Virus record (IMG/VR): IMGVR_UViG_3300043775_002819 | DNA: 64,000 nucleotides | Reading direction: 5' to 3' (one strand) | Source of the DNA: an uncultured virus (IMG/VR IMGVR_UViG_3300043775_002819) | Taxonomy: Duplodnaviria; Heunggongvirae; Uroviricota; Caudoviricetes | Shown here: one piece after another, positions 1 to 64,000 of the stretch | Layout: the number at the start of each line of letters is the position of its first letter | How positions within the stretch are numbered: position 1 is the first letter of the stretch | The notes under the pieces: generated by a model | Told to the model about the DNA's origin: nothing | Seen by the model: the letters and a program-made list of their open reading frames with translations, nothing else | The model's database searches: none | Position numbers and translations under genes: made by a program

Positions 1-45
1 AAAGAACTATTATCGGTTCCAACCAAAACTTATCAAGAAGATAAG

Positions 46-1011
46 ATGGTAGATTATATATTAAATGAACTTTCACACATAGAAGGTATTGAAATTGCAT
101 GTGATGGTCATAAAAACATCTACGTAACAAAAGGAATATTAGATGAAAGTGAATTTTATCCCATGTTTATTTCACACACCGACACGGTTCATAATCTTGT
201 TGATGAGATTATCGTTGAAGAAGAATATCTTGTTAGACCATACACATTTGGAAAAGATTTTGGATCCGATCAAGTTTTATGTTTAAAGGCATACACAAAA
301 GAAAATAAACCAACAGGTATTGGTGGTGACGATAAGTGTGGAATTTTTATTTGTTTAGAATTACTTAAACAATTAGATAAAGTAAAAGTTGCATTTTTTG
401 TCTCCGAAGAAACAGGTTGTCATGGGTCAAGAAACTTAGATAAGGACTTTTTAAAAGATGTTGGATATTGCACCCAATATGATGCCCCTGGTGATCACTT
501 GATTTCTTATAGTTGTTCAGGAACGGTATTATTTGATAAGAATGGTGAGTTTTTTCCATTGGCGTTACAAGCAATCTCAGAAGGATTCGAAAATGAAATG
601 ATGGTCCAATCCCACCCTTACACCGATATTATGATGGTTAAACAATATGGTGATTTTTCTTGTATCAATATGTCATGTGGTTATTATAACATGCATACGT
701 CAAATGAGTTTGTTTGTATTTCTGATGTAGAAAGAGCAATTGTTGCAGGAAAAAACATGGTTGATAAATTGGGTTTAAAAAAATATGAGTTCAAAGAAGA
801 AATTAAACCCCAACCAAGCATTTTTGATTTTCAAGATGATAAACCTTTTTATGATGAAGTTCATCAATTATCCACAGTTGATGTAATAGAAGAAAAGAAT
901 GGTATAATAATTTCAGATCTATACGACGAAAACCAACTTTATATTGACAATGAAGATGGTTATAAATTATATGAGATTTTAAAAAACCGTTACTCTTTAG
1001 ACGAATATTAA
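46..1011 (+). CDS. Zn-dependent peptidase, M20/M28-like
   Basis: Motifs HTDTVH, GGDDKCG, EETG, YYNMH match metal/catalytic residues of this clan. Confidence 0.8.
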   Translation: MVDYILNELSHIEGIEIACDGHKNIYVTKGILDESEFYPMFISHTDTVHNLVDEIIVEEEYLVRPYTFGKDFGSDQVLCLKAYTKENKPTGIGGDDKCGIFICLELLKQLDKVKVAFFVSEETGCHGSRNLDKDFLKDVGYCTQYDAPGDHLISYSCSGTVLFDKNGEFFPLALQAISEGFENEMMVQSHPYTDIMMVKQYGDFSCINMSCGYYNMHTSNEFVCISDVERAIVAGKNMVDKLGLKKYEFKEEIKPQPSIFDFQDDKPFYDEVHQLSTVDVIEEKNGIIISDLYDENQLYIDNEDGYKLYEILKNRYSLDEY

Positions 1012-2141
1012 CTAATTCTATACTCAGTCGGGTTAAATAAACCTGGCTGAGTTGCCATTGCAATCACACTATCAACATCAGAAACACCCATTTTAGAGTT
1101 CCAATTTTGTCGTGAGGTCCCAACTCTAAATGTCACTTTAAGGGTTTCAGGGTCAACTTTCTCAACTTTAAGGTAATGTTTTTTATCAGGTAATTGTTTG
1201 AATACAAATAATTTCAATTCTCCAAGTTTTCTCATTATCTCAATATAATCTGAGTTAATTTCTTCGTGAGCCTTTTCAATATACTCATCCATCAGATCCT
1301 CAAGTTTCTCACAAGTCTCACTTTCAAAAATTTCATTATCCCAAACACTATATTCAATTTCATAATACTCAGGTGGATGATTATTAAAACCCCTTTCGAT
1401 TGTGCTAAATAATAGATCCAATACATTCTCATCAAAGTCCCCTTTATCTATATACAACTGAACAAGATTACCCCAACTTATAAAGTAAGTTTTAAAACAA
1501 TTTGTAAGTCTACTACTACCCCAATTTTCAATACCAAATTGTTTTAGACCATCACAATAAGTATTTTCTATCAATTCTTGAGCTCCACTAGAAACTGCAC
1601 TATCTTTTCCTCTACAAACTATTTCATCAATTTTATCACCAAGACCAGGAAAAAACTTATCCAATATCGTTGGTAGTTTACCTTCACCATCATATCTTAT
1701 ACCACGATTATTTGTTTTTACAAAATATTTACTTGTAGATGGGTCTAAAAACTCGGCAAGTTGTTTTAGTTTTAACATTGCAGAATCACAAAAATAATTT
1801 AATTGATATCCTTCATCCCAATCATCGTACGCCCTATCTTGACACTCACTATAAAAGTCCCAATTTCCGTAATACATTCTATCGTAATTTCCAGCGTCCC
1901 ACTCACCATCAGTACCTTCTTTATATGTTTCTTGAAAGAAAAACTTTAAAAATTCTTCTAAATCATTAAAATGAAACAATAGACCATGGGGAGTTACTTC
2001 AATAATATCACTGAAATCTTTACCTTCAGAATTGTAAAAAACAACATCATTATGGTCTAACTTTCTTTTATTTAAAAGTAGAATTTTTCTGAAATCTTCA
2101 AGTTCATCAATATCTTCTTCTATTAATAGTCTTTTTCTCAT
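1008..2141 (-). CDS. hypothetical phage protein
   Basis: 377-aa acidic ORF, TATTTAT motif upstream. Confidence 0.75.
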   Translation of the reverse strand: MRKRLLIEEDIDELEDFRKILLLNKRKLDHNDVVFYNSEGKDFSDIIEVTPHGLLFHFNDLEEFLKFFFQETYKEGTDGEWDAGNYDRMYYGNWDFYSECQDRAYDDWDEGYQLNYFCDSAMLKLKQLAEFLDPSTSKYFVKTNNRGIRYDGEGKLPTILDKFFPGLGDKIDEIVCRGKDSAVSSGAQELIENTYCDGLKQFGIENWGSSRLTNCFKTYFISWGNLVQLYIDKGDFDENVLDLLFSTIERGFNNHPPEYYEIEYSVWDNEIFESETCEKLEDLMDEYIEKAHEEINSDYIEIMRKLGELKLFVFKQLPDKKHYLKVEKVDPETLKVTFRVGTSRQNWNSKMGVSDVDSVIAMATQPGLFNPTEYRIS

Positions 2142-2156
2142 GTATTTATAAATATA

Positions 2157-2205
2157 TTGTCAAAGTGAAATCTTTGTATTATATTTGTTCTATAGTTCTT
2201 TGAAA
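2157..2205 (+). promoter_or_regulatory. Bacteroidota-type promoter plus boxA-like element upstream of tmRNA
   Basis: TTGTCA (2157), TATATTTG -7 box (2180-2187), GTTCTTTGAAA (2195-2205). Confidence 0.65.
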
Positions 2206-2224
2206 ATAGTCATTAAAGATATAT

Positions 2225-2642
2225 GGGCCTATATCGGATTTGACGGGCGTTGGTTGGATAAAAGAAGCATGTAGGGACTAAGTTAATCTCTTTAAAAACT
2301 GACTTAGAAAACAACTGGCAATGTGCTAAACAAAATGGAAACTCTTGGTTTACTAAGAGGTTCTGAAGTTACTGTAGCTTAATAAGATACGGAAACGGAG
2401 GGTCGGTCAGACAGATACCTAGTAACAGAAGTCGTAGATGAGTTGGTTTTCACTCTAAAAGGAAACAACGGTCTCGTTCAGAGGGCTACCGTAACAAAAG
2501 TGAACTCGACACAGTTTTTGGTGACAATGTCAAAATAGGAACCAAATATTTTGGAAGGTATGAAAAACCTTAACCTAAACATGTAGTTGTCTTTTTGACA
2601 AAACGAGCCGGACGAGGGAGTCGGAGCCCTCTAGGTCCACCA
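2225..2642 (+). ncRNA. ssrA: tmRNA; predicted tag GNVLNKMETLGLLRGSEVTVA**
   Basis: GGGCCTA/TAGGTCC acceptor stem with G3:U, discriminator A and encoded CCA; GGATTTGAC D-loop analog; AACT-GGC resume context at 2317 with tandem TAA at 2380-2385. Confidence 0.92.
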
Positions 2643-2646
2643 ATTG

Positions 2647-2674
2647 AAACCTCATCTTCGGATGGGGTTTTTTT
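2647..2674 (+). terminator. intrinsic terminator after tmRNA
   Basis: AAACCTCATC-TTCG-GATGGGGTTT hairpin plus T-run. Confidence 0.8.
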
Positions 2675-2693
2675 ATACTTAAATTTTTGGGCA

Positions 2694-2717
2694 TAAAAAA
2701 AGGGACGATTCGTCCCT
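2694..2717 (-). terminator. intrinsic terminator after the large ncRNA
   Basis: AGGGACG-ATT-CGTCCCT hairpin with T-run on the minus strand. Confidence 0.7.
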
Positions 2718-2751
2718 AATGTTTTTTACCGGTGGCTCCATTTTAAAAAAA

Positions 2752-3640
2752 AGAAACGCTGAGATTACACGTTTGTGTGAGAACCTTTAGAGTCATTATT
2801 GTTTCTACTCTTATCCACTTCCTTTTGAGAAGTATTTCTCAGTGACGGTCTTTTAGGTATACCATTCCTTGAGGTTTGAATTACTCTCATCCTAATCTAC
2901 TCTTTTCGAGGATGCCTCCCCAACTCGTCCTTGCGGGACTAAAGGTTTTTCGGATAATTACACATCGACTTGGGATCTCTGTGTGCAATGAACGGCTCAT
3001 TACTATGTAGTCACCTTTCATCCAAACCTGACGGACACTTTTCCTTAATTTATTCTTAATGGTTATTAATAATAATAAGTTTTGTGTCGTGGATTATCGA
3101 AGTAGTGGTCCGCCAACCGAGCCAACCCATCTTTTGAACGAGTCGATACTCAACTACTCCGTGAAATGTCCCCATCTCCATATTTCAAGACTACTTCGAA
3201 ACTAACTCCTTGGTAGAAGTAAATTAAGGTTAGTAACGACACCACTCGTACACTAACATACCTTTCGGCTTTAAGTATCCTTTTATATTGGAACACGCAA
3301 TAATGAAATTGGATAATATCATGTTTTGCAAATATTCCTACGAGTTATTCCTATTGGTGTTCCCACCTCAATTTGACGACCCACATCGCCAAATCACCTA
3401 ACCACTTTCCCTACAGCGTTGCCCTCGGTACTAAAGGTTAAACGGTATCCCGCTTGTGTACTCGAGCTCCCGAAGAAGCCGCAAATCATCTAACACAAAT
3501 GACTCACTTTATCCTACTTTCGTAGATTATTTATGGACTACACACGGCCCAATATCTTTATCAGTTAAAAGATGAAAATTTCATTCCAATTACTTGTCAA
3601 ATAATCTGACAAAACTTTTACCTGAATGGATAATCTATTT
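2752..3640 (-). ncRNA. large structured ncRNA, GOLLD-like (~890 nt)
   Basis: No ORF in the track, GC above background, many hairpins with GCAA/TTCG loops, own promoter, boxA-like element and terminator. 3' end ...CGTGTAATCTCAGCG resembles GOLLD as I recall it; family needs a covariance-model check. Confidence 0.65.
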
Positions 3641-3708
3641 TTTCAAAGAACGTATCGGACTTTTCCGATTTGTTTTACAAAGTTAAGACATTTATTTTAA
3701 TCTGTCAA
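3641..3708 (-). promoter_or_regulatory. promoter plus boxA-like element for the large ncRNA
   Basis: Minus strand TTGACA...TAACTTTG then GTTCTTTGAAA. Confidence 0.65.
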
Positions 3709-3736
3709 GCACTTTGTGATTTTTTTTTTATTTTTT

Positions 3737-3883
3737 TTATTCCGCAATTTCTACGGTTTCAAAATATAATTTACTACCACATTGGACCGCTCTTATTTTA
3801 GCGAAAGTCTCATTTGATGTCCATACTTGAACTCCGTTGTTATAGTAGTAATAAATTTCAACTAATTTTGGTTCTTCACTCAT
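3737..3883 (-). CDS. small hypothetical protein (48 aa, MSEEPKLVEIYY...)
   Basis: Read manually; below the ORF-track cutoff; A-rich start context. Confidence 0.55.
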   Translation of the reverse strand: MSEEPKLVEIYYYYNNGVQVWTSNETFAKIRAVQCGSKLYFETVEIAE

Positions 3884-3939
3884 AATCTTTTTTATTTATA
3901 GTGAAATGATAATATAAATATTTCGTTGTGTCAACAAAG

Positions 3940-4674
3940 TTAAAGAATTTTTTTAAAAATATCGTGAATTCTATTTAATTCTTCATTCAAATTTTCATTT
4001 TCTTCAATCGACTCTTTCATCTCACCTACAATACCAAGAAAATTTAAAAAATCACCAATAGGTCCCAAAGCTGATGAAGATTGGTTAGATTTGGTTTTTT
4101 TGTCAGTTGTGGTTTCCTTTTCAATTGATCCTTCTTCTTCTTCGTCATCAATGGAAGTATCGGTTGATGATATTTCCATTTTACCCTTACAAAAACTATC
4201 ACATCTTGATGATCTATTTGGTCCTGGTCCGCAGTAAGTAAAATGCCATGGTTCCGATGTAACCTCACCCCAACACCAACCATACTTATATCCATTGTCT
4301 TTGATCCACTGTTGAGCCTTTCTTGACGACAAGTCTAATGCTCTACCCCAACCATGATTTGACGTTCCAGGAGCCGCCACAGCAACATTAGAAGTCCCAA
4401 TTTTAATTCTCTTTCCTGTTTCTTCATAAGTGTCAAAATTGAAAATATTACATTGGATTTTTAATGGACGATAAGAATCTGAGATTTTTAAATCTTTTTG
4501 AACGTCTTCGGGCATGTCTTCATACATTATCTCGAGTGCGTCTGCAGCCTCAGAAGCCAATTCATATTTGCTTGAACCAACCTCACCTTTTTTTAAATTT
4601 TGAAGACACCCATTATCGGTGGATCCAAATTTTGAACATGGGTTTGAACTACTGCATTCTGATCTTGAAACCAT
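3940..4674 (-). CDS. M15-family D-Ala-D-Ala carboxypeptidase / peptidoglycan peptidase
   Basis: DSYR, GTSNHGWGRALD, EPWH motifs. Confidence 0.85.
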   Translation of the reverse strand: MVSRSECSSSNPCSKFGSTDNGCLQNLKKGEVGSSKYELASEAADALEIMYEDMPEDVQKDLKISDSYRPLKIQCNIFNFDTYEETGKRIKIGTSNVAVAAPGTSNHGWGRALDLSSRKAQQWIKDNGYKYGWCWGEVTSEPWHFTYCGPGPNRSSRCDSFCKGKMEISSTDTSIDDEEEEGSIEKETTTDKKTKSNQSSSALGPIGDFLNFLGIVGEMKESIEENENLNEELNRIHDIFKKIL

Positions 4675-4690
4675 TATAGAAAATATATTT

Positions 4691-5179
4691 CTATATAAAT
4701 ACTTCAGTATTTAAAAACCATTCAGGAACCTCTCTATTTTTCCATTTACAAAAATCACGTTTGGCACCACGATAGTAATTTCGGTAGGACTCAATAACAT
4801 CACCTGTTTTATATTCGTCAGGCATTGCCTTTGGTGGTGTGGTGAAGTTTTTATCAACGATGTTTGGCTTATTAATTAAACACCACTCAATAACATCTTG
4901 AGATTTGTGTCTCTTACCATAACGATAAGTATATTCTTTACATAACTCTAAACCAAGATCACATAGATATAAGTAATTAGACAAACTCTCACGAGCCCAA
5001 ATAGCACAAGGATGATTTTTGTGTGATAACTTGTAGGGAACTTGGGGGGTGACTTGGGGGGTAGTGTGGTGAACGCCACATAAAAGTTGCGCGGTTTCCA
5101 ATATCATTTTAACTACGTGTTTATCACAATGATATTTCGCACATTTGTTGGTGTCAAAATCTAAAAAGAAAATATTCAT
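4691..5179 (-). CDS. pyrimidine-dimer DNA glycosylase (endonuclease V / DenV-like)
   Basis: MNIFFLD...HCDKHVVKMILETAQLL, HKNHPC, EYTYRYGKRH motifs. Confidence 0.8.
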   Translation of the reverse strand: MNIFFLDFDTNKCAKYHCDKHVVKMILETAQLLCGVHHTTPQVTPQVPYKLSHKNHPCAIWARESLSNYLYLCDLGLELCKEYTYRYGKRHKSQDVIEWCLINKPNIVDKNFTTPPKAMPDEYKTGDVIESYRNYYRGAKRDFCKWKNREVPEWFLNTEVFI

Positions 5180-5202
5180 ATCACAAAGATATGAAAAAAT
5201 CT

Positions 5203-5805
5203 TTACTGATTCAAATAACTCATTAAAACACCACCGATTGATGATGCATGAACTTGAAGATGGATAATTTCTTCAGAAGTTAGACTTTTTTTATCTCTTG
5301 TGTAATCAACCGATAAAATCCCAATGAATCTATCCTCAATTGTTTTAATTGCAAATAAATAAGAAGACTTACATCCTGTTTCTTCGGCAACATACTTCAA
5401 TCCAAAAGTTGGAATCTTTTCGTCCGTATAGTCGGGTATTTCAATTGAATCATTATTTAATAATTCATTTATTGATTTAGAAAATAAATTAACAGGAATG
5501 TTTTTAAAATTAGTCTGAACTGATTGACCATATTGTCCAACTGTTTCATACATAATCGAAAACTTCGCCATAGATTTTCCAGTTGGATAAAAATTACCTC
5601 CATTGTGAAATTGTGAAACCCAAACTCTATCAGCATCAAATTCTTCTTTGATGTGCTCAATTTTGGAATTTATCAACTCACTAACCCTTAATGTATCCAT
5701 TACCATATCAGGTTTTTTCTTCTTTTTATCCAAAAGATGTTTGATGTAAATTAGTAAAATTGGTCCTAAAACCCCTGTGATGAATGCGATTACAATTTCA
5801 GACAT
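5203..5805 (-). CDS. N-terminal TM plus GAF-like domain protein (T4 holin-like architecture)
   Basis: Single N-terminal TM; ADRVWVSQFHNG and FIGILSVDY GAF-like motifs. Confidence 0.6.
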   Translation of the reverse strand: MSEIVIAFITGVLGPILLIYIKHLLDKKKKKPDMVMDTLRVSELINSKIEHIKEEFDADRVWVSQFHNGGNFYPTGKSMAKFSIMYETVGQYGQSVQTNFKNIPVNLFSKSINELLNNDSIEIPDYTDEKIPTFGLKYVAEETGCKSSYLFAIKTIEDRFIGILSVDYTRDKKSLTSEEIIHLQVHASSIGGVLMSYLNQ

Positions 5806-5872
5806 ATATGAATTTTTTTATATATAATAAATATCCCCCAACATAAAGAAGGGGGATATATTTTTGTTAAGA

Positions 5873-6046
5873 TTAAGCTTGTTTTTTAACAATGATGGAC
5901 CAAATTGTTCCTGTTAAAGTGATTACACCACCAACGATTTCAGTAACAGTTGTTTCGTCAACGAGACCTTTCATTACCAAAATACCACCAATAAACGTAA
6001 GCCCGTGTCTTGTAATTCCTAAAATTTGTTCTTTTGTTAATTTCAT
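5873..6046 (-). CDS. small 2-TM holin-like protein (57 aa, MKLTKEQILGITRHGLTFIGG...)
   Basis: Read manually; two hydrophobic helices and basic C-terminus. Confidence 0.65.
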   Translation of the reverse strand: MKLTKEQILGITRHGLTFIGGILVMKGLVDETTVTEIVGGVITLTGTIWSIIVKKQA

Positions 6047-6277
6047 TTTTGTTCGAGTTTTAAATAGAATTATTTATTCTATAAATACTTGTCCGTTTAC
6101 AAAACAAACAAAAAAAGTAAAGATTAGTTCCTTATTCTTTTTGTCCTTTAAGTGACATGATTACCAAAATCAACACCAGAGTAACTGGAACCGAAATTGC
6201 AACTAAAATTGATGGGTTCATTTTTTTTATTTTAAAACGTTTTTTTTTACTAAAAGTAATGCTAAATTAGCATTTAC

Positions 6278-6478
6278 CTACTTTGATCTATTTTTTCGAA
6301 ACTTTAAGGTTTCTTTCCATTTATCAACTGCGGGATACAGAATAAAAAACCCTAAAAGACCACAAAAGAGACTAACGATGCTAAATGGTTCTTTCATATA
6401 AAAAGTTACCAAAAAACAACCAATCATAACAAAAATGGTGGACACAACACCTTTTAAAAAATTAATTATAATACTCAT
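6278..6478 (-). CDS. small membrane protein
   Basis: Two hydrophobic segments. Confidence 0.6.
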   Translation of the reverse strand: MSIIINFLKGVVSTIFVMIGCFLVTFYMKEPFSIVSLFCGLLGFFILYPAVDKWKETLKFRKNRSK

Positions 6479-6488
6479 ATTTTTTTAA

Positions 6489-6731
6489 TTAGGCGGAAAC
6501 TTTATGTTTTGACATTAACTCAGAAGCTTTGGCTACGGCCAAATCTTTTGTTTGGAATCCTTTATCCACAACTTTTTTAGAGTGATACAAAACATATTCG
6601 GTTGATTTTACTTCACCTTTAGTCCATTTGTATTTTGAAGTTTTAGCGGGCTTTAAAGTGTCTTTTGCATAAATGTCGAAATACCCCACTTTACAGACGT
6701 AACGTCCTTTGTTTCCTGATTTTGTTGCCAT
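6489..6731 (-). CDS. hypothetical basic protein
   Basis: ORF with A-rich start context. Confidence 0.65.
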   Translation of the reverse strand: MATKSGNKGRYVCKVGYFDIYAKDTLKPAKTSKYKWTKGEVKSTEYVLYHSKKVVDKGFQTKDLAVAKASELMSKHKVSA

Positions 6732-6804
6732 AGTTTTTTTTAGATTTTTAAGTTAAACAATAATATAAATATAGTGATTTTATTTTAAATAACCAAATTT
6801 TTTA

Positions 6805-7083
6805 TTAAAAAGTTTCATCCCATTCTGAAATAACAAACGATAATGAAATAAAATCATCTTTTTTATCATAATGAACTCTAAATCCTCCGGTTCCAATACT
6901 AATTTTTTGATTAATAGCATCTTCCATTAATCTTCTTGCAGTTTCCCTTATTTCAGGTTCAGTTGGGATTCCATCTTCAGCAGACGCCCATTTCCAGTCT
7001 AACGCAACCATAGTTCGATGAACTTTAGAAAAGTCAAACCAATCCATAATCTTGTCAATTGCTTTTTGTTGTTTCTTTTTCAT
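6805..7083 (-). CDS. hypothetical phage protein
   Basis: ORF coupled to 7083..7355. Confidence 0.7.
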   Translation of the reverse strand: MKKKQQKAIDKIMDWFDFSKVHRTMVALDWKWASAEDGIPTEPEIRETARRLMEDAINQKISIGTGGFRVHYDKKDDFISLSFVISEWDETF

Positions 7084-7355
7084 TACTTTAATTCTTGAAC
7101 TTGTTTCATAACATCGGTTACATCTTCTTCACTCAAGTAACCAATTACGTCATTTGTCACAGGAGTATCATAAGTAAGTTTATCGTCAGAATCCAATACC
7201 GCAATCTCATAAAGACCATCACGACCACCATATGAATGAGAGTGTGATACAACAGATACACCATATCCATTATCAAAATGCATACGGGTTTTTTTACCGA
7301 CCATAAACGGTGCATCATTGATTTGCTCGAATTCTAAATCTTGGAAAGTTTTCAT
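7083..7355 (-). CDS. hypothetical phage protein (FDNGYGVSVV...GLYEIAVL type)
   Basis: Motif typical of small phage proteins. Confidence 0.75.
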   Translation of the reverse strand: MKTFQDLEFEQINDAPFMVGKKTRMHFDNGYGVSVVSHSHSYGGRDGLYEIAVLDSDDKLTYDTPVTNDVIGYLSEEDVTDVMKQVQELK

Positions 7356-7392
7356 AGTTTTTAATTTTAATAATTTACGCCATTAAAACGGC

Positions 7393-7443
7393 GGTTAACA
7401 GTTAGCAAGTGCAATTGAAACTGCACCTGCTTTTGTGTTATAC
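7393..7443 (+). repeat. attC-like site A
   Basis: GGTTAAC...AGCAAGTGCA-loop-TGCACCTGCT...GTTATAC; identical to site F up to GTTA. Confidence 0.75.
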
Positions 7444-7449
7444 ACAATA

Positions 7450-7983
7450 CTAATCCATATATTTTCGACCAATACCTAAAATTTCTTCTCGTGAAACAGC
7501 ACTTAATGATGTTAATACCTCAAATAGAAATCTTTTGTTATGGATAGTCCCATTAAAACAATTTTCTCCTTCATTATTAATCCAATTTGCAATCATTAGA
7601 TGGTTTGTCTTAAAATAAAACTTACCACTAACTTCACAATTATTCATCCTTTTTTTGAATGTACACCAATCTTCGTCATAATGTTTAACTGTGAATCCCA
7701 TTTGTTGAAAGTCTAAGTATGTTATTTCTTCGTTACCATACTTATGTTGGTTGAAAAAGTTTGATAGTCCCAAACCTAATTTTGGTATAACATCAAATAA
7801 ATCTTCATTACTCCTTAACCAATACTCATATTCACCTGTTTCCATATCAGAAATCGGTTTGAAATTTGGTGAGCGACTAAGTCCTATTAAAACACTTACT
7901 TTCTCTTTTCTTTCACGCTCACCCCAAACAACATCTTTTTGTTCTATAGGTGTTGGTCTCTCATTTTCTAATTTTTCTTTCAT
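7450..7983 (-). CDS. cassette-borne hypothetical protein
   Basis: ORF between sites A and B. Confidence 0.7.
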   Translation of the reverse strand: MKEKLENERPTPIEQKDVVWGERERKEKVSVLIGLSRSPNFKPISDMETGEYEYWLRSNEDLFDVIPKLGLGLSNFFNQHKYGNEEITYLDFQQMGFTVKHYDEDWCTFKKRMNNCEVSGKFYFKTNHLMIANWINNEGENCFNGTIHNKRFLFEVLTSLSAVSREEILGIGRKYMD

Positions 7984-8012
7984 ATATTTATTTTTAATTT
8001 AAAATGTACTGT

Positions 8013-8066
8013 GTATAACAAATGATAAACAACATTAAAACGATTGTTTATCATCAGACGTTATCT
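8013..8066 (+). repeat. attC-like site B
   Basis: GTATAAC-AA-ATGATAAACAA/TTGTTTATCAT-CAGAC-GTTATCT. Confidence 0.8.
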
Positions 8067-8095
8067 TCCAACCAATCTACTGCTGTCTGTTTCAT
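8054..8095 (-). pseudogene. truncated ORF MKQTAVDWLEDNV* cut at attC-like site B
   Basis: Typical small-protein N-terminus running into the R' box. Confidence 0.5.
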
Positions 8096-8124
8096 TGTTC
8101 TTGTTGTTTAAGGTTTTACATTCC

Positions 8125-8175
8125 GCATAACAGTTGCTAAAAGACATTAAAACGTCATTTAGCTTTGTGTTAGTG
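8125..8175 (+). repeat. attC-like site C
   Basis: GCATAAC...GCTAAA-GAC/GTC-TTTAGC...GTTAGTG. Confidence 0.75.
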
Positions 8176-8181
8176 GCAATA

Positions 8182-8409
8182 CTACGAAGCAAACCAATCG
8201 AAATTAGTTTCTAAACCACTTATCATCGTTTTTAATTGTTCTATCAATGCTTTTTTATCTTCACCGCATTGATGTAAAACAACTAATTTCTTACGTTCTC
8301 CACCATTATCCATTTCACCAACAAAAGTTTCGATTTGTTCTGTTTCAAACCAAGCACTGCCACTAACATCGGTTTGGCAAGATTGGGGGTTTTGTTCTGA
8401 ATTGTTCAT
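8182..8409 (-). CDS. cassette-borne hypothetical protein, starts inside site D
   Basis: N-terminus PQSCQTDVSGS is encoded by the attC arm. Confidence 0.65.
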   Translation of the reverse strand: MNNSEQNPQSCQTDVSGSAWFETEQIETFVGEMDNGGERKKLVVLHQCGEDKKALIEQLKTMISGLETNFDWFAS

Positions 8410-8492
8410 TTGTTCTATTTATTAAAATTTGTAATTAATTTTAGCGATTGTGCTTTTAGTCCCCAACCTCGCCAAGCCGAGAACCGTTATAA
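8361..8492 (+). repeat. attC-like site D (long loop)
   Basis: CACTAAC-A-TCGGTTTGGCAAGATTGGGG...CCCCAACCTCGCCAAGCCGA-GAACC-GTTATAA. Confidence 0.8.
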
Positions 8493-8508
8493 GTAATAAA
8501 AACAAAAT

Positions 8509-8823
8509 TTATGAATTTATTTTATTTAAAAAATCATTCAATATCTTGTCATATTCAGAAGGTTCAGTAAGAGTTTTCAATTCATCAAACATTTCTTTAA
8601 TTGAAAAAGATTGTTTCATTAATACATCTTTAATAACATCAATTTTACCTATACGGTGTGCTATAAATCGTTGGTTTGTTTCCTTTTTCAATTTTTCTTC
8701 TGCAACTAATAATAAATCAGCTTTCTTTTCTGATTTTTCATTCATCTTGATTACATTAATAATATCTTCAACAGCAGTCGTGATTTTTATTGGTTCTATT
8801 TGTTCTCCGTTTAATTTTTCCAT
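8509..8823 (-). CDS. cassette-borne hypothetical protein
   Basis: ORF between sites D and E. Confidence 0.7.
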   Translation of the reverse strand: MEKLNGEQIEPIKITTAVEDIINVIKMNEKSEKKADLLLVAEEKLKKETNQRFIAHRIGKIDVIKDVLMKQSFSIKEMFDELKTLTEPSEYDKILNDFLNKINS

Positions 8824-8865
8824 GATTTTTTATTTTTTAATTTGTATAATTTTTGTTTTACATAC

Positions 8866-8919
8866 TTATAACAAAGAATATGTGTCATTAAAACGAACAC
8901 ATATTCTCAACCGTTATGT
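8866..8919 (+). repeat. attC-like site E
   Basis: TTATAAC-AA-AGAATATGTGT/ACACATATTCT-CAACC-GTTATGT. Confidence 0.8.
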
Positions 8920-8925
8920 GCCATT

Positions 8926-9192
8926 TTAAATAGCAGCAGCTCTATGATTTGAACAATTACTATTAAATCCAAAAGCACAATTATTACAACCTTCTGATTG
9001 TTCAGCAAAGTGCTTACAGATTGGATATGCCTTTTCACAACCGATAACTTTAGTGATTATGTGCATATCTGCTTCATATTCATTTTTAAAGTGTTTAATG
9101 TCGTTTTGTGTTTCAACCGCATAATTTCCAGTAAACCCGCTTTTGAATTTAATGTAATCTCCATTTGTTTCGTAACCTGATTTTGTTTTCAT
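8926..9192 (-). CDS. cassette-borne Cys-rich hypothetical protein
   Basis: ORF between sites E and F. Confidence 0.65.
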   Translation of the reverse strand: MKTKSGYETNGDYIKFKSGFTGNYAVETQNDIKHFKNEYEADMHIITKVIGCEKAYPICKHFAEQSEGCNNCAFGFNSNCSNHRAAAI

Positions 9193-9235
9193 ATTATTTT
9201 TATTTAATTTTAATAATTTACGCCATTAAAACGGC

Positions 9236-9286
9236 GGTTAACAGTTAGCAAGTGCAATTGAAACTGCACCTGCTTTTGTGTTAGCG
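9236..9286 (+). repeat. attC-like site F (duplicate of A)
   Basis: Same core and ~30 bp left flank as site A; R' GTTAGCG. Confidence 0.75.
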
Positions 9287-9493
9287 GTCATTGCTACCAA
9301 GCCACTTTACGCATTCGCAAAATCCAGCAATAAAGAACGATTGTTCCTGTGCTGTCAACGGTGGTTCTACCATTTCTGAAATTTTTACAGCCATTACCCC
9401 TGCTTCATCAACCGAAGGCAACGAACCGCTAACAACAGATATACCCAATTTGGGGTTCTGTGTTTCATTTGGATTTTCTGCTTTTTTTGTCAT
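9281..9493 (-). CDS. cassette-borne hypothetical protein, starts inside site G
   Basis: N-terminus PKLGISVVSGS is encoded by the attC arm; stop overlaps GTTA of site F. Confidence 0.65.
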   Translation of the reverse strand: MTKKAENPNETQNPKLGISVVSGSLPSVDEAGVMAVKISEMVEPPLTAQEQSFFIAGFCECVKWLGSNDR

Positions 9494-9557
9494 TTTGTTT
9501 ATAATTTAAAGTTTTTATTATTTAATCCCAAACTGGGTATATCTGCAACCGTTAGTG
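9427..9557 (+). repeat. attC-like site G (long loop)
   Basis: CGCTAAC-AA-CAGATATACCCAATTTGGG...CCCAAACTGGGTATATCTG-CAACC-GTTAGTG. Confidence 0.8.
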
Positions 9558-9755
9558 GCTATTTTGAGCAACATTGGTGTCAATTATAATCGGCTCAATA
9601 AAAGTCCCTAATTCGTATTTTTTATTTTCTCCTTTCGGGTACGGTTCAATTCCGTAATTTAGTTTTTTCATATACTCTTTTCTTTTTGTTTTACTTGTTA
9701 CGCAGTAAAATTCGTGTTCGTCTTCGGGTAGGTTAAATGTTAGTTTTGCTTTCAT
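9552..9755 (-). CDS. hypothetical protein, possibly chimeric
   Basis: Stop overlaps the R' box of site G. Confidence 0.5.
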   Translation of the reverse strand: MKAKLTFNLPEDEHEFYCVTSKTKRKEYMKKLNYGIEPYPKGENKKYELGTFIEPIIIDTNVAQNSH

Positions 9756-9785
9756 ATTATTCTGATTTAATTTTAATAATTTTAG

Positions 9786-9857
9786 CGGTCCATGCGAGAA
9801 TCGAACTCGCGGCTCATCCGTGACAGGGATGAATGTTAGCCACTACACCAATGGACC
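9786..9857 (-). tRNA. tRNA-Asp(GTC)
   Basis: GGTCCAT/ATGGACC stem, loop CTGTCAC, TTCGATT T-loop. Confidence 0.88.
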
Positions 9858-10180
9858 ATTAAAAAAGGTTCTGAATCATCCCCACGCCAGTTTGGGAGAA
9901 CCTTTCAAGTTTTAATATTTGACGACATAATATCCCTCACCGATATGACTAAGATTCGTTAGTCCATAGTAACCATCCACGGTGGGTTTATACTTTCACA
10001 CTCCGTCCTTATTCTATCTCACCATCGTGTCGGGTGGAATCAAACTCAGCGTTCAGTGTTATCCTCAGAACATCTTCACCATACCCCCAAAGTTACGTGG
10101 TGGGTCTCACTCGGAAGACGAGTGTATATTGTAAGATTGTTCAGTGTTCTTACAACTTGTGGATTGTATTACGATCACTT

Positions 10181-10311
10181 AAGACCCCTAACCCCCTCCA
10201 TCCATAATGGGGAACCCTTGTTTGTTCGTGTAGCCTCCCCCATAGCCTTGAAGCCTTCAAGTCAGGTTCACACCCATAACAGCCGGATACTTCTGTTAAT
10301 CGTGGGGTCTT
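10181..10311 (-). ncRNA. putative structured ncRNA, closed terminal stem
   Basis: AAGACCCC...GGGGTCTT terminal pairing, GC-rich, within tRNA transcript. Confidence 0.4.
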
Positions 10312-10314
10312 TTG

Positions 10315-10398
10315 AAGTCAGGGTAGGATTCGAACCTACAATGAGCAACCATTTTTAACAAAATGGATTCAACACCAGGTCTCTTTACACTCCTGACT
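10315..10398 (-). ncRNA. tRNA-like RNA (AGTCAGG acceptor, aberrant D-arm, GTT loop)
   Basis: AGTCAGG/CCTGACT stem, GTAGG-TTCGAAT-CCTAC T-arm, CCATT-TTGTTAA-AATGG hairpin. Confidence 0.6.
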
Positions 10399-10527
10399 AA
10401 CCTTTTTTTACAAATGTAAGACATATATTTAGACTAATCAAATTTTTTTAAAAAAAAAATATAATTTAGGGTTAGTTCGTATGACTTTTTTGTGGGTTCG
10501 TGATATTTATATATAAAGGAAGTTATT

Positions 10528-11430
10528 ATGTTTGAATGTAAAATTTGTAATCGTTATATTGATAATCTTGGTAATCTTAACCAACACATTAAAAAATGTG
10601 AAAAATTACATCTAATAAAAGATGAACTTATTAGATTATATATTGATGAATCTTATAGTGTTAAAGATTTAAGAAAAAAATTTAAATTACAATCTGATGA
10701 CATAAAAATAATATTAGGAGATAAAGTCAGATCGGCATCCGTGGCCAATAAATTAGCCCATAAAAAATATCCAGAAAACTTCAAACATACTGAAGAAAGT
10801 AAAAAAATAATGCGAGAAAAAAGATTGGAGTTTATGAAAAATAATCCTGAAAAAACTGCTTGGAGATTATCCAATGTTTCCTACCCAGAAAAATTATGTA
10901 TTGAATATATTGAAAAAAATGGTTTAGATAAAAAATATGCAATAGTTAGAGAATATTCGGTTTTTCCTTATTTTATTGATTTTGCGTTTGTAAATCAAAT
11001 GGTTGCTATTGAAATTGATGGATCTCAACATCTTTTACCCGAAAGAAAAGAAAGAGACGATAAAAAAGATAAATTATTAAATGAATTAGGTTGGTTAGTT
11101 ATCAGAGTTTCGGAAAAAGAAATTAAAACTAATATTAATAATGTTTTTGATGAAATTGTTTCAATACTGAATAAAAAACCAAAAATAAATAATATAAGAA
11201 TTGGTATGGTAGTTCACCCTAAAAAACACAAGAAAAAAGACAGAAATGAATTTGGTTTTACAGAAAAACAAATCCAATCAATGAAGAGTCAGAGAAAGGT
11301 TGAAAGGCCGAATCATGAAGACTTACTTAAATTGATTGAAGATAACGGTTTTAGGTCAACCGGAAAAATGTTTGGTGTTTCAGATACTGCAATTCGTAAA
11401 TGGGTAAAGTCTTACCAAAAAGGATTATAA
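10528..11430 (+). CDS. DUF559/Vsr-like PD-(D/E)xK endonuclease (putative homing endonuclease)
   Basis: N-terminal CxxC finger, KHTEESKKIM NUMOD-like motif, YFIDFA...IEIDGSQH...D...GWLVIR, C-terminal HTH; inserted antisense in the tRNA cluster. Confidence 0.8.
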   Translation: MFECKICNRYIDNLGNLNQHIKKCEKLHLIKDELIRLYIDESYSVKDLRKKFKLQSDDIKIILGDKVRSASVANKLAHKKYPENFKHTEESKKIMREKRLEFMKNNPEKTAWRLSNVSYPEKLCIEYIEKNGLDKKYAIVREYSVFPYFIDFAFVNQMVAIEIDGSQHLLPERKERDDKKDKLLNELGWLVIRVSEKEIKTNINNVFDEIVSILNKKPKINNIRIGMVVHPKKHKKKDRNEFGFTEKQIQSMKSQRKVERPNHEDLLKLIEDNGFRSTGKMFGVSDTAIRKWVKSYQKGL

Positions 11431-11433
11431 TTG

Positions 11434-11505
11434 TAGCCCATCCCGGTAACGCTCCGAGATTTTTTGGTTGAAAACCAAATGTCCTTACTTTTAGACGAAT
11501 GGGCC
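11434..11505 (-). tRNA. tRNA-Glu(TTC), non-canonical T-loop
   Basis: TTTGG-TTTTCAA-CCAAA anticodon arm; T-loop AGCGTTA. Confidence 0.8.
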
Positions 11506-11516
11506 AAATTAAGAGT

Positions 11517-11629
11517 GTAAAAGATTCGTCTTACCTAAGACCGCGGATCCCCATAAGACTTAACTTTACCAATCTGTTGATTTGCAACTCATCAGATTGT
11601 CAGGTTACTACTCATACAGAACCTTTTAC
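11517..11629 (-). ncRNA. putative structured ncRNA, closed terminal stem
   Basis: GTAAAAGGTTC...GAATCTTTTAC terminal pairing with internal hairpins. Confidence 0.4.
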
Positions 11630-11644
11630 TGCTTTCAGTGTTTA

Positions 11645-11722
11645 CTACGACCATACAGGATTCGAACCTGTGTCCTTCGGCTTGTGTGCCGACGCTCTAA
11701 CCGCTCGAGCTAAAAGCCGTAG
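11645..11722 (-). ncRNA. tRNA-like RNA with irregular anticodon loop
   Basis: Canonical D-arm (TAGCTC...GAGC) and T-arm; weak extended acceptor; loop ACACAA without U33. Confidence 0.55.
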
Positions 11723-11748
11723 ATATTTACTTTCCGCTTTTCTCTTAG

Positions 11749-11901
11749 TAACCCCAGTGGGAATCGAACCCACCTTGTGAACTACATGTAATAAGCTTCA
11801 ACTTTGATACTCCGATCCTAGTATTAAGGAGAGTTACTCGCAAATTACCCTCATTCACCCACTTATCGCCATGGTAGCGAACCATAACCGACTATGGAGT
11901 C
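11749..11901 (-). ncRNA. tRNA-like RNA with ~100-nt insert in place of the anticodon arm
   Basis: GACTCCA/TGGGGTT acceptor, GTGGG-TTCGATT-CCCAC T-arm; own TTTG...TATCTTTG promoter at about 11910-11945. Confidence 0.55.
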
Positions 11902-11965
11902 ATATTGTTAAAACAAAGATAAGTAGAATATTTCAATTTAACAAATCTTTTTTTAACTTTTTTTG

Positions 11966-12039
11966 CGGTCTGGACGGGACTCGAACCCGCGACCCCCTGC
12001 GTGACAGGCAGGTATTCTAACCAACTGAACTACCAGACC
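11966..12039 (-). tRNA. tRNA-Asp(GTC)
   Basis: Canonical cloverleaf, loop CTGTCAC. Confidence 0.92.
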
Positions 12040-12045
12040 AAGTTG

Positions 12046-12119
12046 TGGAGGTAAAGGGATTCGAACCCATGACCCTCTGCGTGCAAGGCAGATGCTCTAG
12101 CCAACTGAGCTATACCCCC
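12046..12119 (-). tRNA. tRNA-Ala(TGC)
   Basis: G3:U70, loop TTGCAC. Confidence 0.92.
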
Positions 12120-12196
12120 ATAACCAAAGTCGCTATTATAAGTAACGACTTTTTAACTTTTTCTCCACTTACTTCTTTCGAATGGAAGATAAGATG

Positions 12197-12269
12197 AGCG
12201 GAAGAAGAGACTCGAACTCTCAACAACCTGCTTGGAAGGCAGGAGCTCTACCAATTGAGCTACTTCCGC
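12197..12269 (-). tRNA. tRNA-Gly(TCC)
   Basis: GCGGAAG/CTTCCGC stem, loop CTTCCAA. Confidence 0.9.
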
Positions 12270-12486
12270 AAAGTGTGACAACCTTTGGGGTCGGTTATCA
12301 CTTTTACGTGAATGGGGTGATCAAACCCACTAACATCACGGGTGTTGGTTTTTCACATTAAACCATCTCCACAAAACGAAAGTTTTTATCAACCAAAACT
12401 TTATAAACGACTTGACTATTTTGTAACCCCCATTTTAAGTGCGTGTTACCTCTTTCTCAAGTAGAACTCTACTGTCGACACTCCCG

Positions 12487-12559
12487 TGCTGATGAAGGGA
12501 CTTGAACCCATAGCCTTGACGATATAAGCGTCCTGCTCTCACCATTGAGCTACATCAGC
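12487..12559 (-). tRNA. tRNA-Ile(TAT)
   Basis: GCTGATG/CATCAGC stem; GACG-CTTATAT-CGTC anticodon arm. Confidence 0.85.
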
Positions 12560-12566
12560 ATTATAG

Positions 12567-12649
12567 TTGCGGGAGGTGGGCTCGAACCACCGGGGTCAAA
12601 GACACGAGGTTATGAGCCTCGCCAGCTACCAACTACTTACTATCCCGCC
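12567..12649 (-). tRNA. tRNA-Met(CAT), initiator-like, with extra variable arm
   Basis: CGAGG-CTCATAA-CCTCG; 1:72 mismatch. Confidence 0.75.
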
Positions 12650-12656
12650 TTATTTG

Positions 12657-12731
12657 TGGTATGGGAATGGAATCGAACCATCGGCACAAGGGGTTTCCGT
12701 CCCTTTGCTCTACCTACTGAGCTACCACACC
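12657..12731 (-). tRNA. Phe-like tRNA with 8-nt anticodon loop (possible pseudogene)
   Basis: AAGGG-ACGGAAAC-CCCTT; normal D and T arms. Confidence 0.55.
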
Positions 12732-12758
12732 ATTTTATGTAAAATTACTAAAAATATA

Positions 12759-13268
12759 TTATTTAAACAACTTACCTTGATAATTTTTAGCAACTTCTTT
12801 TAATTTTTCATTTGAGTAGTTTGAGTGTTCTAATCTGTGACACAACGCACATAACAAATCACATTTATCTAACTCATTTTTCACTTTATCCCAACTCATA
12901 TTTGCCATGTTGAGGGCACTTGAGTTAAAATCTTTTTCTTCTGGGTCTCTATGATGAAGGTCATATCCTGATAAATCACCTTTCCACCCACACTTAACAC
13001 ATTCACCACCCAAATATTTAACCGCGTATTCCTTAACTCTATACCTTCGTATGTTTACAGAACACATTTGACAAAAATTCTTACTTGTTATTGTTTTTCC
13101 ACAAAGTTTACAACAAGTTTCTTCCTTTTTGTTATACTCAATTCCGTTTCTATTTATTATTCTATAAACCGTTCTTCTTCCAATACCTAAGTCATTAGAT
13201 ATTTCGGTCGGTGTTTTTTTTTCGGTATACAACCTAATAACCTCTAATTCTTTTTCTGTTTTCTTCAT
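12759..13268 (-). CDS. HTH + HNH endonuclease
   Basis: N-terminal HTH, CxxC pairs, YDLHHRDP and CDLLCALCHRLEH. Confidence 0.85.
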   Translation of the reverse strand: MKKTEKELEVIRLYTEKKTPTEISNDLGIGRRTVYRIINRNGIEYNKKEETCCKLCGKTITSKNFCQMCSVNIRRYRVKEYAVKYLGGECVKCGWKGDLSGYDLHHRDPEEKDFNSSALNMANMSWDKVKNELDKCDLLCALCHRLEHSNYSNEKLKEVAKNYQGKLFK

Positions 13269-13348
13269 ATCTCTTTATTAATAAATATCAAGAAAAAATA
13301 GAAAAGACACACTTTTAGTAAAAAAAAATATACTTTTTGTGTCTTTTG

Positions 13349-13450
13349 TAGTCAGGACAGGATTTGAACCTGTATTGGTGACCGACTTAATTACTTGGGA
13401 CTTGAACCCACACCACTCTTCCGATGCGTCTACCATTCCGCCACCTGACT
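13349..13450 (-). ncRNA. tRNA-like RNA B2 (AGTCAGG family)
   Basis: AGTCAGG/CCTGACT acceptor, TGGCGGAATGGTAGACGC D-arm, ACAGG-TTCAAAT-CCTGT T-arm, ~50-nt non-anticodon middle. Confidence 0.65.
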
Positions 13451-13465
13451 ATTTGAGGTTGAGTT

Positions 13466-13578
13466 CCTCTGTGTTGTCTGTACTGTTTTACCCCCAATCA
13501 AACGATTGACATTACTTTTAATGTAATCAGTTTCATACGTAGCGTCTGTTCAGTCTTCCTTTCTCAAGGGAACAACAC
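13466..13578 (-). ncRNA. repeat RNA module A2
   Basis: GTGTTGTTCCCTTGAGAAAGGAA...ACAACACAGAGG. Confidence 0.55.
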
Positions 13579-13582
13579 TTTG

Positions 13583-13702
13583 TAGTCAGGACAGGATTCG
13601 AACCTGTATTGTCATTGTGGCAGGCTATTCTACCTGCGACCTATATCTCGAATTTTATACGAGAACACTTTGAACTATTGGCAACCGTTTCGCCACCTGA
13701 CC
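13583..13702 (-). ncRNA. tRNA-like RNA B1 (AGTCAGG family)
   Basis: GGTCAGG/CCTGACT acceptor, same T-arm as B2, different ~70-nt middle. Confidence 0.65.
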
Positions 13703-13719
13703 ATTTGAGAATGAGAGGT

Positions 13720-13805
13720 CCTCTGTGTTGTAGTGTGCGATTACAATTTTTGTAATTCAAGTAATGTCACTCTTCTTTACAATTCCTTTCTCAAGGGAAC
13801 AACAC
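13720..13805 (-). ncRNA. repeat RNA module A1
   Basis: Same conserved ends as A2, different middle. Confidence 0.55.
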
Positions 13806-13955
13806 AATATTGTCGATAGTGTTGGAGTACCCATCTCGCTCCAATCTTAACTGCTTAATCGTAGTTTTACGAGGCCTCGGCAGAAACGGTGATGAATTCC
13901 TGATCCACTCTGGATTGTCGACATCCGTTGAGTGGGGTAAACCACTATCAATATT
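13806..13955 (-). ncRNA. putative structured ncRNA
   Basis: AATATT-GATAGTG...CACTATC-(GAC)-AATATT terminal stem, GC-rich interior. Confidence 0.45.
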
Positions 13956-13961
13956 TTAAAA

Positions 13962-14094
13962 TGTTTAACGGTTATAGATACTTTATTATCTCCACTTTTA
14001 GTTCCCAACGTAAAGATCACTCTTCCTAATTGTCTTTTAAGTTTCACAGATTTTTATCCTCTCTAACACTTTATCAATACTTTGCCGTTAAACA
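13962..14094 (-). ncRNA. putative structured ncRNA
   Basis: TGTTTAACGG/CCGTTAAACA 10-bp terminal stem. Confidence 0.4.
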
Positions 14095-14111
14095 CTTAAT
14101 ATCTTAAAAAA

Positions 14112-14334
14112 TGGTAAGACCTTAAGATTTACTCATTCGTGGGTCACCCCATCCGTACTACCTATACCTCGCCTTTAACATCCGTTCTACCCAAACCATC
14201 GTTTTTACCTGTTAACCTTTCGGAAAACTTTGAGTACCTCCTCAATCCATTAGTCTGATAGGGGCTCCGTTTTGCTCGTCATTTCTGACTCCCTATGGGA
14301 TTCTGCCGATATAGGTCTATCTGCTATCTTACCA
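14112..14334 (-). ncRNA. putative structured ncRNA (~220 nt)
   Basis: TGGTAAGA/TCTTACCA terminal stem directly after a boxA-like element at 14343-14353. Confidence 0.45.
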
Positions 14335-14479
14335 ATCTAATATGTCAATGAACTTTTTCTCTTTTGTGTGGGGGTGAGTCCACCATCACATTTTCTCACC
14401 CCCGTTGTTTGTTTTACAAATATAAGAACTTTATTTTGATCTGCCAAACACTTTGTAAAATATTTTTTATTTTTTTCTG

Positions 14480-14560
14480 TAGTCCGGGAGGGACTCGAAC
14501 CCTCACGCATTGCGCATTCGATCTTAAGCCGAACGTGTATACCGATTCCAACACCGAACC
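14480..14560 (-). tRNA. tRNA-Leu(TAA)
   Basis: TTCGG-CTTAAGA-TCGAA with long variable arm. Confidence 0.88.
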
Positions 14561-14643
14561 ATTTTCACCATTATGTCAAAGAACCTTTGTCTTTTGTTTC
14601 ACAAAGATAGTGATCTTTTTGAAACTACCAAACTTATATTCAC

Positions 14644-14673
14644 AAAAAAACCCCTCTTTTTTGGGGAGGGGTT
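14644..14673 (-). terminator. attenuator terminator 1
   Basis: AACCCCTC...GAGGGGTT followed by T-run, ~24 nt after the leader stop. Confidence 0.75.
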
Positions 14674-14696
14674 CTAAATATTATATGTATAAAATA

Positions 14697-14765
14697 TTAC
14701 ACCCTCCTCTTGAAAGTTGCCTCAGCTAAATCGCCCCCTATCAATAATATGTGTAAATTTTTCAT
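14697..14765 (-). CDS. putative attenuator leader peptide 1, MKNLHILLIGGDLAEATFKRRV
   Basis: Read manually; promoter upstream (TTGACA...TATATTTATA); 3' end GGAGGGT can pair with terminator arm ACCCCTCC. Confidence 0.7.
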   Translation of the reverse strand: MKNLHILLIGGDLAEATFKRRV

Positions 14766-14840
14766 TTGCGGTTTTTAAGTTTTGTTATAAATATATGATA
14801 CTTTTAGAAAGTGTCAAGTTTTATGGATTATTTTTTTAAT

Positions 14841-15230
14841 TTACGCCTCGTAGTGACTTGGGAACCATTCACCGCCATTTCTTAGATATTTCTCAATTTC
14901 TTGTGGGTCAACTAAATCTAAAACTAAATATTTTTTACCTTTTAAATCATCTTCAAAAAGTTCGTAACCAAATGTTTTACCATCGGGTGATTCTAACCAA
15001 TAGATATCCATATCATCATCTTTTATTAATTCAGTAGGTAATACTTCATTTGTCATAGTCCCAACCCAATACATTTGATATTTAGGTAATATTTCTTTAA
15101 CATACATAAATCCAGGATAATTCTCGTTATTGAAATAAACTTTACCTAATCTATTATTTTCATTTTCTTTAATCACTCGTTTAACTATGTTAGTCAAATC
15201 AGATTCTGTAATTCTTATTATTTTTTTCAT
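14841..15230 (-). CDS. hypothetical protein with MKKIIRITESDL leader
   Basis: Member of the repeated N-terminal leader family. Confidence 0.75.
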   Translation of the reverse strand: MKKIIRITESDLTNIVKRVIKENENNRLGKVYFNNENYPGFMYVKEILPKYQMYWVGTMTNEVLPTELIKDDDMDIYWLESPDGKTFGYELFEDDLKGKKYLVLDLVDPQEIEKYLRNGGEWFPSHYEA

Positions 15231-15302
15231 ATTAATAAATATGAGATCAAAAAGTTATTATTTTAGAAAAAATCTAAAATTTAGTATATATACTATTTTT
15301 TG

Positions 15303-15376
15303 TGCCCCCAGCAGGACTCGAACCTGCAAAATTGTGATCCTAAATCACATGCGTATGCCAATTCCGCCATAGGGGC
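15303..15376 (-). tRNA. tRNA-Leu(TAG), short variable loop
   Basis: TGTGA-TTTAGGA-TCACA; Leu-type D-loop; no long variable arm. Confidence 0.85.
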
Positions 15377-15384
15377 ATTTGTTG

Positions 15385-15456
15385 AGGTCAGGGTGGGATT
15401 CGAACCCACATACCGAGATTTTGCAGATCTGGACTTTACCTATCAGACACCCGACC
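15385..15456 (-). tRNA. tRNA-Cys(GCA)
   Basis: AGAT-CTGCAAA-ATCT; U73. Confidence 0.8.
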
Positions 15457-15458
15457 AA

Positions 15459-15914
15459 TTAACGACAATGAAAATCTGCCGCCTTTGTTGCAATTTGGTT
15501 ATCAGGTTTAATATTCGCCTTATAACCCAAAGAATTAACCCACCCAACCGCAGGACCAACCAACTTTGAACTAAAGTGTTGTTCTTGAGCGTTATAATCA
15601 AGATCAATCTCAAGTTTAACATTCACCTTACTTGTTAAAAAGTTTGCAACCTCAATTGAATAATCGGCTTCATTCCATAACCTTGTCCACTTATCACGAA
15701 TTTTTTTAACCTTATGTTTGTGATATATATAGTGAACTCCGCGGTTTCCATACCGATATGCTATTGCGGTTACATATACAGTCGATCTTCTGTGGTTTTG
15801 AGAATCAGTTCCAACATGAATTTCAACATAAGGACATTCATTTAAAATATCCAAAGTGTGTTTTGATATGTCAGAAACTGGATTTCCATCAACCTTTCTA
15901 AATACTCGGTTCAT
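15459..15914 (-). CDS. RNase H-like protein (YkuK/DUF458-like)
   Basis: IHVGTDSQ, RLWNEA..S, EIDLDYN, ATKAAD motifs. Confidence 0.8.
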   Translation of the reverse strand: MNRVFRKVDGNPVSDISKHTLDILNECPYVEIHVGTDSQNHRRSTVYVTAIAYRYGNRGVHYIYHKHKVKKIRDKWTRLWNEADYSIEVANFLTSKVNVKLEIDLDYNAQEQHFSSKLVGPAVGWVNSLGYKANIKPDNQIATKAADFHCR

Positions 15915-15937
15915 TTTATCTCCTTTTTAATTGTTTG

Positions 15938-16010
15938 TGGACCGGGACGGAATCGAACCATCCACGCCTAGATCTTCAGTCTAGCGCTCTACCAACTGAG
16001 CTACCGGTCC
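15938..16010 (-). tRNA. tRNA-Phe(GAA)
   Basis: CTAGA-CTGAAGA-TCTAG. Confidence 0.92.
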
Positions 16011-16015
16011 TTATT

Positions 16016-16091
16016 TGGCGCGTCGTCAGGGAATCGAACCCATGTCTATGCGAGGTTTTGGAGGCCTGCCGCTTCCATAAGCTACGACGCA
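16016..16091 (-). tRNA. tRNA-Trp(CCA), encoded CCA end
   Basis: Loop CTCCAAA; imperfect anticodon stem. Confidence 0.7.
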
Positions 16092-16098
16092 AATATTG

Positions 16099-16171
16099 TA
16101 CCTTCGGAGAGACTCAAACTCCCATCTTGTGATCCGTAGTCACAGGTTCTTTTCAATTGAACTACGAAGGT
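16099..16171 (-). tRNA. tRNA-Arg(ACG)
   Basis: TGTGA-CTACGGA-TCACA. Confidence 0.88.
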
Positions 16172-16177
16172 ATTTTG

Positions 16178-16251
16178 TGTGTATGATGGGGGTCGAACCC
16201 ATGACCTCTTGACCCACAATCAAGCACTCTGCCAACTGAGCTACATACACC
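16178..16251 (-). tRNA. tRNA-His(GTG)
   Basis: CTTGA-TTGTGGG-TCAAG; G-1 encoded. Confidence 0.88.
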
Positions 16252-16257
16252 ATGTAG

Positions 16258-16327
16258 TACCGATAAAGGGTATCGAACCAAATGACATCCAGGATATGAG
16301 CCCGGACCGGAAACCTTTCCTATCGGC
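16258..16327 (-). tRNA. tRNA-Met/Ile2(CAT), reduced D-arm
   Basis: CCGGG-CTCATAT-CCTGG. Confidence 0.65.
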
Positions 16328-16330
16328 AGA

Positions 16331-16684
16331 TTATAAAAAATTACTAATTTGTTTTAGTTTGTCTTTTAACTTGTTAAACTCTTTTCTACCCTTTATCAAT
16401 TTTTTACACTTTGGGTAAAATCTTATTGTATCATCACCAAGTTTCTCAAATTCAATTTCTAAATCAAAAATAATGTTTTCTATATTCTTATGATATTCAT
16501 TCTTAATGTCAAACCAAGGAAATTTTTCACCCCAATTTTTGTGTCCCCAACAAGATTGTGTTGTTCCGATGTTATTATAATTAAGTAAAACAATTAACTC
16601 TCTTATACCATCGTCAATTTTACAACCCAATCCATCTGTAACTATTTTTGATTTTTCATCTATTTTTTTATATCTGTCATTCAT
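16331..16684 (-). CDS. small protein with TYW3-like N-terminal motif
   Basis: IDDGIRELIVLLN...TTQSCWGH resembles the TYW3 IDxxI..LN..TTSSCSGR motif. Confidence 0.55.
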   Translation of the reverse strand: MNDRYKKIDEKSKIVTDGLGCKIDDGIRELIVLLNYNNIGTTQSCWGHKNWGEKFPWFDIKNEYHKNIENIIFDLEIEFEKLGDDTIRFYPKCKKLIKGRKEFNKLKDKLKQISNFL

Positions 16685-16709
16685 ATGAATTATTTTTTGT
16701 CATAAGTTG

Positions 16710-16793
16710 CGGAAGACATTGGAATCGAACCAAATACCCGAAGGTACATCTCGCTTAGCAGGCGGACCCTATCTCCATCAAGGTTTATCTTCC
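16710..16793 (-). tRNA. tRNA-Ser(GCT)
   Basis: Loop CTGCTAA; variable arm TACC-TTCG-GGTA. Confidence 0.8.
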
Positions 16794-16797
16794 GTAG

Positions 16798-16874
16798 TCG
16801 GCACAGTAGGAATCGAACCTACATGGGACCTATTAACCTTTCAACCGCGTATCAGACGGAGGGTATATGTGCCG
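16798..16874 (-). tRNA. atypical tRNA-Ile(GAT), no canonical D-arm
   Basis: CGGCACA/TGTGCCG acceptor, CCGT-CTGATAC-GCGG, canonical T-arm. Confidence 0.6.
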
Positions 16875-16884
16875 TAGTTTTTTG

Positions 16885-16956
16885 CGGACTGGGAGAATTA
16901 CGATATCTCGACCTCAACCTTAACAGGGTTTTGCTCTGCCTCTGAGCTACCAGTCC
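16885..16956 (-). tRNA. tRNA-Asn(GTT)
   Basis: Loop CTGTTAA; T-loop ATCGTAA. Confidence 0.82.
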
Positions 16957-16960
16957 AGTG

Positions 16961-17041
16961 TGGGAGAGGAGGGACTCGAACCCCCAAGGCTTTCGCGACA
17001 GATTTACAGTCTGCTGAGCCAACCAATTGCTCAACTCTCCC
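16961..17041 (-). tRNA. tRNA-Tyr(GTA)
   Basis: GCAGA-CTGTAAA-TCTGT with long variable arm. Confidence 0.9.
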
Positions 17042-17104
17042 AAAAATCTAATTCTATGATACCGTCGTCCACATAAGGTCTATGAATTAGTAACAGTCTC
17101 CTCG

Positions 17105-17178
17105 TGCACCCTACAGGGATCGAACCTGTGACCTGTTGTATGTAAAACAACCGCTACTACCTGCTGAGCTAAAGGTGC
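17105..17178 (-). tRNA. tRNA-Val(TAC)
   Basis: GTTGT-TTTACAT-ACAAC. Confidence 0.88.
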
Positions 17179-17250
17179 TTGTTTTAGTTTTTCAGAACAA
17201 AAGTAACCACTTTTTGGTAATGAACGCTCAGTTTTACTAAATTTTTTTTG

Positions 17251-17323
17251 TCCCCCCGGCCGGTTACGATCCGACTCTCCCCATATTAAAAGTATGGTGC
17301 TTTCCCGATTAAGCTACGAGGGG
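17251..17323 (-). tRNA. tRNA-Lys(TTT)
   Basis: CCATA-CTTTTAA-TATGG; T-loop ATCGTAA. Confidence 0.82.
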
Positions 17324-17383
17324 TTTTGTTTGTCATACTTGTCACTTTCCATGATACTTGTTTTTTTATTTGTTTATTTATAG

Positions 17384-17456
17384 TAGGGTAGACAAGACTC
17401 GAACTTGCATCGTCCACGTCCCAAACGTGGTGACTTACCAATTAGTCAACTACCCT
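17384..17456 (-). tRNA. tRNA-Pro(TGG)
   Basis: CCACG-TTTGGGA-CGTGG. Confidence 0.85.
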
Positions 17457-17459
17457 ATA

Positions 17460-17546
17460 TGGAGGAAGAGTGAGGTGTCGATCCCCATACCTTTCAGTAC
17501 CTGCCGTTTTCAAGACGGAGTCACAAGCCGTTGTGATTACTCTTCC
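17460..17546 (-). tRNA. tRNA-Ser(TGA), encoded CCA
   Basis: CCGT-CTTGAAA-ACGG with long variable arm. Confidence 0.8.
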
Positions 17547-17553
17547 ATTATCG

Positions 17554-17624
17554 TTGTCTCGGCTGGACTCGAACCAACACACCCGGAGTCAAAATCCGGT
17601 GCCCTGCCTTTAGGCTACGAGACA
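17554..17624 (-). tRNA. tRNA-Gln(TTG)
   Basis: CCGGA-TTTTGAC-TCCGG. Confidence 0.88.
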
Positions 17625-17640
17625 ATTTATGAAACCAATA

Positions 17641-17651
17641 TGTCAAAGAAC
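17641..17651 (-). promoter_or_regulatory. boxA-like antitermination element
   Basis: GTTCTTTGACA; also at 14574-14584, with variants at 2195, 3641, 14343, 19689. Confidence 0.55.
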
Positions 17652-17658
17652 CTTTTTG

Positions 17659-17730
17659 AGCTCCGTACCAGATTCGAACTGATTTCTTCTGATTACAAGT
17701 CAGACGCATCGCCATCAATGCTTACAGAGC
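17659..17730 (-). tRNA. tRNA-Thr(TGT)
   Basis: TCTGA-CTTGTAA-TCAGA. Confidence 0.88.
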
Positions 17731-17741
17731 CAATATAAAAC

Positions 17742-17773
17742 AAAAAACCCGAGATTTTTAAGTCTCGGGTTTT
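17742..17773 (-). terminator. attenuator terminator 2
   Basis: AACCCGAGA-loop-TCTCGGGTT plus T-run, ending ~11 nt before tRNA-Thr. Confidence 0.8.
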
Positions 17774-17804
17774 ACATTCCTTTTATTATGTTAGTTAAAC
17801 GTTT

Positions 17805-17909
17805 TTAACTCATAAGTGAAAATACCCTCGACTGATTTCGCGTAATATAGCTAAACGACCACTGATTGCTCGGTAGACAATTGACCATATGTTTGAGTGT
17901 ATTTTTCAT
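17805..17909 (-). CDS. putative attenuator leader peptide 2, MKNTLKHMVNCLPSNQWSFSYITRNQSRVFSLMS
   Basis: Read manually; TATATTTG promoter upstream; AGTCGAGGGTATT near the 3' end can pair with terminator arm AAAACCCGAGACT. Confidence 0.75.
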   Translation of the reverse strand: MKNTLKHMVNCLPSNQWSFSYITRNQSRVFSLMS

Positions 17910-17993
17910 TTTTATTATAATTATATCGTTTTTTTAAAAAGTTTCAATTTCTTTACAAATATAGTAATCTTTTTTTAATTGACAAGTTTTTTT

Positions 17994-18374
17994 CTAAAAT
18001 TTTATTATAACTCCTGTCGTATGAAAAACTTGACCATTACTTAATCCTGTGATAAAGGCTCGTTGAAACACCTTAACATTTGGAGATATGTAAAATCTTG
18101 CCCTTATGTCGTAAGAACCTGCAAATAAAATATCGTCCACGGTTAGATCAGAGAATTTATCCTGGAAGGGAACCCTTTTTAATTTGGTGCTTACCGACAA
18201 TTGGAATTGTCCATAATCAAGTTTATAAACATAATCATTTTTTGGTTTAAAGGTTATTTTTTTAAAGTTGGATTCCGCAATTGACTGATAATCCATATTT
18301 GAATATTGTCTCATCAAAGGTTGAGAATAACCAATGAAGGTAAAAAATAAAAGAGTAATAAAAATTGTTTTCAT
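17994..18374 (-). CDS. secreted protein, possible outer-membrane beta protein
   Basis: Signal peptide; C-terminal ...GVIIKF. Confidence 0.65.
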   Translation of the reverse strand: MKTIFITLLFFTFIGYSQPLMRQYSNMDYQSIAESNFKKITFKPKNDYVYKLDYGQFQLSVSTKLKRVPFQDKFSDLTVDDILFAGSYDIRARFYISPNVKVFQRAFITGLSNGQVFHTTGVIIKF

Positions 18375-18378
18375 AATA

Positions 18379-18876
18379 TTATTTTATCTCAAATGCACAC
18401 CTCATAGGTCGTTTTGTTTTAATTGAATCTTCAGGGTTTCCAATTACAACACCGTCTTTGATTGTAAAAGCGTGTCTTCTAACCAATACAAAGAAAGTTC
18501 CTTTTGGGTTTTGTTTAACAAATGTTCCAACGGTCATGTTTCTTTTTTTAGTCTCACCTTTTACTTTAACATCATACATTAATGATCTTAACAAATGATC
18601 GTTGTGTCTTACTCCAAGAGGACAAACTTTTTTACCGTTAACCTTGATCAAACTGTCGGCCATTTTAACAAGAGTTGTTATAGTCCCGTAAGTTCCTTTT
18701 CTTGGTTTTCTTCCAAACTCATCTGCAACGTATTTGTGAGCGTAATCATAAGACACATCGAATGAAGATGCAAATGCTCTAACAACACAATCATTTGTTT
18801 CTCCTTTGGCGATGGCAGAATCACTATATCCTTTAATCGCATTTCCTGTTTTTTCGTATGGTAATTTGTTTGTCAT
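18379..18876 (-). CDS. hypothetical protein (NDCVVRA motif, papain-like?)
   Basis: DCVVRA...RRHAFTI suggests a Cys/His dyad. Confidence 0.6.
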   Translation of the reverse strand: MTNKLPYEKTGNAIKGYSDSAIAKGETNDCVVRAFASSFDVSYDYAHKYVADEFGRKPRKGTYGTITTLVKMADSLIKVNGKKVCPLGVRHNDHLLRSLMYDVKVKGETKKRNMTVGTFVKQNPKGTFFVLVRRHAFTIKDGVVIGNPEDSIKTKRPMRCAFEIK

Positions 18877-18896
18877 ACTGTAAAGATAAGTAATTT

Positions 18897-19367
18897 TTAC
18901 AATTCAACAAAATAAAAACTAGAATTGTCATTAGAATTTAATGACTTATAACCTCTTTTTTGATAAATGTTGTTTGCAATTTCATTATCATTATCAGAAA
19001 TAAAAGATAGATAATTATATCCGTTATTTTTTGCAAATTCATGTGCCAAATCTAATAAGTGTGACCCATGTCCCTGTTTTCTATGGTTTTCATCCACCTC
19101 TAAAGTGTGCATAAAAAGACAATTATCATAATTTAATGGAATGGTTTGAAACTTGGATTCGTCATATAAAGTATTGAAGTTCAGATCTAAATTTTCACCA
19201 TCATTCATTTTGGATATATGGATAAAACCAATAGTATTATTATCAGGAGACGTTAACTCAATGTTTTTTCCAAAGTATCCATCTAAATCACCTTTATATA
19301 CAATTTGGACTTGTGGTTGTTCATACATCAAGTTTTTAATCCTGTGGATCTGTTCGTTGAGGTTCAT
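18897..19367 (-). CDS. GNAT acetyltransferase with N-terminal leader
   Basis: LEVDENHRKQGHGSHLL motif A, N...IYQKRGY; start set at MNLNEQ. Confidence 0.8.
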   Translation of the reverse strand: MNLNEQIHRIKNLMYEQPQVQIVYKGDLDGYFGKNIELTSPDNNTIGFIHISKMNDGENLDLNFNTLYDESKFQTIPLNYDNCLFMHTLEVDENHRKQGHGSHLLDLAHEFAKNNGYNYLSFISDNDNEIANNIYQKRGYKSLNSNDNSSFYFVEL

Positions 19368-19469
19368 AATTATAAATATCATAAAGATACTTATCATAAT
19401 CTTCAGAGTTAATAAACTCCTCGTGAATTTGTTGATGTATGTCTTCCATAATACTAATATAAATATATT

Positions 19470-19508
19470 TTAGTTTGTTCTAATTGTCACAGGGAAATTC
19501 ATGGGAAA
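19470..19508 (+). pseudogene. remnant of an HNH endonuclease C-terminus (LVCSNCHREIHGK)
   Basis: Manual translation; resembles the LLCALCHRLEH end of 12759..13268. Confidence 0.45.
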
Positions 19509-19512
19509 GTAG

Positions 19513-19584
19513 TAGGTCCACCTGGAATCGAACCAGGAATACAAGCTTAGAAGGCTAGGGTTATATCCGTTTAACTATGGACCC
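19513..19584 (-). tRNA. tRNA-Arg(TCT)
   Basis: Loop CTTCTAA. Confidence 0.88.
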
Positions 19585-19599
19585 ATATTTCACATTTTG

Positions 19600-19684
19600 C
19601 AGAGGAGGAGGGATTCGAACCCCCGGATCCGTAAAGATCAACGGTTTTCAAGACCGCCTCATTCGACCGCTCTGACACTCCTCT
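19600..19684 (-). tRNA. tRNA-Ser(TGA)
   Basis: GCGGT-CTTGAAA-ACCGT with long variable arm. Confidence 0.9.
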
Positions 19685-19711
19685 AACATTCAAAGAACTA
19701 TTATAAATATA

Positions 19712-20485
19712 CTAATTATTGTATAACATGTCAATTAGTTCTCTATCAATCGGTGCGTATTCTGTTGTTGTTGTCCAACCTTGATAAAAAATACTTTCAG
19801 GATATTTGTAAGAATCATCACATAAACCTAAAGATTGTGTTAATTCTTCACGAAGTAAATGTTTTTGCTCGAGTTCATTAGCCCTATGAATATCAACATA
19901 CATACAACCTGAATTTTGTTTAACTATAAAAAGACCCCAATTTGACTTTAGTAATCCATAATCAATGTTTGGTTTAATCAAACTAAAATCTTTGTAAGAT
20001 CCAAAATAAATATACATATTGGATAATGATGAATCAGAAACGATTTCGATATTGATGGGATCAATTATGTTGTTCAATTCCAATACAATTCGTTCCAACT
20101 CACTATTCAAAACTTCATTGGTGTTTCCTCCAACATATATTTTCATGTCCTTGTCCCAACGCTTAAGAACTTCACTATCACTTTTAAATTCACGACCTAA
20201 AGCGATTTCCTTGAAATACTCGACCGACTCGGCAGAATAAGATTTGTATTTGTTTTCATCAAAAGGTTCGGCCGTATTTCCACCACCAATCGATAAATCA
20301 TCGTTTTTGATATTTTGTTTGAGTGTGGATAAATCTGTTTTGAATATTTTTTCTACCTTTTCTAAAATGGCAATTTGCATTTTATCATTTAATAGACAAA
20401 AAACGATTAGACATAAAACTAAAACACTAATTAAACTTTTGATTGGATTTTTCATTTTTCTATTATTTGATACAAAGATAAACAA
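19712..20485 (-). CDS. DUF2927-like membrane-anchored protein
   Basis: N-terminal TM; HLLREELTQSLGL..DS...SIFY..D..LIDMLY. Confidence 0.7.
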   Translation of the reverse strand: MFIFVSNNRKMKNPIKSLISVLVLCLIVFCLLNDKMQIAILEKVEKIFKTDLSTLKQNIKNDDLSIGGGNTAEPFDENKYKSYSAESVEYFKEIALGREFKSDSEVLKRWDKDMKIYVGGNTNEVLNSELERIVLELNNIIDPINIEIVSDSSLSNMYIYFGSYKDFSLIKPNIDYGLLKSNWGLFIVKQNSGCMYVDIHRANELEQKHLLREELTQSLGLCDDSYKYPESIFYQGWTTTTEYAPIDRELIDMLYNN

Positions 20486-20507
20486 AAAAACTATACCACC
20501 AAAAAAA

Positions 20508-22271
20508 TTAGAAAAAACTTGTAATAATCCCGCTCTCTTTTACACCTTCTATAATTCCACAAACAATTTTGGTTGCCATCCCTTCTAATGCTCTAAATGC
20601 TGGTGTGTTTGCTGCTGCCTCAGTTACGGTATTTTTTAGGGCCGTATAAACAAAAGTTGATATAGTTCCAGCTTCACCACCTTTCATTGATACAACTGCT
20701 TTATCTAACCACGCCTCTAACGCTGATTTTGTAATAATTTCACTAAACTTTTCACAATCACTAATAAAATTCATATAATCCTTAAATTCAAGATTTGCAA
20801 AAATATTAGCGATTAAAAGAGCGAAATAACCATTTGGGTCGAAACCTGCCCAGCCAATTATTTTTTTTGCGATCGTCTCTTTAAATCCTTGACTTAGACC
20901 CGTTCCCAATTTACTTCCTAAATTACTAACTAAGTTTTTTCCGCCTTCTAAAGCTTTACTTCCAGCACTAGATAGAAAATCGGTTATTGCATTTTCATCC
21001 AATCTTTGGAATTTTTTGAAATCTTTTTGTAAGTCGAATAATGCACTTACAACCAACTGATCTGCTAATGACTCAACTAGTTGATTGTCAAATTGAATTT
21101 TTTTTTTATTAAAAGAAAGTCTTTTGAAATCTTCGTTTAATCTTTTGTTGATTTTTTTGTTAAGAGATTCTGTCATTGAAGAATACTTCGCTTTACCTCT
21201 TGCTCTGTTTAGATTTGCCAATCCGTATGGACCTGGATCTGAAAAAATTGCCTTATATTCATCTCCTTTTCCAAAAGGACCTTCGATAAAGTTTTTATCA
21301 CCACACGAAAGAGCAATAAACTTATCTCTAAATAGATTTGCGGAACATCCTGCTTTGTTTGTTTTTGTTTTGCAATCGTAAAGTCTTTTAATTACAGATT
21401 TACAAGCCTTTCTATCAGGAGTCAAAACTGAACCACCGTATTCACTTGTATAACTTGGGTCAGGGAAATATATTCCTGTATTTCTGATATCAGGATCAAT
21501 ACTTAATGATGGTAAATCTCCTTGAACGTCTTTTAGATAAAACCCATAATTTGCTTCATCGGTTCCTGCCTTTGGTTTGTTTTTTGTAAATCCTTGTTCT
21601 TTCATAAAGTCATCAACTTCACCTGCAACATCACCCATAGTTCCTTGATCTTGTTCGACTTTTTTCCAAACAATACCTTCACCTGGACTTTGTAATAAAG
21701 GTAATCCGTCAGCGTCTTTGAGATTCTTCATTTTATATTCTCTATAGTTCAACGGATCTTTCGGATCAGTTGAGGTAAATAAACCACCTTGTTTTTTAAT
21801 AAAAGCATCAAGTCTAGATCTATCATAAGCCGAAAGTTGTGCTTGTCCCACATCTTCTATTTTTTGTAAATATTGACACCCTTTTGCAATACCGTCAGTT
21901 ATCCTGTCGGCAACTGCTCCTGTTGTAACTCTGTATCCTAATAATGCTTGATCTGTTAAGTTCGGATCTTGCATACCAAAAACAACTATAATATTTCCAC
22001 TACCATCGTCTCCGGAAGCAAAGGCAACACTTTCTTTACCCGAGTTATAAACATCTTTGAATTTAGCCATTAATGGTTGTCCGCTAGTTGTATCTTTTGG
22101 TGATGTTCTACTCATAGACTTAATCGCCTTATCTTTTAGAAAAGATATACCTTGGCAAAAATTAATAGTATTTTGCAATACTTTACCTGTATCGGAGACA
22201 TTAACTCCTTTAGTTTCTTTACTAGCTTCTTGTTCTAATAGGATTTGTGTTAGTTTTTTTGAAATATCCAT
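20508..22271 (-). CDS. large hypothetical protein, putative virion protein
   Basis: 587 aa with ILLE leader. Confidence 0.75.
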   Translation of the reverse strand: MDISKKLTQILLEQEASKETKGVNVSDTGKVLQNTINFCQGISFLKDKAIKSMSRTSPKDTTSGQPLMAKFKDVYNSGKESVAFASGDDGSGNIIVVFGMQDPNLTDQALLGYRVTTGAVADRITDGIAKGCQYLQKIEDVGQAQLSAYDRSRLDAFIKKQGGLFTSTDPKDPLNYREYKMKNLKDADGLPLLQSPGEGIVWKKVEQDQGTMGDVAGEVDDFMKEQGFTKNKPKAGTDEANYGFYLKDVQGDLPSLSIDPDIRNTGIYFPDPSYTSEYGGSVLTPDRKACKSVIKRLYDCKTKTNKAGCSANLFRDKFIALSCGDKNFIEGPFGKGDEYKAIFSDPGPYGLANLNRARGKAKYSSMTESLNKKINKRLNEDFKRLSFNKKKIQFDNQLVESLADQLVVSALFDLQKDFKKFQRLDENAITDFLSSAGSKALEGGKNLVSNLGSKLGTGLSQGFKETIAKKIIGWAGFDPNGYFALLIANIFANLEFKDYMNFISDCEKFSEIITKSALEAWLDKAVVSMKGGEAGTISTFVYTALKNTVTEAAANTPAFRALEGMATKIVCGIIEGVKESGIITSFF

Positions 22272-22285
22272 TTTTTTTATATTTT

Positions 22286-23578
22286 TTAATAAGAGAATCT
22301 ACTAGCCCCATAACTCGTCGCACATATCGATGGCATATCTGATGGACTAAAACTTTTCTTGTTTATTTTTTTATATAATGCGTCTTCTGTTTCTTTATTA
22401 AAGAAACCATTAGGTGTTACACCCAAACAATCTTGAGCCTTTCTTATGTCGTCATTTCCTTTTTTAGCGACACAACCCTTATAATAAGGTGGTGTGCATT
22501 CTATATATTTATTACCATCAACGTCGATCAACACTCCTTGGTTTTGGTCGTCATCAGGTGATCCTCCACCTCCTCCGTCATCGTCTCCGCCGCCGCCTCC
22601 GCCGTCATCATCATCTATTTTATCATCGTCTTTAACTTTCCATCCACTATCTGTAAATAAACTATATACGGCCCATAAAGTTAGACCTATTCCCGCAATT
22701 TTAAATATTCCCCAAAGAGTTCCCCAAGACATAATTTTTCGACCCCAATTAAGACCTCTTCTAAGTCTTGATCCCTTACTAACTCTATTATATTCTTCCA
22801 TAAACCCTCTTTCGTCATTTTTTAACCAATCTTGAGAGTCTTTCCATTTTCTTTTTCTTGCTGCATCATCCATGTGAGGTCCATACTCTTCCGCAATTTT
22901 AAATCCCTCGGATTGAACTTGGTTAGTTATATTGAGGTTGATATTATTTTGATTTACAGGTCCTTCACTTGGTTTCGGTCCTTCACTTGGTTTCGGTCCT
23001 TCACTTGGTTTCGGTCCTTCACCTGTCTTAGGGGGCTCGATTGGATCAACTCGACTTTTTCTCGACTTATACTTATTCATAAGAGTTTCTGCTTCACCTT
23101 TTGTATATTTTCCAGGACCATTCATTAGTTCGTTTACGGCTTGTTCTCTTGTTAACATACCATATTTTTGTTCAAAAGATGGAAATGATGTTACCAGTTC
23201 GGCTGCTAATGATTTAATCTCTGTGCTTGTTGCCGGGCTTTTTAAGAGAGACTTACCAATATTACCTAACTCAGCACCCGCAATTCTTCCTTCTTTCATC
23301 GCCAACACTATTTCTTCGACATTTTTTGTTGATGAAAAAATTCCTTTCTCATTTTTAATAGTGACTGCACCTATATCGGCAACTACAGTTTCTAAACTAT
23401 TATGTAGGATGGCTCTTTCTGCGTTCCCCAACTCCTTGGCTGCGATTAGGGCCTCGGCAGCAGCCTCATTCAAATAGTTTTTGGACGACTGTTTAATTTT
23501 GTTTTCTTCATAAGTTTCGTTCAAATTATAGTTGTATAATAATTTGATTCTGTTAAGTTGTTCTTTTAAATTTTCCAT
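22286..23578 (-). CDS. putative virion protein with TM, GPKPSE repeats and C-terminal peptidoglycan-binding-like domain
   Basis: DDIRKAQDCLGVTPNGFFNKETEDAL; 18-bp tandem repeats at 22959-23022. Confidence 0.7.
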   Translation of the reverse strand: MENLKEQLNRIKLLYNYNLNETYEENKIKQSSKNYLNEAAAEALIAAKELGNAERAILHNSLETVVADIGAVTIKNEKGIFSSTKNVEEIVLAMKEGRIAGAELGNIGKSLLKSPATSTEIKSLAAELVTSFPSFEQKYGMLTREQAVNELMNGPGKYTKGEAETLMNKYKSRKSRVDPIEPPKTGEGPKPSEGPKPSEGPKPSEGPVNQNNINLNITNQVQSEGFKIAEEYGPHMDDAARKRKWKDSQDWLKNDERGFMEEYNRVSKGSRLRRGLNWGRKIMSWGTLWGIFKIAGIGLTLWAVYSLFTDSGWKVKDDDKIDDDDGGGGGGDDDGGGGGSPDDDQNQGVLIDVDGNKYIECTPPYYKGCVAKKGNDDIRKAQDCLGVTPNGFFNKETEDALYKKINKKSFSPSDMPSICATSYGASRFSY

Positions 23579-23583
23579 AATAT

Positions 23584-25059
23584 TTAAAATAATCCCTGTG
23601 CTTCAGCATCTTGCACGGTTAATTTCGACATTTCTTGTTTTAGTTTATCTGATTTTAATCCGGCTTTTAAGTCTTCTTCCGCTTTTTTAATTTGTTCTTC
23701 GCTTATCTCACCATTTTCTATTTTGTGTTGACAAGTCCACCCATCAACACCAAGAGCGGCACAAAGAGCCGCGGTAACTAATACTGTTTTTCCCGATTTT
23801 TTTAAAACCACAGGAATTGGTTTAGTAAATTTGAAATCTTTGGTAAATTGTTTAACTCCTTCGCCCGCCTTTTTAAGTGAATCTTTTGCTGTTCCTACAA
23901 CGCCCTTTTCACCTTCCTTAGCGGCTGTTTGTGCTGCCTTTTCAGCAACCTCAACTTCTTTTGTTAAAATTGTTTCGGCCTTTGCTCCGTATTTTTCAAG
24001 AAATGTTAATCCTAATTTTTCTCCGACAAACTTCATAGATTTTCCTATTGCAGAAAATATTTTACCAAGGCTTCCCTTGAAAAAGTTTAGAACTCTTCTA
24101 AAAATACCTCCTTCAGTTGCCGCCTTAATTCCCAATTCGGCAAATCCCTTGATTCCTCTAAGAGCCGATTTTGCTAAAAACCCTAACGCTGGTAACACGG
24201 CACATATGGCGTCGATAATTATTTCCATCCAACTCCATTTGTATTTACCTGATTCGTATTTACCGCTCAACATTTTGTAAATGTCCCAAATTAACAAACT
24301 ACCAAATACTATAACATCCGCCACTTGACCCACACCAGGAATAAATGAAATTGCGGTCATAACTCCCATTCCCACGGCAGAAAATGATGCGTCTCTAATT
24401 CCCTCCATTAAACACTCAAAGAAATTATTTGTTAAACAATTCCATGCCCTTGCAACCGCATCTTTAACATAATTCCAAGCGTTACTAACTTTTTCTCCTG
24501 CCCATGTAAAAAATCCTTTATCTCTAATTTGTTTTGCCTGATCTACAGTCCAATCAACGGCCTTTTTTCCTTGATCGTAAACCCAACTACCAACATTTTT
24601 TACACCTCTACCGATTGATCCAATAGGGTCACTAAAGAAATCCCCAATCATATTTTCATGTAAAATGTTTGAGATACTATTCCAAGCATCATTTACCCTA
24701 CTTTCAACAAGTAGTTTATCTACTGATTCATTGATTAGAAGTAATTTGTTTCCATAAACTTCTTCCCATTCCTTTATAATGGTTGTGTAGTTTTTCAATT
24801 CAAAGATCTCGAGTAATCTATATAAAGATCTTCTAGGTGAATTGGAATACTCTATAAGAGATATTTGATTCGCCTTATAAAATGTCGAATAATGTTCCTT
24901 TAACATTTGAATACCTAAGTGAAGGTTTTCGTAAGAATATTCGATTAAATTTGTTTTGGAATTTGAAAAAAAAGAATTGGTCTCTAATATACCCTCATTT
25001 GTAAAAATATATTTTACATCGTGAGATATACCGACCAATTTTAAATTATTGTAGTTCAT
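23584..25059 (-). CDS. hypothetical protein with hydrophobic segments, putative virion/ejection protein
   Basis: 491 aa, ISFIPGVGQ membrane-type segment. Confidence 0.7.
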   Translation of the reverse strand: MNYNNLKLVGISHDVKYIFTNEGILETNSFFSNSKTNLIEYSYENLHLGIQMLKEHYSTFYKANQISLIEYSNSPRRSLYRLLEIFELKNYTTIIKEWEEVYGNKLLLINESVDKLLVESRVNDAWNSISNILHENMIGDFFSDPIGSIGRGVKNVGSWVYDQGKKAVDWTVDQAKQIRDKGFFTWAGEKVSNAWNYVKDAVARAWNCLTNNFFECLMEGIRDASFSAVGMGVMTAISFIPGVGQVADVIVFGSLLIWDIYKMLSGKYESGKYKWSWMEIIIDAICAVLPALGFLAKSALRGIKGFAELGIKAATEGGIFRRVLNFFKGSLGKIFSAIGKSMKFVGEKLGLTFLEKYGAKAETILTKEVEVAEKAAQTAAKEGEKGVVGTAKDSLKKAGEGVKQFTKDFKFTKPIPVVLKKSGKTVLVTAALCAALGVDGWTCQHKIENGEISEEQIKKAEEDLKAGLKSDKLKQEMSKLTVQDAEAQGLF

Positions 25060-25089
25060 AGTTTTTTTATAAATATCATTAAAAAATGT

Positions 25090-25323
25090 TTATAATAAAG
25101 TATTTGCCTTCCCTCTAGTCAGTTTGTTCAAATCTTTCCACTTAGCCTTATAATCTATTTGATTTGCAACACTTCTCGTTAGTCCTGTTTCCCATTTTGT
25201 AACCGTAGGATAAGCAGCTCCGCCACCACCTCCCGATCCTCCAGCATCTTGTTCTCCAATCTCATCTTTCGATTCGGTTGTTGTATATCTTTTTAGCAAA
25301 TAAATTATTTCGTCTAATTCCAT
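25090..25323 (-). CDS. small hypothetical protein (KWETGLTR / TRGKANTL)
   Basis: ORF with TATTTAT motif upstream. Confidence 0.65.
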   Translation of the reverse strand: MELDEIIYLLKRYTTTESKDEIGEQDAGGSGGGGGAAYPTVTKWETGLTRSVANQIDYKAKWKDLNKLTRGKANTLL

Positions 25324-25386
25324 TTTTTTAATAAATAGTCCTTGTAATTAAAAAAATATATTTATATTTGTAGAAATTAAAACCAT

Positions 25387-25887
25387 ATGAAAAACATTTT
25401 ATCAATTCTTATTTTATCTCTTGTTATAAGCTCTTGTGTAAAGTATGCACAACCACCACTTCTTAGTTTAAGTGGAGAATATCGTATAGATAAAATTACT
25501 TATGAAAACCGAGACTATTCAGGGTTGAACCAAGTTTTTTACCCCGGAACGCTTTACGTAAATGAAAGTGAAACAAAACCTTTGGATTCTATTGAGGTTG
25601 GGTTTACAAGACTTGCTTTGGACTATTCTGTAATTTATTTCTATCCTATTGATTTACCCAGTGGTGGGACAACTTGGACTAAAAAATTCACATATTACGT
25701 TCATGGTCAAAGAAACGTATATGATTTGGGATATATTGTTTTTGATTACGATGGAACTCGTAGAGTTTGGAAAATAATTGATGATGGTCCTGAAAGTCTT
25801 GTTATTAGAACATCAGGAAGCTATGATTATGGTTCAAACAGCAGTGGTGAAACCACAACCATGTTTTTAACTCGAGTTGGTCCTTAG
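25387..25887 (+). CDS. putative lipoprotein
   Basis: Lipobox LVISSC; TATATTTG promoter upstream. Confidence 0.7.
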   Translation: MKNILSILILSLVISSCVKYAQPPLLSLSGEYRIDKITYENRDYSGLNQVFYPGTLYVNESETKPLDSIEVGFTRLALDYSVIYFYPIDLPSGGTTWTKKFTYYVHGQRNVYDLGYIVFDYDGTRRVWKIIDDGPESLVIRTSGSYDYGSNSSGETTTMFLTRVGP

Positions 25888-26183
25888 ATTAACTCGGGTT
25901 TTGGTAGTTTTTCGGGGCTCACTATATAATATTCATTTAGAAAACTAATTAGATTGTCTTCGTCAATTGATGGGGAATCAAACCAATATAAATTTTCTTC
26001 GTCATCATCGTCATATGATTCAATTTCCTCTAATATCAAATCATAACCAAAATCAGAAGCCTCATTTAAATTGATATTATCAATTCTAATTTCATCCTCA
26101 GAATCGACATTTAATCTAAATTGAACTTCTATGGTGTTTGTGTTTTCGTGTAGATAAAAAAAAATCAATTCTTGAATTTCCAT
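25884..26183 (-). CDS. acidic hypothetical protein
   Basis: Start set at MEIQEL. Confidence 0.65.
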   Translation of the reverse strand: MEIQELIFFYLHENTNTIEVQFRLNVDSEDEIRIDNINLNEASDFGYDLILEEIESYDDDDEENLYWFDSPSIDEDNLISFLNEYYIVSPEKLPKPELI

Positions 26184-26184
26184 T

Positions 26185-26799
26185 TTAGTTGTATTTTTTG
26201 AATCTTTCGAACATGTGTCTCGACTCATACAATTGTTGAACTAATTCAGGTAGTATTTCTTCATCAACATTTTGTAGTGTATCTTGTAGTCTTTCACTGT
26301 AAGTTAAATATTCTTCGTCTGTATTGTCATAATCTTTGCTCGCTGAATAGTCCTCAAGTTCGTCAATATCATATTCAAACCTATCTAAGTTTTGTAAGCT
26401 TGTGTTTGGTATGTCCTCTTCATCTGAGATTTTACCATAGGTTACAAATTCTTCTTCTTCCTCGTTGGGTGATGGATAATATTGGTCCAACATTTTTTTA
26501 TTGATTGAATTTGTTTGACTCACACTATCAATATCTATCGTTCCGTTTTCTAAGTCCATAGGCCCATCGGCAATCATATCTAAAAGACCTTCATTAATAC
26601 CTACGTTAGTATAAGTCTTAACCAATCCTTTATTATTTACCGTAATACCATTTTTATCATTTGCCAAATCCTGAACATAAAGAGGATATTGGTTTGATTG
26701 TTGATTGTATTTTGTTACATAACCATCATATACATGTTTATGTTGATCCAAGATGTTCTCTCTTTCTTGTTTGTTCATTTTAAAAAAGTATGAATTCAT
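26185..26799 (-). CDS. acidic hypothetical protein with leader motif
   Basis: MNKQERENILDQH. Confidence 0.7.
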   Translation of the reverse strand: MNSYFFKMNKQERENILDQHKHVYDGYVTKYNQQSNQYPLYVQDLANDKNGITVNNKGLVKTYTNVGINEGLLDMIADGPMDLENGTIDIDSVSQTNSINKKMLDQYYPSPNEEEEEFVTYGKISDEEDIPNTSLQNLDRFEYDIDELEDYSASKDYDNTDEEYLTYSERLQDTLQNVDEEILPELVQQLYESRHMFERFKKYN

Positions 26800-26911
26800 A
26801 ACTATATTTTTTTATATAAATATCTCAACTACGATATAAATTAAAATAGAAATATAATTTAAGTTTATAATTTATAAATTATTATTCCATATAAAGATAT
26901 TTACATATAGT

Positions 26912-27532
26912 ATGGATATAATTTTAACAGAATCGCAATACATTAAAGTTCTACAAGAATCTAAAGAAAATGCCATGTCGGATATTTTTACTAATTCGAA
27001 AAACTTTACAAAAAAAATTATCGAAGACGTAAAAAAACAATTTGGAATTGATTTTGTTTTTTTGGGAACTTGGGGTTCTGTAATAGGGGGATTTGTGGGA
27101 CCTGTTTCAAAATATATGAGTGGTAGATATCCAAACCTAACAGAAACAGACATAACCCTAATATCTTTTGGTATAATTTTAACTTTTTTTTCCTCGAATA
27201 AGGAAAAATTACGTGAGGTGTTAGAACTAATAAAAGAAAAAAAATTAATTACGTTTTTTGATAGAGCACTTTCAAAATCCTATGATTTAAGAGATGCTCT
27301 TTTCGGTTTTTTAGAAAGTTTGAATTTAACTTTTTCAAAAGTCTCTAATATGATCGCCTACACGTTTTTGGTCCCATTAGTTCCAATATTGAAAGATCTT
27401 TCAGATTTATCAATAGGTGAAAAACAAATTAAATTATTAGCGATGGGTGTAGGACACTATTTAGGCGGGATTTTTACATCACATATTGTTTATATGCTAG
27501 TCAAAAAGATTATAGATAGGTTTAAATCTTAG
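26912..27532 (+). CDS. membrane protein with MDIILTESQY leader
   Basis: Several hydrophobic segments. Confidence 0.7.
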   Translation: MDIILTESQYIKVLQESKENAMSDIFTNSKNFTKKIIEDVKKQFGIDFVFLGTWGSVIGGFVGPVSKYMSGRYPNLTETDITLISFGIILTFFSSNKEKLREVLELIKEKKLITFFDRALSKSYDLRDALFGFLESLNLTFSKVSNMIAYTFLVPLVPILKDLSDLSIGEKQIKLLAMGVGHYLGGIFTSHIVYMLVKKIIDRFKS

Positions 27533-28145
27533 GTCTGTAATTTAATATCATCGATACAGTTTCTTCAACTTCAGAATCATCCATTTGATGAACATCCTTA
27601 TACTTTTTGAACCAATTTTTAACTAATTCATCGAAAGGTTTTTTTGTGATTTTTGACATTCTTTTGAATCCGTAATATTGAGCGTCAATTTCCTCAGGTC
27701 TTGTATAATACTCGAAACCTTTTTCTTCATCAACATCCATGTCAGAATCCAAATCAAATAGACCGGTATTTTTTTGGTGACTATGTCTAAGTTCGTGTGC
27801 AATGAGTTCGTTTAATTCTCCGACCATGTTGTAGATATTTTTAGTTTTAAATTCTGGATTATATACTATTTTTACAACAATAGTATCATCATCGGGATAA
27901 AAATCGGCGTTTAATAAAAAATCGTCAACCGTATTTGACTCTTCCAAAATTAATTCAACAGAAACAAATATGTCTTTAAAGTCGTATTCGTCAGACTCTT
28001 CATCAACATCGTAGGGTAAATAAAAATGCCCGTCAGATTCTTTTTTATACATAAGAACAATATCCTTTATAATCTGTCGAACTAATGAGTCATATCTATA
28101 ACTCTCCATTAAATCTATTTTTTTTGCTAAAAAATAATTACCCAA
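27522..28145 (-). CDS. HExxH metallopeptidase-like protein
   Basis: IAHELRHSHQ...YYTRPEEIDA. Confidence 0.65.
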   Translation of the reverse strand: MGNYFLAKKIDLMESYRYDSLVRQIIKDIVLMYKKESDGHFYLPYDVDEESDEYDFKDIFVSVELILEESNTVDDFLLNADFYPDDDTIVVKIVYNPEFKTKNIYNMVGELNELIAHELRHSHQKNTGLFDLDSDMDVDEEKGFEYYTRPEEIDAQYYGFKRMSKITKKPFDELVKNWFKKYKDVHQMDDSEVEETVSMILNYRPKI

Positions 28146-28173
28146 AATAAAATTGTGTTAATTTAGTTATTTA

Positions 28174-28545
28174 TTACCAAGTTCTACAAGCCCAATATCT
28201 TGGTTTCCATCTTGGTCCAGGATTATCGCAATTGTGTCTTGCTCTGAAAGATCGTCGTCTTTCTGGGTTATTTTTTTTAATAACCATTCTTTTCCCTTTT
28301 GCTGATTTACCACCAAAACCAAAATTAACTTTAACAACTTTACCTTTGTCATTTTTAACATAAACCTTAAACTTTTTTACGTCACCCTGCATTATTTTAC
28401 CAAGTTGAACTTTTCTTCCTTGATATTCGGCTTCATTTAAAAAATCAACATCTTCAACCGACCCATAGAAATCCTCAAAAATAAACTTAGGTCTTAAAAA
28501 TGACTCAATCAATACTTTCCTTATAATGTCATTAATATTTTTCAT
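28174..28545 (-). CDS. basic phage protein (RRSFRARHNC...RYWACRTW)
   Basis: Motif typical of large-phage proteins. Confidence 0.7.
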   Translation of the reverse strand: MKNINDIIRKVLIESFLRPKFIFEDFYGSVEDVDFLNEAEYQGRKVQLGKIMQGDVKKFKVYVKNDKGKVVKVNFGFGGKSAKGKRMVIKKNNPERRRSFRARHNCDNPGPRWKPRYWACRTW

Positions 28546-28599
28546 ATTATCTAATATTTATTATTATAAATACTTAAAGTTTTTAAAATATATTATAAG

Positions 28600-29127
28600 A
28601 TGAAACGAAATCAATTTAATAACCGTGACCTAAATAGAGTCATTAGAAAAGTTCTTTTAGAAAACGAAATGGAAGGAAAAAAAAATAAAAAGGAAAAACC
28701 TAAGTGTATTCCTGAAAATGTTATGCCTCTAGACGAAATAGTCGGGAGAGCGGGTGAATTTGATAAATACACACCAGGGATTACCAAAAGAATTACAGGG
28801 GTTAACTCTATGGTTGATACTTTAGGGATTTTGAATAATATCCGTTTGTTTAAAGACATTAAAGACGGTGGAACACATTTGGCATATGAAATGATGAATC
28901 ATTTGAATAAGTTTAGGAATAAAAACTATTATGACGAGACTACAGGTGAATGCAATAAAGCCATGGATAAGATCATCGAGTTATATAAAGAAAATGAACA
29001 CGGAACTGAGTTAGTTAAGGACATTGAAAGGGTTTTAAACCTTCAAACTAAGGATGATGAATATACTCCGTCCCCAAGAGCTAAAGAATACCTAAAACAA
29101 TCAATAAACCTTATTAAAGGAATCTAA
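28600..29127 (+). CDS. hypothetical protein with leader motif
   Basis: DLNRVIRKVLLE. Confidence 0.7.
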   Translation: MKRNQFNNRDLNRVIRKVLLENEMEGKKNKKEKPKCIPENVMPLDEIVGRAGEFDKYTPGITKRITGVNSMVDTLGILNNIRLFKDIKDGGTHLAYEMMNHLNKFRNKNYYDETTGECNKAMDKIIELYKENEHGTELVKDIERVLNLQTKDDEYTPSPRAKEYLKQSINLIKGI

Positions 29128-29128
29128 A

Positions 29129-29377
29129 ATGACAAAGTTAAAAAAAATGACTAGTGATTATTGGAAACCAACACCCAAAAAATGGAGAAAATGGGGTGAT
29201 TCTTTATTGGCAATCGCTTCTGTTCTTGCGATAGGTGGTTTATGGCAATTCGACAACTTAAAAGACATATTTACACCCTTAGAAATAAAGTCTATGATAG
29301 TATCGTCTATTATATTTGGTGTTGTTGGTAAGTTTTTAACCAATTTCTTTAAAGAAGATAATCCTGAAAACGAGTAA
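29129..29377 (+). CDS. small 2-TM protein (holin-like)
   Basis: PTPKKWRKWGD followed by two TMs. Confidence 0.6.
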   Translation: MTKLKKMTSDYWKPTPKKWRKWGDSLLAIASVLAIGGLWQFDNLKDIFTPLEIKSMIVSSIIFGVVGKFLTNFFKEDNPENE

Positions 29378-29479
29378 AAATACCCCTATTTTAACGTAAA
29401 AACCCCCAAAATAGGGGGTTTTTTTGTATATATAGAGACAAAAAACGACCTAAAATAGGTCTTTTTTCGGTGTTTTTAT

Positions 29480-29773
29480 CTACTTTTGACCCATTTTTTT
29501 ACCAATTTCACTCATTCTTTGGTTAAATTTAGTAATATTTTCGTTAAAATTACCCATTTGACCCCCAAAATTACCAATATTTTGATAAAAATCCTCTAAA
29601 TTATCCAAATTTCCAAGATTTTGAACGAAATTTGACGGATTTTGCATGTTTTTTAGGTCTTTTAGGGTAGAAAATAGTGATTTTCCGTATTTTTTCCACC
29701 AAATAATGAATAAAATGGTAGTAAAAAGGATAATAATACTAAAAACTAATAAAGAAATTGATAATAATGTCAT
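29480..29773 (-). CDS. membrane-anchored hypothetical protein
   Basis: N-terminal TM. Confidence 0.6.
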   Translation of the reverse strand: MTLLSISLLVFSIIILFTTILFIIWWKKYGKSLFSTLKDLKNMQNPSNFVQNLGNLDNLEDFYQNIGNFGGQMGNFNENITKFNQRMSEIGKKMGQK

Positions 29774-29845
29774 AATATGTGTGTTTTTATGAAAAAATCG
29801 TCAATTTTTGTGATATAATCAAGTTTTTAGGTAAAAAAAACACGA

Positions 29846-30505
29846 TTATCTACCCATAAAGTGTTTTACAAGTTCAGTTGTTAGTTTATTTACCCTATTT
29901 GTTGCTGATCTACCTGTAATTTCTACATTTTTTTGCTCTAAATCGGTAATTGCGGCTGAAATCATGATATTTCTTACGTTTTCAGACATTTCTAAGATTT
30001 TTTCTATTTTTTCTTCATCATTATCGTCTAATTCACGTTGCATTCGGTATAAATCAAAGTATTTTGTTAAATAATCTTTAGTTTGACCTAAAAATTGACC
30101 TGATTGGAACATATTTACCACACCTAACTGTCTAATTACCTCCAAATAGTCTAAAATATACTTCAAATCGGACTTTTTAAAGAGTCTCGACCACTCATGT
30201 CGTCTAATTAACTCATCTAAGTCAGTTATTACACGATTTTTGGCCTCATTTAGGTCATTTTGAGTAAATTCGGGATCTAATATCCAAGAATCGGCCTCAG
30301 GAAGTAAAGAAAGGGTGCTAATTACCTTACCATCGTCATCTAACCACTCTACATTATACATATAACTAGGTGATTCCCCGAAAGATGGTGCTTGACCAAT
30401 ACTTTTAACCCTTCCTTTGGTTCCTGTATCAATATCTTCACCTGGCATGTAGATTAAAACAATGCGATCACCCTCTTTTAACTCAGGATTTTTCTTTTTA
30501 CTCAT
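29846..30505 (-). CDS. hypothetical protein (SH3-like N-terminus plus IRQLGVVNMF domain)
   Basis: GDRIVLIYM...GTKGRV...VEW. Confidence 0.65.
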   Translation of the reverse strand: MSKKKNPELKEGDRIVLIYMPGEDIDTGTKGRVKSIGQAPSFGESPSYMYNVEWLDDDGKVISTLSLLPEADSWILDPEFTQNDLNEAKNRVITDLDELIRRHEWSRLFKKSDLKYILDYLEVIRQLGVVNMFQSGQFLGQTKDYLTKYFDLYRMQRELDDNDEEKIEKILEMSENVRNIMISAAITDLEQKNVEITGRSATNRVNKLTTELVKHFMGR

Positions 30506-30520
30506 ATAAATAAATATCTA

Positions 30521-32971
30521 TTACTTAATAAGCGTAAAACTACCGTAAAATTCTTTGATTTCATCGGTTTTGGGACTTTTAAATTTTAATTTCCACGTAT
30601 AAACCCCATCTTGACAAGGAATATTGTTATATGTCCCATCCCAACCCACATTGGTATTAAAAGATTCCCATACAATCTGTCCCCACCTATTAAAAACCAC
30701 AAAAGAGTAGTTAAAAATGTCCACTCCTGAGGTGATTATTGGTTTTAATATGTTATTTCTTTCATCACCATCGGGTGTAAAGGCATTTGGGATGTAAAAT
30801 ATCTCATTTGGACACAATTCTAAGGTTATGGTGAAGGATTGGGGGTTAGAAACACACCCATTGTCCCATCTTACTCCCTGAAAAGTGAATATACCGTCCA
30901 TATCCCACGTTATATTTAACGTATTGTTAGTAATTGTATCCCCAAACACATACCATTCGTTATATCCACCACTAACTGATGATAAACTAAACACATCTGA
31001 TACAGTATCACCCTCACATATTTGATGATACTCTAAATTCTCATCAACAACACCATTTGTCACAGGTAAAATGTTAGGTCGTGGATAAACTTGAACGTTA
31101 ATTGACGTATCAAACCAACATCCTGACTGAGAATACATATAATTTACAAAATCTAACCCAATAAACCCATTGTCAGGACAATATTGATTACCCCAAACGT
31201 TTAATCCACTGAAAATTCCATTAGGTGGGGTTGCAATTAAGTTAATACAGTTGTCATATTCACAAAACGGACCGATAGGTGTAATTACAGGTAGTATATT
31301 CAATACAACAATAGAAAAAGTTTGAGGTTGTGACTGACATCCAACTTGATTTACACCAATAACTGATAAAGTATTGGAATATAGACCCCCATTCACACCA
31401 GTTACGTCCAAATTTATTTGATTTGTCCCTTGTCCTGACGAGATATTTCCCATCGTGTTAGTCCATACGTAGTTTAGGTTAGGAAAAACACTTGAGACGT
31501 TGTATAAATTACCTGTAGAGTTAAAACAAACTGTGTCTGATCCTGTAATCGGGTTAATTGTTACAAGTGGAGGATCAACTAACGTTGTGGTTTGAGTTAC
31601 AGGACAGTTATTTGCGTCTGTAACAGTCACAGAATAGTTTCCCGAACATAAATTAGTTGCCGTTTGAGTGGTTTGACCATCATTCCAAAGATATGTGTAT
31701 GGTGCAAGTCCATCTATAGGATTAACAATTGATGATCCGTCACAATAACCAAAACAAGTTGGGTTAGTTGACGTTACTGTTGGTAATTGTAATGGTGGTG
31801 GGTTTAATAAAGTTGAAGTTCCGTTATATACACACCCATTTGCATCGGTCAAAGAGAAATTATATGTCCCTGAACACAAATTATTTAATGTTAGAGTGTT
31901 TGACCCATTAGACCAATTGATAATATAAGGACCTAATCCGCCAACAGGAGTTACAACTATTGATCCATTACAACCATTATTACACAAAGGATCTGTTGGA
32001 GTAATTGTGGGAGGTGGTAAATTTGGTGTTGGTGTTACTAAAATTGTATCAGGACCTTGTCCAACTCCTGCGTTACAAGAGGACCAACCAGCATTACAAG
32101 AAGGGAACACTGGTTGGCAGGTATAATAAGCTCCTCCGATTGGAGGAGTAACAGTAATACTCAATCCCGTACCAATTGGGTTAGGGTTTCCAACCTGATA
32201 CCAAGTCCATGTTGGCTGAATTACACCTCCACTTGGCGTCCAACGATAAGCATTGTTAACAGTGGTCCATTGTGTTGAGTTTCTACCTGCAACAGGAACT
32301 GCCGCATTTCCTAAAAGGTTGTGAATACCCTGAACTGCGGTTCCTCCTGCCCATTGATTACATGCGGGTTTATTTGCAATATGATTTTCAATCACGTTAG
32401 TTGATTCGTAAAGAATAATATGAAAAGTTCCCTGAAGGTTTGTACAAGAAAACATAGGAACACCTATCCAACTGACTACTAATTTACGACAAGGGGCAGT
32501 TCCTTGTACTTGATATCTAATTTGACCCCCTAAACTTGGATTCCAATCTTGCCACGGACCCATAATACAATTTTTGGGAACTGCGGCATTTGCTGAAGGT
32601 ATTGCTTGAGTGGCAAAAGTGGCTGGTTGAACTCCAGCACCCAACGAAATCCATCCATTTGATCCTATACGAAACTGTGTATAATTAGAACCGTAAAAAC
32701 AAAAAGTAAACCCAATATTAAACGTATTAGATTGTGAATCATCACTAAGTTGTACCAATGTTCCGTTATTAACTTGTACAACATAAGGTATGTTAGTAAC
32801 TCCGTAATTAGAGGTTCCTTGAGGAAGGGCTCCTTGACCACATTGTGATGGATCAGCAGTTAACGTTGTTGAGTTTACACCACAAGGTAAAGTTAAGTCA
32901 GGTCCAATATAAGGACAATACTGAGAATAAATAAAAAGGGGGAATAAAAATAAAAATAAAATGTGTTTCAT
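30521..32971 (-). CDS. T9SS type-B cargo (gliding-motility C-terminal domain) adhesin-like protein with SprB repeats
   Basis: Signal peptide; NLCSGTY..TDANGC repeats; YIPNAFTPDGDERN...FNRWG...GWDG...GVY. Confidence 0.88.
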   Translation of the reverse strand: MKHILFLFLFPLFIYSQYCPYIGPDLTLPCGVNSTTLTADPSQCGQGALPQGTSNYGVTNIPYVVQVNNGTLVQLSDDSQSNTFNIGFTFCFYGSNYTQFRIGSNGWISLGAGVQPATFATQAIPSANAAVPKNCIMGPWQDWNPSLGGQIRYQVQGTAPCRKLVVSWIGVPMFSCTNLQGTFHIILYESTNVIENHIANKPACNQWAGGTAVQGIHNLLGNAAVPVAGRNSTQWTTVNNAYRWTPSGGVIQPTWTWYQVGNPNPIGTGLSITVTPPIGGAYYTCQPVFPSCNAGWSSCNAGVGQGPDTILVTPTPNLPPPTITPTDPLCNNGCNGSIVVTPVGGLGPYIINWSNGSNTLTLNNLCSGTYNFSLTDANGCVYNGTSTLLNPPPLQLPTVTSTNPTCFGYCDGSSIVNPIDGLAPYTYLWNDGQTTQTATNLCSGNYSVTVTDANNCPVTQTTTLVDPPLVTINPITGSDTVCFNSTGNLYNVSSVFPNLNYVWTNTMGNISSGQGTNQINLDVTGVNGGLYSNTLSVIGVNQVGCQSQPQTFSIVVLNILPVITPIGPFCEYDNCINLIATPPNGIFSGLNVWGNQYCPDNGFIGLDFVNYMYSQSGCWFDTSINVQVYPRPNILPVTNGVVDENLEYHQICEGDTVSDVFSLSSVSGGYNEWYVFGDTITNNTLNITWDMDGIFTFQGVRWDNGCVSNPQSFTITLELCPNEIFYIPNAFTPDGDERNNILKPIITSGVDIFNYSFVVFNRWGQIVWESFNTNVGWDGTYNNIPCQDGVYTWKLKFKSPKTDEIKEFYGSFTLIK

Positions 32972-33034
32972 AATTTAAATACGTTATTTATCTTGTTAAG
33001 TTGTTATTGAATAAAAGTCCAATCAATATAAATG

Positions 33035-33229
33035 CTAATTTTTGGACTTCGCATCTTTCCACTCAAGGTAAATTGTATGTAAAACCATGGAATTAATCAA
33101 CACGCACAAAAAAAATTCTAAAAACCAATGCCAATCAACTTGTGTCACTCCCATATGGACTCCAAACCACATAAAGGATCCGTATTTATTTATAAGAGTT
33201 AAATATAAATGTTTTAAAAAATCTAACAT
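33035..33229 (-). CDS. small membrane protein
   Basis: Hydrophobic; TATTTAT motif upstream. Confidence 0.55.
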   Translation of the reverse strand: MLDFLKHLYLTLINKYGSFMWFGVHMGVTQVDWHWFLEFFLCVLINSMVLHTIYLEWKDAKSKN

Positions 33230-33289
33230 ATATTATAAATATAGTTTTACAAAAACATTTTTTTGTTTTATGATTAGAAAAAAAAATTT

Positions 33290-33715
33290 ATGAAAATTGT
33301 TGAGGTAAACAGCACCGTGACTGTTAATTACACGGGAAAATTAGAAGATGGATCTGTTTTTGACACTTCATTAATGGAAGGTCGTGAACCATTATCGGCA
33401 ACTTTGGGTCAAGGTTCTTTAATTCCTGGTTTTGAAAAAGGTCTTTTGGGTATGAAAGAAGGTGATAAAAAAACTATTGAGATGGATCATACTGAAGCAT
33501 ATGGGGATCTTAGAGAAGATTTAGTTGTTGAGGTTCCAAAAGACAGAGTTCCTGAAAATGTTGAGGTAGGCCAAATGTTACAAACTATGACACAACAAGG
33601 ACCTATGAATGTTATGGTTAAAGAAGTAAACGAAACTAATGTTGTTTTGGACGCTAATCACCCATTGGCAGGAAAAAAATTAATTTTTGATTTAGAACTT
33701 GTTTCTGTAAATTAA
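33290..33715 (+). CDS. FKBP-type peptidyl-prolyl isomerase (SlyD/FkpB-like)
   Basis: YTGKLEDGSVFDTS, LIPGFE, AYG, DANHPLAGKKLIF. Confidence 0.92.
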   Translation: MKIVEVNSTVTVNYTGKLEDGSVFDTSLMEGREPLSATLGQGSLIPGFEKGLLGMKEGDKKTIEMDHTEAYGDLREDLVVEVPKDRVPENVEVGQMLQTMTQQGPMNVMVKEVNETNVVLDANHPLAGKKLIFDLELVSVN

Positions 33716-33780
33716 TTTTTTATATCAATTATTTTTATTTATCTTTGTAGTAATACAGGATAACTAAAATATTTATTGAT

Positions 33781-34107
33781 ATGTCAAAATTAAGAGAAGA
33801 GGTTGATTTATACAAAGACCTACCAAAAGAAAAGTTAAAAAAAATAATTAGACAATATAAGTTTTTGTCTTTTACAAACTCAGAGTTATATTATTTTTTA
33901 TATACGATTTTAACTTTTGGTGGGACTTTTTTATTCTTTTTTGGAGTTTCGTATAATTCCCTGTTAATAATGTTTCTGTTACATTACATTTTTTATTGGG
34001 AAATACTTTATAAAACGACAAACTTTAAGTCTTCGGACAAAAAGGAAAAAGAAGAAATCGATCAGATTATTGAAATCTTACAAGAACATCTTAAAGAAAA
34101 GAAATAA
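33781..34107 (+). CDS. membrane protein
   Basis: Two TMs; TATCTTTG promoter upstream. Confidence 0.6.
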   Translation: MSKLREEVDLYKDLPKEKLKKIIRQYKFLSFTNSELYYFLYTILTFGGTFLFFFGVSYNSLLIMFLLHYIFYWEILYKTTNFKSSDKKEKEEIDQIIEILQEHLKEKK

Positions 34108-34136
34108 AAAAACCCCTCTTTATAGAGGGGATTTTA

Positions 34137-34649
34137 TTATCTTCCTGTTCTAAGGCCTCTGTCAGCAGCACCTTTAAGTGCCATAACTAAACCAGCAATT
34201 AATACTGCGGTGCTCACAGGACCACCACCCATTTTGTCAACGTAATCGTGAACCGCAATCATAAGGTCTCCAGCATCAGTATAACCCATTGCTTGACTAA
34301 TCATTCCAAGTATTCCTGCTCCCATCATACCAATTCCACCACGAATCATTGCCTTTTCTTTAAAAGATTTTTTTCTATCAGAAATGTCTTCTCTTAAAAA
34401 CATTTCAGTTAGATCTTCTGTTTCAGAATTAACAACCATATCCTCAAGTTCTTCGATTTCGTCACTATCTAATCTTCTTAATTTTCTTTTAAAGAAGTCA
34501 GCAACCGCATGAACGGTGTCTTCTTTTGACATTCCTTCGGATTCTTCATCATCCATTGTAATTGACATCATTTCTTCTTCAGCCTCACGAACAAGTCTTC
34601 TTACTAAAGAATGAAATTCAGATTCTGTAAGTCTAATTTTTCTTCCCAT
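34137..34649 (-). CDS. hypothetical protein with IRLTESE leader
   Basis: Leader family; hydrophobic C-terminus. Confidence 0.7.
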   Translation of the reverse strand: MGRKIRLTESEFHSLVRRLVREAEEEMMSITMDDEESEGMSKEDTVHAVADFFKRKLRRLDSDEIEELEDMVVNSETEDLTEMFLREDISDRKKSFKEKAMIRGGIGMMGAGILGMISQAMGYTDAGDLMIAVHDYVDKMGGGPVSTAVLIAGLVMALKGAADRGLRTGR

Positions 34650-34701
34650 AATTTTTGTTTTGTTTATAAATATTTGATTTCAGATAAAAAACTATTTTTT
34701 T

Positions 34702-35058
34702 TTAAAATTTTTTTACAAAACAAAAAGGTTTTCCATCTTTTATTATTGTAATACCCAATTCGTCAGATGGACTATCAGGATTAAAAATCATATCAACACC
34801 ATTAACTCTTTTTTGTGATTCATCTTTTAACGTGTTTTTATCAAAAGAAACCATGTTTAAATCTGATTTTAACATTTGAGTAAAACAATCAGGTATAATA
34901 TCAGGATCAGGTATTGGTCTTCTATAATCCATTTTATCAGGCTGAACACCGGGTAAATTAGAAAAAACCATTTCGTTAATTTCTTGTCCTCTTTTATACT
35001 CTAAAAGATATTTGATTTGGTTTAATTCTTCGTTGATTTTCATATAAATAAATATCAC
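34702..35058 (-). CDS. hypothetical protein
   Basis: MKINEELNQIKYLL leader. Confidence 0.65.
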   Translation of the reverse strand: MIFIYMKINEELNQIKYLLEYKRGQEINEMVFSNLPGVQPDKMDYRRPIPDPDIIPDCFTQMLKSDLNMVSFDKNTLKDESQKRVNGVDMIFNPDSPSDELGITIIKDGKPFCFVKKF

Positions 35059-35369
35059 ACAAGTAATTCTTCTAAAAAATCCACATACTCAACCCCTCTA
35101 AAAATCATTTCGTCAGAGTATCTTGATCTCATCCATTCTGAAAATTGTTTTATAAACTCATCTCTATGAAGTGGTATAAACTCTGAGAACTCAATTTCAA
35201 GGGATCTAAGAGTCTTAACTTCTTTAGTGGAGGGGTAATATAAGATTTTAGATTTTAAGTCCTCCTCCACCGTGTAAAAGATAAAACACATTTTACCAAA
35301 TATCGTTGACTCTACGGGTATAAGGTCTCCATAGACCAAATCAAATAAACTGGAACTTGCTTTTTTCAC
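35055..35369 (-). CDS. hypothetical protein
   Basis: ORF with TATTTG box upstream. Confidence 0.6.
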   Translation of the reverse strand: MKKASSSLFDLVYGDLIPVESTIFGKMCFIFYTVEEDLKSKILYYPSTKEVKTLRSLEIEFSEFIPLHRDEFIKQFSEWMRSRYSDEMIFRGVEYVDFLEELLV

Positions 35370-35389
35370 AATACAAATATAGAAAATTT

Positions 35390-35860
35390 TTAGATTTCTT
35401 CAATATGTTCTATCCAATCATCACCATAATCACCATCAACAGTGTCTTCGTCAATTGATTCACCTTCAAATGGTTCATATTCACCACTACTTTGTAATTC
35501 ACCTAAAATGGAATTATCTAATGGTATGAAACTTTTCATCTCATTTCTATAAGTATAATTTACCGTTTCCACCCTTTGATAAACATGAGTAATTTCAAAT
35601 GTTCTTAACTCAGGCCTTTTGAGAGGCGATTCGAAATCATCATTCATTATTATAAGTGCCATAAAAAATGTCACATCTTCAAAATCAACATTTGTAAAGT
35701 AAGAAGTTAATTCATCTGTTATAATTTCTGACAACTCTCCAAGGTTATGATTAACATCATCTATATCTTCCAAATACATATTATTGGATTCTAAAGATTC
35801 AATAATGTCTTTGAGAATCGGTATGAGTGCTCTATCAGAATATTTTTGATATGGTTTCAC
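35390..35860 (-). CDS. hypothetical protein
   Basis: ORF in co-oriented run. Confidence 0.65.
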   Translation of the reverse strand: MKPYQKYSDRALIPILKDIIESLESNNMYLEDIDDVNHNLGELSEIITDELTSYFTNVDFEDVTFFMALIIMNDDFESPLKRPELRTFEITHVYQRVETVNYTYRNEMKSFIPLDNSILGELQSSGEYEPFEGESIDEDTVDGDYGDDWIEHIEEI

Positions 35861-35865
35861 AATAT

Positions 35866-36210
35866 TTATCTTAATCGTTGTAATCTATGAATATATCGAT
35901 TTACCTTTGTTTGAGTTTCATTTATCAACTGATAAAGTTCATACATTATTTCGAGTAATTCTCTCTTGTCTCTTCTATCCATATCAGAACTTTGAATTTT
36001 GGAATATAGTTCTTTGATGTTGGAAATAATATCTCGATCGGAGTAAACGTTTTTGATTAAATCTTGCATTATTTCTTCAAGCTCCTCCGAGTAAATTGTA
36101 TATTTATCTTTAAACAAATTACTAAACCAACCTTCTTTTACTTCTTCAGATTCATTTATAACATCAAATACGATTCTATTGATGTCTGATTCTGTTAAAT
36201 TATTTTTCAT
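35866..36210 (-). CDS. hypothetical protein with LTESDI leader
   Basis: Leader family. Confidence 0.7.
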   Translation of the reverse strand: MKNNLTESDINRIVFDVINESEEVKEGWFSNLFKDKYTIYSEELEEIMQDLIKNVYSDRDIISNIKELYSKIQSSDMDRRDKRELLEIMYELYQLINETQTKVNRYIHRLQRLR

Positions 36211-36233
36211 ATTAATAAATACTTCATTTTTTT

Positions 36234-36710
36234 TTATCTTTCAAAAATAAAGTTATCTATTTTTTCCTTTAGTTCGTCACTTAGTTTTATTGAACTTTTG
36301 TCTTTATCTAATGTTACTCTAACATAATCTGAACCAAAAAAGTATTGGAGTTCTTCGGATATACTAGTTGATAAATTATTTTTGAGTCGATATTCATTAG
36401 TAATTGAAGACCCCATCAATTTAGCAGAAACCAAAAACATTTTATCTCCATCAATAATTGTAACATCAACCATTAAATAATCATATAATTCACCAACTGA
36501 GATCATTTGTCTAACCCCTTTGATTTGAAACTGATAATCAAATTTTGCTTTCCAATCGAGACCTATTGAAAGTTGACCTTCGAAAGTAAAAACCATGTCT
36601 TTAATTATCTTATTAACTCGTCTTAATTTTTCTTCTGTGTAAATGTCGGAAACGTAATTAGAAGATTCACTTATGAGATTTAATAAGTTTCTTTTTTTGA
36701 TGGTAAACAT
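36234..36710 (-). CDS. hypothetical protein
   Basis: ORF in co-oriented run. Confidence 0.65.
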   Translation of the reverse strand: MFTIKKRNLLNLISESSNYVSDIYTEEKLRRVNKIIKDMVFTFEGQLSIGLDWKAKFDYQFQIKGVRQMISVGELYDYLMVDVTIIDGDKMFLVSAKLMGSSITNEYRLKNNLSTSISEELQYFFGSDYVRVTLDKDKSSIKLSDELKEKIDNFIFER

Positions 36711-36714
36711 TATT

Positions 36715-37197
36715 TTATGAATTTATGCCAAACTGTTGATTTAATTTTGATCTCCAATCCGAAAACGATGGTGTTGTTACGTTTGTAGAATTAGTTGTGG
36801 TATTTGTTGTGGTAGTATTAGTTTTACTTTGGGTGTTATCGCTACTTTTTATTTGGTTTTGTAAATGTTGTAAAGTTTTAACTGCGGAATCTAACCATCG
36901 TTTTTGGTATTTATTATCGATATTATAGTTTTGTAAATATGATATAGTTTTTGAAATATCAGTTTTACCATTCCACGCCTTATTTGTGAAGTTTTGAAAC
37001 GCGGTTTTTACTTTAGATAAATTTTGACCATACTCAGCCCTTTTAGGATCGGTTTTTTCCAAAGTCGACCAATCCAACGGCAAAAAAGATTCCTCAGATG
37101 AGTTAAAAGTTTTTGCCATATCTTTCACAAAAGTTGATTGCTCATAAAGAAGTTTGATTCTTTTTTTTTCGTCTTCTGTAATTATAAGTCTTTTCAT
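36715..37197 (-). CDS. hypothetical protein with ITEDEKKRI leader
   Basis: Leader family; Thr-rich tail. Confidence 0.7.
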   Translation of the reverse strand: MKRLIITEDEKKRIKLLYEQSTFVKDMAKTFNSSEESFLPLDWSTLEKTDPKRAEYGQNLSKVKTAFQNFTNKAWNGKTDISKTISYLQNYNIDNKYQKRWLDSAVKTLQHLQNQIKSSDNTQSKTNTTTTNTTTNSTNVTTPSFSDWRSKLNQQFGINS

Positions 37198-37204
37198 ACC
37201 CTAA

Positions 37205-38113
37205 TTAGGCTGTTGGTGGTTGTTGTCCTTGAGCTCCTGCTTTGAATCCAGCAACCGCTCCTTTTATTCCTTGACCTAATCTTTGAAATGCCGTGTCGGC
37301 AGCCATTCCAAGTGCGGTTCTAATATCTGATTTTAATGCCTTTGTTGTTTGATCACCACTTTTCTTTTCTAAATTATCTAAAGCCTTTTCTCTCTGATCT
37401 GGCGGAAGTTTTAGAATATACTCTCCTGCCGGTGATTTTGACCATGTGGCAACTTCTTTTTGTTTCGCAGGATCTAATGAACTAATATTTGGCATAAGTT
37501 TTTTTGCTTCTCCAACAGGGTCTTGTAATGTTGTTGAGTTTGATCCGGCTGCGGGTGCAGCACCTCCTTGTGGAGATGCGGTTAAACTAGGTGACGATAC
37601 TTTCATTGAGGACGCCGGTTTTACATCAAGTTTATCTCCTTTAGCCCAATTAAGTTTGCTGATGGCGTCAAATGATTTAGTTCCTGGTTTAGCCTCTGTA
37701 AAATCTTTGAACTTACCCTGTTTGAAAAGTTTTTGTAAATTTGGTGATACAGCGTCCGCCTTAATTTTAAAGAAGTATTTGTCACCTTCTTTTTTATAAT
37801 CATAATCAAGATCATGTAACATTATTGTTTTTTTATCGGGTGTTGCTCCTGCCGCTGGGGTCGCTCCTGCCGCTGGAGTCGCTCCTGCCGCTGGTGCTGT
37901 TTGTGTTGGGATATTAGACACTGAGGATTGAGGTGTAACCGCTCCTACAACAGGAGTTCCTTGGTTTCCTGTAACAGCATCTACATTTGGTTTATTGGGA
38001 TCTACAACCGGTGCGGCTTGTTCAAAAACATAATTTTGTTTAGTTGCGGATTTGTGCATGTTTAAAATCCGATTTTTTTCATTTTCCGATAATACAAATA
38101 AATTCTTTTTCAT
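37205..38113 (-). CDS. hypothetical protein with LSENEKNRIL leader and AAGATP repeats
   Basis: Leader family; low-complexity linker. Confidence 0.7.
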   Translation of the reverse strand: MKKNLFVLSENEKNRILNMHKSATKQNYVFEQAAPVVDPNKPNVDAVTGNQGTPVVGAVTPQSSVSNIPTQTAPAAGATPAAGATPAAGATPDKKTIMLHDLDYDYKKEGDKYFFKIKADAVSPNLQKLFKQGKFKDFTEAKPGTKSFDAISKLNWAKGDKLDVKPASSMKVSSPSLTASPQGGAAPAAGSNSTTLQDPVGEAKKLMPNISSLDPAKQKEVATWSKSPAGEYILKLPPDQREKALDNLEKKSGDQTTKALKSDIRTALGMAADTAFQRLGQGIKGAVAGFKAGAQGQQPPTA

Positions 38114-38170
38114 AAAACTTTTTTTTATAAATAGTTTTATAAATGTAAAATTCTTTAAATAATGAAAAAA

Positions 38171-38542
38171 TTATTTAACCTCTTGGACCGCACATTTCCA
38201 TTCAGACTTTTCATATTCGTCCACGGATTTGTGACCACATTTAGTTGCAACATTTTTTTTCTGATCTTCAGTCTGTTTTTCCCATTCAATAACTTTACCA
38301 TCATTACCTTTAATTGATTTTGGTCCTGATGCTTTTACCATAGGTTTAATTGGAGTTCTTGTTGAACTACTAGATGGTGTGGTAGGTGAATCCGCTGGAG
38401 CGGCAGGAGGTGCAGGTGGCGGCGGGGCTTGTTCCTTCAAATATCTCTGTTCTAAGATAAGATTAGATTTTTGTATGTTTTGTGTTTTTCTTTTGTTGAG
38501 ATACATGTTATTATTTTTTAATTCACAATATTTTTTTAACAA
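38171..38542 (-). CDS. Pro-rich hypothetical protein
   Basis: NLILEQRYLKE motif. Confidence 0.65.
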   Translation of the reverse strand: MLKKYCELKNNNMYLNKRKTQNIQKSNLILEQRYLKEQAPPPPAPPAAPADSPTTPSSSSTRTPIKPMVKASGPKSIKGNDGKVIEWEKQTEDQKKNVATKCGHKSVDEYEKSEWKCAVQEVK

Positions 38543-39204
38543 GGAACACTTGATTGAGCTCCAGATCCATCCTTACAACAATATTCTAACTTTTTATTCA
38601 CATTATTTATTGTTGGTATATCAGTAAGAGCATATGCGCAAAAAGATCTTAAAAATCCCTTAGGATTTGCCTGAGTTATAACCGAAGTTTTATAATTTCC
38701 AACCCAAGCAGGAACTGCGGTAAATTCATTAGGTTTGGCGGCATTAACATTCAACCCAACTGCGGTAGCTGAATTATCCAAATCTACACAATTATATCTA
38801 TATTTTATATTTCCTTTATATGTCATACCATCATATAATTTTTTTGTAAACTCAATTGTTTTTTCATCAATTTTAACTGGAAGACCTGCTTTGTTTGTTG
38901 TTGCAAATTGAGGTGCTTGTTGTGCTTCGGATTTATAGGCAGTTACTGCCTCGGGTCTACACTGATTTTGGATTCTTGCGGTTACAGAATATACATCCTG
39001 TGGTGAGCCTTGACCTCCTCCACCAACGACTTCTTGATTTCCAGTGTCACCTGTTGGATTTTCGGTTAGTAATGGTTTAACATTACCAAGGTGAGATTCC
39101 AAAAGTTTTTTAAATCTTGAGGTATTCACTAACAGACTACCTTCGTATTGTTCTCTAATTCTATTTTTTTCTTCGTTAGATAAATCGTTTAATAAATGTT
39201 TCAT
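38536..39204 (-). CDS. hypothetical protein with LSNEEKNRI leader
   Basis: Leader family. Confidence 0.7.
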   Translation of the reverse strand: MKHLLNDLSNEEKNRIREQYEGSLLVNTSRFKKLLESHLGNVKPLLTENPTGDTGNQEVVGGGGQGSPQDVYSVTARIQNQCRPEAVTAYKSEAQQAPQFATTNKAGLPVKIDEKTIEFTKKLYDGMTYKGNIKYRYNCVDLDNSATAVGLNVNAAKPNEFTAVPAWVGNYKTSVITQANPKGFLRSFCAYALTDIPTINNVNKKLEYCCKDGSGAQSSVPC

Positions 39205-39236
39205 ACTAATTGTTTAATTATAAATATTATTATAAA

Positions 39237-39923
39237 TTATAAGGTGGTTGATAATGTAATATTATTTCCATTAACATTATAATTTCCTCTGGTTTTTCCC
39301 GTAAAAGGATTTGATTCACGTGAATTAAATGAGTTTGTATTATCCTCACTTGTCATACATGAAAATCTAACCTTATTTAAAACAATGTCAAAAATCCCTT
39401 TGGTTTTATTTTTACATTTTTTATTATAGTTATCAAATCCACTAGGTTTTGTAATTGTTTTACTACGATCTTCGTTTAAAATCGAAATAACGGACGACGT
39501 AATATTTGACTCATATAGATTATTTTCAAAATTACAATAGAATATCATTTCAAATCGTGGTCCCATTTCAAACATAAGTTCAAAAGGGAAATCATATTTA
39601 TCATTAAACTCGTCAACAAATTTTTTTATTTTATTAAAATAATTTTCCAAAACTTCTTCTCCATCTCTATATTTTGAGTCCCACTCTCTTGGGTTTCTAT
39701 AAAATTCCATAAGATGCAAACTATCCCCATCTTTTGAAATTTCAAAATCTAGTCCCCCATAAGAAAAAATGATTCCGTCATCATTAGGATAATGAAAACT
39801 TTCAGAAAGTCTTCTTAATTTTAACCAAATGTTTGTCCAATCGATATCTGAAAACCCTTCGTTTATTACACGTCTAACTACTCTTGTTAAATCTGACTCA
39901 CTCAATCTAACGATTTTTTTCAT
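39237..39923 (-). CDS. hypothetical protein with MKKIVRLSESDL leader
   Basis: Leader family. Confidence 0.7.
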   Translation of the reverse strand: MKKIVRLSESDLTRVVRRVINEGFSDIDWTNIWLKLRRLSESFHYPNDDGIIFSYGGLDFEISKDGDSLHLMEFYRNPREWDSKYRDGEEVLENYFNKIKKFVDEFNDKYDFPFELMFEMGPRFEMIFYCNFENNLYESNITSSVISILNEDRSKTITKPSGFDNYNKKCKNKTKGIFDIVLNKVRFSCMTSEDNTNSFNSRESNPFTGKTRGNYNVNGNNITLSTTL

Positions 39924-40262
39924 AATGAACTTTAATTATAAATATAGTCAAAAGAAAAAAAAGGTTTATTTTGTGGTTGTCTCATTTTTCTTATCGGAGG
40001 GTTTAATAACTTTTTTGAATTTCTTAAACTTAAGTGTATCTTCTGAGATCCCCGAAGAATAGAATTCCCTTATTTTTGGTTTGTTTATTATTTTTGACAT
40101 ACAATTTTAAATATATCAACAAATAAAAACCGACCCTTTTTTTAAGTGATCTATTAAGTAAGACATTATATAAGACAAAATAAAACCCGAAGGGTTCGGT
40201 CGGTAAAAAAAAACCGACGAAGTCGGGATCCGCGGTATATGGCCCCCATTTAAAAGGAAGAA

Positions 40263-40712
40263 TTATCGTTTTTTAGATCTTTTAGGTTTTTTATAATGGT
40301 AGTGATCGAATTCTTTATCAGTATAGGAGATTACCTCATCTGAATCATCATCATACCTTTCTAATTCTTTATATTTTCCTGTAAAATAACTAAACTCAAC
40401 ACAATCACATTTGATACCCGTTTTTGATGTGAAATATTCAAGAACTACTTCTGAAAAAACTTTTTTTCTATTAATGGGAATAAAACTTTCAAAATCATTA
40501 GTAAATTGGTTATCTAATGATAATTCTCTTTTACACCCCTTAGTAATTGGCTCATCATGCCAAAGAGTTGCAAAGTCATCTCCATCAGAAGTTTTAACAT
40601 TTCTATACGAACTTTCTTCTTCGTAAGGATCCACATCGAAACCTTTAATAAAACTATCAAGGAATTTTAAAAGAACTCTTCTATACTGATCTTTAGAGAT
40701 GATTATTTTCAT
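40263..40712 (-). CDS. hypothetical protein
   Basis: MKIIISKDQY leader. Confidence 0.7.
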   Translation of the reverse strand: MKIIISKDQYRRVLLKFLDSFIKGFDVDPYEEESSYRNVKTSDGDDFATLWHDEPITKGCKRELSLDNQFTNDFESFIPINRKKVFSEVVLEYFTSKTGIKCDCVEFSYFTGKYKELERYDDDSDEVISYTDKEFDHYHYKKPKRSKKR

Positions 40713-40727
40713 ACTCTATAAATACTA

Positions 40728-41312
40728 CTACAAACCAAATCTATCAGGATGGATCCAATTGTCTTGGTAACTAGAAGATATTGCGGCTCTATGGTATTCA
40801 CGAGCAAAATATTCCCCCCAACATTCAAATGGTTTAGGATCAAACATATCAATATTATGAATGGGTGTATGTGGGGAAATAAGAGGTCTAAAAGTGATTA
40901 AAATATGTTTATTTAGTTCAGAAATAAAATTCTCAATTTCATTATATATTTCCTCACCTCCGATATACCCATTATAATGTGGGGTTTTATACACTTGAGA
41001 AAATGTTTGTGGAGCATAAGAGGGTAAAGAAATTATATCATAGATTCTAAGTTCCATATAGGTTTGACCATACCACTGAGGATTTTTAATCTTTGGATCT
41101 CGGTGTCTAATAAAAACATCAAACTTCAAACCAGGGTAAGTAGATTCAATAAACTTACCCAACAACTTAAGATATTTTCTATGGATAAGGTATCTAAGTT
41201 TTTCTTCCTCCTGTATTAATTTAAACTCAGAATAAGAACTATAGGTATGACTCATCACATGAGTAGCATACTCATCTCTAAGTTTCATTTCAAAATTCAA
41301 GTTGTGATTCAT
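40728..41312 (-). CDS. hypothetical protein
   Basis: 194-aa ORF. Confidence 0.65.
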   Translation of the reverse strand: MNHNLNFEMKLRDEYATHVMSHTYSSYSEFKLIQEEEKLRYLIHRKYLKLLGKFIESTYPGLKFDVFIRHRDPKIKNPQWYGQTYMELRIYDIISLPSYAPQTFSQVYKTPHYNGYIGGEEIYNEIENFISELNKHILITFRPLISPHTPIHNIDMFDPKPFECWGEYFAREYHRAAISSSYQDNWIHPDRFGL

Positions 41313-41415
41313 AATAAAAATGTAATTTAAATAAATCCACTAATCAAATTAAGGGAAATTTTTTCAAAATTTTTTTTTTAAGATTTCAGTTCTTTTTAAA
41401 AAGGGGGGTCTTGTT

Positions 41416-41835
41416 TTAGAAATCCTCTTCTTTAAAATACAGATCAATAATATCTGAGAATCTTAAACCCATTATTGCGATTCCAAGTTGTTCGGGTATT
41501 TCATTTTCAATATATATATTTCCATTCTCATCAATAAACTTCTCATGATCCCCCACATCTAAATAAAGATATTTTTTCCCGTCAAGTTCAAAAAGATACA
41601 TAGGTCCATATTTGTTTAAATAACGATTAATCAATCCAGGTGAAATATATCCAGCAAATTCCATTGGAATATCATAAGTTGAGGTTATTTGTTGAATGAC
41701 ATTTGTAAAATCAATACCCAACTTGTTTTTTAAAAACTTTTTGTTTTTTTCTAACATAGAGTCATTTTCACGAATCACTCGTTTAACGAGGTTAGTTAAT
41801 TGTCCGTATTGATCTTCAGTTATAATGATTTTCAT
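41416..41835 (-). CDS. hypothetical protein
   Basis: MKIIITEDQY...LVKRVIRE leader. Confidence 0.7.
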   Translation of the reverse strand: MKIIITEDQYGQLTNLVKRVIRENDSMLEKNKKFLKNKLGIDFTNVIQQITSTYDIPMEFAGYISPGLINRYLNKYGPMYLFELDGKKYLYLDVGDHEKFIDENGNIYIENEIPEQLGIAIMGLRFSDIIDLYFKEEDF

Positions 41836-41936
41836 ATTAGATAAATATAATGGAAAATAAAAAACCCCAACTGTTGAGAGATGGGGGATATAATTTATTT
41901 TGGATTAAAAATTATTAGTTAAATAAAAAAATATTA

Positions 41937-42428
41937 TTATGTCATACTCTCACTTCTAAAATTATTAAATGGGTAACCTCTTCTCATAATAATATTTGAA
42001 GTATCTACGTCATAATCATAAGAGTTTAACAACCAATCTTTAATATATTCTCTAGATTCATTAAGATCTAAATTAAAGGCCCTTAAAAATTGATCCATAA
42101 ACCCGATATTCATATAGACCTTGTTTTCTTCTTTATTTGAAATTAACATCATAGTTGGTTTATTTTCATGATAAAAAAACATTTTCCAAGTAGGTCTTAA
42201 TTCATCGGTCATACTATTTAAGTCGTTGAATAAACTAAGGTATTTCATTGGGGTATCAATACCAGACAATTTTTTTAAGTTATCTGAACCCCCAACCATT
42301 CCGGATGATTCTTTCCACCCATCTTCTTTGATCATATCAATTAAACTATCTTTTGTTTCATTTTCTTTGAGAACTTGTTTAATTATATTGGTTAGTTGTG
42401 ATTCAGTAATAGATACAATTTTTTTCAT
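41937..42428 (-). CDS. hypothetical protein
   Basis: MKKIVSITESQL leader. Confidence 0.7.
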   Translation of the reverse strand: MKKIVSITESQLTNIIKQVLKENETKDSLIDMIKEDGWKESSGMVGGSDNLKKLSGIDTPMKYLSLFNDLNSMTDELRPTWKMFFYHENKPTMMLISNKEENKVYMNIGFMDQFLRAFNLDLNESREYIKDWLLNSYDYDVDTSNIIMRRGYPFNNFRSESMT

Positions 42429-42493
42429 AATAAAATTCTTTAGTAATAAATATATGATAAAATAAAACCCCCCCTCTTTAAAAGGAGGGAGAA

Positions 42494-43156
42494 TTAAAAT
42501 TTAGATCCTTTCTTTAGATTATCTTCAGCCCATAGGGGTTGGAAGTTAGTATAATGATTTAATTTAATGACCTCCTCATAAGTGGTGGCAGTTGACAATG
42601 GAATAATGTGATCATAGTGCCATTCCCCGTGATTATCCCAAGTCATCCCCTCCAAGAATAAATTCTCAATGTGAGCTCTGAAACCCATAAAATCAATTCC
42701 CAATATATCATAGGTTTTTGATTTTTTTGTATAACCCCTTCTTTTTACGGATTCCTTTATTGTTTTTCTAAGACGAATTTTGAATTTAAAGATTGGGTCA
42801 TTATCCATTCTTTCTTTTCTTTTAACATTTTTACAGGACTTACAAACCTTTTCATAATTAATCCCGTTTGTTTGAATACGGAAGTTTTCAGTTGTAATTT
42901 TTCTTTCACCACAACAACTACAAGTCGTTAAACACTCTATTTTATTTGGTGTTCTTTTATGTAGGTTTTTAGATCTAAATATTTTATCTCTTTTTCTTCT
43001 TCGTATGTTTGAACACATTTTACAATAACTCTGTAATGTCCCCGACTTTATATTCTTAACATAGAAATCACATTTAAGTTTAGACTCTTTACAATCAACA
43101 CATTTTCTATTTTCCATATAACTTAAATATATAGATATAACATAAATAGGGGTCAA
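42494..43156 (-). CDS. HNH homing-endonuclease-like protein
   Basis: CxxC pairs; MTWDNHGEWHYDHIIPLS...NHYTNFQPLWAEDNLKKG. Confidence 0.85.
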   Translation of the reverse strand: MTPIYVISIYLSYMENRKCVDCKESKLKCDFYVKNIKSGTLQSYCKMCSNIRRRKRDKIFRSKNLHKRTPNKIECLTTCSCCGERKITTENFRIQTNGINYEKVCKSCKNVKRKERMDNDPIFKFKIRLRKTIKESVKRRGYTKKSKTYDILGIDFMGFRAHIENLFLEGMTWDNHGEWHYDHIIPLSTATTYEEVIKLNHYTNFQPLWAEDNLKKGSKF

Positions 43157-43960
43157 TTTTTCCCATAAAATTCTAAAAATTTTTTTTAGTATATATGACC
43201 TTTTTTCAAAAAGGGGGGTCGTGTTTTAGAAAACCTCCACCCTTAATAAGACATAGGGAAAAATATCAATTTTTTTCCAGAAATTTTTTTACGAATACTT
43301 TATAGAGGGGATTGAACCCCCCTTTCCCCTGACAGAATGTCACTTATGGGGGGAATACGGTAGGGGGGAGGGGGTATATAATAAGGTAGGGGCCCATGCC
43401 AAAGAAGAAGGGAGGGAGTGGTTTGTTAATAACTTTAATTGACAATTAAGTGATCCGTTATTTGATCATCTCATTTTTTTTCACTACCTTTGTGTCATAG
43501 ACCGATACGTCAGTTGAGTATTGTAACCTTCATTAACGAGGGGGACCGAGTAGACTCCATCCTGCCTTATAGTTTAGAAACATACAAGCATAAAAAAATT
43601 CCCCACCTATTAGAAAGAGATTAGATTAAAGAACCCCTCGTTAGAAGTTCGTATGTCTTATTTGTTTTAAACCTCATCTTAATCTTTACATGTCACTTGG
43701 ATCATTGATTAACTAATTCCCAACTGTGGGGAAAATAAGATTCTTATTATAAATATATTATTCTTTTAAAAAAGATCAATGGTTTATTTGTTTATGTCAA
43801 AATAAATTTCTATCTTTGTATTGAAGGTGATGATCACATATTCGGGCTGGGGGAGAAACACCTCTTGGAGTGTAGACTCCAATCTGCACTAATATATTAT
43901 TATTGATCCCCCAATATTTAATTTGATGGTGTGAAATAATATTCGTATATTTATATTATT

Positions 43961-44125
43961 ATGATTGATATTCTATATTACTTGGGGATTGTTGTCTCCA
44001 TCTTTTTTGTCCCCCTTTTTATTGGAATGATCTTTTCCATTGTTATGGTTTCCAAGTTCCCCAACTCAAAGGTTTCGCTATGGTTGAAAAAACATATTGT
44101 TACCGATGAAGATCTTGAACCCTAA
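43961..44125 (+). CDS. small membrane protein (54 aa)
   Basis: Read manually; TATTTAT motif upstream. Confidence 0.5.
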   Translation: MIDILYYLGIVVSIFFVPLFIGMIFSIVMVSKFPNSKVSLWLKKHIVTDEDLEP

Positions 44126-44408
44126 GAAGTGAGTGATCTCTTATAAGTTTATTAACCGTCATTAAATCGTCATCACTTAATGGGGAATTGGAATGAATGA
44201 ATTCAATAACGTCTGCCATGTCTGTGTTGATAAGTAACCATGCTTTTTGTTGAAACCTGTTATTGACCTCAATTATTCTATATTCACAAGTTCCCGTCAC
44301 AGACCGAGACTCTGAGTCGAGTGACAGAGTGTCATATCTATAATTGACCATTATGGAACCATTATTTTCACTTACAGTTGTTTCGAATTTGTCTATTAGT
44401 TGTATCAT
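44100..44408 (-). CDS. hypothetical protein
   Basis: Coupled to 44405..45025. Confidence 0.5.
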   Translation of the reverse strand: MIQLIDKFETTVSENNGSIMVNYRYDTLSLDSESRSVTGTCEYRIIEVNNRFQQKAWLLINTDMADVIEFIHSNSPLSDDDLMTVNKLIRDHSLLRVQDLHR

Positions 44409-45025
44409 AGTTTATTACTCTTAGTTAAATTATCTTTAGCCCATAATGGTTGTAGATTAGTGTAGTGTGATAGTTTTTTAAGTTCATCGTAATTTTTAGC
44501 GGAAGATAAAGGTATTATATGATCGATATGCCATTCACCATGATTATCCCATGTCATCCCATCTGTAAACTTATCCTCAATATGTTTTACTAATTCTGTT
44601 GGGGAACACCCAATTAAATCAAATGTTGTGTCTTTTTTAATCCCCCCCGATAATTTTAAAAAATTACGTATTCTACTTCGCACAGTAAATGTTAATTTAA
44701 AAACCTCATCCTCAGTGAATCTTTTTTTCCTGTAATCAGACACAACCTTATTTACTCTATCTTTATTATTCTTTCTATAGTCATTACTATTTTGTATGTA
44801 TTTTTCCCTATTTAATTCATAATGAATTTTTTTTCTGAGTGTGTCTTTCTCCTTATTGTTTGAGACCCAATCTCTATGGTATTCGGGGTTTTCCTCTCTC
44901 CATTTAATGTTCCTATTTTTGATACAATCTTTACATTGATTTCTATAACCATCTTTACAAGGATCACACTTGAGAAATTCGTCAATATTTTTATTTAACT
45001 CACATATGGTGCATATTTTATCCAT
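44405..45025 (-). CDS. HNH homing-endonuclease-like protein (paralog of 42494..43156)
   Basis: MTWDNHGEWHIDHIIPLS...HYTNLQPLWAKDNLTKS. Confidence 0.85.
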   Translation of the reverse strand: MDKICTICELNKNIDEFLKCDPCKDGYRNQCKDCIKNRNIKWREENPEYHRDWVSNNKEKDTLRKKIHYELNREKYIQNSNDYRKNNKDRVNKVVSDYRKKRFTEDEVFKLTFTVRSRIRNFLKLSGGIKKDTTFDLIGCSPTELVKHIEDKFTDGMTWDNHGEWHIDHIIPLSSAKNYDELKKLSHYTNLQPLWAKDNLTKSNKL

Positions 45026-45840
45026 AACTTTTTAATAATATTTTATATTATAAATACTCATTAAGTTATCAACAGAGGGGATTTTTGTTAATAACTTTAT
45101 GTTAAAAAATTTGGAAATGACAAAAAGTCAGTCTTGCTCGCTTCACAACACAATCCCCTCACCCACTTTTATACCACAAACTCCCACAATTCATTACCAC
45201 TTTCTACCACCATTATTGGTCCTGTTGCTATACTGAGAGTGAAAAAATCCCCTCTCTTGACCCCTACAGGACCACTTTTTTAACTACTTATATTTTCCAG
45301 CTAAAAAAGTATAGTTAAAGAACAAGAAGCGTGGACAGTCCTTTAGGACGTTAGAATGGTATATTATATATAACTTCAACGACCACTTTAGTGTTTTACT
45401 TAGATCCAACTTAACATTCGACCCCCTAATAATAGACACATTATTTAGACTTGTAAATAATCTACTTAACTGTTCATTATTTCCCTGTGTTCAGCATCGT
45501 AGACCGACACGCCAGTGGAGTGCCACTGAACATTAATCTGTAGTGAACACCTCATCTAGGATTACTCTTTGATCTACTAAAGTTGGTGGTAATAAGTGGG
45601 GGAACTTTGTTCCCCATTTGTGAAATCACCAATAAACTGATCACCATAACGTCTTCTTTAATTGTGTCACTTATAAATGGGGGTCTTTCATTTAGTGGGG
45701 GGATTACATTACTGTTTAATATATGTGGTAATTAGTGGGACATATCCTATATAGAAATGTAATAATATAATACATGAATGAATGAAAAAAGGAGACCCGT
45801 ATGGAGTCTCCCTTTTGTAGTGAGTGAATGAATTATATTA

Positions 45841-46356
45841 TTACTCGTTAATATACCTTATCTCTTTTGATCCATCACTATAAACATAGATCATTGGTTG
45901 ATTAAACATAGTAGTTGTTTCTCTTCCCATAAAATCTACAACCTTTACAATTTCTTTTTTATTTACCGTTACTTCATTAAGTTCTAATACTGAACAATCA
46001 ACAACAAAGTTAATAAAGATTGTGAAATTTGTTGTTTGTGTAAAACATTGTGGTGTTTGGGGTGGGAATGGTTCTTGTGTTGCACCTACATACAAACAAA
46101 CTGTTACTGTGATAGGATAAAACGCAACTCCATTGTTCGAAACTGGAACATCAATAATATAATGATGAACATTTTGAGATTGCATACTATCAATAGATGT
46201 AGGTATCATACTGCCAGATCCTACTTCTGAAACATAAGTATTGGTTAATCCGTAAAGGCATTCATTTTGATTGGAGATATAAATGTTTGCAGGAACTTGT
46301 GAAAATGTCATAAAAGACATAAGAACAAGGATAAATGTCAATAATAGATTTTTCAT
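45841..46356 (-). CDS. secreted protein with T9SS type-A-like C-terminal sorting domain
   Basis: Signal peptide; KEIVKVVDFMGRE...IYVYSDGS. Confidence 0.65.
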   Translation of the reverse strand: MKNLLLTFILVLMSFMTFSQVPANIYISNQNECLYGLTNTYVSEVGSGSMIPTSIDSMQSQNVHHYIIDVPVSNNGVAFYPITVTVCLYVGATQEPFPPQTPQCFTQTTNFTIFINFVVDCSVLELNEVTVNKKEIVKVVDFMGRETTTMFNQPMIYVYSDGSKEIRYINE

Positions 46357-46405
46357 TGTTTTTTATTTAAAGATACTCATATTCCCCCACTTTATCCTAC
46401 ACTCT

Positions 46406-47098
46406 TTAACTTACCATAGATAAAAACTTTTTCATCTTTGTTAAATCCATTGTAACATTTTTAGGTATATGTGTAGGTGCCAATGATTCTTTTACATTTG
46501 GATTTGTTTGTTTGGCTAAATCATATATCGTTTTTTGATCCGTTCCTACATTGTATAAACCTTTTGCGTCTTTTTTAATTAGTTCTATTACCAATGAAGA
46601 TATAACGTCTGTGTAGTCAGCATTTGTTACCACATCAGTCCATGCTGAATCATATGGGAATGGTTTTGGTTTATGAGACAATCTACATATTAAATAATCT
46701 TTGGAGAATAATCTAATATGTTCATCAGCCAAAACTTTAGATAAACTATACCAAGTGTTGTCAGGTGCTGGAACACTGTTCTCGTTAGCATTTTTTTGTG
46801 ATCTCGCATAAACATAATCTGTTGATATATGAATTAGTTTTGATCCCGCTTCATTACAGAACGTAACCAAATACGTAACAAACTCATAATTGTCTTTAAT
46901 GACCGATTCATAATCATCTGAATATGTATTTGTGTTTGCAATACAATTAAGAATCACGTCATATCCTTGTAGTTTATAAATCCATTCATCAAACGTTGTG
47001 ATATCAATATTATCTTTCTTTCTTGATAAAAAATCCCACCCTGTTTGGTTGATGATCTCTTGACCTAATTTTCCATTACCTAACACTAAAACTTTCAT
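46406..47098 (-). CDS. RmlD-like dTDP-4-dehydrorhamnose reductase / SDR
   Basis: GNGKLG, IHISTDYVY, YSLSK. Confidence 0.8.
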   Translation of the reverse strand: MKVLVLGNGKLGQEIINQTGWDFLSRKKDNIDITTFDEWIYKLQGYDVILNCIANTNTYSDDYESVIKDNYEFVTYLVTFCNEAGSKLIHISTDYVYARSQKNANENSVPAPDNTWYSLSKVLADEHIRLFSKDYLICRLSHKPKPFPYDSAWTDVVTNADYTDVISSLVIELIKKDAKGLYNVGTDQKTIYDLAKQTNPNVKESLAPTHIPKNVTMDLTKMKKFLSMVS

Positions 47099-47106
47099 AA
47101 CTTAAT

Positions 47107-47143
47107 TATATAAAAAATCCCCCATTAAAACAAACGGAGGATT
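47107..47143. repeat. 37-bp direct repeat copy 1 (hairpin/promoter module)
   Basis: TATATAAAAAATCCCCCATTAAAACAAACGGAGGATT, identical at 48732-48768. Confidence 0.85.
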
Positions 47144-47214
47144 GAATTATTTATTCTTTTTGTTTAATTATAAAACTCAACATTTAGTTTTGTATCATAC
47201 CATAATATATTGTA

Positions 47215-48033
47215 TTATTTACCAATTAACGATAATCTTTTTCTTTCTATTTCACAATACTCTTCAGATAATTCTGACCCTATATAATTTCTATTGTTTA
47301 AAATTGACATTTTAGAGGTGGTTCCACTACCCATAAACGGGTCATATATTAAATCACCTTCATTTGACCAACTAATTATGTGTCTCCTTACTAACTCTTC
47401 AGGAAATATTGCGGGGTGTTCGAATGCGACCTTATCATGAGTGCTATTTCCACCACCAACATAAAAATCCCATATATTGTAATCAGGCACCATTTCTTTA
47501 ACAAAATAATCATTTTGATTAAAATCTCCATCTTGATTCCTTGAAAACTTTTTCTTTCTATAAACTCGTTTGTCATTACATTTATTACTTCTTTCCCGTA
47601 ATTCTATGTTAGTCGTTTTAGGTTTGCCTTTAGAGAAGACAAACATATACTCAAACATCTGTTGATATCTTATACCAGCATTAGGCATAGGGTTTAATTT
47701 CCTATATATCATCGTATCATGAACTTTAAATCCAATCTCTTTGAAATAAAGTGCTTGTCTAAATGAGTTTAAAGATTCTGAACCATCAATCATGCTATCA
47801 TTAACCACCCAAACAACAACTCCCCCTTTTTTAGTTACTCTATACAGCTCATTTGCAATATCTTCGAATGGGAATGAGTATCCGTTAAATTCATTACTTA
47901 ATTTACCAACCTTTTTATTATAATTTCTTATTTCATCATAAGGTGGTGATGTGATTGTTAAGTCGATAAAATTATTGGCCATAGAACCCATTGTTTTTAA
48001 ACAACTCTCGTTATAAGTTTTATTAATTTCCAT
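47215..48033 (-). CDS. DNA methyltransferase, N4-C/N6-A beta class
   Basis: TSPPY, HPAIFP, DPFMGSGTT. Confidence 0.92.
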   Translation of the reverse strand: MEINKTYNESCLKTMGSMANNFIDLTITSPPYDEIRNYNKKVGKLSNEFNGYSFPFEDIANELYRVTKKGGVVVWVVNDSMIDGSESLNSFRQALYFKEIGFKVHDTMIYRKLNPMPNAGIRYQQMFEYMFVFSKGKPKTTNIELRERSNKCNDKRVYRKKKFSRNQDGDFNQNDYFVKEMVPDYNIWDFYVGGGNSTHDKVAFEHPAIFPEELVRRHIISWSNEGDLIYDPFMGSGTTSKMSILNNRNYIGSELSEEYCEIERKRLSLIGK

Positions 48034-48709
48034 GATTTAAAATAATATCAATACATTTATTATAAATAATATCAAAATTATGACATTTATCAATAGCCGA
48101 ATATGCATGCTCTCTTTTTTTAAATTCTTTGTGAACCCAATAATCAACTTCACAAATATCAGTATTTAATATACCCATATACTCTAAATATTTATTATTT
48201 GTGACCACATTAACATTACCTTTAACACCATCCCCGCAGGCTAAAATCATGCCAATAACAACGTCTACTTTATATGGTAATCCATTTAAGTTAGGATTAA
48301 GATGATTAGGTAACAAATGAAAATAATTAGATACTTTATCTTGATTTATGAAATCATTTAAACCTTTAAGTGTGCTATACAATGAGGAAGTGTTAAAAGA
48401 CGCATCATTACCTTTTTGTTGTGAAACTCTAATGTCAACAATACCATCAATGATCTTTACCGCCATTAAATCGACTTTAGTAGTATCCTGTGGTAATTTA
48501 ACAATAACTCTGTCTTCTTGGAAATTTATTAAAGCATCCTCTCTAAGATTTGCGATAATAGTATCTTTGGAATTTTTAGAAAAAATCTTATTATATTCGT
48601 AAATAACTTTGTCTTTGAATTCTCGTGAATTAATATTCAGACCTAAATTAATTAAATTTTCTATGATTTCGATTATTTGTGCAGGAGACGCCCCTTTTTT
48701 TATACCCAT
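48023..48709 (-). CDS. putative restriction endonuclease partner
   Basis: Overlaps MTase start; VDL...SQQKG resembles a PD-(D/E)xK core. Confidence 0.45.
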   Translation of the reverse strand: MGIKKGASPAQIIEIIENLINLGLNINSREFKDKVIYEYNKIFSKNSKDTIIANLREDALINFQEDRVIVKLPQDTTKVDLMAVKIIDGIVDIRVSQQKGNDASFNTSSLYSTLKGLNDFINQDKVSNYFHLLPNHLNPNLNGLPYKVDVVIGMILACGDGVKGNVNVVTNNKYLEYMGILNTDICEVDYWVHKEFKKREHAYSAIDKCHNFDIIYNKCIDIILNHGN

Positions 48710-48731
48710 TTGTTTATCTATTTAACACAAA

Positions 48732-48768
48732 TATATAAAAAATCCCCCATTAAAACAAACGGAGGATT
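48732..48768. repeat. 37-bp direct repeat copy 2
   Basis: Identical to 47107-47143; degenerate third copy at about 49870-49903. Confidence 0.85.
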
Positions 48769-48771
48769 AAA

Positions 48772-49098
48772 TTATTTTAAATGAAATTTAAGTGGAATTT
48801 TTAAATTAATTGATCTGAACCTTTCTTGTGATATATTCATGTTTTGACCATTTTTGAAATGTATATCTAAAGACCCATCGTTTAATATATCCACTTTATG
48901 AACTTCAGTTTTTATGGGCTCAACACCCATCAATGTTACTGGTTTATTGATTATATTTTTAATGATGGTGTTTGTGTCACCTGTGGTTTGTTCATTAATA
49001 ACCCCCATCATTTCTTGTATTCTTGATATTTGTTCTTGTAGGTTCATATCTAATAAATATCTAAGAAACTTTAAATTCGCAAGTGATATAAAAATCAA
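48772..49098 (-). CDS. hypothetical protein (MNLQEQISRIQEMM leader)
   Basis: Leader family; true start probably internal. Confidence 0.65.
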   Translation of the reverse strand: MIFISLANLKFLRYLLDMNLQEQISRIQEMMGVINEQTTGDTNTIIKNIINKPVTLMGVEPIKTEVHKVDILNDGSLDIHFKNGQNMNISQERFRSINLKIPLKFHLK

Positions 49099-49318
49099 AT
49101 GGGAACATATTTGACATATCTTCCTCTAATTGTTTTAGTATATTTAAATCCCTTCCTTTTCTCCCGAAGAACTTATGTGCCTTTTGGGCCGTATCACAAT
49201 GCACAGTAATGAAAAATATTTTTTTGTTTGCACTATATCTGAATTTTAAATCATCATAATCATGTGGTATGATCAGTTTGAAATAGTCCAATATAAGTTT
49301 ATCTAATTTATTTTCCAT
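49061..49318 (-). CDS. hypothetical protein
   Basis: ORF in coupled run. Confidence 0.6.
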   Translation of the reverse strand: MENKLDKLILDYFKLIIPHDYDDLKFRYSANKKIFFITVHCDTAQKAHKFFGRKGRDLNILKQLEEDMSNMFPFDFYITCEFKVS

Positions 49319-49605
49319 GCTCCGTATTTATATTCTTTAAGCATTGGTTTTAAATTAATGTTCGGGTAATTAATATATTCCACCAACAATTTGACTTTAA
49401 GATTTGGTAAGTATCTTTTTATTTGATTTCTTATGTATCTAATGTTTGGTTCTGCGTTTTCAATAGCCATACTATAGAATACATGACTACCTTTTAAATC
49501 TTTTGTTATAGAAATAAAATATGATCCATCTTCCTGTAAAGAAATTTTTAATGGCAAATTAATGTCATCAAACAAAGATTCTATGTATTCGGTTAAGTCT
49601 TTCAT
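49303..49605 (-). CDS. hypothetical protein
   Basis: MKDLTEYIESL, paralog of the adjacent ORF. Confidence 0.65.
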   Translation of the reverse strand: MKDLTEYIESLFDDINLPLKISLQEDGSYFISITKDLKGSHVFYSMAIENAEPNIRYIRNQIKRYLPNLKVKLLVEYINYPNINLKPMLKEYKYGAWKIN

Positions 49606-49857
49606 TTAAACAAAAATATAAGTTGTGTAAAACATAACTTGGTTATCAGGTAAAAAAGTTTTCATAATGTCATTTATTGTATAGTCGGTGGTAAACGACA
49701 TAATATATTGGTAAGAATCTTGTGTTTCAGGATTAAAATTCTCCTTAGTTATGGTGATTTTAATTGAATACTTATCGTTATATTTTTTAACCTCAACTTT
49801 TTTGTCGGGCATATGATCATCGAGCAACGACTCTATATATTTGGATAAATCTTTCAC
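49606..49857 (-). CDS. hypothetical protein
   Basis: MKDLSKYIESL. Confidence 0.65.
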   Translation of the reverse strand: MKDLSKYIESLLDDHMPDKKVEVKKYNDKYSIKITITKENFNPETQDSYQYIMSFTTDYTINDIMKTFLPDNQVMFYTTYIFV

Positions 49858-49927
49858 TAACGCTAAGATAAAAAAAATCCCCCATTTTTACAAGTGGAGG
49901 ATCAAATTATTTGTTCTTTTATCTTTA

Positions 49928-51172
49928 TCATACAAAATATAATTTTAGTTGTCCTAATCTCATGGTATCTATAATTGAGTAACCACCAACTGATGATACT
50001 ATAAGTTCTAATTCGTCGTTTAAATCATCAAGTTCTCCTTTTCCTATAATATCACCTAATCTAACGGGATCTTCTTCTTCCCATCCACTATTTGAAGGGA
50101 AAGGTTTATATTCATAATATTCTCTCCATTGTTTTGCTCCCCACTTTTCATCTACTTTTAATTCTCCGTAAATTGTTAATGTGTTGGAAAATTCAGAATA
50201 ACTAATATTATCTATTTCTATTTCTTTAAACCAAGAAAAACTCTTTGGTATAATTTTGTTGATCGCACTTTCTATATTGGAATAGTCTTCTTCTTTTGGA
50301 GTCCAATATTCTTTTAATGATTTATTTTTCTTTTTAACACAATTAGGATATCTCTTACCAAACATTGTCTTCATACCTTTTTGAGTATATCCTTTCCAAC
50401 ATTTCTCTGTAAGTTCTGTTTCTTCATTATATTGGTGTTTGAAATGAACATGATCTGGTTTCATTTCAAATGCAGGTGCGGCATAACCACCAACACCTTC
50501 GGTTTCTTCTTCTTTATGAGTATCATCACATTTTGTTGTGTCGTAAGCAATATATATCCCGTCAAACTTTGGTAAATAATCTTCAATTAATCCTTTAAGT
50601 TCTTGTTTAGATTGTCCGTATCTTTCATAACCAAAATCTTTCAAACTATCATAAGTAAAATATAAAATGATCCTTATTGAAATTCCTTCTCTATGATGTA
50701 GTTTGATTACATCCCAACTTAACCCACAAATACCTTCATCAAATACATCATAAACTAACTTGTTAATTAGTTTTTCATATTTCATGAAAGGTTTTTTAAG
50801 ATCACTTACATGTTCTTTCACTGATTCTGTTAGAATATCCTGAACTTCTAAATTATGTTTATTTACAGGAGCACTACGGTGTTGAGAAAAATCGTGTTTG
50901 GTTAATTTTCTTCCCATTCGTTTTTCTAAACAAGACATACAAAGTGTATTGGTATTGTTTCCGAATTCACGCCAAATATCATCGTCGACCATGTACATTT
51001 GATAATTGGGATCTCCGCAATCTTCGCATGTGAATTTTTCTTTTTCTGATTGTATTGTACTAGGATCAACTTCTACCCTTTTTTTAAACCTGAAAAAATT
51101 ACCAAGATCATCTAATAAACTTTCATTAGTTTCTTCTTTGAGTATATTTTTGATATGTTGTTTTAGATCCAT
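49928..51172 (-). CDS. modular hypothetical protein (Zn finger; CWKGY...PNCV module)
   Basis: Modules separated by LxE sites. Confidence 0.7.
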   Translation of the reverse strand: MDLKQHIKNILKEETNESLLDDLGNFFRFKKRVEVDPSTIQSEKEKFTCEDCGDPNYQMYMVDDDIWREFGNNTNTLCMSCLEKRMGRKLTKHDFSQHRSAPVNKHNLEVQDILTESVKEHVSDLKKPFMKYEKLINKLVYDVFDEGICGLSWDVIKLHHREGISIRIILYFTYDSLKDFGYERYGQSKQELKGLIEDYLPKFDGIYIAYDTTKCDDTHKEEETEGVGGYAAPAFEMKPDHVHFKHQYNEETELTEKCWKGYTQKGMKTMFGKRYPNCVKKKNKSLKEYWTPKEEDYSNIESAINKIIPKSFSWFKEIEIDNISYSEFSNTLTIYGELKVDEKWGAKQWREYYEYKPFPSNSGWEEEDPVRLGDIIGKGELDDLNDELELIVSSVGGYSIIDTMRLGQLKLYFV

Positions 51173-51199
51173 TACTTAATAAATATTAAAAAAAACCAA

Positions 51200-52228
51200 T
51201 TAGTCCCTACTTCTTAATGGCACTATTTCTACATCAAACATATCTATACGAGGATCATAAAATCTCGGGTTTGTTCGTAAACGATTTAATACTTCACCAT
51301 AAAAATCATTGAATGAAAAATACTCCCTGAAATCATCGAACTCAAAGTCAGTCATTTCTTCAATGAAATTATCGTCAACTTGTTCTTCTTTACCGTCTTC
51401 AGTTATTTTAACACCCTCAAAATATCCCCTTGTGGTAATTTCAATAGTATCACTGTTTATGTGAATTTGATATCTTACAAATTCAAAGTTTAACATATAC
51501 TGAGATTTATAGGCGTCGAATTCTAAATACTTTTTATTTTTTAATGTTGTTTCAATAAAGTTTTCATCATTTTTGTTTAAGTAATACCGACCGTTTGGCA
51601 TGTTTTCTATAACATTCATTTGTTTGTATAACCCATAAAAATCTAAATTAACAAAAGAACAAAAATCTCTAAACTCATCAACCGCCACTTCTTTAATCAA
51701 TTCCCCATTGAAAGAATAATCCTCAGGGTTTTCAATAATCCAAGTAATAACATCATATTCTTCGTGATAATTTGGTTGTAAAATTATTCCTTTATATTCA
51801 ACTGGTTGTTCATGTAAAAAGTTTTTGTAGAAGTATTTAATTGGTTTTTCTAATTTTTTCTTTTTTTCAGATTCGTTAATAACATTTCCCAAATTATCAT
51901 ATTTCAACTTTTCAGTGTCAATGTAAACATCAACAATTTTATGTCTAAAATCCCAATGAAAAGCCCAATAAGGACAAACAACAACATGACCACCTGTAAT
52001 TTGCATGATTTCGTCTGATATGTGTTCCGCAAACCAAGATGTGATGTTTGCGGCAGGATCGTCGGAGTCAAAGTAAATTTTAAGGAGTGGTTTATCATCA
52101 TATGTGGATTGCTCAATAAAAGAAACCTCATCAAACAAATCATATATCATTTGTTTAACCAAATTAACTTTATTGTTTTGGTTTTCCTCAACAAGAACAT
52201 TTTTAATATGTTGTCTAAGTTGATTCAC
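51200..52228 (-). CDS. hypothetical protein
   Basis: LRQHIKNVLVEE leader. Confidence 0.7.
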   Translation of the reverse strand: MNQLRQHIKNVLVEENQNNKVNLVKQMIYDLFDEVSFIEQSTYDDKPLLKIYFDSDDPAANITSWFAEHISDEIMQITGGHVVVCPYWAFHWDFRHKIVDVYIDTEKLKYDNLGNVINESEKKKKLEKPIKYFYKNFLHEQPVEYKGIILQPNYHEEYDVITWIIENPEDYSFNGELIKEVAVDEFRDFCSFVNLDFYGLYKQMNVIENMPNGRYYLNKNDENFIETTLKNKKYLEFDAYKSQYMLNFEFVRYQIHINSDTIEITTRGYFEGVKITEDGKEEQVDDNFIEEMTDFEFDDFREYFSFNDFYGEVLNRLRTNPRFYDPRIDMFDVEIVPLRSRD

Positions 52229-52230
52229 AA

Positions 52231-53100
52231 TTACATTACTTGGTTTAAGAATGTTTTAACAGCTCTTACCACATTTTGAGCGTAAGAGTCAAGGTGTCTT
52301 TCATAAAAATTGAAGGGTTCAATTACATCATGTTCTATCAACATTTTAATAATTGTCATTCTTTGTTCTTGTTTGTTTTGAAATGTTGATATGGTATATG
52401 TTTCTCCGTTAACATCAAAAAATATTGTCTTAAATATTATTGGTTTTTCTTCATCACCAAAATTTCTTTCCTCCACTTTATATCTTCTTAAAAGAAAGTT
52501 TAATATCTTTTGAGTTGGGTCTTCTTCGTTTTCTTGAAGTGTCTTCGATTCGTTCATATTAATTTTATTGTAATACTCACGATGTAAGTTTTTAATATCA
52601 TTGTAATTATACCTAATGTCGTGGTCCAAACTTTCCCAGTCTTTTCCATTTACAAAGTCAATAGAAACATAATACCCATCTTTGTACATGTCTCTTACTT
52701 CAGGTTTTATATCAAGTTTACCTATGTTTAAATCAGCAATTGAGGAGTAAATAAATTGCTCCAACAATTTTTTATCACTTTCATTTAAGTTAGAATCATC
52801 ATAAATCAAATTAAGTATTGGCCAAGAGTTCGTTTCATGTATATTTTTAGCAATACCAACAACTTCAAATTCAAATGGGAATTCAATTATATCATTTTTG
52901 AAATGTCCTAAAAGATCCAACTTTCCTTTGAGTGAATCTATCATGTCCGTAAGATCAGGAAATGGTTTCATCATTCTTTTAAGATTATTTATTCCACCAA
53001 CCATTTCAGCAGCAACAAATATACCCTCATCTTTAATTACATCAAGTATGTTTGAAAGTGCTGAAGACTCTTTTAAGATATATCTAATTAACTCTCTCAT
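52231..53100 (-). CDS. hypothetical protein
   Basis: MRELIRYILKE leader; shares IKxxG...MVGG..NLK with 41937..42428. Confidence 0.7.
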   Translation of the reverse strand: MRELIRYILKESSALSNILDVIKDEGIFVAAEMVGGINNLKRMMKPFPDLTDMIDSLKGKLDLLGHFKNDIIEFPFEFEVVGIAKNIHETNSWPILNLIYDDSNLNESDKKLLEQFIYSSIADLNIGKLDIKPEVRDMYKDGYYVSIDFVNGKDWESLDHDIRYNYNDIKNLHREYYNKINMNESKTLQENEEDPTQKILNFLLRRYKVEERNFGDEEKPIIFKTIFFDVNGETYTISTFQNKQEQRMTIIKMLIEHDVIEPFNFYERHLDSYAQNVVRAVKTFLNQVM

Positions 53101-53561
53101 TTAACAAAAATGTAATTATCAACACCCAAATCTTTAGGTTCATTTTGATTAAAAACAGCCCGTGATCGTTTCATTTTGAGTTTGTTTGGTATCATTTCCT
53201 CATAAAAACTCTCTAAGTCATTTTGTAATATTCTATATTCATCGGTATCAAAGTTTTCATCTTCCTCATAATTTGTTTGAGAATACGGATATGGGTATTT
53301 TTCTCGTGTTTCGATATCCTTTTTCAAAAAATTATACCATTTTGGGTGTGGTTTCAAACCATAAAACTCCATCATTTTCGAGTGATCAATTTCAAGGTCG
53401 ATATATATTTTATAAGTCCATTTATCGGGTGAATCAGAATATTCCCAACCCACAACAAAAGGATATTGTTTTTTTAACATTATAACGGTAATGTCAATTC
53501 CTTTACGAATATCGTCAGGACTTGTTTCTTCTTTTAATATTTGTTTAATTAAATTTCTCAT
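53097..53561 (-). CDS. hypothetical protein
   Basis: MRNLIKQILKEE leader. Confidence 0.7.
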   Translation of the reverse strand: MRNLIKQILKEETSPDDIRKGIDITVIMLKKQYPFVVGWEYSDSPDKWTYKIYIDLEIDHSKMMEFYGLKPHPKWYNFLKKDIETREKYPYPYSQTNYEEDENFDTDEYRILQNDLESFYEEMIPNKLKMKRSRAVFNQNEPKDLGVDNYIFVK

Positions 53562-53980
53562 TATTCAGTTCTATAATCATCTTGGTGTAAATAAAATTCA
53601 ATATATAATTCACCATTATTACTTTCCCAATTTACTTTAATAGCAAAAAACATGAGATAACTATCACCATCAACTTTATTCAATTTACCGTTTTTTGAAA
53701 ATTCGTATTTTCCGATAATTTGGTAAATTTGATCTTCAACTTTTTTCATTTGGGTAGATAATTCATAAATGTCAGGATCCTCACAATAAGATTTGACTTT
53801 AATTGTTGCAGTGATATCTTTATATCTTTCGTAAAAATCAACATCAACAAATTCAATTTCTTCAATATCATTATTCACATTACTTTGAATAATATACTCA
53901 AGTGATTTCATATTTCTGAGAAATCTTTCTTTGAGTCCCCCGTCTTCTTCTTTTAATATTTTTCTAATTTTTTGTTTCAT
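53561..53980 (-). CDS. hypothetical protein
   Basis: IRKILKEE leader. Confidence 0.7.
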   Translation of the reverse strand: MKQKIRKILKEEDGGLKERFLRNMKSLEYIIQSNVNNDIEEIEFVDVDFYERYKDITATIKVKSYCEDPDIYELSTQMKKVEDQIYQIIGKYEFSKNGKLNKVDGDSYLMFFAIKVNWESNNGELYIEFYLHQDDYRTE

Positions 53981-53994
53981 TGTTTGTAATTCAA

Positions 53995-56832
53995 TTAAGC
54001 GGTCTTCATTCCGTCGGGATTTTTAATTGCCGCCGCCACTTTATCTTTATTTAACAATTTTGTGTTTGCCCTTGAATTAATCGCAACATCTATCAACTCT
54101 GAGTCAGATTTCCCTTGTTTTACGGCATCGGTTAATTCATTTGCAAACTTTTTGAAGAAACCAGGTCCATTCCAACACGCATAAGTCATATGAACCAAAA
54201 GCCCTTTGTTTTTCATAATTTTGTCTTTGACTTCTTGGTCTTTAACAAAATTTGACATATTTCTATCAAATGATCTTTTCATTATTTTAGCGGCCAATTC
54301 TTTTAATTCCTCTTCGTTTTCACCACCTCGATATAACCATTTCCATTTTTTACAAAAAGCGTCCATTCCCAATTCTTCTTTTTGGTTGTCTATAATTTCA
54401 AAAAATTGTTTACCCTCAGGGGTGCTTTCTATGTTACCGTTATATCTATCTAACCCGAACATAGTTTCTGTTGATGAACCCATACTTCCCTTCGGGTGAT
54501 TTTTACAAATTCCTAATTTACTTGTGCTCTCATTTTTTGACGTTGATCCGTTCCAATATCCGCCCTCAAAATTGGCAATCACTTTTTTTGTGATTTCCAT
54601 AAAATCTGAATCACTTCCTGATGTTTGAGAAACCGTCGCGGTTGATGTCTGTGTTGATTTAGTATCGTCCTCATCTGATGTTTCTTTGGATCCAAACAAC
54701 GAACCAATCTTGTTTTTAAGTATTTGACTAAGATTAGACTTCAACGATCCAAAATTTAAAATATCACCAACAAGTTGTCCTTGATTTGTTTCTAAAGATT
54801 TGTCGTCGGATAAGTTAATAACTGACGGTTCTGTCGTTTTAGAATATAAACCTTCTGATGTTTCATGTGGTGGATATTTTTCAGGTAAAGTGTATTTAAA
54901 GAAATATTGTCTGATTTTTACTCCTGACTTATTATTAAAGTCTAAAACTTGTGTAATGTTTCTTGCTCCCATTTTTTCTAATTCTTTTTTTAATGGTCCT
55001 ACTTGACCCAACGCTCTAATATCGGCCCCACCACCTGCAGATCCTCTTGTTGAAACTCCCATGTAAGCATTTCCATCTTGACTTTCATCCAAAGTTGCTT
55101 CCCACTGAACCGTATAATTTTTAGAGTCTACTGTTATGTTTATATTCACAACGTCGGGATTGATTCCTGCGTTGTAAATTTCTTTTAACTTTTCTCCAAT
55201 TTTTGTTGTCATTTTACCCCCAAAACCATCTTTTTTTCTTCTTTCAAATGAGTGAAGAGCATCAGCATCCCCTTTGGGTGCTGAATATCCATCTTTAATT
55301 ATTAATGGTAAACTAATTTTTTGTTCTTTTATTAGGTTTTTTGGGTTCAGAAGAATTGATGTTGGGCTACTTAATATTTTTTTTTTAGTAATGTATTTTT
55401 CTTGTATTTTGGTGGAAGACTTTATTTTTTCTTTTAAAGTTTTTACAAACTCAGCCTGAATGTCTTTTAACAAATCAACATAAGATTCTCTAACTCTTTG
55501 TTCAGGTTCTTGGAACTTAGAATTAGAGTATAGATAGTTAATACCAGAAATATTTGTAATACATTTATGTCCTCCTGAATTAGCCATAATAACATCATAA
55601 CCATTTACAGAAGCCTTGTTAAATACTTTTCTATCTTCCGCAGGTATTGATTTGAAAAGTTTTTTTGACATGTAATCAAGATATTTTTCAAGTTTTTCTG
55701 TCCCATAAATCTTCAAAGATGGTGAATTTCCATATATTGCTAAAAAGTCTTTAAATGTAAATCCAACTGAAGTTTTATCAGAGTCCATTTCTGATATTCT
55801 TTTAAGTGTTCCAAATGAAATTCTTTGTTTTTCTAATTCAGGTCTAAACTTTTCTAATACCTCATTTTTTATTTCACCTAAATCAACACCCTTTAACGCT
55901 CTTTCTTTTTTATATGGATTACAAGATGCTTGAACCATTCCCATTGGAAGTCCTGTCACTAAGAACTCAGCGTCAGGATGATTGATGAATGGTGTGTAAC
56001 GATCATATCCACCTGATTTTTGCGTTGGTCCTAATGTATATTGTGAAATAATACCATCTTCATAAGTAACACCTTTTTCTTTTCTTGATTCAATATAGGA
56101 CTCTTGGTTTTTTATCAATTGGTCTATTGACGCATAACCTTCTTTTTCCATTATATCTTTTATATTTAATAAAATACTCTGAAGTGATGGTTTTGCATCC
56201 ATAACTAACTTTTTCAAAAACCCAGGTTTGTTTTTAAACGCTAATAATAACTTGTTAGCAACAAGTCCCATCATTTTTTTATTTTCTTTAACTCCTTTTG
56301 TTTTATCCACTTGGAATAGATATTTCAAAACTTGTTGTGGAGTAATATCATGTTTTGCAAAATCTGCTGAGTCAATCATAGAAATTGTTTCGATATCGTC
56401 TTGACTAAAAATATCTCTTGGTGAAATTGATTGTGAAATTGTTTCAACATTCGATCTTGATGGTTTGAAGTTTGTTGATGTTCCCTGTTCTACACCAGCT
56501 TGAGTGTCGTGGTGATCTGTGTGAATTACAAACATCGGTTTACCGTGAGCAAAATCCACTAAGACTGGCATTATATCACCTTCACCTTCAGGTTTATGAA
56601 TTGCAAACTCTTTTGATCCATATTGAATAATTTCGGCATCAACAACTTTGATTCCGTTGTTTTCCAAATAGTTTTTCATTGCCAATGCCGTGGTAACTCC
56701 ATCTAAATCTTGATGAAAATAGATTTTGGCCATTTGATATCTTTTGGAAAGTTTTTTAATATCTCTGATACCACTTTCTTTAAGTAGTTTTTTAGATTCT
56801 TCAGTTATTACTTGAATTATTAAATCTCTCAT
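53995..56832 (-). CDS. multidomain protein: DHH phosphoesterase N-terminus plus lysozyme-like C-terminus
   Basis: HQDLDG, VDF, TDHH, SGGH; C-terminal FEGGY...ETMFG...YACWNGPG. Confidence 0.7.
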   Translation of the reverse strand: MRDLIIQVITEESKKLLKESGIRDIKKLSKRYQMAKIYFHQDLDGVTTALAMKNYLENNGIKVVDAEIIQYGSKEFAIHKPEGEGDIMPVLVDFAHGKPMFVIHTDHHDTQAGVEQGTSTNFKPSRSNVETISQSISPRDIFSQDDIETISMIDSADFAKHDITPQQVLKYLFQVDKTKGVKENKKMMGLVANKLLLAFKNKPGFLKKLVMDAKPSLQSILLNIKDIMEKEGYASIDQLIKNQESYIESRKEKGVTYEDGIISQYTLGPTQKSGGYDRYTPFINHPDAEFLVTGLPMGMVQASCNPYKKERALKGVDLGEIKNEVLEKFRPELEKQRISFGTLKRISEMDSDKTSVGFTFKDFLAIYGNSPSLKIYGTEKLEKYLDYMSKKLFKSIPAEDRKVFNKASVNGYDVIMANSGGHKCITNISGINYLYSNSKFQEPEQRVRESYVDLLKDIQAEFVKTLKEKIKSSTKIQEKYITKKKILSSPTSILLNPKNLIKEQKISLPLIIKDGYSAPKGDADALHSFERRKKDGFGGKMTTKIGEKLKEIYNAGINPDVVNINITVDSKNYTVQWEATLDESQDGNAYMGVSTRGSAGGGADIRALGQVGPLKKELEKMGARNITQVLDFNNKSGVKIRQYFFKYTLPEKYPPHETSEGLYSKTTEPSVINLSDDKSLETNQGQLVGDILNFGSLKSNLSQILKNKIGSLFGSKETSDEDDTKSTQTSTATVSQTSGSDSDFMEITKKVIANFEGGYWNGSTSKNESTSKLGICKNHPKGSMGSSTETMFGLDRYNGNIESTPEGKQFFEIIDNQKEELGMDAFCKKWKWLYRGGENEEELKELAAKIMKRSFDRNMSNFVKDQEVKDKIMKNKGLLVHMTYACWNGPGFFKKFANELTDAVKQGKSDSELIDVAINSRANTKLLNKDKVAAAIKNPDGMKTA

Positions 56833-56890
56833 ATCATATAAATACTTTAGAAAATTTATTTATGAAAAAAGTAATTTATTTCATTTAAAA

Positions 56891-57118
56891 TTGTATCTTT
56901 GTTGTATGAAGATGAACAAAATTACCGACCGCATTTATGAGTTTATTGACTCACGTTTTGAAGATAGCATGTTTGAGTTTGATGAAGAACCTGATTATGT
57001 TGAAATAGTTGAAGAAGAAAAAAGTGTTGATATTTCCGTTTTGGAGTTTTTCTCTATGTTAAAAATCGGTTTGGATAATCTAACTGTTGAGGAAGCTGAA
57101 GAAATTGGTTTATTTTAA
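56891..57118 (+). CDS. small acidic protein
   Basis: TATCTTTG promoter; start probably at internal Met. Confidence 0.55.
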   Translation: MYLCCMKMNKITDRIYEFIDSRFEDSMFEFDEEPDYVEIVEEEKSVDISVLEFFSMLKIGLDNLTVEEAEEIGLF

Positions 57119-57413
57119 ATTTGTTTGGATGTATAAGATATTTAAATTTTTTCTCATTTATTTATTTGCTAAGGACACTACGACTGCGGCGAAGATTTAT
57201 AATTTGTTATATAATACAAATTTACCTTCACAAACTCCGAGTGTTAAAAAAGTTTTGAACTCAAACACAACTTCCGTCAAAGAGGTAAAGCCTACAACTT
57301 CTAAAAAACAAGAAATTATGGATTCGCTATCTTATTTGAAATCTAAAAAGATCCAAACTAAAAAAGATAAAGAGTCTATATATACTTTGGAGATGGTTTT
57401 AAAAAATATGTAA
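57087..57413 (+). CDS. hypothetical protein
   Basis: ORF; start probably MYKIF. Confidence 0.5.
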   Translation: MRKLKKLVYFKFVWMYKIFKFFLIYLFAKDTTTAAKIYNLLYNTNLPSQTPSVKKVLNSNTTSVKEVKPTTSKKQEIMDSLSYLKSKKIQTKKDKESIYTLEMVLKNM

Positions 57414-57576
57414 CTATTTAATTAGTAATTTAATAAGCTAGTTTTTTCCCTTTGTTATAAGTTTTTTTACTCTCAACTTTTATTTTGATTTTTGGTTCAT
57501 AATTTTTTGGGTAATCTAGGTTCATTTTCCTTCAAGATTTTTCGAATAAGTTTTACAATTACATTCAAATACTTTT

Positions 57577-58809
57577 CTACACAAAAACATAAGGGAGTTC
57601 ATCCCAAGATGTAGTATATTTTTGAGTAATATAGTCTTGTCTCATTTCCCACTCATGAGTTTCATTCTGTGGTGCTTCAACAACTTGGACCTCATCATTG
57701 AATAAAGAGGTTTGAATAATTGTGTCGGGAGTTAGTTCATTAAAAACAATTCCACACTTTTTATATTTTTCAGATTTATTACAAAGAACTTTGTATTGTT
57801 CATGAATCTGAGACCAAATAAGATCGGGATCTCTTGTTGGGGTTTGTAGTTTGATTGTTTTAGAATGGTGATACTTATCTCCTTTATGATAGTTTCCTGA
57901 AACAAATATGGTTGCCTTATTTGCAAACAATTTGTTTTGACTTAGTTTTTTTACACCGTTTTTAATGTAGGTATACATCGCTTCACCCAATTGATCAAAG
58001 TCCTGTACATCTTTTCCAAATGAACGAGTGGAAGCGATATTCTTCTTTGGTTTGGATTTTTTTTGAATTGGAAAACAATACATCTCTGTTAACTCCAATT
58101 GTGTTTTTACACCATTGATATTCATCAACTTTCTAACAGTATATTCGTTTGTGTTAATAAACTGACCTACCGATTCAACACCGATGTTTTTTAATTTTTT
58201 TGCCCATTTTCTACCAATACCCCAAACTTCATCTACATCAATTCCATAACAAATATTTCTAAAGTTTGGTAAGTCCCAGTATGAACACACACCATTATAG
58301 TTTAGCTGTTGTTTAGCTAAATAAGATGTTAGTTTAGCTAAGGTTTTGTTCGGACCAACACCGATAGATACAGGGATTCCAACTTTCTTTCTTACTTCTT
58401 CTTTGATTCCCAATAATGTTTCTGTTAGATCTTCAAGAGGAATGTTTGAAAAATCAACAAAAGCTTCATCAATAGAATACACTTCAATGTCATTTCCAAA
58501 CTCACCAATCACTTTCATAACCCGATCTGAGATATCACCATACAAGTTATAATTTGATGAATAGACGCAAAATCTATGTTGGTCCATGAACTCACGGCTC
58601 TTGAAAAATGGTTCACCCATTTTAATTCCAAGATCTTTTGCTTCTTGAGATCTGGCAATCACACATCCGTCGTTGTTTGATAATACAACGGTAGGTCTTC
58701 CAATTGACTCAGGGTTAAATAACCGTTCACAACTAACATAAAAGTTGTTACAGTCAATAATTCCAATCTTTCTTACATTTTCTTTAATATCCATGTTACT
58801 TTTCCCCAT
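57577..58809 (-). CDS. umuC: Y-family DNA polymerase V catalytic subunit
   Basis: IDCNNFYVSCE, VVLSNNDGC, YSIDEAF, SRSF-like STRSFG, WEMRQ...YTT. Confidence 0.93.
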   Translation of the reverse strand: MGKSNMDIKENVRKIGIIDCNNFYVSCERLFNPESIGRPTVVLSNNDGCVIARSQEAKDLGIKMGEPFFKSREFMDQHRFCVYSSNYNLYGDISDRVMKVIGEFGNDIEVYSIDEAFVDFSNIPLEDLTETLLGIKEEVRKKVGIPVSIGVGPNKTLAKLTSYLAKQQLNYNGVCSYWDLPNFRNICYGIDVDEVWGIGRKWAKKLKNIGVESVGQFINTNEYTVRKLMNINGVKTQLELTEMYCFPIQKKSKPKKNIASTRSFGKDVQDFDQLGEAMYTYIKNGVKKLSQNKLFANKATIFVSGNYHKGDKYHHSKTIKLQTPTRDPDLIWSQIHEQYKVLCNKSEKYKKCGIVFNELTPDTIIQTSLFNDEVQVVEAPQNETHEWEMRQDYITQKYTTSWDELPYVFV

Positions 58810-59090
58810 AAGTTTTTTTGTCCTTTGTATTCTCTAAGTTTGAAGTGTGTTTTTTCTGTTAAAACTACCAAATCCCCATCTTTTGGATCCTCAGTTCGGT
58901 CAATTACAATTGTATCTCCTTGGTTAATTCCAAACACACTTGGTCCTGAATACTTAAAATAAAATGTTGTATAATGATCTTTAACAATTAAGTCGTTTAG
59001 ATCTAACCTTTTATCAACATAGGTTTCTGCTGGTGAAGCAAATCCTGTTGTTGTCGCTTTAATTTGAATTGGGTTTTGATGTCTTAACAT
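58773..59090 (-). CDS. umuD: UmuD-like S24 protein, divergent
   Basis: GFASPAETY...LDLN, GDTIVIDR, WGKVT; directly upstream of umuC. Confidence 0.8.
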   Translation of the reverse strand: MLRHQNPIQIKATTTGFASPAETYVDKRLDLNDLIVKDHYTTFYFKYSGPSVFGINQGDTIVIDRTEDPKDGDLVVLTEKTHFKLREYKGQKNLWGKVTWILKKM

Positions 59091-59144
59091 ATACTAAAAT
59101 ATAGTAAATGTAAATGACATAAAAAAGAAAATATTGAAACTTTT

Positions 59145-59495
59145 TTATTTGTTTTTAACAACTTTGAAAAGTGCTTTCTCAATAGAGAAACCGTTGTTAA
59201 TAAAGTATTTCAAACTATCAACATTACAGTGAGCATAGATTGTTTTTTCTGTATCATGTATTTTTGAATCTCTATAGTTCCAAAGTAATTTGTAGATTCC
59301 CCTATCTCTATACTCTTCTAAAACATAAGCATGGCACAAATAAATAACTGAATCATGTTCAACATAAGAAACAATTCCAACTAACTTGTCTTTGATATAA
59401 CATCCGTAGTAAGTCGCATATTCATCTAAAAGATCTGGTTTTACTTCCTTGAAGTTTTCATAAACTTCTTTATAATTTATTTTAGTTATTTCCAT
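59145..59495 (-). CDS. GNAT acetyltransferase
   Basis: AYVLEEYRDRGIY; NGF. Confidence 0.8.
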   Translation of the reverse strand: MEITKINYKEVYENFKEVKPDLLDEYATYYGCYIKDKLVGIVSYVEHDSVIYLCHAYVLEEYRDRGIYKLLWNYRDSKIHDTEKTIYAHCNVDSLKYFINNGFSIEKALFKVVKNK

Positions 59496-59504
59496 ATATC
59501 AATT

Positions 59505-60074
59505 TTATTTGATAATAGTAACAAAACCTGAAATAACTTTCAATTCATCAGAGTCTAATAAGTCAATTTTCATAATCCAAGAGTATGTTCCATCAGGAAC
59601 AAAACTACCATTATATGTTCCGTCCCAATTTGTATTTGCGTTTTTACTTTGCCAAACAATATTTCCCCACCTATTATAAACCGTAAGTTCAAAGTTTTCT
59701 AAAGAAATCCCACTTGTTATTACTGGTCCCCACGTTTGATTAAATTCATTATTATCGGGTGTAAAAGAATTTGGGACCCAATAAATTAAGGGATCACATT
59801 TTGTTACACTCACATTATACACAACAGGTGGACCTGGACATCCTAAATCATTATAACCAACCGCCACTATTTGATAATCACCAGGTTGACTATATGTAAT
59901 ACTCATATCGTTTCCGTTTCCTAAACTGAAACCATTCAAAAACCATTCAATAGTTCCACTCATATCAATTGAAGTTGAATATGTCACGGTATTTGAACTT
60001 TCACATATTTCAAATTCTTGTTGTGAAAAACAAGTTAAACTAAAAAATAAAAACAAAAACAATAATTGTTTCAT
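59505..60074 (-). CDS. T9SS type-B CTD protein
   Basis: Signal peptide; WVPNSFTPDN..YNRWG..WDG..DGTY. Confidence 0.85.
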   Translation of the reverse strand: MKQLLFLFLFFSLTCFSQQEFEICESSNTVTYSTSIDMSGTIEWFLNGFSLGNGNDMSITYSQPGDYQIVAVGYNDLGCPGPPVVYNVSVTKCDPLIYWVPNSFTPDNNEFNQTWGPVITSGISLENFELTVYNRWGNIVWQSKNANTNWDGTYNGSFVPDGTYSWIMKIDLLDSDELKVISGFVTIIK

Positions 60075-60640
60075 TAGTTATGTGATATTGGTGTTAATGT
60101 TGGTAATGGGTTTACAACTACGTTTATTGTTGTTGAAAATGAACATCCTCCGTTTGAATATAAATAAGATATTGTGTGTGTTCCTGCTCCCGCAGTTTGA
60201 GGACAGAATTGACCATTAACAACACCAGGTCCCGACCAAATCCCACCCGCAGGAGTTCCAACTAAAGGAACACATGGATCTGTTGAACAAAATGGTCCAA
60301 TTTGAGTTATTGTTGGAACAACATTATAAATTAAAACATTTAGGTTAACCGCTGGTGAAAAACACCCTTGAGGACTTGTATAAGTAACCGACACACCATT
60401 ATTGATAAGACCCGCAGGACAATTGGACCAATTGACAAATATTGTATTTGTTCCTTGCCCTGATTGGATTGTTGCACACGCAGGGATTGTCCAGTTATAG
60501 TTTCCATTACCAACTGAAGTAACGGTGTATTGAGAAAGGGTTCCTGATTGAAAACAAATTGTGTCGGGATTGTTTGTTGTTAATTGACCAAAAAGTGTTG
60601 TAGTCAAAAACATGAATAGTAATACAAATAATTTTTTCAT
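60074..60640 (-). CDS. secreted PKD/Ig-like protein
   Basis: Signal peptide; GQGTN, IGPFC motifs shared with 30521..32971. Confidence 0.75.
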   Translation of the reverse strand: MKKLFVLLFMFLTTTLFGQLTTNNPDTICFQSGTLSQYTVTSVGNGNYNWTIPACATIQSGQGTNTIFVNWSNCPAGLINNGVSVTYTSPQGCFSPAVNLNVLIYNVVPTITQIGPFCSTDPCVPLVGTPAGGIWSGPGVVNGQFCPQTAGAGTHTISYLYSNGGCSFSTTINVVVNPLPTLTPISHN

Positions 60641-60649
60641 TTTTTTATT

Positions 60650-61711
60650 TTAATTATGGTTTATTGGACCTAACAATATTTGATTAGGTTGGGTTATAGT
60701 TACAGATCCTGTTGCTGTGCAACCACTTATATTTACCGTTACGGTATATGTGCCAGGACAAAGATTTGATATTGAAGGGGTTGTTTGTCCTCCCGGTGAC
60801 CAAAGAAAAGTGGCCCCTGGTGTTGTTACATTTGAGTTTGCGGTTCCATCACATAATCCAAAACATGTGACATTTGTTGAGGTTGGGTTAACCACCAAAT
60901 TAACGGGTGTGTAAGTGATTGTTAAATATCCGTGTCCTGTGTTGTTTGTGGGTAAACAAGTTCCTCCAACAGGGACAAGTGAAGATCCTCCACCGCCACC
61001 ACCTCCACCGTTAGCACCAGTGCAACATCCATCATTTCCTCCACCGCCACCGCCATAACGACCGCCACCGCCACCGCCACCTGATGCCGTTTGCCAAAAT
61101 CCACCATTTCCACCTTGACCTAATGTTCCTGCTTGACCACCAGGAGGTGTTCCTGCCCAAGGAGCACCACCATTTCCTCCTGCAACTTGTGTTCCTCCTC
61201 CACCGCCAGCACCAAAGGTATTTCCTCCGTTTGCTCCGTTATTACATAAGGCTCCACCACCAGGTGTATTTGTGTTTGATCCTCCACCTTTACCACCACC
61301 CGCTCCTGCAACAATTACTCTATTTGCAAGTGCGGTTCCTCCAATTCTAATATCAGTTGCACCTCCACCACCACAAGAATTATATGTTACATTCGCAGGG
61401 TTAGAAGCATATCCTGTTCCTCCACCATTCCATCCTCCTGAATTATTTCCACATGTCCCCATTCCACCAACATATATATTCAGAGTTTGACCTGGTGTTA
61501 CGGCTATTGTTGCGGTTATTCTTGCTCCGTTTCCTCCAATAGCACCTCCACCTTTTGCTCCTGCGGCGACTACATTGATAGAAGTAACACAAGGTGGAAC
61601 AACCCATGTTTGAACAGCACCTGTATAATTAAAAGTTACGGTTTGAGTTTGTGATAAACTAATGAAAAATAGAAATATAGATACTATAAAAGATATTAGT
61701 TTCATACACAT
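60650..61711 (-). CDS. secreted glycine-rich domain protein with SprB-like repeat
   Basis: Signal peptide; FNYTGAVQTWVVP, GGGGATDIR, NLCPGTYTVTV. Confidence 0.8.
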   Translation of the reverse strand: MCMKLISFIVSIFLFFISLSQTQTVTFNYTGAVQTWVVPPCVTSINVVAAGAKGGGAIGGNGARITATIAVTPGQTLNIYVGGMGTCGNNSGGWNGGGTGYASNPANVTYNSCGGGGATDIRIGGTALANRVIVAGAGGGKGGGSNTNTPGGGALCNNGANGGNTFGAGGGGGTQVAGGNGGAPWAGTPPGGQAGTLGQGGNGGFWQTASGGGGGGGRYGGGGGGNDGCCTGANGGGGGGGGSSLVPVGGTCLPTNNTGHGYLTITYTPVNLVVNPTSTNVTCFGLCDGTANSNVTTPGATFLWSPGGQTTPSISNLCPGTYTVTVNISGCTATGSVTITQPNQILLGPINHN

Positions 61712-61773
61712 AAATACGACAAAAAAATAATTAGGTTTGGGCCAATGAAAGTTTATGATGTTTATGTTATTAT

Positions 61774-63075
61774 TTGAAAGATTTTCACTATATTTGTATT
61801 GTGATTACAGAGAAACTTTCAAACATTCCCCAATCAAGTGGTTGTTACCTTTTCAAAAATGAGAAGGGTCAGATCATCTATGTGGGTAAGTCAAAGTTTT
61901 TACCGAAACGAGTGAAGTCTTACTTTCAAAAAAATCACAAGGATATCAAGACTACTTCTCTTGTGAGTGAGATCCGTGATGTTGAGTTCATGACTACTAA
62001 CGATGAGTCACAGGCTCTTTTGTTGGAGGACGAACTTATCAAGTCTTTGAAACCAAAATACAACATCAAAGCAAAAGACGACAGATCTCGTCGTTGGTTT
62101 ATTACTTTGAGTGATGAGGAGTTCCCTCGTTTACAAGTTTGTAATCCTTCTAACTTTTCAGGTCAGATCCTTCTTGAGTCTACAAGTTCCAACTCTTGTT
62201 ATGAGATCTATGAAATGGTTCACGACATCTTCAATCTTCGTTCTTGTTCTTACAACTTGACTGAAGAAAACATTTCAAACGAAAAGTTCAAAACTTGTTT
62301 GGAGTTTCATCTTGGTCGTTGTAATGCACCTTGTATTTCAAACATTCTAAAGTTCTCCTACAAGAAGATTGTAAGTGAGATGAAAGAAGTATTTTCTTTT
62401 GAGTTTGACAAGGTTCGTAGTCGTTTGAAAAAGTCTATGAAATATTTTTCTGATTCTATGGAGTTTGAGAAAGCTCAAGAGTTCAAAACTAAAATCTCTG
62501 TTGTTGATTCACTTCAAAAGAAACTTGAACCTTTTCGTGTTAGAAAGTATAATGATGTTGCTCGTCAGTTTAAAGAATCTTTGGGTCTTATCAATGTTCC
62601 TACTTTGATTGAGGCGTTTGACAATTCTCACACTAGTGGTGACTGTCAAGTGTCTGCTCTTGTTCGTTACAAGAATGGTAAAACTGATAAGTCAAACTAC
62701 CGTAAGTTTAACATCAAAACTGTTGAGGGTCCTGATGACTACGCTTCATTCACTGAAGTTCTTTCTCGTCGTTTTACAAGACTTTTGAACGAAAAACAAG
62801 AGTTACCTTCACTTGTTGTTATTGATGGTGGTAAAGGTCAGTTGGGTGTTGCAAAACAAGTATTTGAATCTCTTGGTTTGTTATCTCGTATTGATTTGAT
62901 TTCTATTTCCAAAAACGACAAACACCAATCTCAAACAATCCACTTGACTGACGGGTCGTCATTTGATATTCCACGAAATGAGTTTGGATTTTTGCTTGCT
63001 GAAGTTCAAAATGAAGTTCACAGATTTGTGATTTCTTTTCACCGTAAAAAAAGATCAAAAAAAGTTATTGGATAA
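61774..63075 (+). CDS. uvrC: UvrC-like excinuclease (GIY-YIG + UVR + RNase H-like, no HhH)
   Basis: GCYLF..IYVGKS..RVKSYF, IEAFDNSH, DDYAS, IDGGKGQ, EVHRF. Confidence 0.88.
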   Translation: MKDFHYICIVITEKLSNIPQSSGCYLFKNEKGQIIYVGKSKFLPKRVKSYFQKNHKDIKTTSLVSEIRDVEFMTTNDESQALLLEDELIKSLKPKYNIKAKDDRSRRWFITLSDEEFPRLQVCNPSNFSGQILLESTSSNSCYEIYEMVHDIFNLRSCSYNLTEENISNEKFKTCLEFHLGRCNAPCISNILKFSYKKIVSEMKEVFSFEFDKVRSRLKKSMKYFSDSMEFEKAQEFKTKISVVDSLQKKLEPFRVRKYNDVARQFKESLGLINVPTLIEAFDNSHTSGDCQVSALVRYKNGKTDKSNYRKFNIKTVEGPDDYASFTEVLSRRFTRLLNEKQELPSLVVIDGGKGQLGVAKQVFESLGLLSRIDLISISKNDKHQSQTIHLTDGSSFDIPRNEFGFLLAEVQNEVHRFVISFHRKKRSKKVIG

Positions 63076-63721
63076 ACTTGGTATCGTAGTAACCTAAATT
63101 GTTGCCGTATGGATCCCTAAATAGGGGATAATTGTTTAAGATGTTGTCAATTTGGGGGTAAAGATTTTCTGTTTCCCAGTAACTTTCTTTGTCAGGTAGA
63201 AAGTCATTAAGATATTCACTTACAACAACTTTAGGATCCCACCACTCACCATCTTTTTCGGCTCTTACTACTTTCACATTATTGTATAAACCAAAACTTT
63301 CATTATCCCAATAACTTGTTGATACACCAACTGATTCAATAAATAATTTGTATCTTTCATAACCAATAAAAGGAGTTCCTAATGTAAAATTAATCTCTTT
63401 AACGGAATTAAACACTTTTTGAATTCTTGATTTTAATTCTTCATTTAAATAAATTCCTTGTTTAAAGTTTGGTACAAAATACACATCAATTTTTTCATTT
63501 ACAAAATCCCCAAAGTCTTCTGTTTCATCATAAATATAATCCCCAACAATTGGTGAAAAATATGAAACATCATTCGGGTTTTGAACTCTGAAATACATGT
63601 TAGTTCTACCATTTCTTCTAACAGATGGTTCTACTTTAACGGGTGTAACAACCAAACCATGTATGTCCAAAGGATCACCTGCAAAATGTTTGAATAGTTT
63701 TAATATTTTTTCGTTATCCAT
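63065..63721 (-). CDS. hypothetical protein
   Basis: 218-aa ORF. Confidence 0.7.
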   Translation of the reverse strand: MDNEKILKLFKHFAGDPLDIHGLVVTPVKVEPSVRRNGRTNMYFRVQNPNDVSYFSPIVGDYIYDETEDFGDFVNEKIDVYFVPNFKQGIYLNEELKSRIQKVFNSVKEINFTLGTPFIGYERYKLFIESVGVSTSYWDNESFGLYNNVKVVRAEKDGEWWDPKVVVSEYLNDFLPDKESYWETENLYPQIDNILNNYPLFRDPYGNNLGYYDTKFIQ

Positions 63722-64000
63722 TACCCAAACATTTTATATTCTCTTTCTCGTCTTGTTTTCAAACCAGGGTATTCGTTAAACATGTGAGAACTTGTGTTTA
63801 GTATTTCCTTTTTTGCCCCTTCCAAATCACCTCGTTTAACATATTGGATAAAATCGGATGTTCTAATACCAGGTCCCATGTTGTATGCCATAGACACCAT
63901 TGCATCATACATACTTTGAGTTATTGGTGGCGTAATTCCTTGTTCTTCCCACTGATCTAGTATTCTATTGATAATACTTTCTGCCTCTTTAATATCGTCT
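63721..64000 (-). CDS. phage lysozyme (GH24-like), 5'-truncated by the window edge
   Basis: YDAMVSMAYNMG...GLKTRREREY. Confidence 0.75.
   Translation of the reverse strand, partial: DDIKEAESIINRILDQWEEQGITPPITQSMYDAMVSMAYNMGPGIRTSDFIQYVKRGDLEGAKKEILNTSSHMFNEYPGLKTRREREYKMFG

What the first reader, a model, noticed from the sequence alone, without database searches (positions are those of the whole stretch)
7393..9557. Phage-borne integron-like cassette array with inverted genes and no local integrase
Seen in sequence: seven palindromic TAAC...GTTA sites, each separating a single ORF. R' of one site is the exact reverse complement of R'' of the next in four junctions: GTTATACAC/GTGTATAAC (7437/8011), GTTAGTGGCA/TGCCACTAAC (8169/8358), GTTATAAGTA/TACTTATAAC (8486/8863) and GTTAGCGGT/ACCGCTAAC (9280/9425). 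Established: this is the signature of cassettes that circularise and integrate at G|TT. Sites A and F are identical, including the left flank, and diverge right after GTTA, which places the crossover on the right. All ORFs are therefore antisense to the classical cassette orientation. Most stems have a 2-vs-5-nt internal bulge and no obvious extrahelical bases. Inference: the phage captures and shuffles genes using a host-encoded or distant tyrosine recombinase.
Basis: partly seen in the sequence, partly recalled or inferred. Interest (0 to 1): 0.87.

Follow-up and report, generated by a model that had tools for sequence, protein, structure and literature searches.

The report
Orphan integron-like phage gene-cassette array
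A large freshwater phage carries a 2.2-kb row of small genes separated by folding DNA hairpins, laid out like the swappable cassettes of a bacterial integron; the matching recombinase is found only in other, unrelated phages, so such gene units seem to travel between phage lineages.

Summary
Seven TAAC...GTTA hairpin sites lie at 7396-9554, and four of six junctions show exact flank complementarity across a gene. All four quoted coordinate pairs check out.

The same site family occurs in at least 130 IMG/VR phage loci. Of 113 unique junctions there, 93 show the signature at 4/5 or 5/5, against about 8% of shuffled pairs.

In seven other contigs the arrays end at a conserved hairpin-less half-site. 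It lies 55-95 nt upstream of a 265-aa Xer/IntI-like tyrosine recombinase that lacks the IntI insertion.

Cassette c1 recurs in other contigs with different neighbours, with homology bounded GTTA to GTTA. One contig pair differs by a single 885-bp cassette inserted exactly at GTTA.

The window's own lineage has no tyrosine recombinase: the 48%-complete record has none, and neither do four relatives that are 93-99% complete. The array is an insertion absent from 76 of 80 relatives of the flanking gene. It is identical in four other contigs, and lake metagenome runs of 2016-2024 hold 80-98% of its sampled words. So it is an orphan, apparently static array.

An RNA role for the hairpins is not excluded. 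Earlier notes of this scan describe the same kind of system on other DNA.

The parts
7378..7395 (-). Mini-hairpin (4-bp stem, loop ATTAAAAC on +) directly before site A. Its end and site A's TAAC form GTTAAC. It is part of the 81-nt block duplicated at 9203-9283.
   Evidence: (D1); the same mini-hairpin is identical at the G005 contig end
7396..7440 (-). Site A: short hairpin site, loop ATTGAAAC, identical to site F.
   Evidence: (minus-strand RNA fold -21.9 kcal/mol, z -4.3)
7437..8063 (-). Cassette c1: 177-aa gene (7450-7983, minus strand), its 5' leader and its own site B (8016-8063). Flank pair TACAC/GTGTA.
   Evidence: The same unit is in L222 (window 7437-8064, 87.9%) and L223 (7431-8063, 87.7%) with other neighbours. 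It is 100% identical from GTTA onward in G005, next to a different site core.
8061..8172 (-). Cassette c2: truncated. It keeps only 12 codons of a gene (start codon at 8096), its leader and site C (8128-8172). The left flank does not pair (1/5).
   Evidence: L038 has the full-length gene with the same leader and site C
8170..8489 (-). Cassette c3: 75-aa gene (8182-8409) and long site D (8364-8489). The loop of D holds the leader, the start codon and about 15 codons. Flank pair GTGGC/GCCAC.
   Evidence: (-37.3 kcal/mol, z -4.8)
8487..8916 (-). Cassette c4: 104-aa gene (8509-8823) and site E (8869-8916). The flank pair extends to 27 nt.
   Evidence: I1; L082 homology covers window 8486-8896, 76%, starting at the G of GTTA
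8914..9283 (-). Cassette c5: 88-aa gene (8926-9192) followed by the 81-nt copy (leader, mini-hairpin, site F 9239-9283). The flank pair fails (2/5), consistent with replacement of its own site by the copy of A.
   Evidence: Homologues of the gene alone lie in L229-L237 (68-79%) without sites.
9281..9554 (-). Cassette c6: 70-aa gene (9281-9493; its stop codon is the TAA inside the site's TAAC) and long site G (9430-9554), which encloses its start. Flank pair GCGGT/ACCGC.
   Evidence: (I6, 22 nt, 91%); the site G region is 83% like a site in YR-bearing L021
9552..9784 (-). Last unit c7: 67-aa gene (9552-9755; stop codon in the TAAC of site G). It has no site of its own and abuts tRNA-Asp (9785-9857).
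   Evidence: in L126 a c7-like gene carries the leader and site C module

Best explanation
The region is an orphan array of six to seven gene cassettes from an integron-like system that circulates among large phages, probably phages of Bacteroidota.

Each cassette, read on the window's + strand, runs from TTA-n5 through an antisense small gene and its leader to n5'-TAAC-hairpin-G. The hairpin is the recombination site, and the crossover lies in or next to the right-hand GTTA. A cassette that leaves as a circle would rebuild one complete hairpin with a 12-bp outer stem. That is why the flank of one site pairs with the flank of the next site across the gene.

The enzyme is inferred to be a 265-aa Xer/IntI-like tyrosine recombinase without the IntI insertion. 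In other phage lineages it sits at the array end beside a hairpin-less half-site.

The window's phage has the sites but, as far as the data reach, no recombinase. Its array was most likely acquired as a block or built in trans during co-infection, and it is now static. It has since been edited by ordinary homologous exchange of the leader-plus-hairpin modules.

Shown: the sites, the covariation, the flank rule, GTTA-exact homology borders and one indel, the co-location of recombinase and half-site in relatives, and the absence of a recombinase here.

Inferred: that this recombinase cuts these sites, the single-strand folded (gene-sense strand) substrate, the circular intermediates, and the host.
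For: Sites and structure
- Seven sites and four exact flank pairs.
- The family has at least 130 IMG/VR loci.
- In 33 aligned sites 95.3% of cells pair and 10 of 20 pairs change on both sides. No shuffle of 500 reaches this, and slid controls pair at 32-52%.

Flank rule
- Of 113 unique junctions, 71 score 5/5 and 22 score 4/5. Shuffled pairs give 2.5% and 5.3%. Only 2 of 195 own-site flank pairs score 5/5.

Recombinase
- PF00589 5e-37 and PF13495 8e-10.
- Homologues of 60-67% identity sit next to arrays in 7 distinct contigs.
- It is the only PF00589 hit in G007, G008 and G011.
- The half-site TATATAnnnTAGTTA|n5-AAT has an n5 that pairs with the first site's left flank at 5/5 in four contigs, 4/5 in one and 3/5 in one. 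In the seventh (L021) it pairs 5/5 with a partner directly across a mini-hairpin (read by eye).

Borders
- c1 in L222 and L223 covers window 7437-8064 and 7431-8063.
- In G005 the sequence is identical from GTTA onward beside a diverged core.
- c4 homology starts at 8486.
- 59 of 166 right ends of long matches fall 0 to +3 from GTTA.
- L037 equals L118 plus one 885-bp cassette placed GTTA to GTTA.
- Metagenome contigs diverge at 8063/8064, 8916 and 8363.

Folding strand
- Non-Watson-Crick stem cells are A.C/C.A 347 against G.T/T.G 61 on the + strand, and 17 against 2 in the outer n5. So the gene-sense strand is the one that folds. In this geometry it corresponds to the integron's bottom strand.

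Insertion
- 76 of 80 loci with the flanking 200-aa gene lack the array. In L150 the 90-aa gene abuts tRNA-Asp directly.
Against: - No recombinase was found in the window's record (48% complete) or in four relatives that are 93-99% complete. No half-site lies beside the array.
- Complete records G009 and G010 also hold sites without any PF00589 hit. The sites therefore persist, and perhaps spread, without the enzyme in cis.
- The array is invariant in four other contigs, and 24 runs of 2016-2024 hold 80-98% of its sampled words.
- No excised circle was shown. The runs were available only as contigs, and the few joints had sides under about 30 nt.
- Site cores are exchanged independently of their left flanks: c4 in L082 and site A in G005. 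Leader-plus-site modules sit before unrelated genes with the break at the start codon. A single right-hand crossover does not explain either; homologous exchange or a second crossover at TAAC is needed.
- About 12% wobble pairs on the sense strand is what a structured RNA would show.
- Only 8 of 165 left ends of long matches fall at GTTA.
- The enzyme lacks the region that IntI uses for folded single-strand sites.
- No biochemical evidence links the enzyme to these sites.
Confidence: 0.68

Rival explanations
1. The hairpins are RNA elements of the sense transcript, such as 5' stabiliser or processing sites, or pairing of mRNA ends. They spread and shuffle genes only by homologous recombination between conserved leader-plus-hairpin modules, as PeSLs do in T4-type phages. 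On this view the recombinase next to some arrays is unrelated or secondary.
For: - The sense strand folds much better: RNA z -3.2 to -4.8 against + strand DNA z -1.5 to -3.0 for the seven full sites.
- Wobble pairs are strongly biased to the sense strand.
- The loop GUUUUAAU is invariant.
- Sites occur in genomes without any tyrosine recombinase: G001, G005, G009, G010.
- The 81-nt A/F duplication ends at the leaders.
- The leader and site C module stands before two unrelated genes.
- The array is static.
- PeSL precedent: abstracts of PMC2839356 and PMC4122927.
Against: - Homologous exchange does not predict cassette-specific n5 pairs across each gene in 93 of 113 junctions.
- It does not predict an indel bounded GTTA to GTTA between unrelated flanks, or identity that switches on exactly at GTTA beside a diverged core.
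- It does not explain a hairpin-less GTTA half-site that obeys the same flank rule beside the sole recombinase of three records.
- No T-run terminator follows any of the seven sites on the sense strand, and promoter-like hits are at chance level, 18 against 16.9.
Confidence: 0.22
2. The hairpins are miniature non-autonomous transposable elements (MITE, REP or IS200/IS605-like) moved by a single-strand HUH transposase or another nuclease that recognises the conserved loop.
For: - Palindromic units with a conserved loop and a conserved tetranucleotide at both ends.
- The identical core (site B type) sits in many contexts with both borders at TAAC and GTTA: 229 of 918 left ends and 355 of 878 right ends.
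- Depth of the site B bin is about 8 to 150 times that of the adjoining bins in four lake runs.
Against: - No Y1 transposase in G001, G005, G007, G008 or G011 and no serine recombinase in the window's lineage.
- Insertion of a hairpin element would give direct repeats or unrelated flanks around each hairpin, not complementarity between the flanks of neighbouring hairpins across a gene.
- Stems covary freely, so the copies are not recent transposition products.
Confidence: 0.04
3. The pattern is chance, or a by-product of AT-rich intergenic sequence and ordinary terminators.
For: The bare loop octamer is not enriched in the window: 20 matches against 13 expected, and 7 of 100 shuffles reach 20.
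Against: Covariation, the flank statistics, the confinement of sites to 2.2 kb of 140 kb, and zero matches to the reversed pattern in ten records.
Confidence: 0.01

Closest known systems
Integrons, especially sedentary chromosomal integrons and CALINs (clusters of attC sites lacking an integrase)
   Same: - Array of single-gene units separated by imperfect palindromes with AAC/GTT cores.
- The flank of one site pairs with the far flank of the next unit.
- Unit borders lie at G|TT.
- In relatives, a tyrosine recombinase has its 5' end facing the array, with a simple half-site beside it.
- The folding strand corresponds to the integron bottom strand.
- Orphan arrays exist.
   Different: - The enzyme is a 264-265-aa Xer-like protein lacking about 48 residues where IntI4 has its insertion. 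It scores below the integron-integrase cut-offs.
- The genes are inverted, so the site lies at each gene's 5' side, or even contains the gene's start.
- A 0-1 against 4 nt internal loop stands in place of the extrahelical bases.
- The terminal loop is conserved.
- It is phage-borne.
CALINs reported in virulent phages (Qi et al. 2023, PMC9892861; abstract and passages read)
   Same: Clusters of attC-type sites without an integrase in lytic phage genomes, including a Polaribacter phage. Some of those sites recombined with attI1 by IntI1.
   Different: Those were found with canonical attC models, and no dedicated phage recombinase is described. The words Xer, Bacteroid and Flavobacter do not occur in the main text. 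Whether any of their sites belongs to this family was not tested. Their supplementary tables were not opened.
PeSLs, the mobile promoter/stem-loop cassettes of T4-type phages (PMC2839356, PMC4122927; abstracts read)
   Same: - Conserved intergenic stem-loop modules flank small non-essential genes in a plastic region of a large lytic phage.
- Modules are exchanged between unrelated genes.
- Mini-circles are proposed.
   Different: PeSL exchange is by homology and needs no specific ends. PeSLs pair a sigma-70 promoter with a real terminator. Here there is no T-run terminator and no promoter signal above chance. There are also cassette-specific flank pairs, GTTA-exact borders and an associated recombinase in relatives.
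Xer/dif systems and pdif modules of Acinetobacter plasmids (recalled, not looked up)
   Same: A Xer-type recombinase family; genes flanked by inversely oriented recombinase sites.
   Different: dif-type sites are about 28-bp duplex sites with a short central region. Here the sites are 45-139-nt hairpins whose central parts differ between partners.

Membership tests
Integron (IntI + attI + attC cassettes) | Integron integrase: tyrosine recombinase with the IntI-specific insertion (I2 region) | tested here: not met
   No PF00589 hit in the window's record or in four near-complete relatives. The array-linked enzyme of other phages aligns to IntI4 (2a3v) as 8-173 = 10-177 and 208-261 = 260-313. 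That leaves 34 residues against 82. TIGR02249 scores 157-161 bits against a cut-off of 265.
Integron (IntI + attI + attC cassettes) | attC-type sites: imperfect palindromes with AAC...GTT cores whose outer box is completed by the next cassette | tested here: met
   Window junctions score 5/5 in 4 of 6. In the family, 93 of 113 junctions score 4/5 or better. Stem covariation is shown.
Integron (IntI + attI + attC cassettes) | Detection by the attC covariance model (IntegronFinder/HattCI) | not testable with these tools
I did not run an Rfam search.
Integron (IntI + attI + attC cassettes) | Extrahelical bases and unpaired central spacer in the folded bottom strand | tested here: inconclusive
   In 170 unique sites an asymmetric internal loop (left 0-1 nt, right mostly 4 nt, commonly AACC) lies between the TAAC/GTTA box and the stem. 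No single-base bulges were looked for systematically.
Integron (IntI + attI + attC cassettes) | attI next to the integrase gene, at the head of the array | tested here: not met
   Not met in the window: there is no half-site motif beside the array and no integrase. It is met in seven other contigs.
Integron (IntI + attI + attC cassettes) | Cassette gene reads towards its attC, with the site at the 3' end | tested here: not met
   All seven genes lie on the minus strand with the site on their 5' side. In D and G the site encloses the start codon.
Integron (IntI + attI + attC cassettes) | Cassettes excise as circles and integrate site-specifically | tested here: inconclusive
   Indirect evidence only: GTTA-exact borders and one indel. 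Contigs of four runs gave no reliable circle junction.
CALIN (attC cluster lacking integrase) | Two or more attC-type sites close together and no integrase nearby | tested here: met
   Seven sites lie in 2.2 kb and there is no PF00589 hit in 140 kb. The sites are of the non-canonical type described here.
PeSL (T4-type phages) | Sigma-70-type early promoter joined to a stem-loop terminator | tested here: not met
   Promoter-like hits number 18 against 16.9 expected. No terminator-like hit falls on the sense strand at any site. The scan covers only E. coli-type consensus.
PeSL (T4-type phages) | Exchange of unrelated genes by homology between the conserved modules | tested here: met
   The 81-nt A/F duplication stands before two different genes. 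The leader and site C module stands before two unrelated genes in L038 and L126.
IS200/IS605, REP/RAYT | HUH Y1 transposase acting on hairpins | tested here: not met
   PF01797 gave 0 of 5 records, while the control rang in 6 of 14 genomes.
Xer/dif | About 28-bp duplex site with two binding arms and a 6-8 bp central region | tested here: not met
   Sites are 45-139 nt with variable hairpin centres. The site definition is recalled.

The most novel reading that the evidence does not exclude
Large lytic phages run their own gene-capture platform. It has the geometry of an integron but is driven by a minimal Xer-like recombinase that lacks the IntI insertion. It acts on folded gene-sense-strand hairpins that also head each cassette's mRNA. 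Cassettes move between unrelated phage lineages during co-infection, and lineages such as this one keep orphan arrays without the enzyme. If so, single-strand hairpin recombination does not need the IntI insertion, and integron-type evolution extends well beyond bacteria.
Probability: 0.5. Interest if true: 0.9.

Novelty: new variant of a known kind. Interest (0 to 1): 0.78.

Why it matters
Integrons are regarded as a bacterial invention that depends on one special integrase. This is the same logic (site, flank rule, head site, recombinase) in phages, with a different and simpler enzyme and with inverted, self-contained gene units.

It gives a concrete mechanism for the turnover of small orphan genes in big phage genomes. 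It also gives a searchable signature for finding such units, which are probably anti-defence or host-takeover genes.

It offers a natural test of whether the IntI insertion is really needed for recombining folded single strands. The window adds that arrays also sit in lineages without the enzyme, which points to exchange in trans between co-infecting phages.

Four literature searches found no description of this system. The nearest paper reports canonical attC clusters in virulent phages (PMC9892861).

Tried and rejected
- Bare loop octamer in the window: not enriched, so it is uninformative by itself.
- A first strict fold filter missed B, D, E and G because the 4-bp TAAC/GTTA box is not in the minimum-energy fold. 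It was replaced by a pairing scan.
- blastn of the region against cultured phages found only tRNA-Asp. Site B found one uncultured 462-kb record.
- Pfam and PHROGs on the cassette proteins: nothing for six of the seven genes (one search scanned all but the 177-aa gene's neighbours as listed). The neighbouring 90-aa gene hits phrog_4074, of unknown function. The ESM Atlas for c1 gave 0.83 at best, below the level of a lead.
- Whole genome of the window: not held. The nearest record, G001, was used instead.
- Laying four lake runs: only contigs were available. The joints (8095>9746, 7370>7971, 8917>8851 and others) had sides of 21-31 nt and can come from similar leaders in other phages. I draw no conclusion on circles or deletions from them.
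- Search for one-cassette indels among the fetched loci: none at strict settings. Two candidates appeared at looser settings. One is clean (L118/L037). The other (L126/L026) is a 180-nt difference that is not at a site.
- Polaribacter phage Freya_10: ten small genes lie upstream of a 37%-identical integrase, but I saw no TAAC...GTTA hairpins of this family in its intergenic DNA. It was not pursued.
- Half-site motif in the window: 11 one-mismatch matches, none beside the array.
- MITE, HUH and serine-recombinase ideas were rejected.
Full report
WHAT IS THERE

The window is part of a 140-kb IMG/VR phage record, G001 (linear, CheckV 48%). Its GC content is 32.6%. It carries 25 tRNA genes on the minus strand starting at 9785.

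Between a 90-aa gene (7083-7355) and tRNA-Asp (9785-9857), seven small genes all lie on the minus strand. Seven TAAC...GTTA palindromic sites separate them:
- A 7396-7440
- B 8016-8063
- C 8128-8172
- D 8364-8489
- E 8869-8916
- F 9239-9283
- G 9430-9554

Five sites are short (45-48 nt). They have a stem and the loop ATTAAAAC on the + strand; A and F have ATTGAAAC. D and G are 126 and 125 nt. Their arms of about 20 bp enclose the leader, the start codon and about 15 codons of the 75-aa and 70-aa genes.

An 81-nt block made of leader, a 4-bp mini-hairpin and site A is repeated at 100% as site F. My pairing scan of the whole 140-kb record finds such sites nowhere else.

All four quoted inverted pairs are at the stated coordinates. 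For the 5 nt beyond GTTA and before the next TAAC, the junctions score 5, 1, 5, 5, 2 and 5 of 5. The two flanks of one and the same site score 1-3.

The two failures have explanations.
- The B-C unit is a truncated cassette. L038 has the full-length gene with the same leader and site C, while the window keeps 12 codons fused to the GTTA of site B.
- The E-F junction fails because the region upstream of the 88-aa gene has been replaced by the 81-nt copy of A.

THE FAMILY

The same pattern read backwards gave no match in ten records.

Nearly all matches are hairpins with different stems. In 33 aligned 48-nt sites, read on the gene-sense strand:
- 95.3% of cells pair, against 78.7% in shuffles and 32-52% with the partner slid.
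- 10 of 20 pairs change on both sides.
- 0 of 500 shuffles reach the covariation score.
The pattern fixed the ends and the loop, but not the stems.

Arrays of up to 16 sites in 6 kb occur.

Over all fetched loci I counted 113 unique junctions. The flank rule holds 5/5 in 71 and 4/5 in 22. Shuffled pairs give 2.5% and 5.3%. Own-site flanks reach 5/5 in 2 of 195.

The rule extends to a 12-bp outer stem. On the gene-sense strand it reads ATT-n5'-TAAC ... GTTA-n5-AGT and contains a conserved T.G pair.

WHICH STRAND FOLDS

On the + strand, non-Watson-Crick cells in the inner stems of 170 unique sites are A.C or C.A 347 times and G.T or T.G 61 times. My finder treated both kinds alike. In the outer n5 the counts are 17 against 2.

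The folds say the same. For the seven full sites:
- Minus-strand RNA gives z -3.2 to -4.8.
- Plus-strand DNA gives z -1.5 to -3.0.

The gene-sense strand is therefore the strand under selection to pair. This fits a folded single-strand recombination site. In the geometry below it is the integron bottom strand. It fits a structured mRNA equally well, and I cannot separate the two by computation.

THE ENZYME, IN OTHER PHAGES

In L080 a 265-aa open reading frame lies 400 bp from the first site, on the same strand as the cassette genes. It is a tyrosine recombinase: PF00589 5e-37, and the SAM-like N-terminal domain PF13495 8e-10.

Local tblastn finds homologues of 60-67% identity in seven distinct contigs. 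All lie at the same end of an array. None is in G001.

Its best matches are:
- In the PDB, the archaeal XerA-type recombinases (4a8e and 5hxy), then IntI4, then XerD.
- In NCBIfam, the XerA/integron-integrase model at 179-195 bits, under its cut-off of 220.
- The integron-integrase model TIGR02249 at 157-161 bits, under its cut-off of 265.

Against IntI4 it aligns in two blocks, leaving 34 residues where IntI4 has 82. It therefore lacks the IntI insertion. The RHR-H-Y region is conserved in the printed alignment.

A conserved hairpin-less motif, TATATAnnnTAGTTA, lies 55-95 nt upstream of its start codon and is followed by n5-AAT. Its n5 is the reverse complement of the left flank of the first hairpin site as follows (read by eye):
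- 5/5 in L018, L013, L069 and L011.
- 4/5 with a C.A mismatch in L052.
- 3/5 in L080.
- In L021 the partner follows directly across a mini-hairpin.

With the recombinase drawn leftward and its 5' end facing the array, the half-site, the site polarity (TAAC...GTTA) and the crossover side are those of intI, attI and attC.

In G007 (310 kb, terminal repeats, 100% complete), G008 and G011 this enzyme is the only PF00589 hit.

BORDERS OF MOBILITY

- c1 with site B recurs in L222 and L223 at 88% identity. The match covers window 7437-8064 and 7431-8063, that is GTTA to GTTA, with different sites and genes on both sides.
- At the end of the G005 contig (a relative of the window's phage) the mini-hairpin is identical, the site core is strongly diverged, and from GTTA onward c1 is 100% identical.
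- The c4 homologue in L082 starts at 8486, the G of GTTA.
- Among long matches between contigs, 59 of 166 right ends fall 0 to +3 from GTTA. Left ends mostly fade inside genes: 138 of 165 are far from a site and 8 are at GTTA.
- L037 equals L118 plus one 885-bp unit inserted exactly after GTTA and ending in its own site's GTTA. The unit's flanks pair 4/5 with a C.A mismatch. This was one clean case out of two candidates.
- Homologues of the 88-aa gene occur in nine other loci without any site. Cassettes therefore appear to be recruited from ordinary phage genes.

WHAT DOES NOT FIT A SIMPLE INTEGRON

- Site cores are swapped independently of their left flanks: the c4 homologue in L082 and site A in G005.
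- The identical B-type core stands between many different flank pairs.
- The leader and site C module stands in front of two unrelated genes, with the break at the start codon.
- The 81-nt A/F copy likewise ends at the leaders.

So there is a second layer of exchange by homology, like that of PeSLs, or else crossovers can also occur at the left TAAC.

THIS PHAGE'S OWN STATE

- Of 80 loci carrying a relative of the flanking 200-aa gene (68-100% identity), only four hold the array, and all four are 100% identical over it. The other 76 hold no array at the corresponding place (my scan found only isolated hits elsewhere in their flanks), and none has the recombinase within 9 kb.
- In L150 the 90-aa gene abuts tRNA-Asp directly. 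In L143 one small gene lies between them. The array is therefore an insertion.
- Near-complete relatives G002-G005 (272-292 kb, 93-99% complete) have no recombinase homologue, no PF00589 hit and no serine recombinase. G002-G004 have no canonical short site, and G005 has one.
- The enzyme-bearing records have no homologue of the window's DNA polymerase, so they belong to other lineages.
- Complete records G009 and G010 also carry sites without any tyrosine recombinase.
- The stretch is held at 80-98% of its sampled words by 24 lake or freshwater runs dated 2016-2024.
- Contigs of four of these runs cover the array piecewise without differences and break at the sites. The bin containing site B has depth 76-689, against 2-29 in the adjoining bins. 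Loose ends start at 8063/8064, 8916 and 8363, the site borders. This shows that the cores are shared by many other genomes in the same waters. It does not show circles.

FUNCTION OF THE CARGO

Unknown. There are no Pfam or PHROG hits and no useful Atlas hit.

The host is inferred, not shown. The leaders are AT-rich and lack a Shine-Dalgarno sequence. The nearest cultured recombinase homologues (about 37% identity) are in Polaribacter and Cellulophaga phages. Both observations point to Bacteroidota.

COMPARISON AND NOVELTY

The system works like an integron, but it fails several membership tests: the enzyme type, the gene orientation, and the attI in this window. PeSLs share the idea of mobile leader-plus-hairpin modules but not the flank rule or the enzyme.

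Qi et al. 2023 (PMC9892861) reported attC clusters without an integrase in virulent phages, found with canonical models. I read the abstract and matching passages. The main text does not mention Xer or Bacteroidota phage systems. Its supplements were not opened and could list related phages.

Four full-text searches found no description of a phage-encoded short recombinase with such arrays.

Earlier notes of this scan describe the same kind of system on other DNA. I reached my reading before seeing them, and I tested its main points here.

VERDICT

The array is best read as an orphan, currently static member of a phage integron-like cassette system, with confidence about 0.68. An RNA role for the hairpins is likely in addition and cannot be excluded as the main role.

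Noticed in passing
window 9785-19684: There are 25 tRNA genes, all on the minus strand. One is called with a two-base anticodon (11646-11720, 'tRNA-???'), and tRNA-Asp and tRNA-Phe are each present twice.
   Followed up: no
window 10528-11430 (+): A 300-aa ORF lies on the opposite strand inside the tRNA cluster. It has a DUF559 / MTES_1575 endonuclease-like domain (Pfam 1e-14) and looks like a homing-type nuclease. An 85% DNA match sits in another place relative to tRNA-Asp in L148.
   Followed up: partly
window 9836-9844 and 9551-9559, 8169-8177: The D-arm region of tRNA-Asp reads GTTAGCCAC on the + strand. Its five bases after GTTA are the reverse complement of the flank GTGGC that follows sites C and G. 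Also, the flank after site F (TTAGCGGTC) equals the 3' end of tRNA-Asp (9781-9789). This may be coincidence or a trace of insertion at the tRNA end.
   Followed up: no
L021 (reverse-complement coordinates 2340-2572): Next to the recombinase, the half-site is followed by an 'empty' unit (GTTA-TGGCA-loop-TGCCA-TAAC). After that comes a 188-nt site whose loop holds a sequence that looks tRNA-like by eye. No tRNA scan was run on it.
   Followed up: no
L238 / L239 (Polaribacter phages Freya_10 and Freya_1): Ten Freya isolates range from 43,978 to 48,920 bp, and the integrase start moves from position 68 to 4165. Freya_10 has ten small hypothetical genes upstream of the integrase on the same strand. 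I did not see hairpins of the TAAC...GTTA family there.
   Followed up: partly
G009 (309 kb, 100% complete): 12351-13158 and 235636: A complete jumbo-phage record has canonical sites at two distant places. One core is almost identical to the window's site E. The record has no tyrosine recombinase at all.
   Followed up: partly
window 7970-8076 and 8826-8932: In four lake metagenome runs the summed contig depth over the bin holding site B is about 8 to 150 times that of the adjoining bins. Over the bin holding site E it is 1 to 10 times that of its neighbours. The cores are therefore shared by many other genomes in those waters.
   Followed up: partly
window 9281-9283 and 9552-9554: The stop codons of the 70-aa and 67-aa genes are the TAA inside the site's TAAC. 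The codons V-S-G-S of both long-site genes are encoded by GTTA-n5-AGT/TCG of the outer stem.
   Followed up: no

What the first reader, a model, noticed from the sequence alone, without database searches (positions are those of the whole stretch)
11434..14820. Second, complementary attenuator: leader rich in UUR-Leu, AUA-Ile, Gly, Asp, Ala and Glu ahead of the second RNA operon
Seen in sequence: a 22-aa ORF at 14765-14697 (MKNLHILLIGGDLAEATFKRRV, same ATG AAA AAT start as leader 2) followed ~24 nt later by a terminator (14673-14644). Its last codons (GGAGGGT) can pair with the terminator arm ACCCCTCC with one bulge. All four Leu codons are TTA/TTG and the first downstream gene is tRNA-Leu(TAA). 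Both Ile codons are ATA and the cluster has tRNA-Ile(TAT). The GGDLAEA run supplies the G, D, A and E missing from leader 2, matching tRNA-Gly, -Asp, -Ala and -Glu here. Caveats: host-type promoters at about 14600-14632, 14415-14450 and 11910-11945 lie downstream of the terminator, so control may be partial; K, H, T, R and V have no cognate tRNA in this cluster. Inference: the two leaders divide the genetic code between the two operons.
Basis: partly seen in the sequence, partly recalled or inferred. Interest (0 to 1): 0.88.

Follow-up and report, generated by a model that had tools for sequence, protein, structure and literature searches.

The report
Leader-peptide attenuator before phage tRNA genes
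A large uncultured lake phage places a tiny translated test gene and a switchable transcription stop in front of a block of its own tRNA genes, written in the codons those tRNAs read, so it probably makes more of them when ribosomes read those codons slowly.

Summary

**The unit.** It runs promoter, 22-codon ORF (14765-14697), then terminator (14673-14644). I recovered 31 distinct variants from related giant-phage contigs. Only this frame is open, in 31 of 31.

**The switch.**
- The last codons (14709-14702) pair with the terminator's 5' arm (14670-14663).
- This antiterminator pairs in 94% of cells, and 4 of 8 pairs show compensatory changes. That is as good as the terminator itself.

**The codon match.**
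- The leader holds a codon for every amino acid whose tRNA ARAGORN calls downstream (89 of 89 across 23 arrangements). The sister leader 2 scores 288 of 288.
- A relative with one undivided array has a single 47-codon leader holding all 20 amino acids.
- A relative with only seven or eight tRNAs has a leader whose core uses only their amino acids.

**Limits.**
- The TTA/TTG and ATA codon choices are ordinary for this phage.
- 23 of 31 variants, this window included, carry a host-type promoter after the terminator, so control is partial.
- There is no direct expression evidence.

**Novelty.** Five literature searches found no paper on this control for tRNA genes. This scan has noted the same kind of element on other DNA, including a relative of this one.

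The parts
14788..14817 (-). Leader promoter: TTG (14817-14815), 19-nt spacer, TATATTTA (14795-14788). It also fits TTGACA-16-TATATT.
   Evidence: The same promoter type recurs at 17947 and 19734. The -7 box is 98% conserved across the 31 variants. The host-type (Bacteroidota) consensus is recalled, not tested.
14697..14765 (-). Leader ORF, 22 codons plus TAA: MKNLHILLIGGDLAEATFKRRV.
   Evidence: It is open in 31 of 31 variants, and the other two frames are closed in all 31. Both indels between subtypes are 3 nt long.
14738..14756 (-). Region 1: 5' strand of hairpin P1 (codons 4-10; UUACAC plus an inner helix).
   Evidence: RNAalifold. 98.7% of cells pair, with one pair changed on both sides. 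Covariation support is weak.
14697..14716 (-). Region 2: 3' strand of P1 (codons 17-22 and the stop codon). It overlaps the antiterminator box.
14702..14709 (-). Antiterminator box GAGGAGGG (last base of codon 19 to first base of codon 22).
   Evidence: It pairs with 14670-14663. On 28 distinct rows, 94.2% of cells pair, 4 of 8 pairs change on both sides, and slid controls give 45-70%. The helix forms in folds of the nascent RNA.
14644..14673 (-). Intrinsic terminator (regions 3 and 4): AACCCCTC, loop CCCAAAAAA, GAGGGGTT, ending in a T7 run (14650-14644).
   Evidence: 97.2% of cells pair and 2 of 9 pairs change on both sides.
14602..14632 (-). Internal host-type promoter: TTTG (14632-14629), 19 nt, TATCTTTG (14609-14602). 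It lies inside a stretch of about 58 nt that some relatives lack.
   Evidence: a TAnnTTTG follows the terminator in 23 of 31 variants. A contig in run X1 skips 14586-14645.
14568..14585 (-). boxA-like motif GGTTCTTTGACATAATGG.
   Evidence: The 14-mer GGTTCTTTGACATA lies in the 16S-23S spacer, just upstream of 23S, in Aquirufa (2 genomes), Rufibacter and a Bacteroidetes MAG. The name boxA rests on recalled knowledge of rRNA operons.
14479..14560 (-). tRNA-Leu(TAA), the first gene after the attenuator.
11433..14478 (-). Rest of the second RNA array. It holds a second internal promoter (14448-14417) and boxA-like site (14353-14345), an unassigned noncoding stretch (about 14330-13720), and two tRNA-like genes (13700-13590, 13450-13349). 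A 169-aa ORF follows (13268-12759). Then come tRNAs Phe, Met, Ile(TAT), Gly, Ala, Asp, one unassigned and Glu.

Best explanation
This is a ribosome-mediated (leader-peptide) transcription attenuator placed ahead of a phage tRNA array.

**Shown from sequence and comparison.**
- A promoter drives a short transcript that carries a 22-codon ORF.
- The ORF's early codons (region 1) pair with its last codons and stop codon (region 2).
- Region 2 can instead pair with the 5' arm of an intrinsic terminator (region 3), which blocks the terminator hairpin (regions 3:4).

**Inferred, by analogy with the trp, his, leu and thr leaders.**
- A ribosome that reads the leader quickly reaches the stop codon and covers region 2. 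The terminator then forms and transcription ends about 135 nt from the start.
- A ribosome that stalls within codons 4-15 (L H I L L I G G D L A E) holds region 1 away from region 2. Region 2 pairs with region 3, and RNA polymerase reads through into a boxA-like site and the tRNA genes.
- Those codons belong to the amino acids whose tRNAs lie downstream: Leu(TAA), Ile(TAT), Gly, Asp, Ala and Glu. The element would therefore raise tRNA transcription when these codons are decoded slowly and lower it once supply is adequate. That is a feedback meter of tRNA supply.

**Relation to leader 2.** Leader 2 (17909-17805) would do the same for the other block of tRNAs. In this window, an internal promoter after the terminator gives a basal, unregulated supply as well.
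For: **1. The unit is a conserved module.** nhmmer found it in 44 of 71 related loci, giving 31 distinct variants of two subtypes with 22 and 24 codons.

**2. The antiterminator is supported.**
- 94.2% of cells pair, 4 of 8 pairs change on both sides, and 0 of 500 shuffles reach the covariation score. Slid controls give 45-70%.
- The terminator scores 97.2%.
- Box and arm change together across lineages: GAGAGGG/CCCTCTC, GGAGGG/CCCTCC (this window), GAAGAGGG/CCCTCTTC, GGAGATGG/CCATCTCC and TGAAGATGG/CCATCTTCA.

**3. Folding agrees.** Full-length RNA gives P1 plus the terminator. Nascent RNA without the 3' arm gives the box:arm helix in 6 of 6 representatives.

**4. The frame is preserved.**
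- Only the ORF frame is open, in 31 of 31 variants for each leader.
- 7 of 8 gap runs inside the ORFs are 3 nt long, against 7 of 25 after the stop codons (Fisher p = 0.005).

**5. Codon content tracks the tRNA content.**
- In 23 distinct arrangements, 89 of 89 cluster-2 identities appear in leader 1 and 288 of 288 cluster-1 identities appear in leader 2. Swapping the leaders gives 43 of 89 and 176 of 288.
- L117 has one array of 27 tRNAs with no second leader. Its single 47-codon leader holds all 20 amino acids (simulated p = 0.016).
- L119 and L118 carry only Thr, Gly, (Ser), Leu, Leu, Arg, Met and Ile tRNAs. Their leader has a run of 15 residues drawn only from T, S, R, L, G and I (simulated p for a run of 14 or more = 3e-5).
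- Leader 1 has in-set runs of 11 residues (22-codon subtype) and 12 residues (24-codon subtype). Simulated p = 0.004 for a run of 10 or more and 0.0009 for 12 or more.

**6. Some relatives need read-through.** In 8 of 31 variants, tRNA-Leu(TAA) starts 25-31 nt after the terminator with no promoter motif between them. The same holds for tRNA-Thr after leader 2, L117 and L119.
Against: - There is no experimental or decisive transcript evidence. The public RNA runs are held only as contigs. One 195-nt contig spans leader 2, its terminator and tRNA-Thr, but it may derive from DNA.
- In this window and 22 other variants, a TAnnTTTG promoter follows the terminator at +33-36 or +60-62. The downstream tRNAs therefore do not depend on read-through.
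- One variant (L040/L016) has lost the terminator. One variant (L103) lacks the usual promoter.
- P1 has little covariation, with one pair changed on both sides in each subtype. 11 of 500 and 78 of 500 shuffles match it.
- The thermodynamic fold of the nascent RNA prefers the antiterminator even without a ribosome. The default state is therefore uncertain.
- His5 is not cognate to the downstream set. Nor are the S, T, R and V found at some positions of the sensing region in some variants.
- The amino-acid sets and sensing regions were chosen after seeing the data, and the loci are related, so the counts are not independent.
- Coverage of the 8 amino acids by a random 22-mer is not rare (p = 0.09).
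- The TTR and ATA codon choices are ordinary for this phage.
Confidence: 0.7

Rival explanations
1. It is a general translation-capacity sensor. The ORF and switch work as described, but they report only whether ribosomes are present and moving, as proposed for the whiB7 uORF attenuator. They do not report the supply of particular tRNAs, and the codon match is a by-product.
For: The switch and frame evidence fit equally well. Some non-cognate codons sit in the sensing region (His5; S, T, R or V in some variants). The codon choices are ordinary for the phage.
Against: Coverage of the downstream tRNA identities is complete (89 of 89 and 288 of 288), against 48-61% when the leaders are swapped. 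Leader 2 excludes Asp and Glu in 28, and Gly in 29, of 32 variants. The leaders of L117 and L119 change with their tRNA sets.
Confidence: 0.13
2. It is an independent small gene. The promoter, 130-nt transcript and terminator make a stand-alone small RNA or a 22-residue peptide with its own function. It merely lies in the RNA-gene region.
For: It has its own promoter and terminator, and a promoter follows the terminator in 23 of 31 variants. The whole module is evenly conserved, at 85-87% per segment. Attenuator RNAs and leader peptides can act in trans in Sinorhizobium (abstracts of PMC6614838 and PMC7298713, seen in search listings).
Against: A terminator-excluding helix that covaries has no purpose in a stand-alone gene. 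The peptide is not conserved as a protein: variable sites are even across codon positions (4:5:7 and 8:9:10), and amino-acid changes outnumber synonymous types. Pfam and NCBIfam give no match, and Rfam gives none. Eight variants place a tRNA 25-31 nt after the terminator with no promoter.
Confidence: 0.1
3. It is an RNA switch read by something other than the ribosome, such as a tRNA (T-box-like), a protein or a small molecule. The ORF is incidental.
For: The alternative helices are well supported. Leaders 1 and 2 share a TTTAGCT motif that is read in different frames.
Against: Rfam gives no T-box or riboswitch match at E up to 1. The frame is preserved through 3-nt indels, and only one frame is open in 31 of 31 variants. 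The amino-acid content tracks the tRNA sets.
Confidence: 0.04
4. It is the ordinary terminator of the upstream 129-aa gene, with a chance ORF in the spacer.
For: A single 22-codon open frame is common in this window (31%). The terminator lies 170 nt after the gene's stop codon.
Against: The upstream gene differs among relatives while the unit is kept with its own promoter. The ORF is kept in 31 of 31 variants, and the antiterminator covaries.
Confidence: 0.02

Closest known systems
Leader-peptide (class I) transcription attenuators of amino-acid operons, especially the multivalent thr (Thr/Ile) and ilvGMEDA (Leu/Val/Ile) leaders; also trpL, hisL, leuL and pheL (recalled knowledge)
   Same: A short translated ORF sits in the leader. 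Regions 1:2, 2:3 and 3:4 pair alternatively, ending in an intrinsic terminator. The regulatory codons lie in region 1, and the stop codon lies next to region 2.
   Different: The controlled genes are tRNAs, not biosynthetic enzymes. The leader carries single codons for six or more amino acids (up to all 20 in a relative) rather than runs of one. The host is inferred to be Bacteroidota, and the element is phage-borne. The signal would be tRNA supply, which closes a direct feedback loop.
T-box riboswitch (recalled knowledge)
   Same: Antitermination responds to the state of tRNA. The antiterminator's 3' strand is the terminator's 5' arm.
   Different: No Rfam T-box match. The element is about 130 nt long, with no Stem I or specifier loop. 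It carries a conserved ORF instead. T-boxes control synthetase and amino-acid genes, not tRNA genes.
whiB7 (wblC) uORF attenuator of Actinobacteria
   Same: A uORF with a terminator/antiterminator switch reads through when translation is slowed.
   Different: The whiB7 attenuator responds to general translation stress and controls a transcription factor. Here the codon content matches the downstream tRNA genes.
Rfam Thr_leader RF00506
   Same: The sister leader 2 gives a weak match over its terminator region (33.2 bits, E = 0.0046).
   Different: The match is below the gathering score of 55. Leader 1 gives no match.
rRNA-operon boxA / Nus antitermination (recalled knowledge)
   Same: The motif GGTTCTTTGACATA after the attenuator is identical to one in the 16S-23S spacer of Aquirufa and Rufibacter, just upstream of 23S.
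   Different: Here it precedes phage tRNA genes and follows a leader-peptide attenuator. Nus-factor binding was not tested.

Membership tests
Leader-peptide (ribosome-mediated) transcription attenuator | A short ORF with a start codon lies in the transcribed leader, and its frame is conserved. | tested here: met
   The ORF is open in 31 of 31 variants and the other frames are closed in all. In-ORF indels are 3 nt long in 7 of 8 cases, against 7 of 25 outside.
Leader-peptide (ribosome-mediated) transcription attenuator | An intrinsic terminator lies between the ORF and the controlled genes. | tested here: met
   Hairpin plus T7 run at 14673-14644. 97.2% of cells pair. One of 19 variants in the first set lacks it.
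Leader-peptide (ribosome-mediated) transcription attenuator | An antiterminator helix excludes the terminator and involves the 3' end of the ORF. | tested here: met
   14709-14702 pairs with 14670-14663. 94.2% of cells pair, 4 of 8 pairs change on both sides, and 0 of 500 shuffles reach the score. It forms in nascent-RNA folds in 6 of 6 representatives.
Leader-peptide (ribosome-mediated) transcription attenuator | A 1:2 hairpin sequesters region 2 when the leader is not being translated. | tested here: inconclusive
   P1 is predicted in both subtypes with different sequences and pairs in 98.7-100% of cells. Only one pair per subtype changes on both sides, and 11 of 500 and 78 of 500 shuffles match it.
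Leader-peptide (ribosome-mediated) transcription attenuator | The regulatory codons correspond to the product of the controlled genes. | tested here: met
   89 of 89 downstream tRNA identities are present in leader 1, against 43 of 89 in leader 2. The leaders of L117 and L119 follow their tRNA sets. The codons occur singly, not as runs of one codon.
Leader-peptide (ribosome-mediated) transcription attenuator | The controlled genes are amino-acid biosynthesis or related protein genes. | tested here: not met
   The downstream genes are tRNAs and other RNAs.
Leader-peptide (ribosome-mediated) transcription attenuator | Read-through depends on translation of the leader. | not testable with these tools
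   Only contigs of public RNA runs could be laid on the sequence, and they cannot show ends or levels.
T-box riboswitch | A match to the T-box covariance model (Stem I, specifier, T-box sequence). | tested here: not met
   No Rfam match at E up to 1 in 9000-21000 apart from tRNAs and weak chance hits.
Rfam Thr_leader (RF00506) | A score at or above the gathering threshold of 55 bits. | tested here: not met
   No match on leader 1. Leader 2 scores 33.2 bits.
rrn-type boxA antitermination site (adjacent element) | The same motif occurs in the rRNA operons of the likely host phylum, upstream of 23S. | tested here: met
The other 11 gave no rRNA within 1.2 kb.
rrn-type boxA antitermination site (adjacent element) | Binding of NusB/NusE and resistance to termination. 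| not testable with these tools
   No test was possible.

The most novel reading that the evidence does not exclude
Phages of freshwater Bacteroidota meter their own tRNA supply codon by codon.
- Each tRNA sub-array is gated by a leader peptide that holds at least one codon for every tRNA in that sub-array.
- Two leaders split the genetic code between two arrays. Where the arrays are fused, one leader carries all 20 amino acids.
- A shortage of any one tRNA stalls the ribosome and opens transcription of the whole block. Read-through polymerase is then made termination-resistant by a host-type boxA.

This would be the first leader-peptide attenuation known to control RNA genes, and the most multivalent attenuator known.
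Probability: 0.55. Interest if true: 0.9.

Novelty: new variant of a known kind. Interest (0 to 1): 0.85.

Why it matters
- **New target for a classic mechanism.** Leader-peptide attenuation is the textbook way bacteria sense amino-acid supply. Using it to control tRNA genes, with a leader that samples many codons at once, would extend it to a new class of target.
- **Regulation of phage tRNA arrays.** It would give the first mechanism by which the large tRNA arrays of phages are regulated rather than simply expressed.
- **A testable idea about what phages monitor.** It implies that phages monitor codon-specific decoding capacity in the infected cell.
- **A compact natural design.** The unit is about 150 nt long and could serve as a design for sensors of tRNA availability.
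- **Comparative leverage.** The leaders covary with the tRNA sets across lineages, so the idea can be tested by further comparison as well as at the bench.

Tried and rejected
- **Phage database searches.** A megablast of the region against GenBank phages found only tRNA-sized matches. A tblastn with a 587-aa neighbour found nothing. The relatives came from IMG/VR instead.
- **Own assembly.** The window's own assembly is not held, so I used the nearest record, G001.
- **Consensus terminator scan.** It did not list this terminator because its loop is 9 nt long.
- **Single-sequence fold.** The z-score is unremarkable (-1.87).
- **Family searches.** Pfam and NCBIfam scans of five leader peptides gave no family.
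- **Public RNA runs.**
  - All four runs laid on the sequence are kept as contigs.
  - Depth over the leader 1 bins is low, and the contigs break at the hairpins.
  - These data say nothing about starts, ends or levels.
  - Stretches without cover are not evidence.
- **Leader 2 antiterminator.** RNAalifold on 31 variants predicted only the terminator. By eye, the box:arm pairing is clear in some variants and weak in others, so I do not lean on it.
- **boxA genome scan.** Only the 4 rRNA-spacer cases among the 15 Bacteroidota loci I tested are used.
- **Rejected reading: the codon choices as evidence.** TTA/TTG and ATA are too common in this phage for that.
- **Rejected reading: a small conserved protein.** Variable sites show no bias toward third codon positions.

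Full report
**What the window is.**
- The window is 32.6% G+C. It matches an IMG/VR viral contig of 140 kb, rated 48% complete.
- Relatives that are complete or nearly so measure 257-291 kb.
- ARAGORN finds 25 tRNA genes, all on the minus strand.
- Searches of GenBank phages gave only tRNA-sized matches.
- G001, G002 and G003 each hold a gene resembling ribosomal protein S21, scoring 23.7-27.7 bits against a cut-off of 27.
- A paper describes S21-encoding freshwater phages of 293-331 kb, 31-34% G+C and 5-25 tRNAs, predicted to infect Bacteroidetes (PMC9723584; passages read). The promoters here fit the TTTG / TAnnTTTG pattern that I recall for that phylum.

**Observation check.**
- The ORF is at 14765-14697.
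- The terminator is at 14673-14644, with a 9-nt loop. That loop length is why the consensus scan did not list it.
- The codons, the downstream tRNAs and the three internal promoters are all as described.
- The pairing of the last codons with the terminator arm needs no bulge: GGAGGG (14707-14702) pairs with CCCTCC (14670-14665).
- Taken alone, none of this exceeds chance.
  - 31% of random 22-codon frames in the window are open.
  - The single-sequence fold has a z-score of -1.87.
  - TTA/TTG make up 67% of Leu codons and ATA 29% of Ile codons in the window's 29 long ORFs.

**The unit is a conserved module.**
- The same promoter type occurs three times, at 19734, 17947 and 14817.
- Two exact anchors found the leader in 26 further IMG/VR loci. 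With the window's own copy that makes 27 sequences and 19 distinct variants.
- A search with the 151-aa protein that lies between the tRNA blocks gave 71 loci. An nhmmer profile found leader 1 in 44 of them, giving 31 distinct variants. The other 27 loci gave no hit. Several of them end before the place where the leader would lie, and five belong to more distant phages with other arrangements. I did not examine each one.
- There are two subtypes.
  - The 22-codon subtype reads MKNLHI[LS]L[IL]G[GA]DLAE..FK..V and ends in TAA.
  - The 24-codon subtype reads MKNLHI[IT][LTS]L[GR]GL[AV][IGE]AED....[MV]V and ends in TGA.
- The gene upstream differs among relatives. The unit is therefore not simply the tail of that gene.
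- Conservation is even across the promoter spacer, 5' UTR, ORF, linker and terminator, at 85-87%. The -7 box is 98% conserved.

**The RNA switch.** These counts use the alignment of 31 variants, which has 28 distinct rows.
- The terminator pairs in 97.2% of cells, and 2 of 9 pairs change on both sides.
- The alternative helix joins the last codons to the terminator's 5' arm.
  - It pairs in 94.2% of cells, and 4 of 8 pairs change on both sides.
  - 0 of 500 shuffles reach its covariation score. Slid controls give 45-70% pairing.
  - Two rows are misaligned by one column, which counts against the helix.
- The box and the arm change together across lineages.
- RNAalifold also predicts a hairpin, P1, that ties the early codons to the stop-codon region.
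  - In the 22-codon subtype, UUACAC pairs with GUGUAA and there is an inner helix.
  - In the 24-codon subtype, CAUAUCAU pairs with AUGGURUG.
  - P1 pairs in 98.7-100% of cells but varies little. Its covariation support is weak.
- Folding agrees. Full-length RNA gives P1 plus the terminator. RNA lacking the terminator's 3' arm gives the box:arm helix in 6 of 6 representatives, with or without a masked ribosome footprint.
- Together these give the four-region geometry of the classical attenuators. Which state is the default remains uncertain.

**Is it translated?**
- Only the ORF frame is open in 31 of 31 variants of leader 1. The same holds for 31 of 31 variants of leader 2. The other two frames are closed in every variant.
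- 7 of 8 gap runs inside the two ORFs are 3 nt long. The exception lies at the very end of the leader 2 ORF. After the stop codons, 7 of 25 gap runs are multiples of three (Fisher p = 0.005).
- Variable sites are spread evenly over codon positions (4:5:7 and 8:9:10). Amino-acid changes outnumber synonymous types (11 against 5, and 21 against 11).
- So the frame is kept but the peptide sequence is not. That fits a regulatory leader and not a functional small protein.
- Pfam and NCBIfam give no match. Rfam gives none on leader 1.

**Codon content against tRNA content.**
- The order of tRNAs is conserved across five genomes:
  - leader 2; Thr, Gln, Pro, Lys, Val, Tyr, Asn, (Ile GAT), His, Arg, (Arg), Trp, Phe;
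  - a protein gene; Cys, Leu(TAG); a protein gene;
  - leader 1; Leu(TAA) ... Met, Ile(TAT), Gly, Ala, Glu, Asp.
- Leader 1 keeps L, I, G, A, E and D in both subtypes, although their order differs.
- All 32 variants of leader 2 keep W, C, Y, P, Q, N, K, T and F, and 31 of 32 keep H. It lacks Asp and Glu in 28, and Gly in 29. Cys moves from place to place within the peptide.
- In 23 distinct arrangements, every tRNA identity called downstream is present in its own leader. The counts are 288 of 288 for leader 2 and 89 of 89 for leader 1. Swapping the leaders gives 176 of 288 and 43 of 89. The loci are related, so these counts are not independent.
- Two more distant lineages act as natural experiments.
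  - L117 has one array of 27 tRNAs that includes Gly, Ala, Asp, Glu and Leu(TAA), with no second leader between them. Its single 47-codon leader contains all 20 amino acids.
  - L119, L121 and L118 carry only Thr(TGT), Gly(TCC), [Ser(TGA)], Leu(TAG), Leu(TAA), Arg(TCT), Met and Ile(TAT). Their 28-codon leader has a core, ITSTRLGILRLIGTS, made only of those amino acids and mostly of their exact codons. Its last codons (GATCCAG) pair with its own terminator arm (CTGGATC).
- I simulated random peptides with the window's amino-acid frequencies.

| Event | Probability |
|---|---|
| All 20 amino acids in 47 residues | 0.016 |
| Run of 14 or more in-set residues (L119) | 3e-5 |
| Leader 2 covers its 13 amino acids and lacks G, A, D and E | 2.5e-6 |
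| Leader 1, 22-codon subtype: in-set run of 10 or more (observed 11) | 0.004 |
| Leader 1, 24-codon subtype: in-set run of 12 or more (observed 12) | 0.0009 |
| A random 22-mer covers the 8 amino acids | 0.09 |

- The sets were chosen after seeing the data.
- The non-cognate residues of leader 1 sit where other constraints act.
  - MKN is shared by the window's two leaders; the other leader 2 variants begin MKT or MRT, and the L119 leader begins MN.
  - His5 (CAC or CAU) lies in the P1 stem.
  - Residues 16-22 form region 2.

**After the terminator.**
- In 8 of 31 variants, tRNA-Leu(TAA) starts 25-31 nt after the T-run with no TAnnTTTG motif between them.
- In 23 of 31 variants, this window included, a TAnnTTTG motif lies at +33-36 (17 variants) or +60-62 (6 variants).
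- A contig in run X1 skips 14586-14645, which is the promoter-bearing insert.
- Just before the tRNA lies GGTTCTTTGACATAATGG. Copies also lie at 17651, 19698 and 14353.
I tested this as follows.
  - The exact 14-mer occurs in the 16S-23S spacer, after the spacer tRNAs and 35-70 nt before 23S. This holds in two Aquirufa genomes, a Rufibacter and a Bacteroidetes MAG.
  - These are 4 of the 15 Bacteroidota loci I tested.
  - That position matches the spacer boxA of rRNA operons as I recall it.
- The motif suggests two things. Read-through polymerase may be made termination-resistant, and the host may be a freshwater member of the Cytophagales or a relative. Neither is shown.

**Expression data.**
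- Seventeen public runs hold parts of the stretch, all as contigs.
- I laid four of them on the sequence. One 195-nt contig from a metatranscriptome (X11) matches 17703-17897 without a single difference. It therefore spans the leader 2 ORF, its terminator and 28 nt of tRNA-Thr.
- DNA carry-over cannot be excluded, and contigs show no ends or levels.

**Mechanism and rivals.**
- I take the element to be a leader-peptide attenuator whose sensing codons (4-15) are those of the downstream tRNAs. It would act as a negative feedback on tRNA supply (confidence 0.7).
- The main rival keeps the switch but denies codon specificity (0.13).
- A stand-alone small RNA or peptide gene (0.10) fails to explain the covarying antiterminator and the promoter-less tRNAs.
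- A sensor that does not use the ribosome (0.04) fails to explain the frame preservation.
- A plain terminator with a chance ORF (0.02) is contradicted by the conservation.

**Known comparisons and novelty.**
- The element works like the multivalent thr and ilv leaders. It fails one defining feature of that family, because the controlled genes are RNAs.
- It is not a T-box, and it is not a member of Rfam Thr_leader.
- Five full-text searches found no paper on leader-peptide attenuation of tRNA genes (listings and abstracts seen).
- A paper on a stress-induced tRNA array in cyanobacteria does not contain the words attenuat-, leader or terminator in its main text (PMC8421152).
- This scan has noted the same kind of element in at least 33 other genomes. 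One note concerns a relative of this very leader. Those notes are unchecked AI notes and did not shape my reading, except for the boxA lead.

**Limits.**
- All the evidence is comparative and computational.
- The relatives share ancestry.
- ARAGORN may miss or mislabel tRNAs with introns or unusual loops.
- Several RNA genes in the array are unassigned.
- The transcription start is inferred from the promoter only.

Noticed in passing
window 14585-14568, 17651-17643, 19698-19690, 14353-14345 (minus strand): A boxA-like motif (GGTTCTTTGACATA...) follows each promoter or attenuator and precedes RNA genes. The exact 14-mer lies in the 16S-23S spacer of Aquirufa, Rufibacter and a Bacteroidetes MAG, just upstream of 23S. 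This hints at the host.
   Followed up: partly
window about 14330-13720 (minus strand): A stretch of about 600 nt with no long ORF lies behind an internal promoter and a boxA-like site. Rfam gives no match at E up to 1. It may be a large unknown structured RNA.
   Followed up: no
window 13700-13590 and 13450-13349 (minus strand); also L009 about 4700-4600: Two paralogous tRNA-like genes share acceptor and T arms (GTCAGG...CCTGAC) and carry a large insert in place of a normal anticodon arm. The second scores 42 bits as tRNA in Rfam, and ARAGORN calls neither. Each is preceded by a repeated module, TGTGTTGTTCCCTTGAGAAAGGAA ... CAACACAGAGGA.
   Followed up: no
window 12485-12270 (minus strand); L117 5690-5907: A noncoding element of about 215 nt directly upstream of tRNA-Gly is conserved between this phage and a distant relative. 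Rfam gives no match.
   Followed up: no
window 11646-11720 and about 11745-11890 (minus strand): One tRNA has a six-base anticodon loop, which ARAGORN labels '???'. Next to it lies a tRNA-like stretch with a long insert.
   Followed up: no
L117 1898-2041: In a relative with one undivided array of 27 tRNAs, the single leader ORF has 47 codons and contains all 20 amino acids. Its box GACTCG pairs with its own terminator arm CGAGTC.
   Followed up: partly
L119 3146-3232 (also L118, L121): The leader MNYTVSNITSTRLGILRLIGTSPTQDPV lies ahead of a small array: Thr, Gly, (Ser), Leu, Leu, Arg, Met, Ile. Its core uses only those amino acids, and its last codons pair with its terminator arm.
   Followed up: partly
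window 17738-17817 (minus strand): Rfam Thr_leader gives a sub-threshold match (33.2 bits against 55) on the terminator region of leader 2, directly upstream of tRNA-Thr.
   Followed up: no
G003 (L054), tRNA-Leu(TAA) after leader 1: With its intron option, ARAGORN predicts a 208-nt insert in the anticodon loop of tRNA-Leu(TAA). This is the classic site of a group I intron. It was not verified.
   Followed up: no
L040 / L016 (IMG/VR contig 3300008117_000445): One variant has lost the terminator and the internal promoter. This joins the leader directly to the boxA-like motif, making a natural constitutive form.
   Followed up: no
G001 38825-38971; G002 9466-9615; G003 13497-13643: Each record holds a gene resembling ribosomal protein S21, scoring near the Pfam cut-off. 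This links these phages to the published S21-encoding freshwater phages of Bacteroidetes.
   Followed up: partly
window 12759-13268 (minus strand) and 10528-11430 (plus strand): Protein ORFs of 169 and 300 aa lie inside and beside the tRNA array. Relatives carry different inserts at these places. No family search was run.
   Followed up: no

Follow-up and report, generated by a model that had tools for sequence, protein, structure and literature searches.

Two tRNA blocks and their leader modules

The window analyzed here, a 64,000-nucleotide stretch of DNA from a large freshwater phage, contains two blocks of tRNA genes, each preceded by its own leader module. Block 1 (15302-17730, minus strand), delineated with ARAGORN, Rfam and the list of open reading frames (ORFs), runs Thr, Gln, Ser-tga, Pro, Lys, Val, Tyr, Asn, Ile-gat, Ser-gct, Met, His, Arg-acg, Trp, Phe, Cys and Leu-tag, with two small protein ORFs lying within it. 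A preliminary description of this DNA had counted 17 tRNAs in the operon. ARAGORN reported 13 with default settings and 16 at a 90% threshold, the additional ones being Ser-tga, Ser-gct and Met-cat, but the seventeenth, the marginal Ile-GAT gene at 16798-16874, was found by Rfam only, its 28.9 bits falling just short of the cut-off of 29; the same gene is clear in relatives. An Arg-tct gene, which reads AGG, is located at 19512-19584, upstream of leader 1 in the window and within the block in most relatives.

Two candidate promoter motifs were found upstream of the first leader ORF, where a promoter had been anticipated. A Bacteroidetes-type motif (TTG, 19 nt, TAnnTTTG; here TTG-N19-TATATTTG) was located by a regular-expression scan at 17956-17985 on the minus strand and is kept in relatives; the scan returned 22 matches across the window versus 4.9 in shuffles, and the Bacteroidetes promoter consensus is named in the accessible text of PMC9723704. 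The other putative promoter, a sigma-70-like hexamer pair (TTGAAA-16-TATAAT; 17920-17947, minus strand; 11 of 12 positions matching), belongs to a 30-nt motif common to both modules, which occurs three times in the window versus 0.08 expected.

Leader ORF 1 (17805-17909, minus strand), recognized by its translation and its homologues, consists of 34 codons and a stop. As the preliminary description had it, the peptide uses 16 amino-acid types and lacks Ala, Asp, Glu and Gly, its Leu codons are all CUN (CTC, CTA and CTT), Ile is ATT, and Ser is drawn from both the AGY and TCN boxes. At phage composition, the probability of 33 residues without these four amino acids is 1.1e-4, and the joint probability of their absence together with the presence of all 15 other types is 2e-6. 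None of the 11,318 34-residue windows of long ORFs lacks the four; of the 190 small ORFs (30-40 aa, six frames), 14 do, and the exact set occurs in leader ORF 1 only. Additionally, the ORF is written with rare synonymous codons (log-likelihood -46.2 versus -28.6, sd 3.4). The four amino acids had been thought absent from leader and operon alike; this holds for the peptide and for block 1, but Asp, Glu, Ala and Gly tRNAs are present farther downstream on the same strand, at 9785-12269, behind a second leader.

This second, paralogous module, absent from the preliminary description, spans 14817-14644. It starts with a sigma-70-like promoter motif (TTGACA, 16 nt, TATATT; 14790-14817, minus strand; motif scan), followed by leader ORF 2 (14697-14765, minus strand; translation and homologues) of 22 codons and a stop (MKNLHILLIGGDLAEATFKRRV), in which all Leu codons are TTA or TTG, all Ile codons are ATA, and Gly, Asp, Ala, Glu and Phe are included. 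Block 2 (9785-14560, minus strand; ARAGORN, Rfam and ORF list) runs Leu-taa, Phe, Met, Ile-tat, Gly, Ala, Asp, one odd tRNA, Glu and Asp, with protein ORFs interspersed.

Codon content of the leaders and their tRNA blocks

Homologues of leader 1 were sought with a frame-aware DNA pattern in uncultured phage and metagenome contigs. The pattern gave 219 matches, of which 198 were complete and represented 96 distinct DNAs; leader 2 was represented by 20 distinct homologues.

The codon repertoire of each leader mirrors the tRNAs of its own block, in place of tandem runs. All 17 boxes of block 1 would be covered by 33 random codons with P=1.2e-4, and all eight boxes of block 2 by 21 random codons with P=0.028. 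None of the 33 leader-1 codons, but 12 of the 21 leader-2 codons, fall into boxes exclusive to block 2 (Fisher 8.6e-7). The same division is seen in the families: leader 1 has 165 CTN versus 13 TTR codons for Leu and 163 ATY versus 3 ATA codons for Ile, while leader 2 has 73 TTR versus 1 CTN and 34 ATA versus 13 ATY. For comparison, CTN makes up 33% of Leu codons and ATA 29% of Ile codons in the phage genes. The match of codons to tRNAs proposed for block 1 is reinforced by module 2, although the AGG reader Arg-tct lies outside block 1 in the window.

The mirroring is incomplete in places. All 18 codon boxes are found in only 53 of the 96 leader-1 homologues, with the CGN Arg box absent in 38, and leader 2 also has eight codons for tRNAs outside block 2. 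Leader 1 has no tandem codon runs, and those of leader 2 are confined to Leu-Leu and Gly-Gly. A single codon for each amino acid is a much weaker lever than the repeated codons found in classical attenuators. Some of the rare leader-1 codons fall within a small conserved hairpin (helix 1), and RNA structure may be part of the cause of the codon bias in this leader.

Terminators and antiterminators

A putative intrinsic terminator with its U tract, T1 (17738-17773, minus strand; stem 17773-17744), was identified by hairpin scan and by compensatory changes, in which both sides changed at 4 of its 11 pairs. The stem includes five G-C pairs, closes an 8-nt loop, is followed by a T run and has an energy of -15.4 kcal/mol; the hairpin scores on the plus strand too. 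The tRNA-Thr gene starts at 17730, about 8 nt past the U tract, and a promoter cannot fit in this gap; the one weak sigma-70-like match there, at 17761-17732 (9 of 12), would initiate inside the tRNA. A predicted terminator directly before tRNA-Thr with no promoter between them, as described previously, is what we found.

The last codons of ORF 1 pair with the 5' arm of T1, and their 5' strand (17811-17832, minus strand; ORF nt 78-99, codons 26-33) forms a predicted antiterminator, identified by folds and covariation. This antiterminator appears in the consensus fold of 91 sequences; in the covariation analysis, 55 cells are changed on both sides versus 19.3 (sd 2.9), with 0 of 500 shuffles reaching this number. 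At one Val/Ala codon (column 95), covariation with a terminator base (column 151) comprises 60 C-G, 30 U-A and 1 U-G combinations and no mismatch. Covariation of the family thus supports an antiterminator in module 1.

The preliminary description had proposed this pairing from the window alone. Family covariation supports it, as do the energies of subgroup C, which lie between -17.5 and -21 kcal/mol (p<=0.01 for all four leaders), but pairing in the window is no better than in shuffles, the bare duplex between the end of ORF 1 and the 5' arm of T1 reaching -8.0 kcal/mol (p=0.62). Across the window and the 11 other leaders tested outside subgroup C, the bare duplex is weak, from -6.2 to -10.8 kcal/mol, and does not surpass shuffles (p 0.13-0.77). 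With regard to alternative states, which the same description had recommended folding, the antiterminator is present in the consensus fold, but in 5 of 16 leaders the truncated RNA has a minimum-energy fold without the duplex. In a model with a ribosome at the stop codon, about 6-7 of the antiterminator pairs still remain in the window, and nearly all remain in subgroup C, which speaks against the proposed switch. When 22 leaders of different subgroups were aligned together, RNAalifold returned the terminator only, because the subgroups are shifted relative to each other, and the subgroups were afterwards folded separately. A further hairpin, H2 (17794-17809, minus strand; folds and covariation), carries the stop codon in its 5' arm; as helix 4 it is paired in 97.2% of cells, with one pair being UA in 57 sequences and AU in 25.

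As with module 1, the last codons of ORF 2 (14702-14709, minus strand; folds and covariation) provide a predicted antiterminator strand, which pairs with the 5' arm of the T2 terminator in 20 of 22 truncated folds. Of its eight pairs, which are paired in 95.4% of cases, four are changed on both sides, and 0 of 500 shuffles reach the score. T2 itself (14644-14673, minus strand; folds and relatives) is a putative intrinsic terminator with a 6-bp G+C stem, a 9-nt loop and T7, and a hairpin scan with a loop limit of 8 passes over it; its stems change in step across relatives. Full-length folds of both modules show pairing between the start region and the antiterminator strand, which would be the counterpart of the 1:2 pairing (anti-antiterminator or pause hairpin) of classical attenuators; the columns involved are invariant and hence outside the reach of covariation.

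A Bacteroidetes-type promoter motif was also detected by regular-expression scan between T2 and tRNA-Leu(taa) in the window (14602-14631, minus strand). The promoter-like sequence at this position is a point against two attenuators. The insert carrying it is missing in most relatives, and Leu-taa (ARAGORN start) lies about 55 nt closer to module 2 in 11 of the 18 copies that have Leu-taa next.

Conservation of the leaders in relatives

Leader 1 is open in 96 of 96 distinct homologues, at 34-37 codons, and leader 2 in 20 of 20, at 22-24 codons; in both, the start is constant and the position of the stop varies by no more than three codons. In 13 aligned leaders, indels inside the ORF are multiples of three and those outside are not. 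These frames argue against the view that the modules act as RNA elements recognized by a factor of the phage or the host, through protein-dependent antitermination or T-box-like direct binding of tRNA, with the frames incidental. Factor-dependent antitermination in phages does combine a promoter, a short region, a terminator and delayed genes, a layout like the one found here, and nucleotide conservation is strong. The modules nonetheless reach the cut-off of no Rfam family, and the T-box covariance model gave no match at E<=1 in 9000-21000 or 17700-18000, so that we regard this explanation as extremely improbable.

At the peptide level, M1, K2, M8, P14, W18 and T25 are invariant among 71 distinct leader-1 peptides, as might be expected if the leaders encoded small functional peptides with their own promoters and leaky terminators, the tRNAs being made by constitutive read-through and nothing being sensed. 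Contigs from RNA libraries cover leader 1 and bridge T1 into tRNA-Thr in two runs, in agreement with such read-through; these contigs possibly derive from DNA and carry neither levels nor ends. Third codon positions are, however, constrained as much as first and second positions (entropy 0.445 versus 0.335 and 0.494, respectively), unlike under protein-level selection, and rare codons are fixed, among them CCG (91 of 91) and ACG (89 of 91). RNA pairing sets the Val/Ala residue, antiterminators covary at the ORF ends of both modules, and the codon split between the leaders is left unexplained by a peptide function. A PHROG search gave no match for the leader peptide and no function-bearing family near either small peptide. 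Altogether, we consider a functional peptide decidedly unlikely. A shared contig end at 17781 in two RNA runs and the uncovered stretches were not taken as evidence, since overlapping contigs suggest strain branching.

All 16 amino-acid types are kept in 68 of the 71 peptides. A null in which the tree, branch and column of each of 208 changes were kept, based on one parsimony reconstruction with roughly ten deep clades, gave 38.9 complete peptides (sd 11.4, maximum 67), and 0 of 2000 replicates reached 68. In 42 of 45 distinct loci, the tRNA gene next to T1 is Thr-tgt, and the median distance from the GGG of the 3' arm to the start of this first tRNA is 21 nt. In 38 of 39 proximal blocks every tRNA specificity present is also represented in the peptide.

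Looking for leader ORFs upstream of tRNA clusters in related phages, with codons that track the tRNAs, had been suggested beforehand. The arrangement of promoter, short ORF, terminator and tRNA recurs in the 96 distinct leaders, but the codons do not track recent tRNA losses at a fine scale: proximal blocks vary from 3 to 19 tRNAs and the peptide stays complete, also over blocks of 3, 5, 6 and 8. Ala occurs in 42 of the 71 peptides, and the proximal block is without tRNA-Ala in 25 of 26 blocks; the presence of Ala is attributable to RNA pairing, given the Val/Ala covariation, and not to tRNA content. Gly, Asp and Glu too occur in leader-1 homologues without a matching proximal-block tRNA.

In one clade, Cys and Ser appear relocated within the leader, and a 5-bp helix forms there as judged by eye; part of this relocation signal may be RNA-driven. 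A DNA search of 17600-18400 against deposited phages gave one short, unrelated match only, and a scan of one genome per prokaryote species with the leader pattern gave no match, and hence no hint of the host.

Comparison with known attenuation systems

Amino-acid operon attenuators include E. coli trp, his, leu and pheA and the multivalent thr and ilvGMEDA, the thr and ilv leaders sensing more than one amino acid. As in trp/his-type attenuators, both phage modules combine a promoter motif, a conserved short frame, an intrinsic terminator competing with a predicted, maskable antiterminator, and a stop codon placed for ribosome masking. Clustered or tandem codons for a sensed amino acid, typical of those operons, are not found; leader 1 instead draws on 16 amino acids, or 17-18 codon boxes, with one or a few codons for each, and the two complementary modules share out the codon table. 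The modules also differ in being phage-borne, with Bacteroidetes-type promoter motifs, and in preceding tRNA genes and not biosynthetic enzymes. The alignment to Rfam Thr_leader (RF00506) covers 17738-17817, where a hairpin precedes a terminator made up of an A-tract, a G+C stem and a U-tract; membership was rejected at 33.2 bits against a cut-off of 55, with 41 model positions deleted and the match being essentially the terminator.

T-box riboswitches resemble the phage modules as proposed here in that tRNA status decides between terminator and antiterminator, and differ in recognizing uncharged tRNA by direct binding, with no requirement for an ORF. A short ORF is also the basis of toiL, the upstream ORF (uORF) of E. 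coli topAI-yjhQ, presented in the accessible text of PMC12121999 as a multipurpose translation-stress sensor, in which stalls at different positions alter the downstream RNA structure. According to the same text, toiL differs in acting by ribosome-binding-site occlusion and Rho-dependent termination, in being triggered by antibiotics and in targeting a toxin-antitoxin pair, with no codon match to the target described there. The whiB7 attenuator of mycobacteria is likewise linked to a uORF and answers translation stress and amino-acid (alanine) starvation, as far as the accessible text of PMC10274678 goes; its target is a transcription factor, and it belongs to another phylum. The open-access literature searched yielded no paper describing control of tRNA genes by leader peptides.

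Proposed mechanism and implications

The two paralogous modules probably work as transcription attenuators of the leader-peptide type, with one block of phage tRNAs under the control of each. From the arrangement of their parts we infer that each promoter would give rise to a short translated ORF, followed by an intrinsic terminator directly before the first tRNA, and that the last codons of the ORF and the 5' arm of the terminator would form the antiterminator. A fast ribosome reaching the stop codon would mask the antiterminator strand, so that the terminator folds and RNA polymerase halts before the tRNAs; a ribosome stalled earlier would leave the strand free, the antiterminator would form and transcription would enter the block. 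Because the codon boxes used in an ORF are those of the block behind it, a delay at any of these codons would lead to more transcription of the matching tRNA genes, and transcription would cease again once these tRNAs are abundant, as negative feedback. The signal sensed might be depleted or cleaved tRNAs, perhaps in a Flavobacterium host.

More tentatively, and with somewhat greater doubt than confidence, the phage might gauge decoding per codon box and switch on only the matching replacement tRNAs, the two leaders sampling 20 amino acids with the Leu and Ile boxes split as in the blocks and the phage's own tRNAs closing the loop as negative feedback. Possible triggers would include host anticodon nucleases that cleave tRNAs and a change in codon demand in the course of infection. 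It is also conceivable, though unlikely, that the modules are real ribosome-dependent attenuators of general translation status, responding to ribosome supply, coupling or a global slow-down after infection, with the codon match as a by-product. Leader content that stays constant while blocks lose tRNAs, codons that are single and without runs, and the eight leader-2 codons outside block 2 all fit this explanation, as do uORF sensors such as toiL, which answer many translation stresses according to the accessible text of PMC12121999. It leaves unexplained the reciprocal Leu/Ile boxes, the split of Gly, Ala, Asp and Glu between the leaders, and the retention of 16 types above the tree null.

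Phage tRNAs are seen, in the accessible texts of PMC10264068, PMC11464382 and PMC11555353, as replacements for tRNAs destroyed by host defences. Codon-matched leaders before the tRNA blocks suggest that such tRNAs may be produced on demand. The two complementary modules in one genome make a codon-matched switch directly testable. To our knowledge, the regulation of phage tRNA genes is largely unknown, and a leader that measures decoding capacity and gates the matching tRNAs would, if confirmed, represent demand-driven control, applying the logic of the trp operon to the translation machinery. It would also serve as a compact natural reporter that reads out tRNA availability for many codons in parallel, and would account for conserved small ORFs of large phages that annotation pipelines skip.

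Organization of leader 1

On the minus strand ahead of the proximal tRNA block (block 1, 15302-17730, tRNA-Thr to Leu-tag), a motif scan identified a promoter motif, TTG-N19-TATATTTG (17985-17956), which is followed by a sigma-70-like hexamer pair (17947-17920), an ORF of 34 codons (leader ORF 1, 17909-17805), a hairpin containing the stop codon, and an intrinsic terminator, T1 (17773-17744; -15.4 kcal/mol), whose stem of 11 pairs precedes a T run. The tRNA-Thr gene called by ARAGORN starts at 17730 on the same strand. The TAnnTTTG box matches the flavobacterial sigma-A consensus (PMC9723704), and promoter motifs of this type are enriched in the window (22 matches vs 4.9 in shuffles). The 220-nt leader 1 also folded better than 200 of 200 shuffled sequences (z -3.4).

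The preliminary description had assigned leader ORF 1 a 34-aa peptide with 16 amino-acid types and without Ala, Asp, Glu or Gly, and the ORF indeed translates in this way. At the amino-acid composition of this phage, the probability that these four residues are missing from 33 positions is 1.1e-4, and the joint probability that they are missing while all 15 other types are present is 2e-6. Across 11,318 windows taken from long ORFs, there was no case in which all four were missing. The six frames also contain 190 small ORFs of 30-40 aa, of which 14 lacked the four residues, and the exact set occurred only in leader ORF 1. The ORF is additionally written in rare synonymous codons, with a log-likelihood of -46.2 vs -28.6 (sd 3.4), a value as low as which was reached in 0 of 20,000 draws.

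Leader 1 in related phages

Relatives were first reached through the neighbouring 165-aa protein, which yielded 46 loci on uncultured phage contigs. In 13 distinct versions ahead of tRNA-Thr, the promoter motif, ORF, stop-codon hairpin and terminator were all kept, even with different upstream genes, and indels were multiples of three inside the ORF and not so outside. With a frame-aware DNA pattern, 56 viral and at least 120 metagenome loci were found next, and a profile search of 350 loci produced 219 leader-1 matches, 198 of them complete amongst the matches listed. Leader ORFs before tRNA clusters, which had been proposed earlier as something to look for in related phages, were recovered as 96 distinct DNAs encoding 71 distinct peptides amongst the complete matches listed, all open over 34-37 codons. 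The in-frame features that the pattern imposes are confined to the first 18 codons; beyond them the frame could have been disrupted but was intact throughout. The pattern had no match among prokaryote genomes sampled at one per species. Of the deposited phages, two uncultured ones of 634-642 kb come nearest, with 37-43% identity in one protein; phages of this kind have been assigned to Bacteroidetes hosts.

The 165-aa gene (phrog_3754, function unknown) lies upstream of leader 1 in the window (18379-18876) and within block 1, between Trp and Phe, in most relatives (loci L010, L017, L024 and others); therefore, the window block is rearranged, and Arg-tct was relocated together with this gene. 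At locus L015 (~11100-11180), the leader 1 profile matches the promoter and 5' part only, ahead of tRNA-Ile(gat) and without an ORF, so the promoter module also occurs alone.

All 16 amino-acid types were kept in 68 of the 71 distinct peptides, and the positions of Cys, Ile, Val, Leu, Gln and His differ between clades. As a null for this completeness, the tree, branch and column of 208 parsimony changes were fixed and each new residue was redrawn from the distribution of its column; based on a single reconstruction and about ten deep clades, this gave 38.9 complete tips (sd 11.4, max 67), and 0 of 2000 draws reached 68. Third codon positions are conserved like the others and the rare codons are fixed, part of them within a small conserved hairpin (helix 1).

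The tRNA content was compared across 45 distinct loci with at least 3 kb downstream of leader 1. Thr-tgt was the first tRNA in 42 of these and Leu-tag was reached in 39, and in only one dubious case did the peptide lack the amino acid of a tRNA specificity. Covariation on a fine scale between leader codons and tRNA content, anticipated in the preliminary description, was not seen, because the same complete peptide stands over blocks of 3 to 19 tRNAs and because Ala, Asp, Glu or Gly in a peptide is almost never accompanied by the matching tRNA.

Terminator and antiterminator pairing

Compensatory changes were observed in 4 of the 11 pairs of T1. In subgroup C of the leader-1 homologues, pairing of the ORF end with the terminator 5' arm was very strong (-17.5 to -21 kcal/mol, p<=0.01 in 4/4). 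A consensus fold of 91 leaders of the non-subgroup-C type, cut before the 3' arm, gave a long hairpin in which codons 28-29 (GGGY) pair with RaCCC of the terminator arm, atop the stop-codon hairpin. Codon 29 is GUA (Val) or GCA (Ala), and its middle base covaries with A or G in the arm (CG 60, UA 30, UG 1, mismatch 0), the change recurs within clades as judged by eye from the alignment, and the observed covariation was reached by 0 of 500 shuffles. Because of this covariation, the frequent Ala in leader 1 peptides (42/71) is set by RNA pairing. The ORF-end pairing suggested earlier is supported by covariation and by the subgroup C energies, whereas the bare duplex is weak and no better than shuffles in the 12 tested leaders outside subgroup C, one of which is that of the window (-6.2 to -10.8 kcal/mol, p 0.13-0.77).

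The antiterminator strand is followed 17-20 nt later by the stop codon, so a ribosome terminating there should cover most of that strand; with a crude ribosome mask at the stop codon, 6-7 antiterminator pairs were still left. Pairing of the start region with the same strand was seen in full-length folds, in columns that never vary.

A second leader ahead of the distal tRNA block

The 30-nt motif of the leader 1 5' region recurs at 14813-14784. Behind it on the minus strand are a paralogous ORF of 22 codons (leader ORF 2, 14765-14697), a terminator (T2, 14673-14644) and a Bacteroidetes-type promoter motif (14631-14602) located between T2 and tRNA-Leu(taa), with which the distal block (block 2, 9785-14560) begins. 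Leader ORF 2 has four Leu codons, each TTA or TTG, and two Ile codons, each ATA; it also contains two Gly, Asp, two Ala, Glu and Phe, all of which are specificities of the distal block.

BLAST identified 32 distinct copies of this module in relatives, with the ORF parsed in 28 and the terminator in 30. All 20 distinct leader 2 ORF DNAs were open over 22-24 codons, with A, D, E, G, I, L and M in every one. The last codons paired with the T2 arm in 20 of 22 folds of truncated RNA, and 4 of 8 antiterminator pairs had changes on both sides; the observed score was reached by 0 of 500 shuffles.

The codon boxes used by the two leaders are opposite. Across the family, Leu is encoded by 165 CTN and 13 TTR codons in leader 1 vs 1 CTN and 73 TTR in leader 2 (phage genes, 33% CTN), and Ile by 163 ATY and 3 ATA vs 13 ATY and 34 ATA (phage genes, 29% ATA). 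In the window, codons of block-2-exclusive boxes account for 0 of 33 in leader 1 vs 12 of 21 in leader 2 (Fisher 8.6e-7) and for 31% in phage genes.

The 30-nt motif has three copies in the window vs 0.08 expected. The third (43746-43775, minus strand, 3 mismatches) is promoter-like, and behind it lies a short CCCCA/TGGGG hairpin and no leader-like ORF.

tRNA genes of the window

ARAGORN called 25 tRNAs in the window, all on the minus strand like leader 1, including Asp, Glu, Ala and Gly farther downstream and Arg-tct and Ser-tga upstream. Of the 17-tRNA operon described earlier, 13 genes were called at default settings and 16 at a relaxed threshold, while the remaining one, Ile-gat (16798-16874), scored just below the Rfam cut-off (28.9 vs 29 bits). 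As ARAGORN missed this candidate even at the 85% threshold and relatives have a clear Ile-gat there, it may be decaying or carrying an insertion.

At 11646-11720, ARAGORN also reported a tRNA-like gene whose anticodon loop is irregular, and at 13349-13450 Rfam gave a 102-nt tRNA match of 42 bits that has no ARAGORN call and may be a tRNA carrying an insertion. Amongst the distal tRNAs are ORFs of 300 aa (10528-11430, plus strand, opposite to these tRNAs) and 169 aa (12759-13268, minus strand); by eye, their Cys and His motifs look like those of homing endonucleases.

Metatranscriptome contigs and relation to known systems

Contigs from four metatranscriptome runs covered leader 1 in three runs and bridged T1 into tRNA-Thr in two; these are contigs only, and possibly DNA carry-over. 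A search of the tRNA region and leader 1 against Rfam returned no leader family at its cut-off, and a literature search of open-access papers turned up no description of tRNA genes controlled by a leader peptide. The closest systems are the classical amino-acid attenuators and the uORF stress sensors toiL (PMC12121999) and whiB7 (PMC10274678). Altogether, the two modules are genuine and conserved leader-ORF terminator switches that precede the tRNA blocks, with codon content matched to each block, and we infer a sensing function for both leaders.
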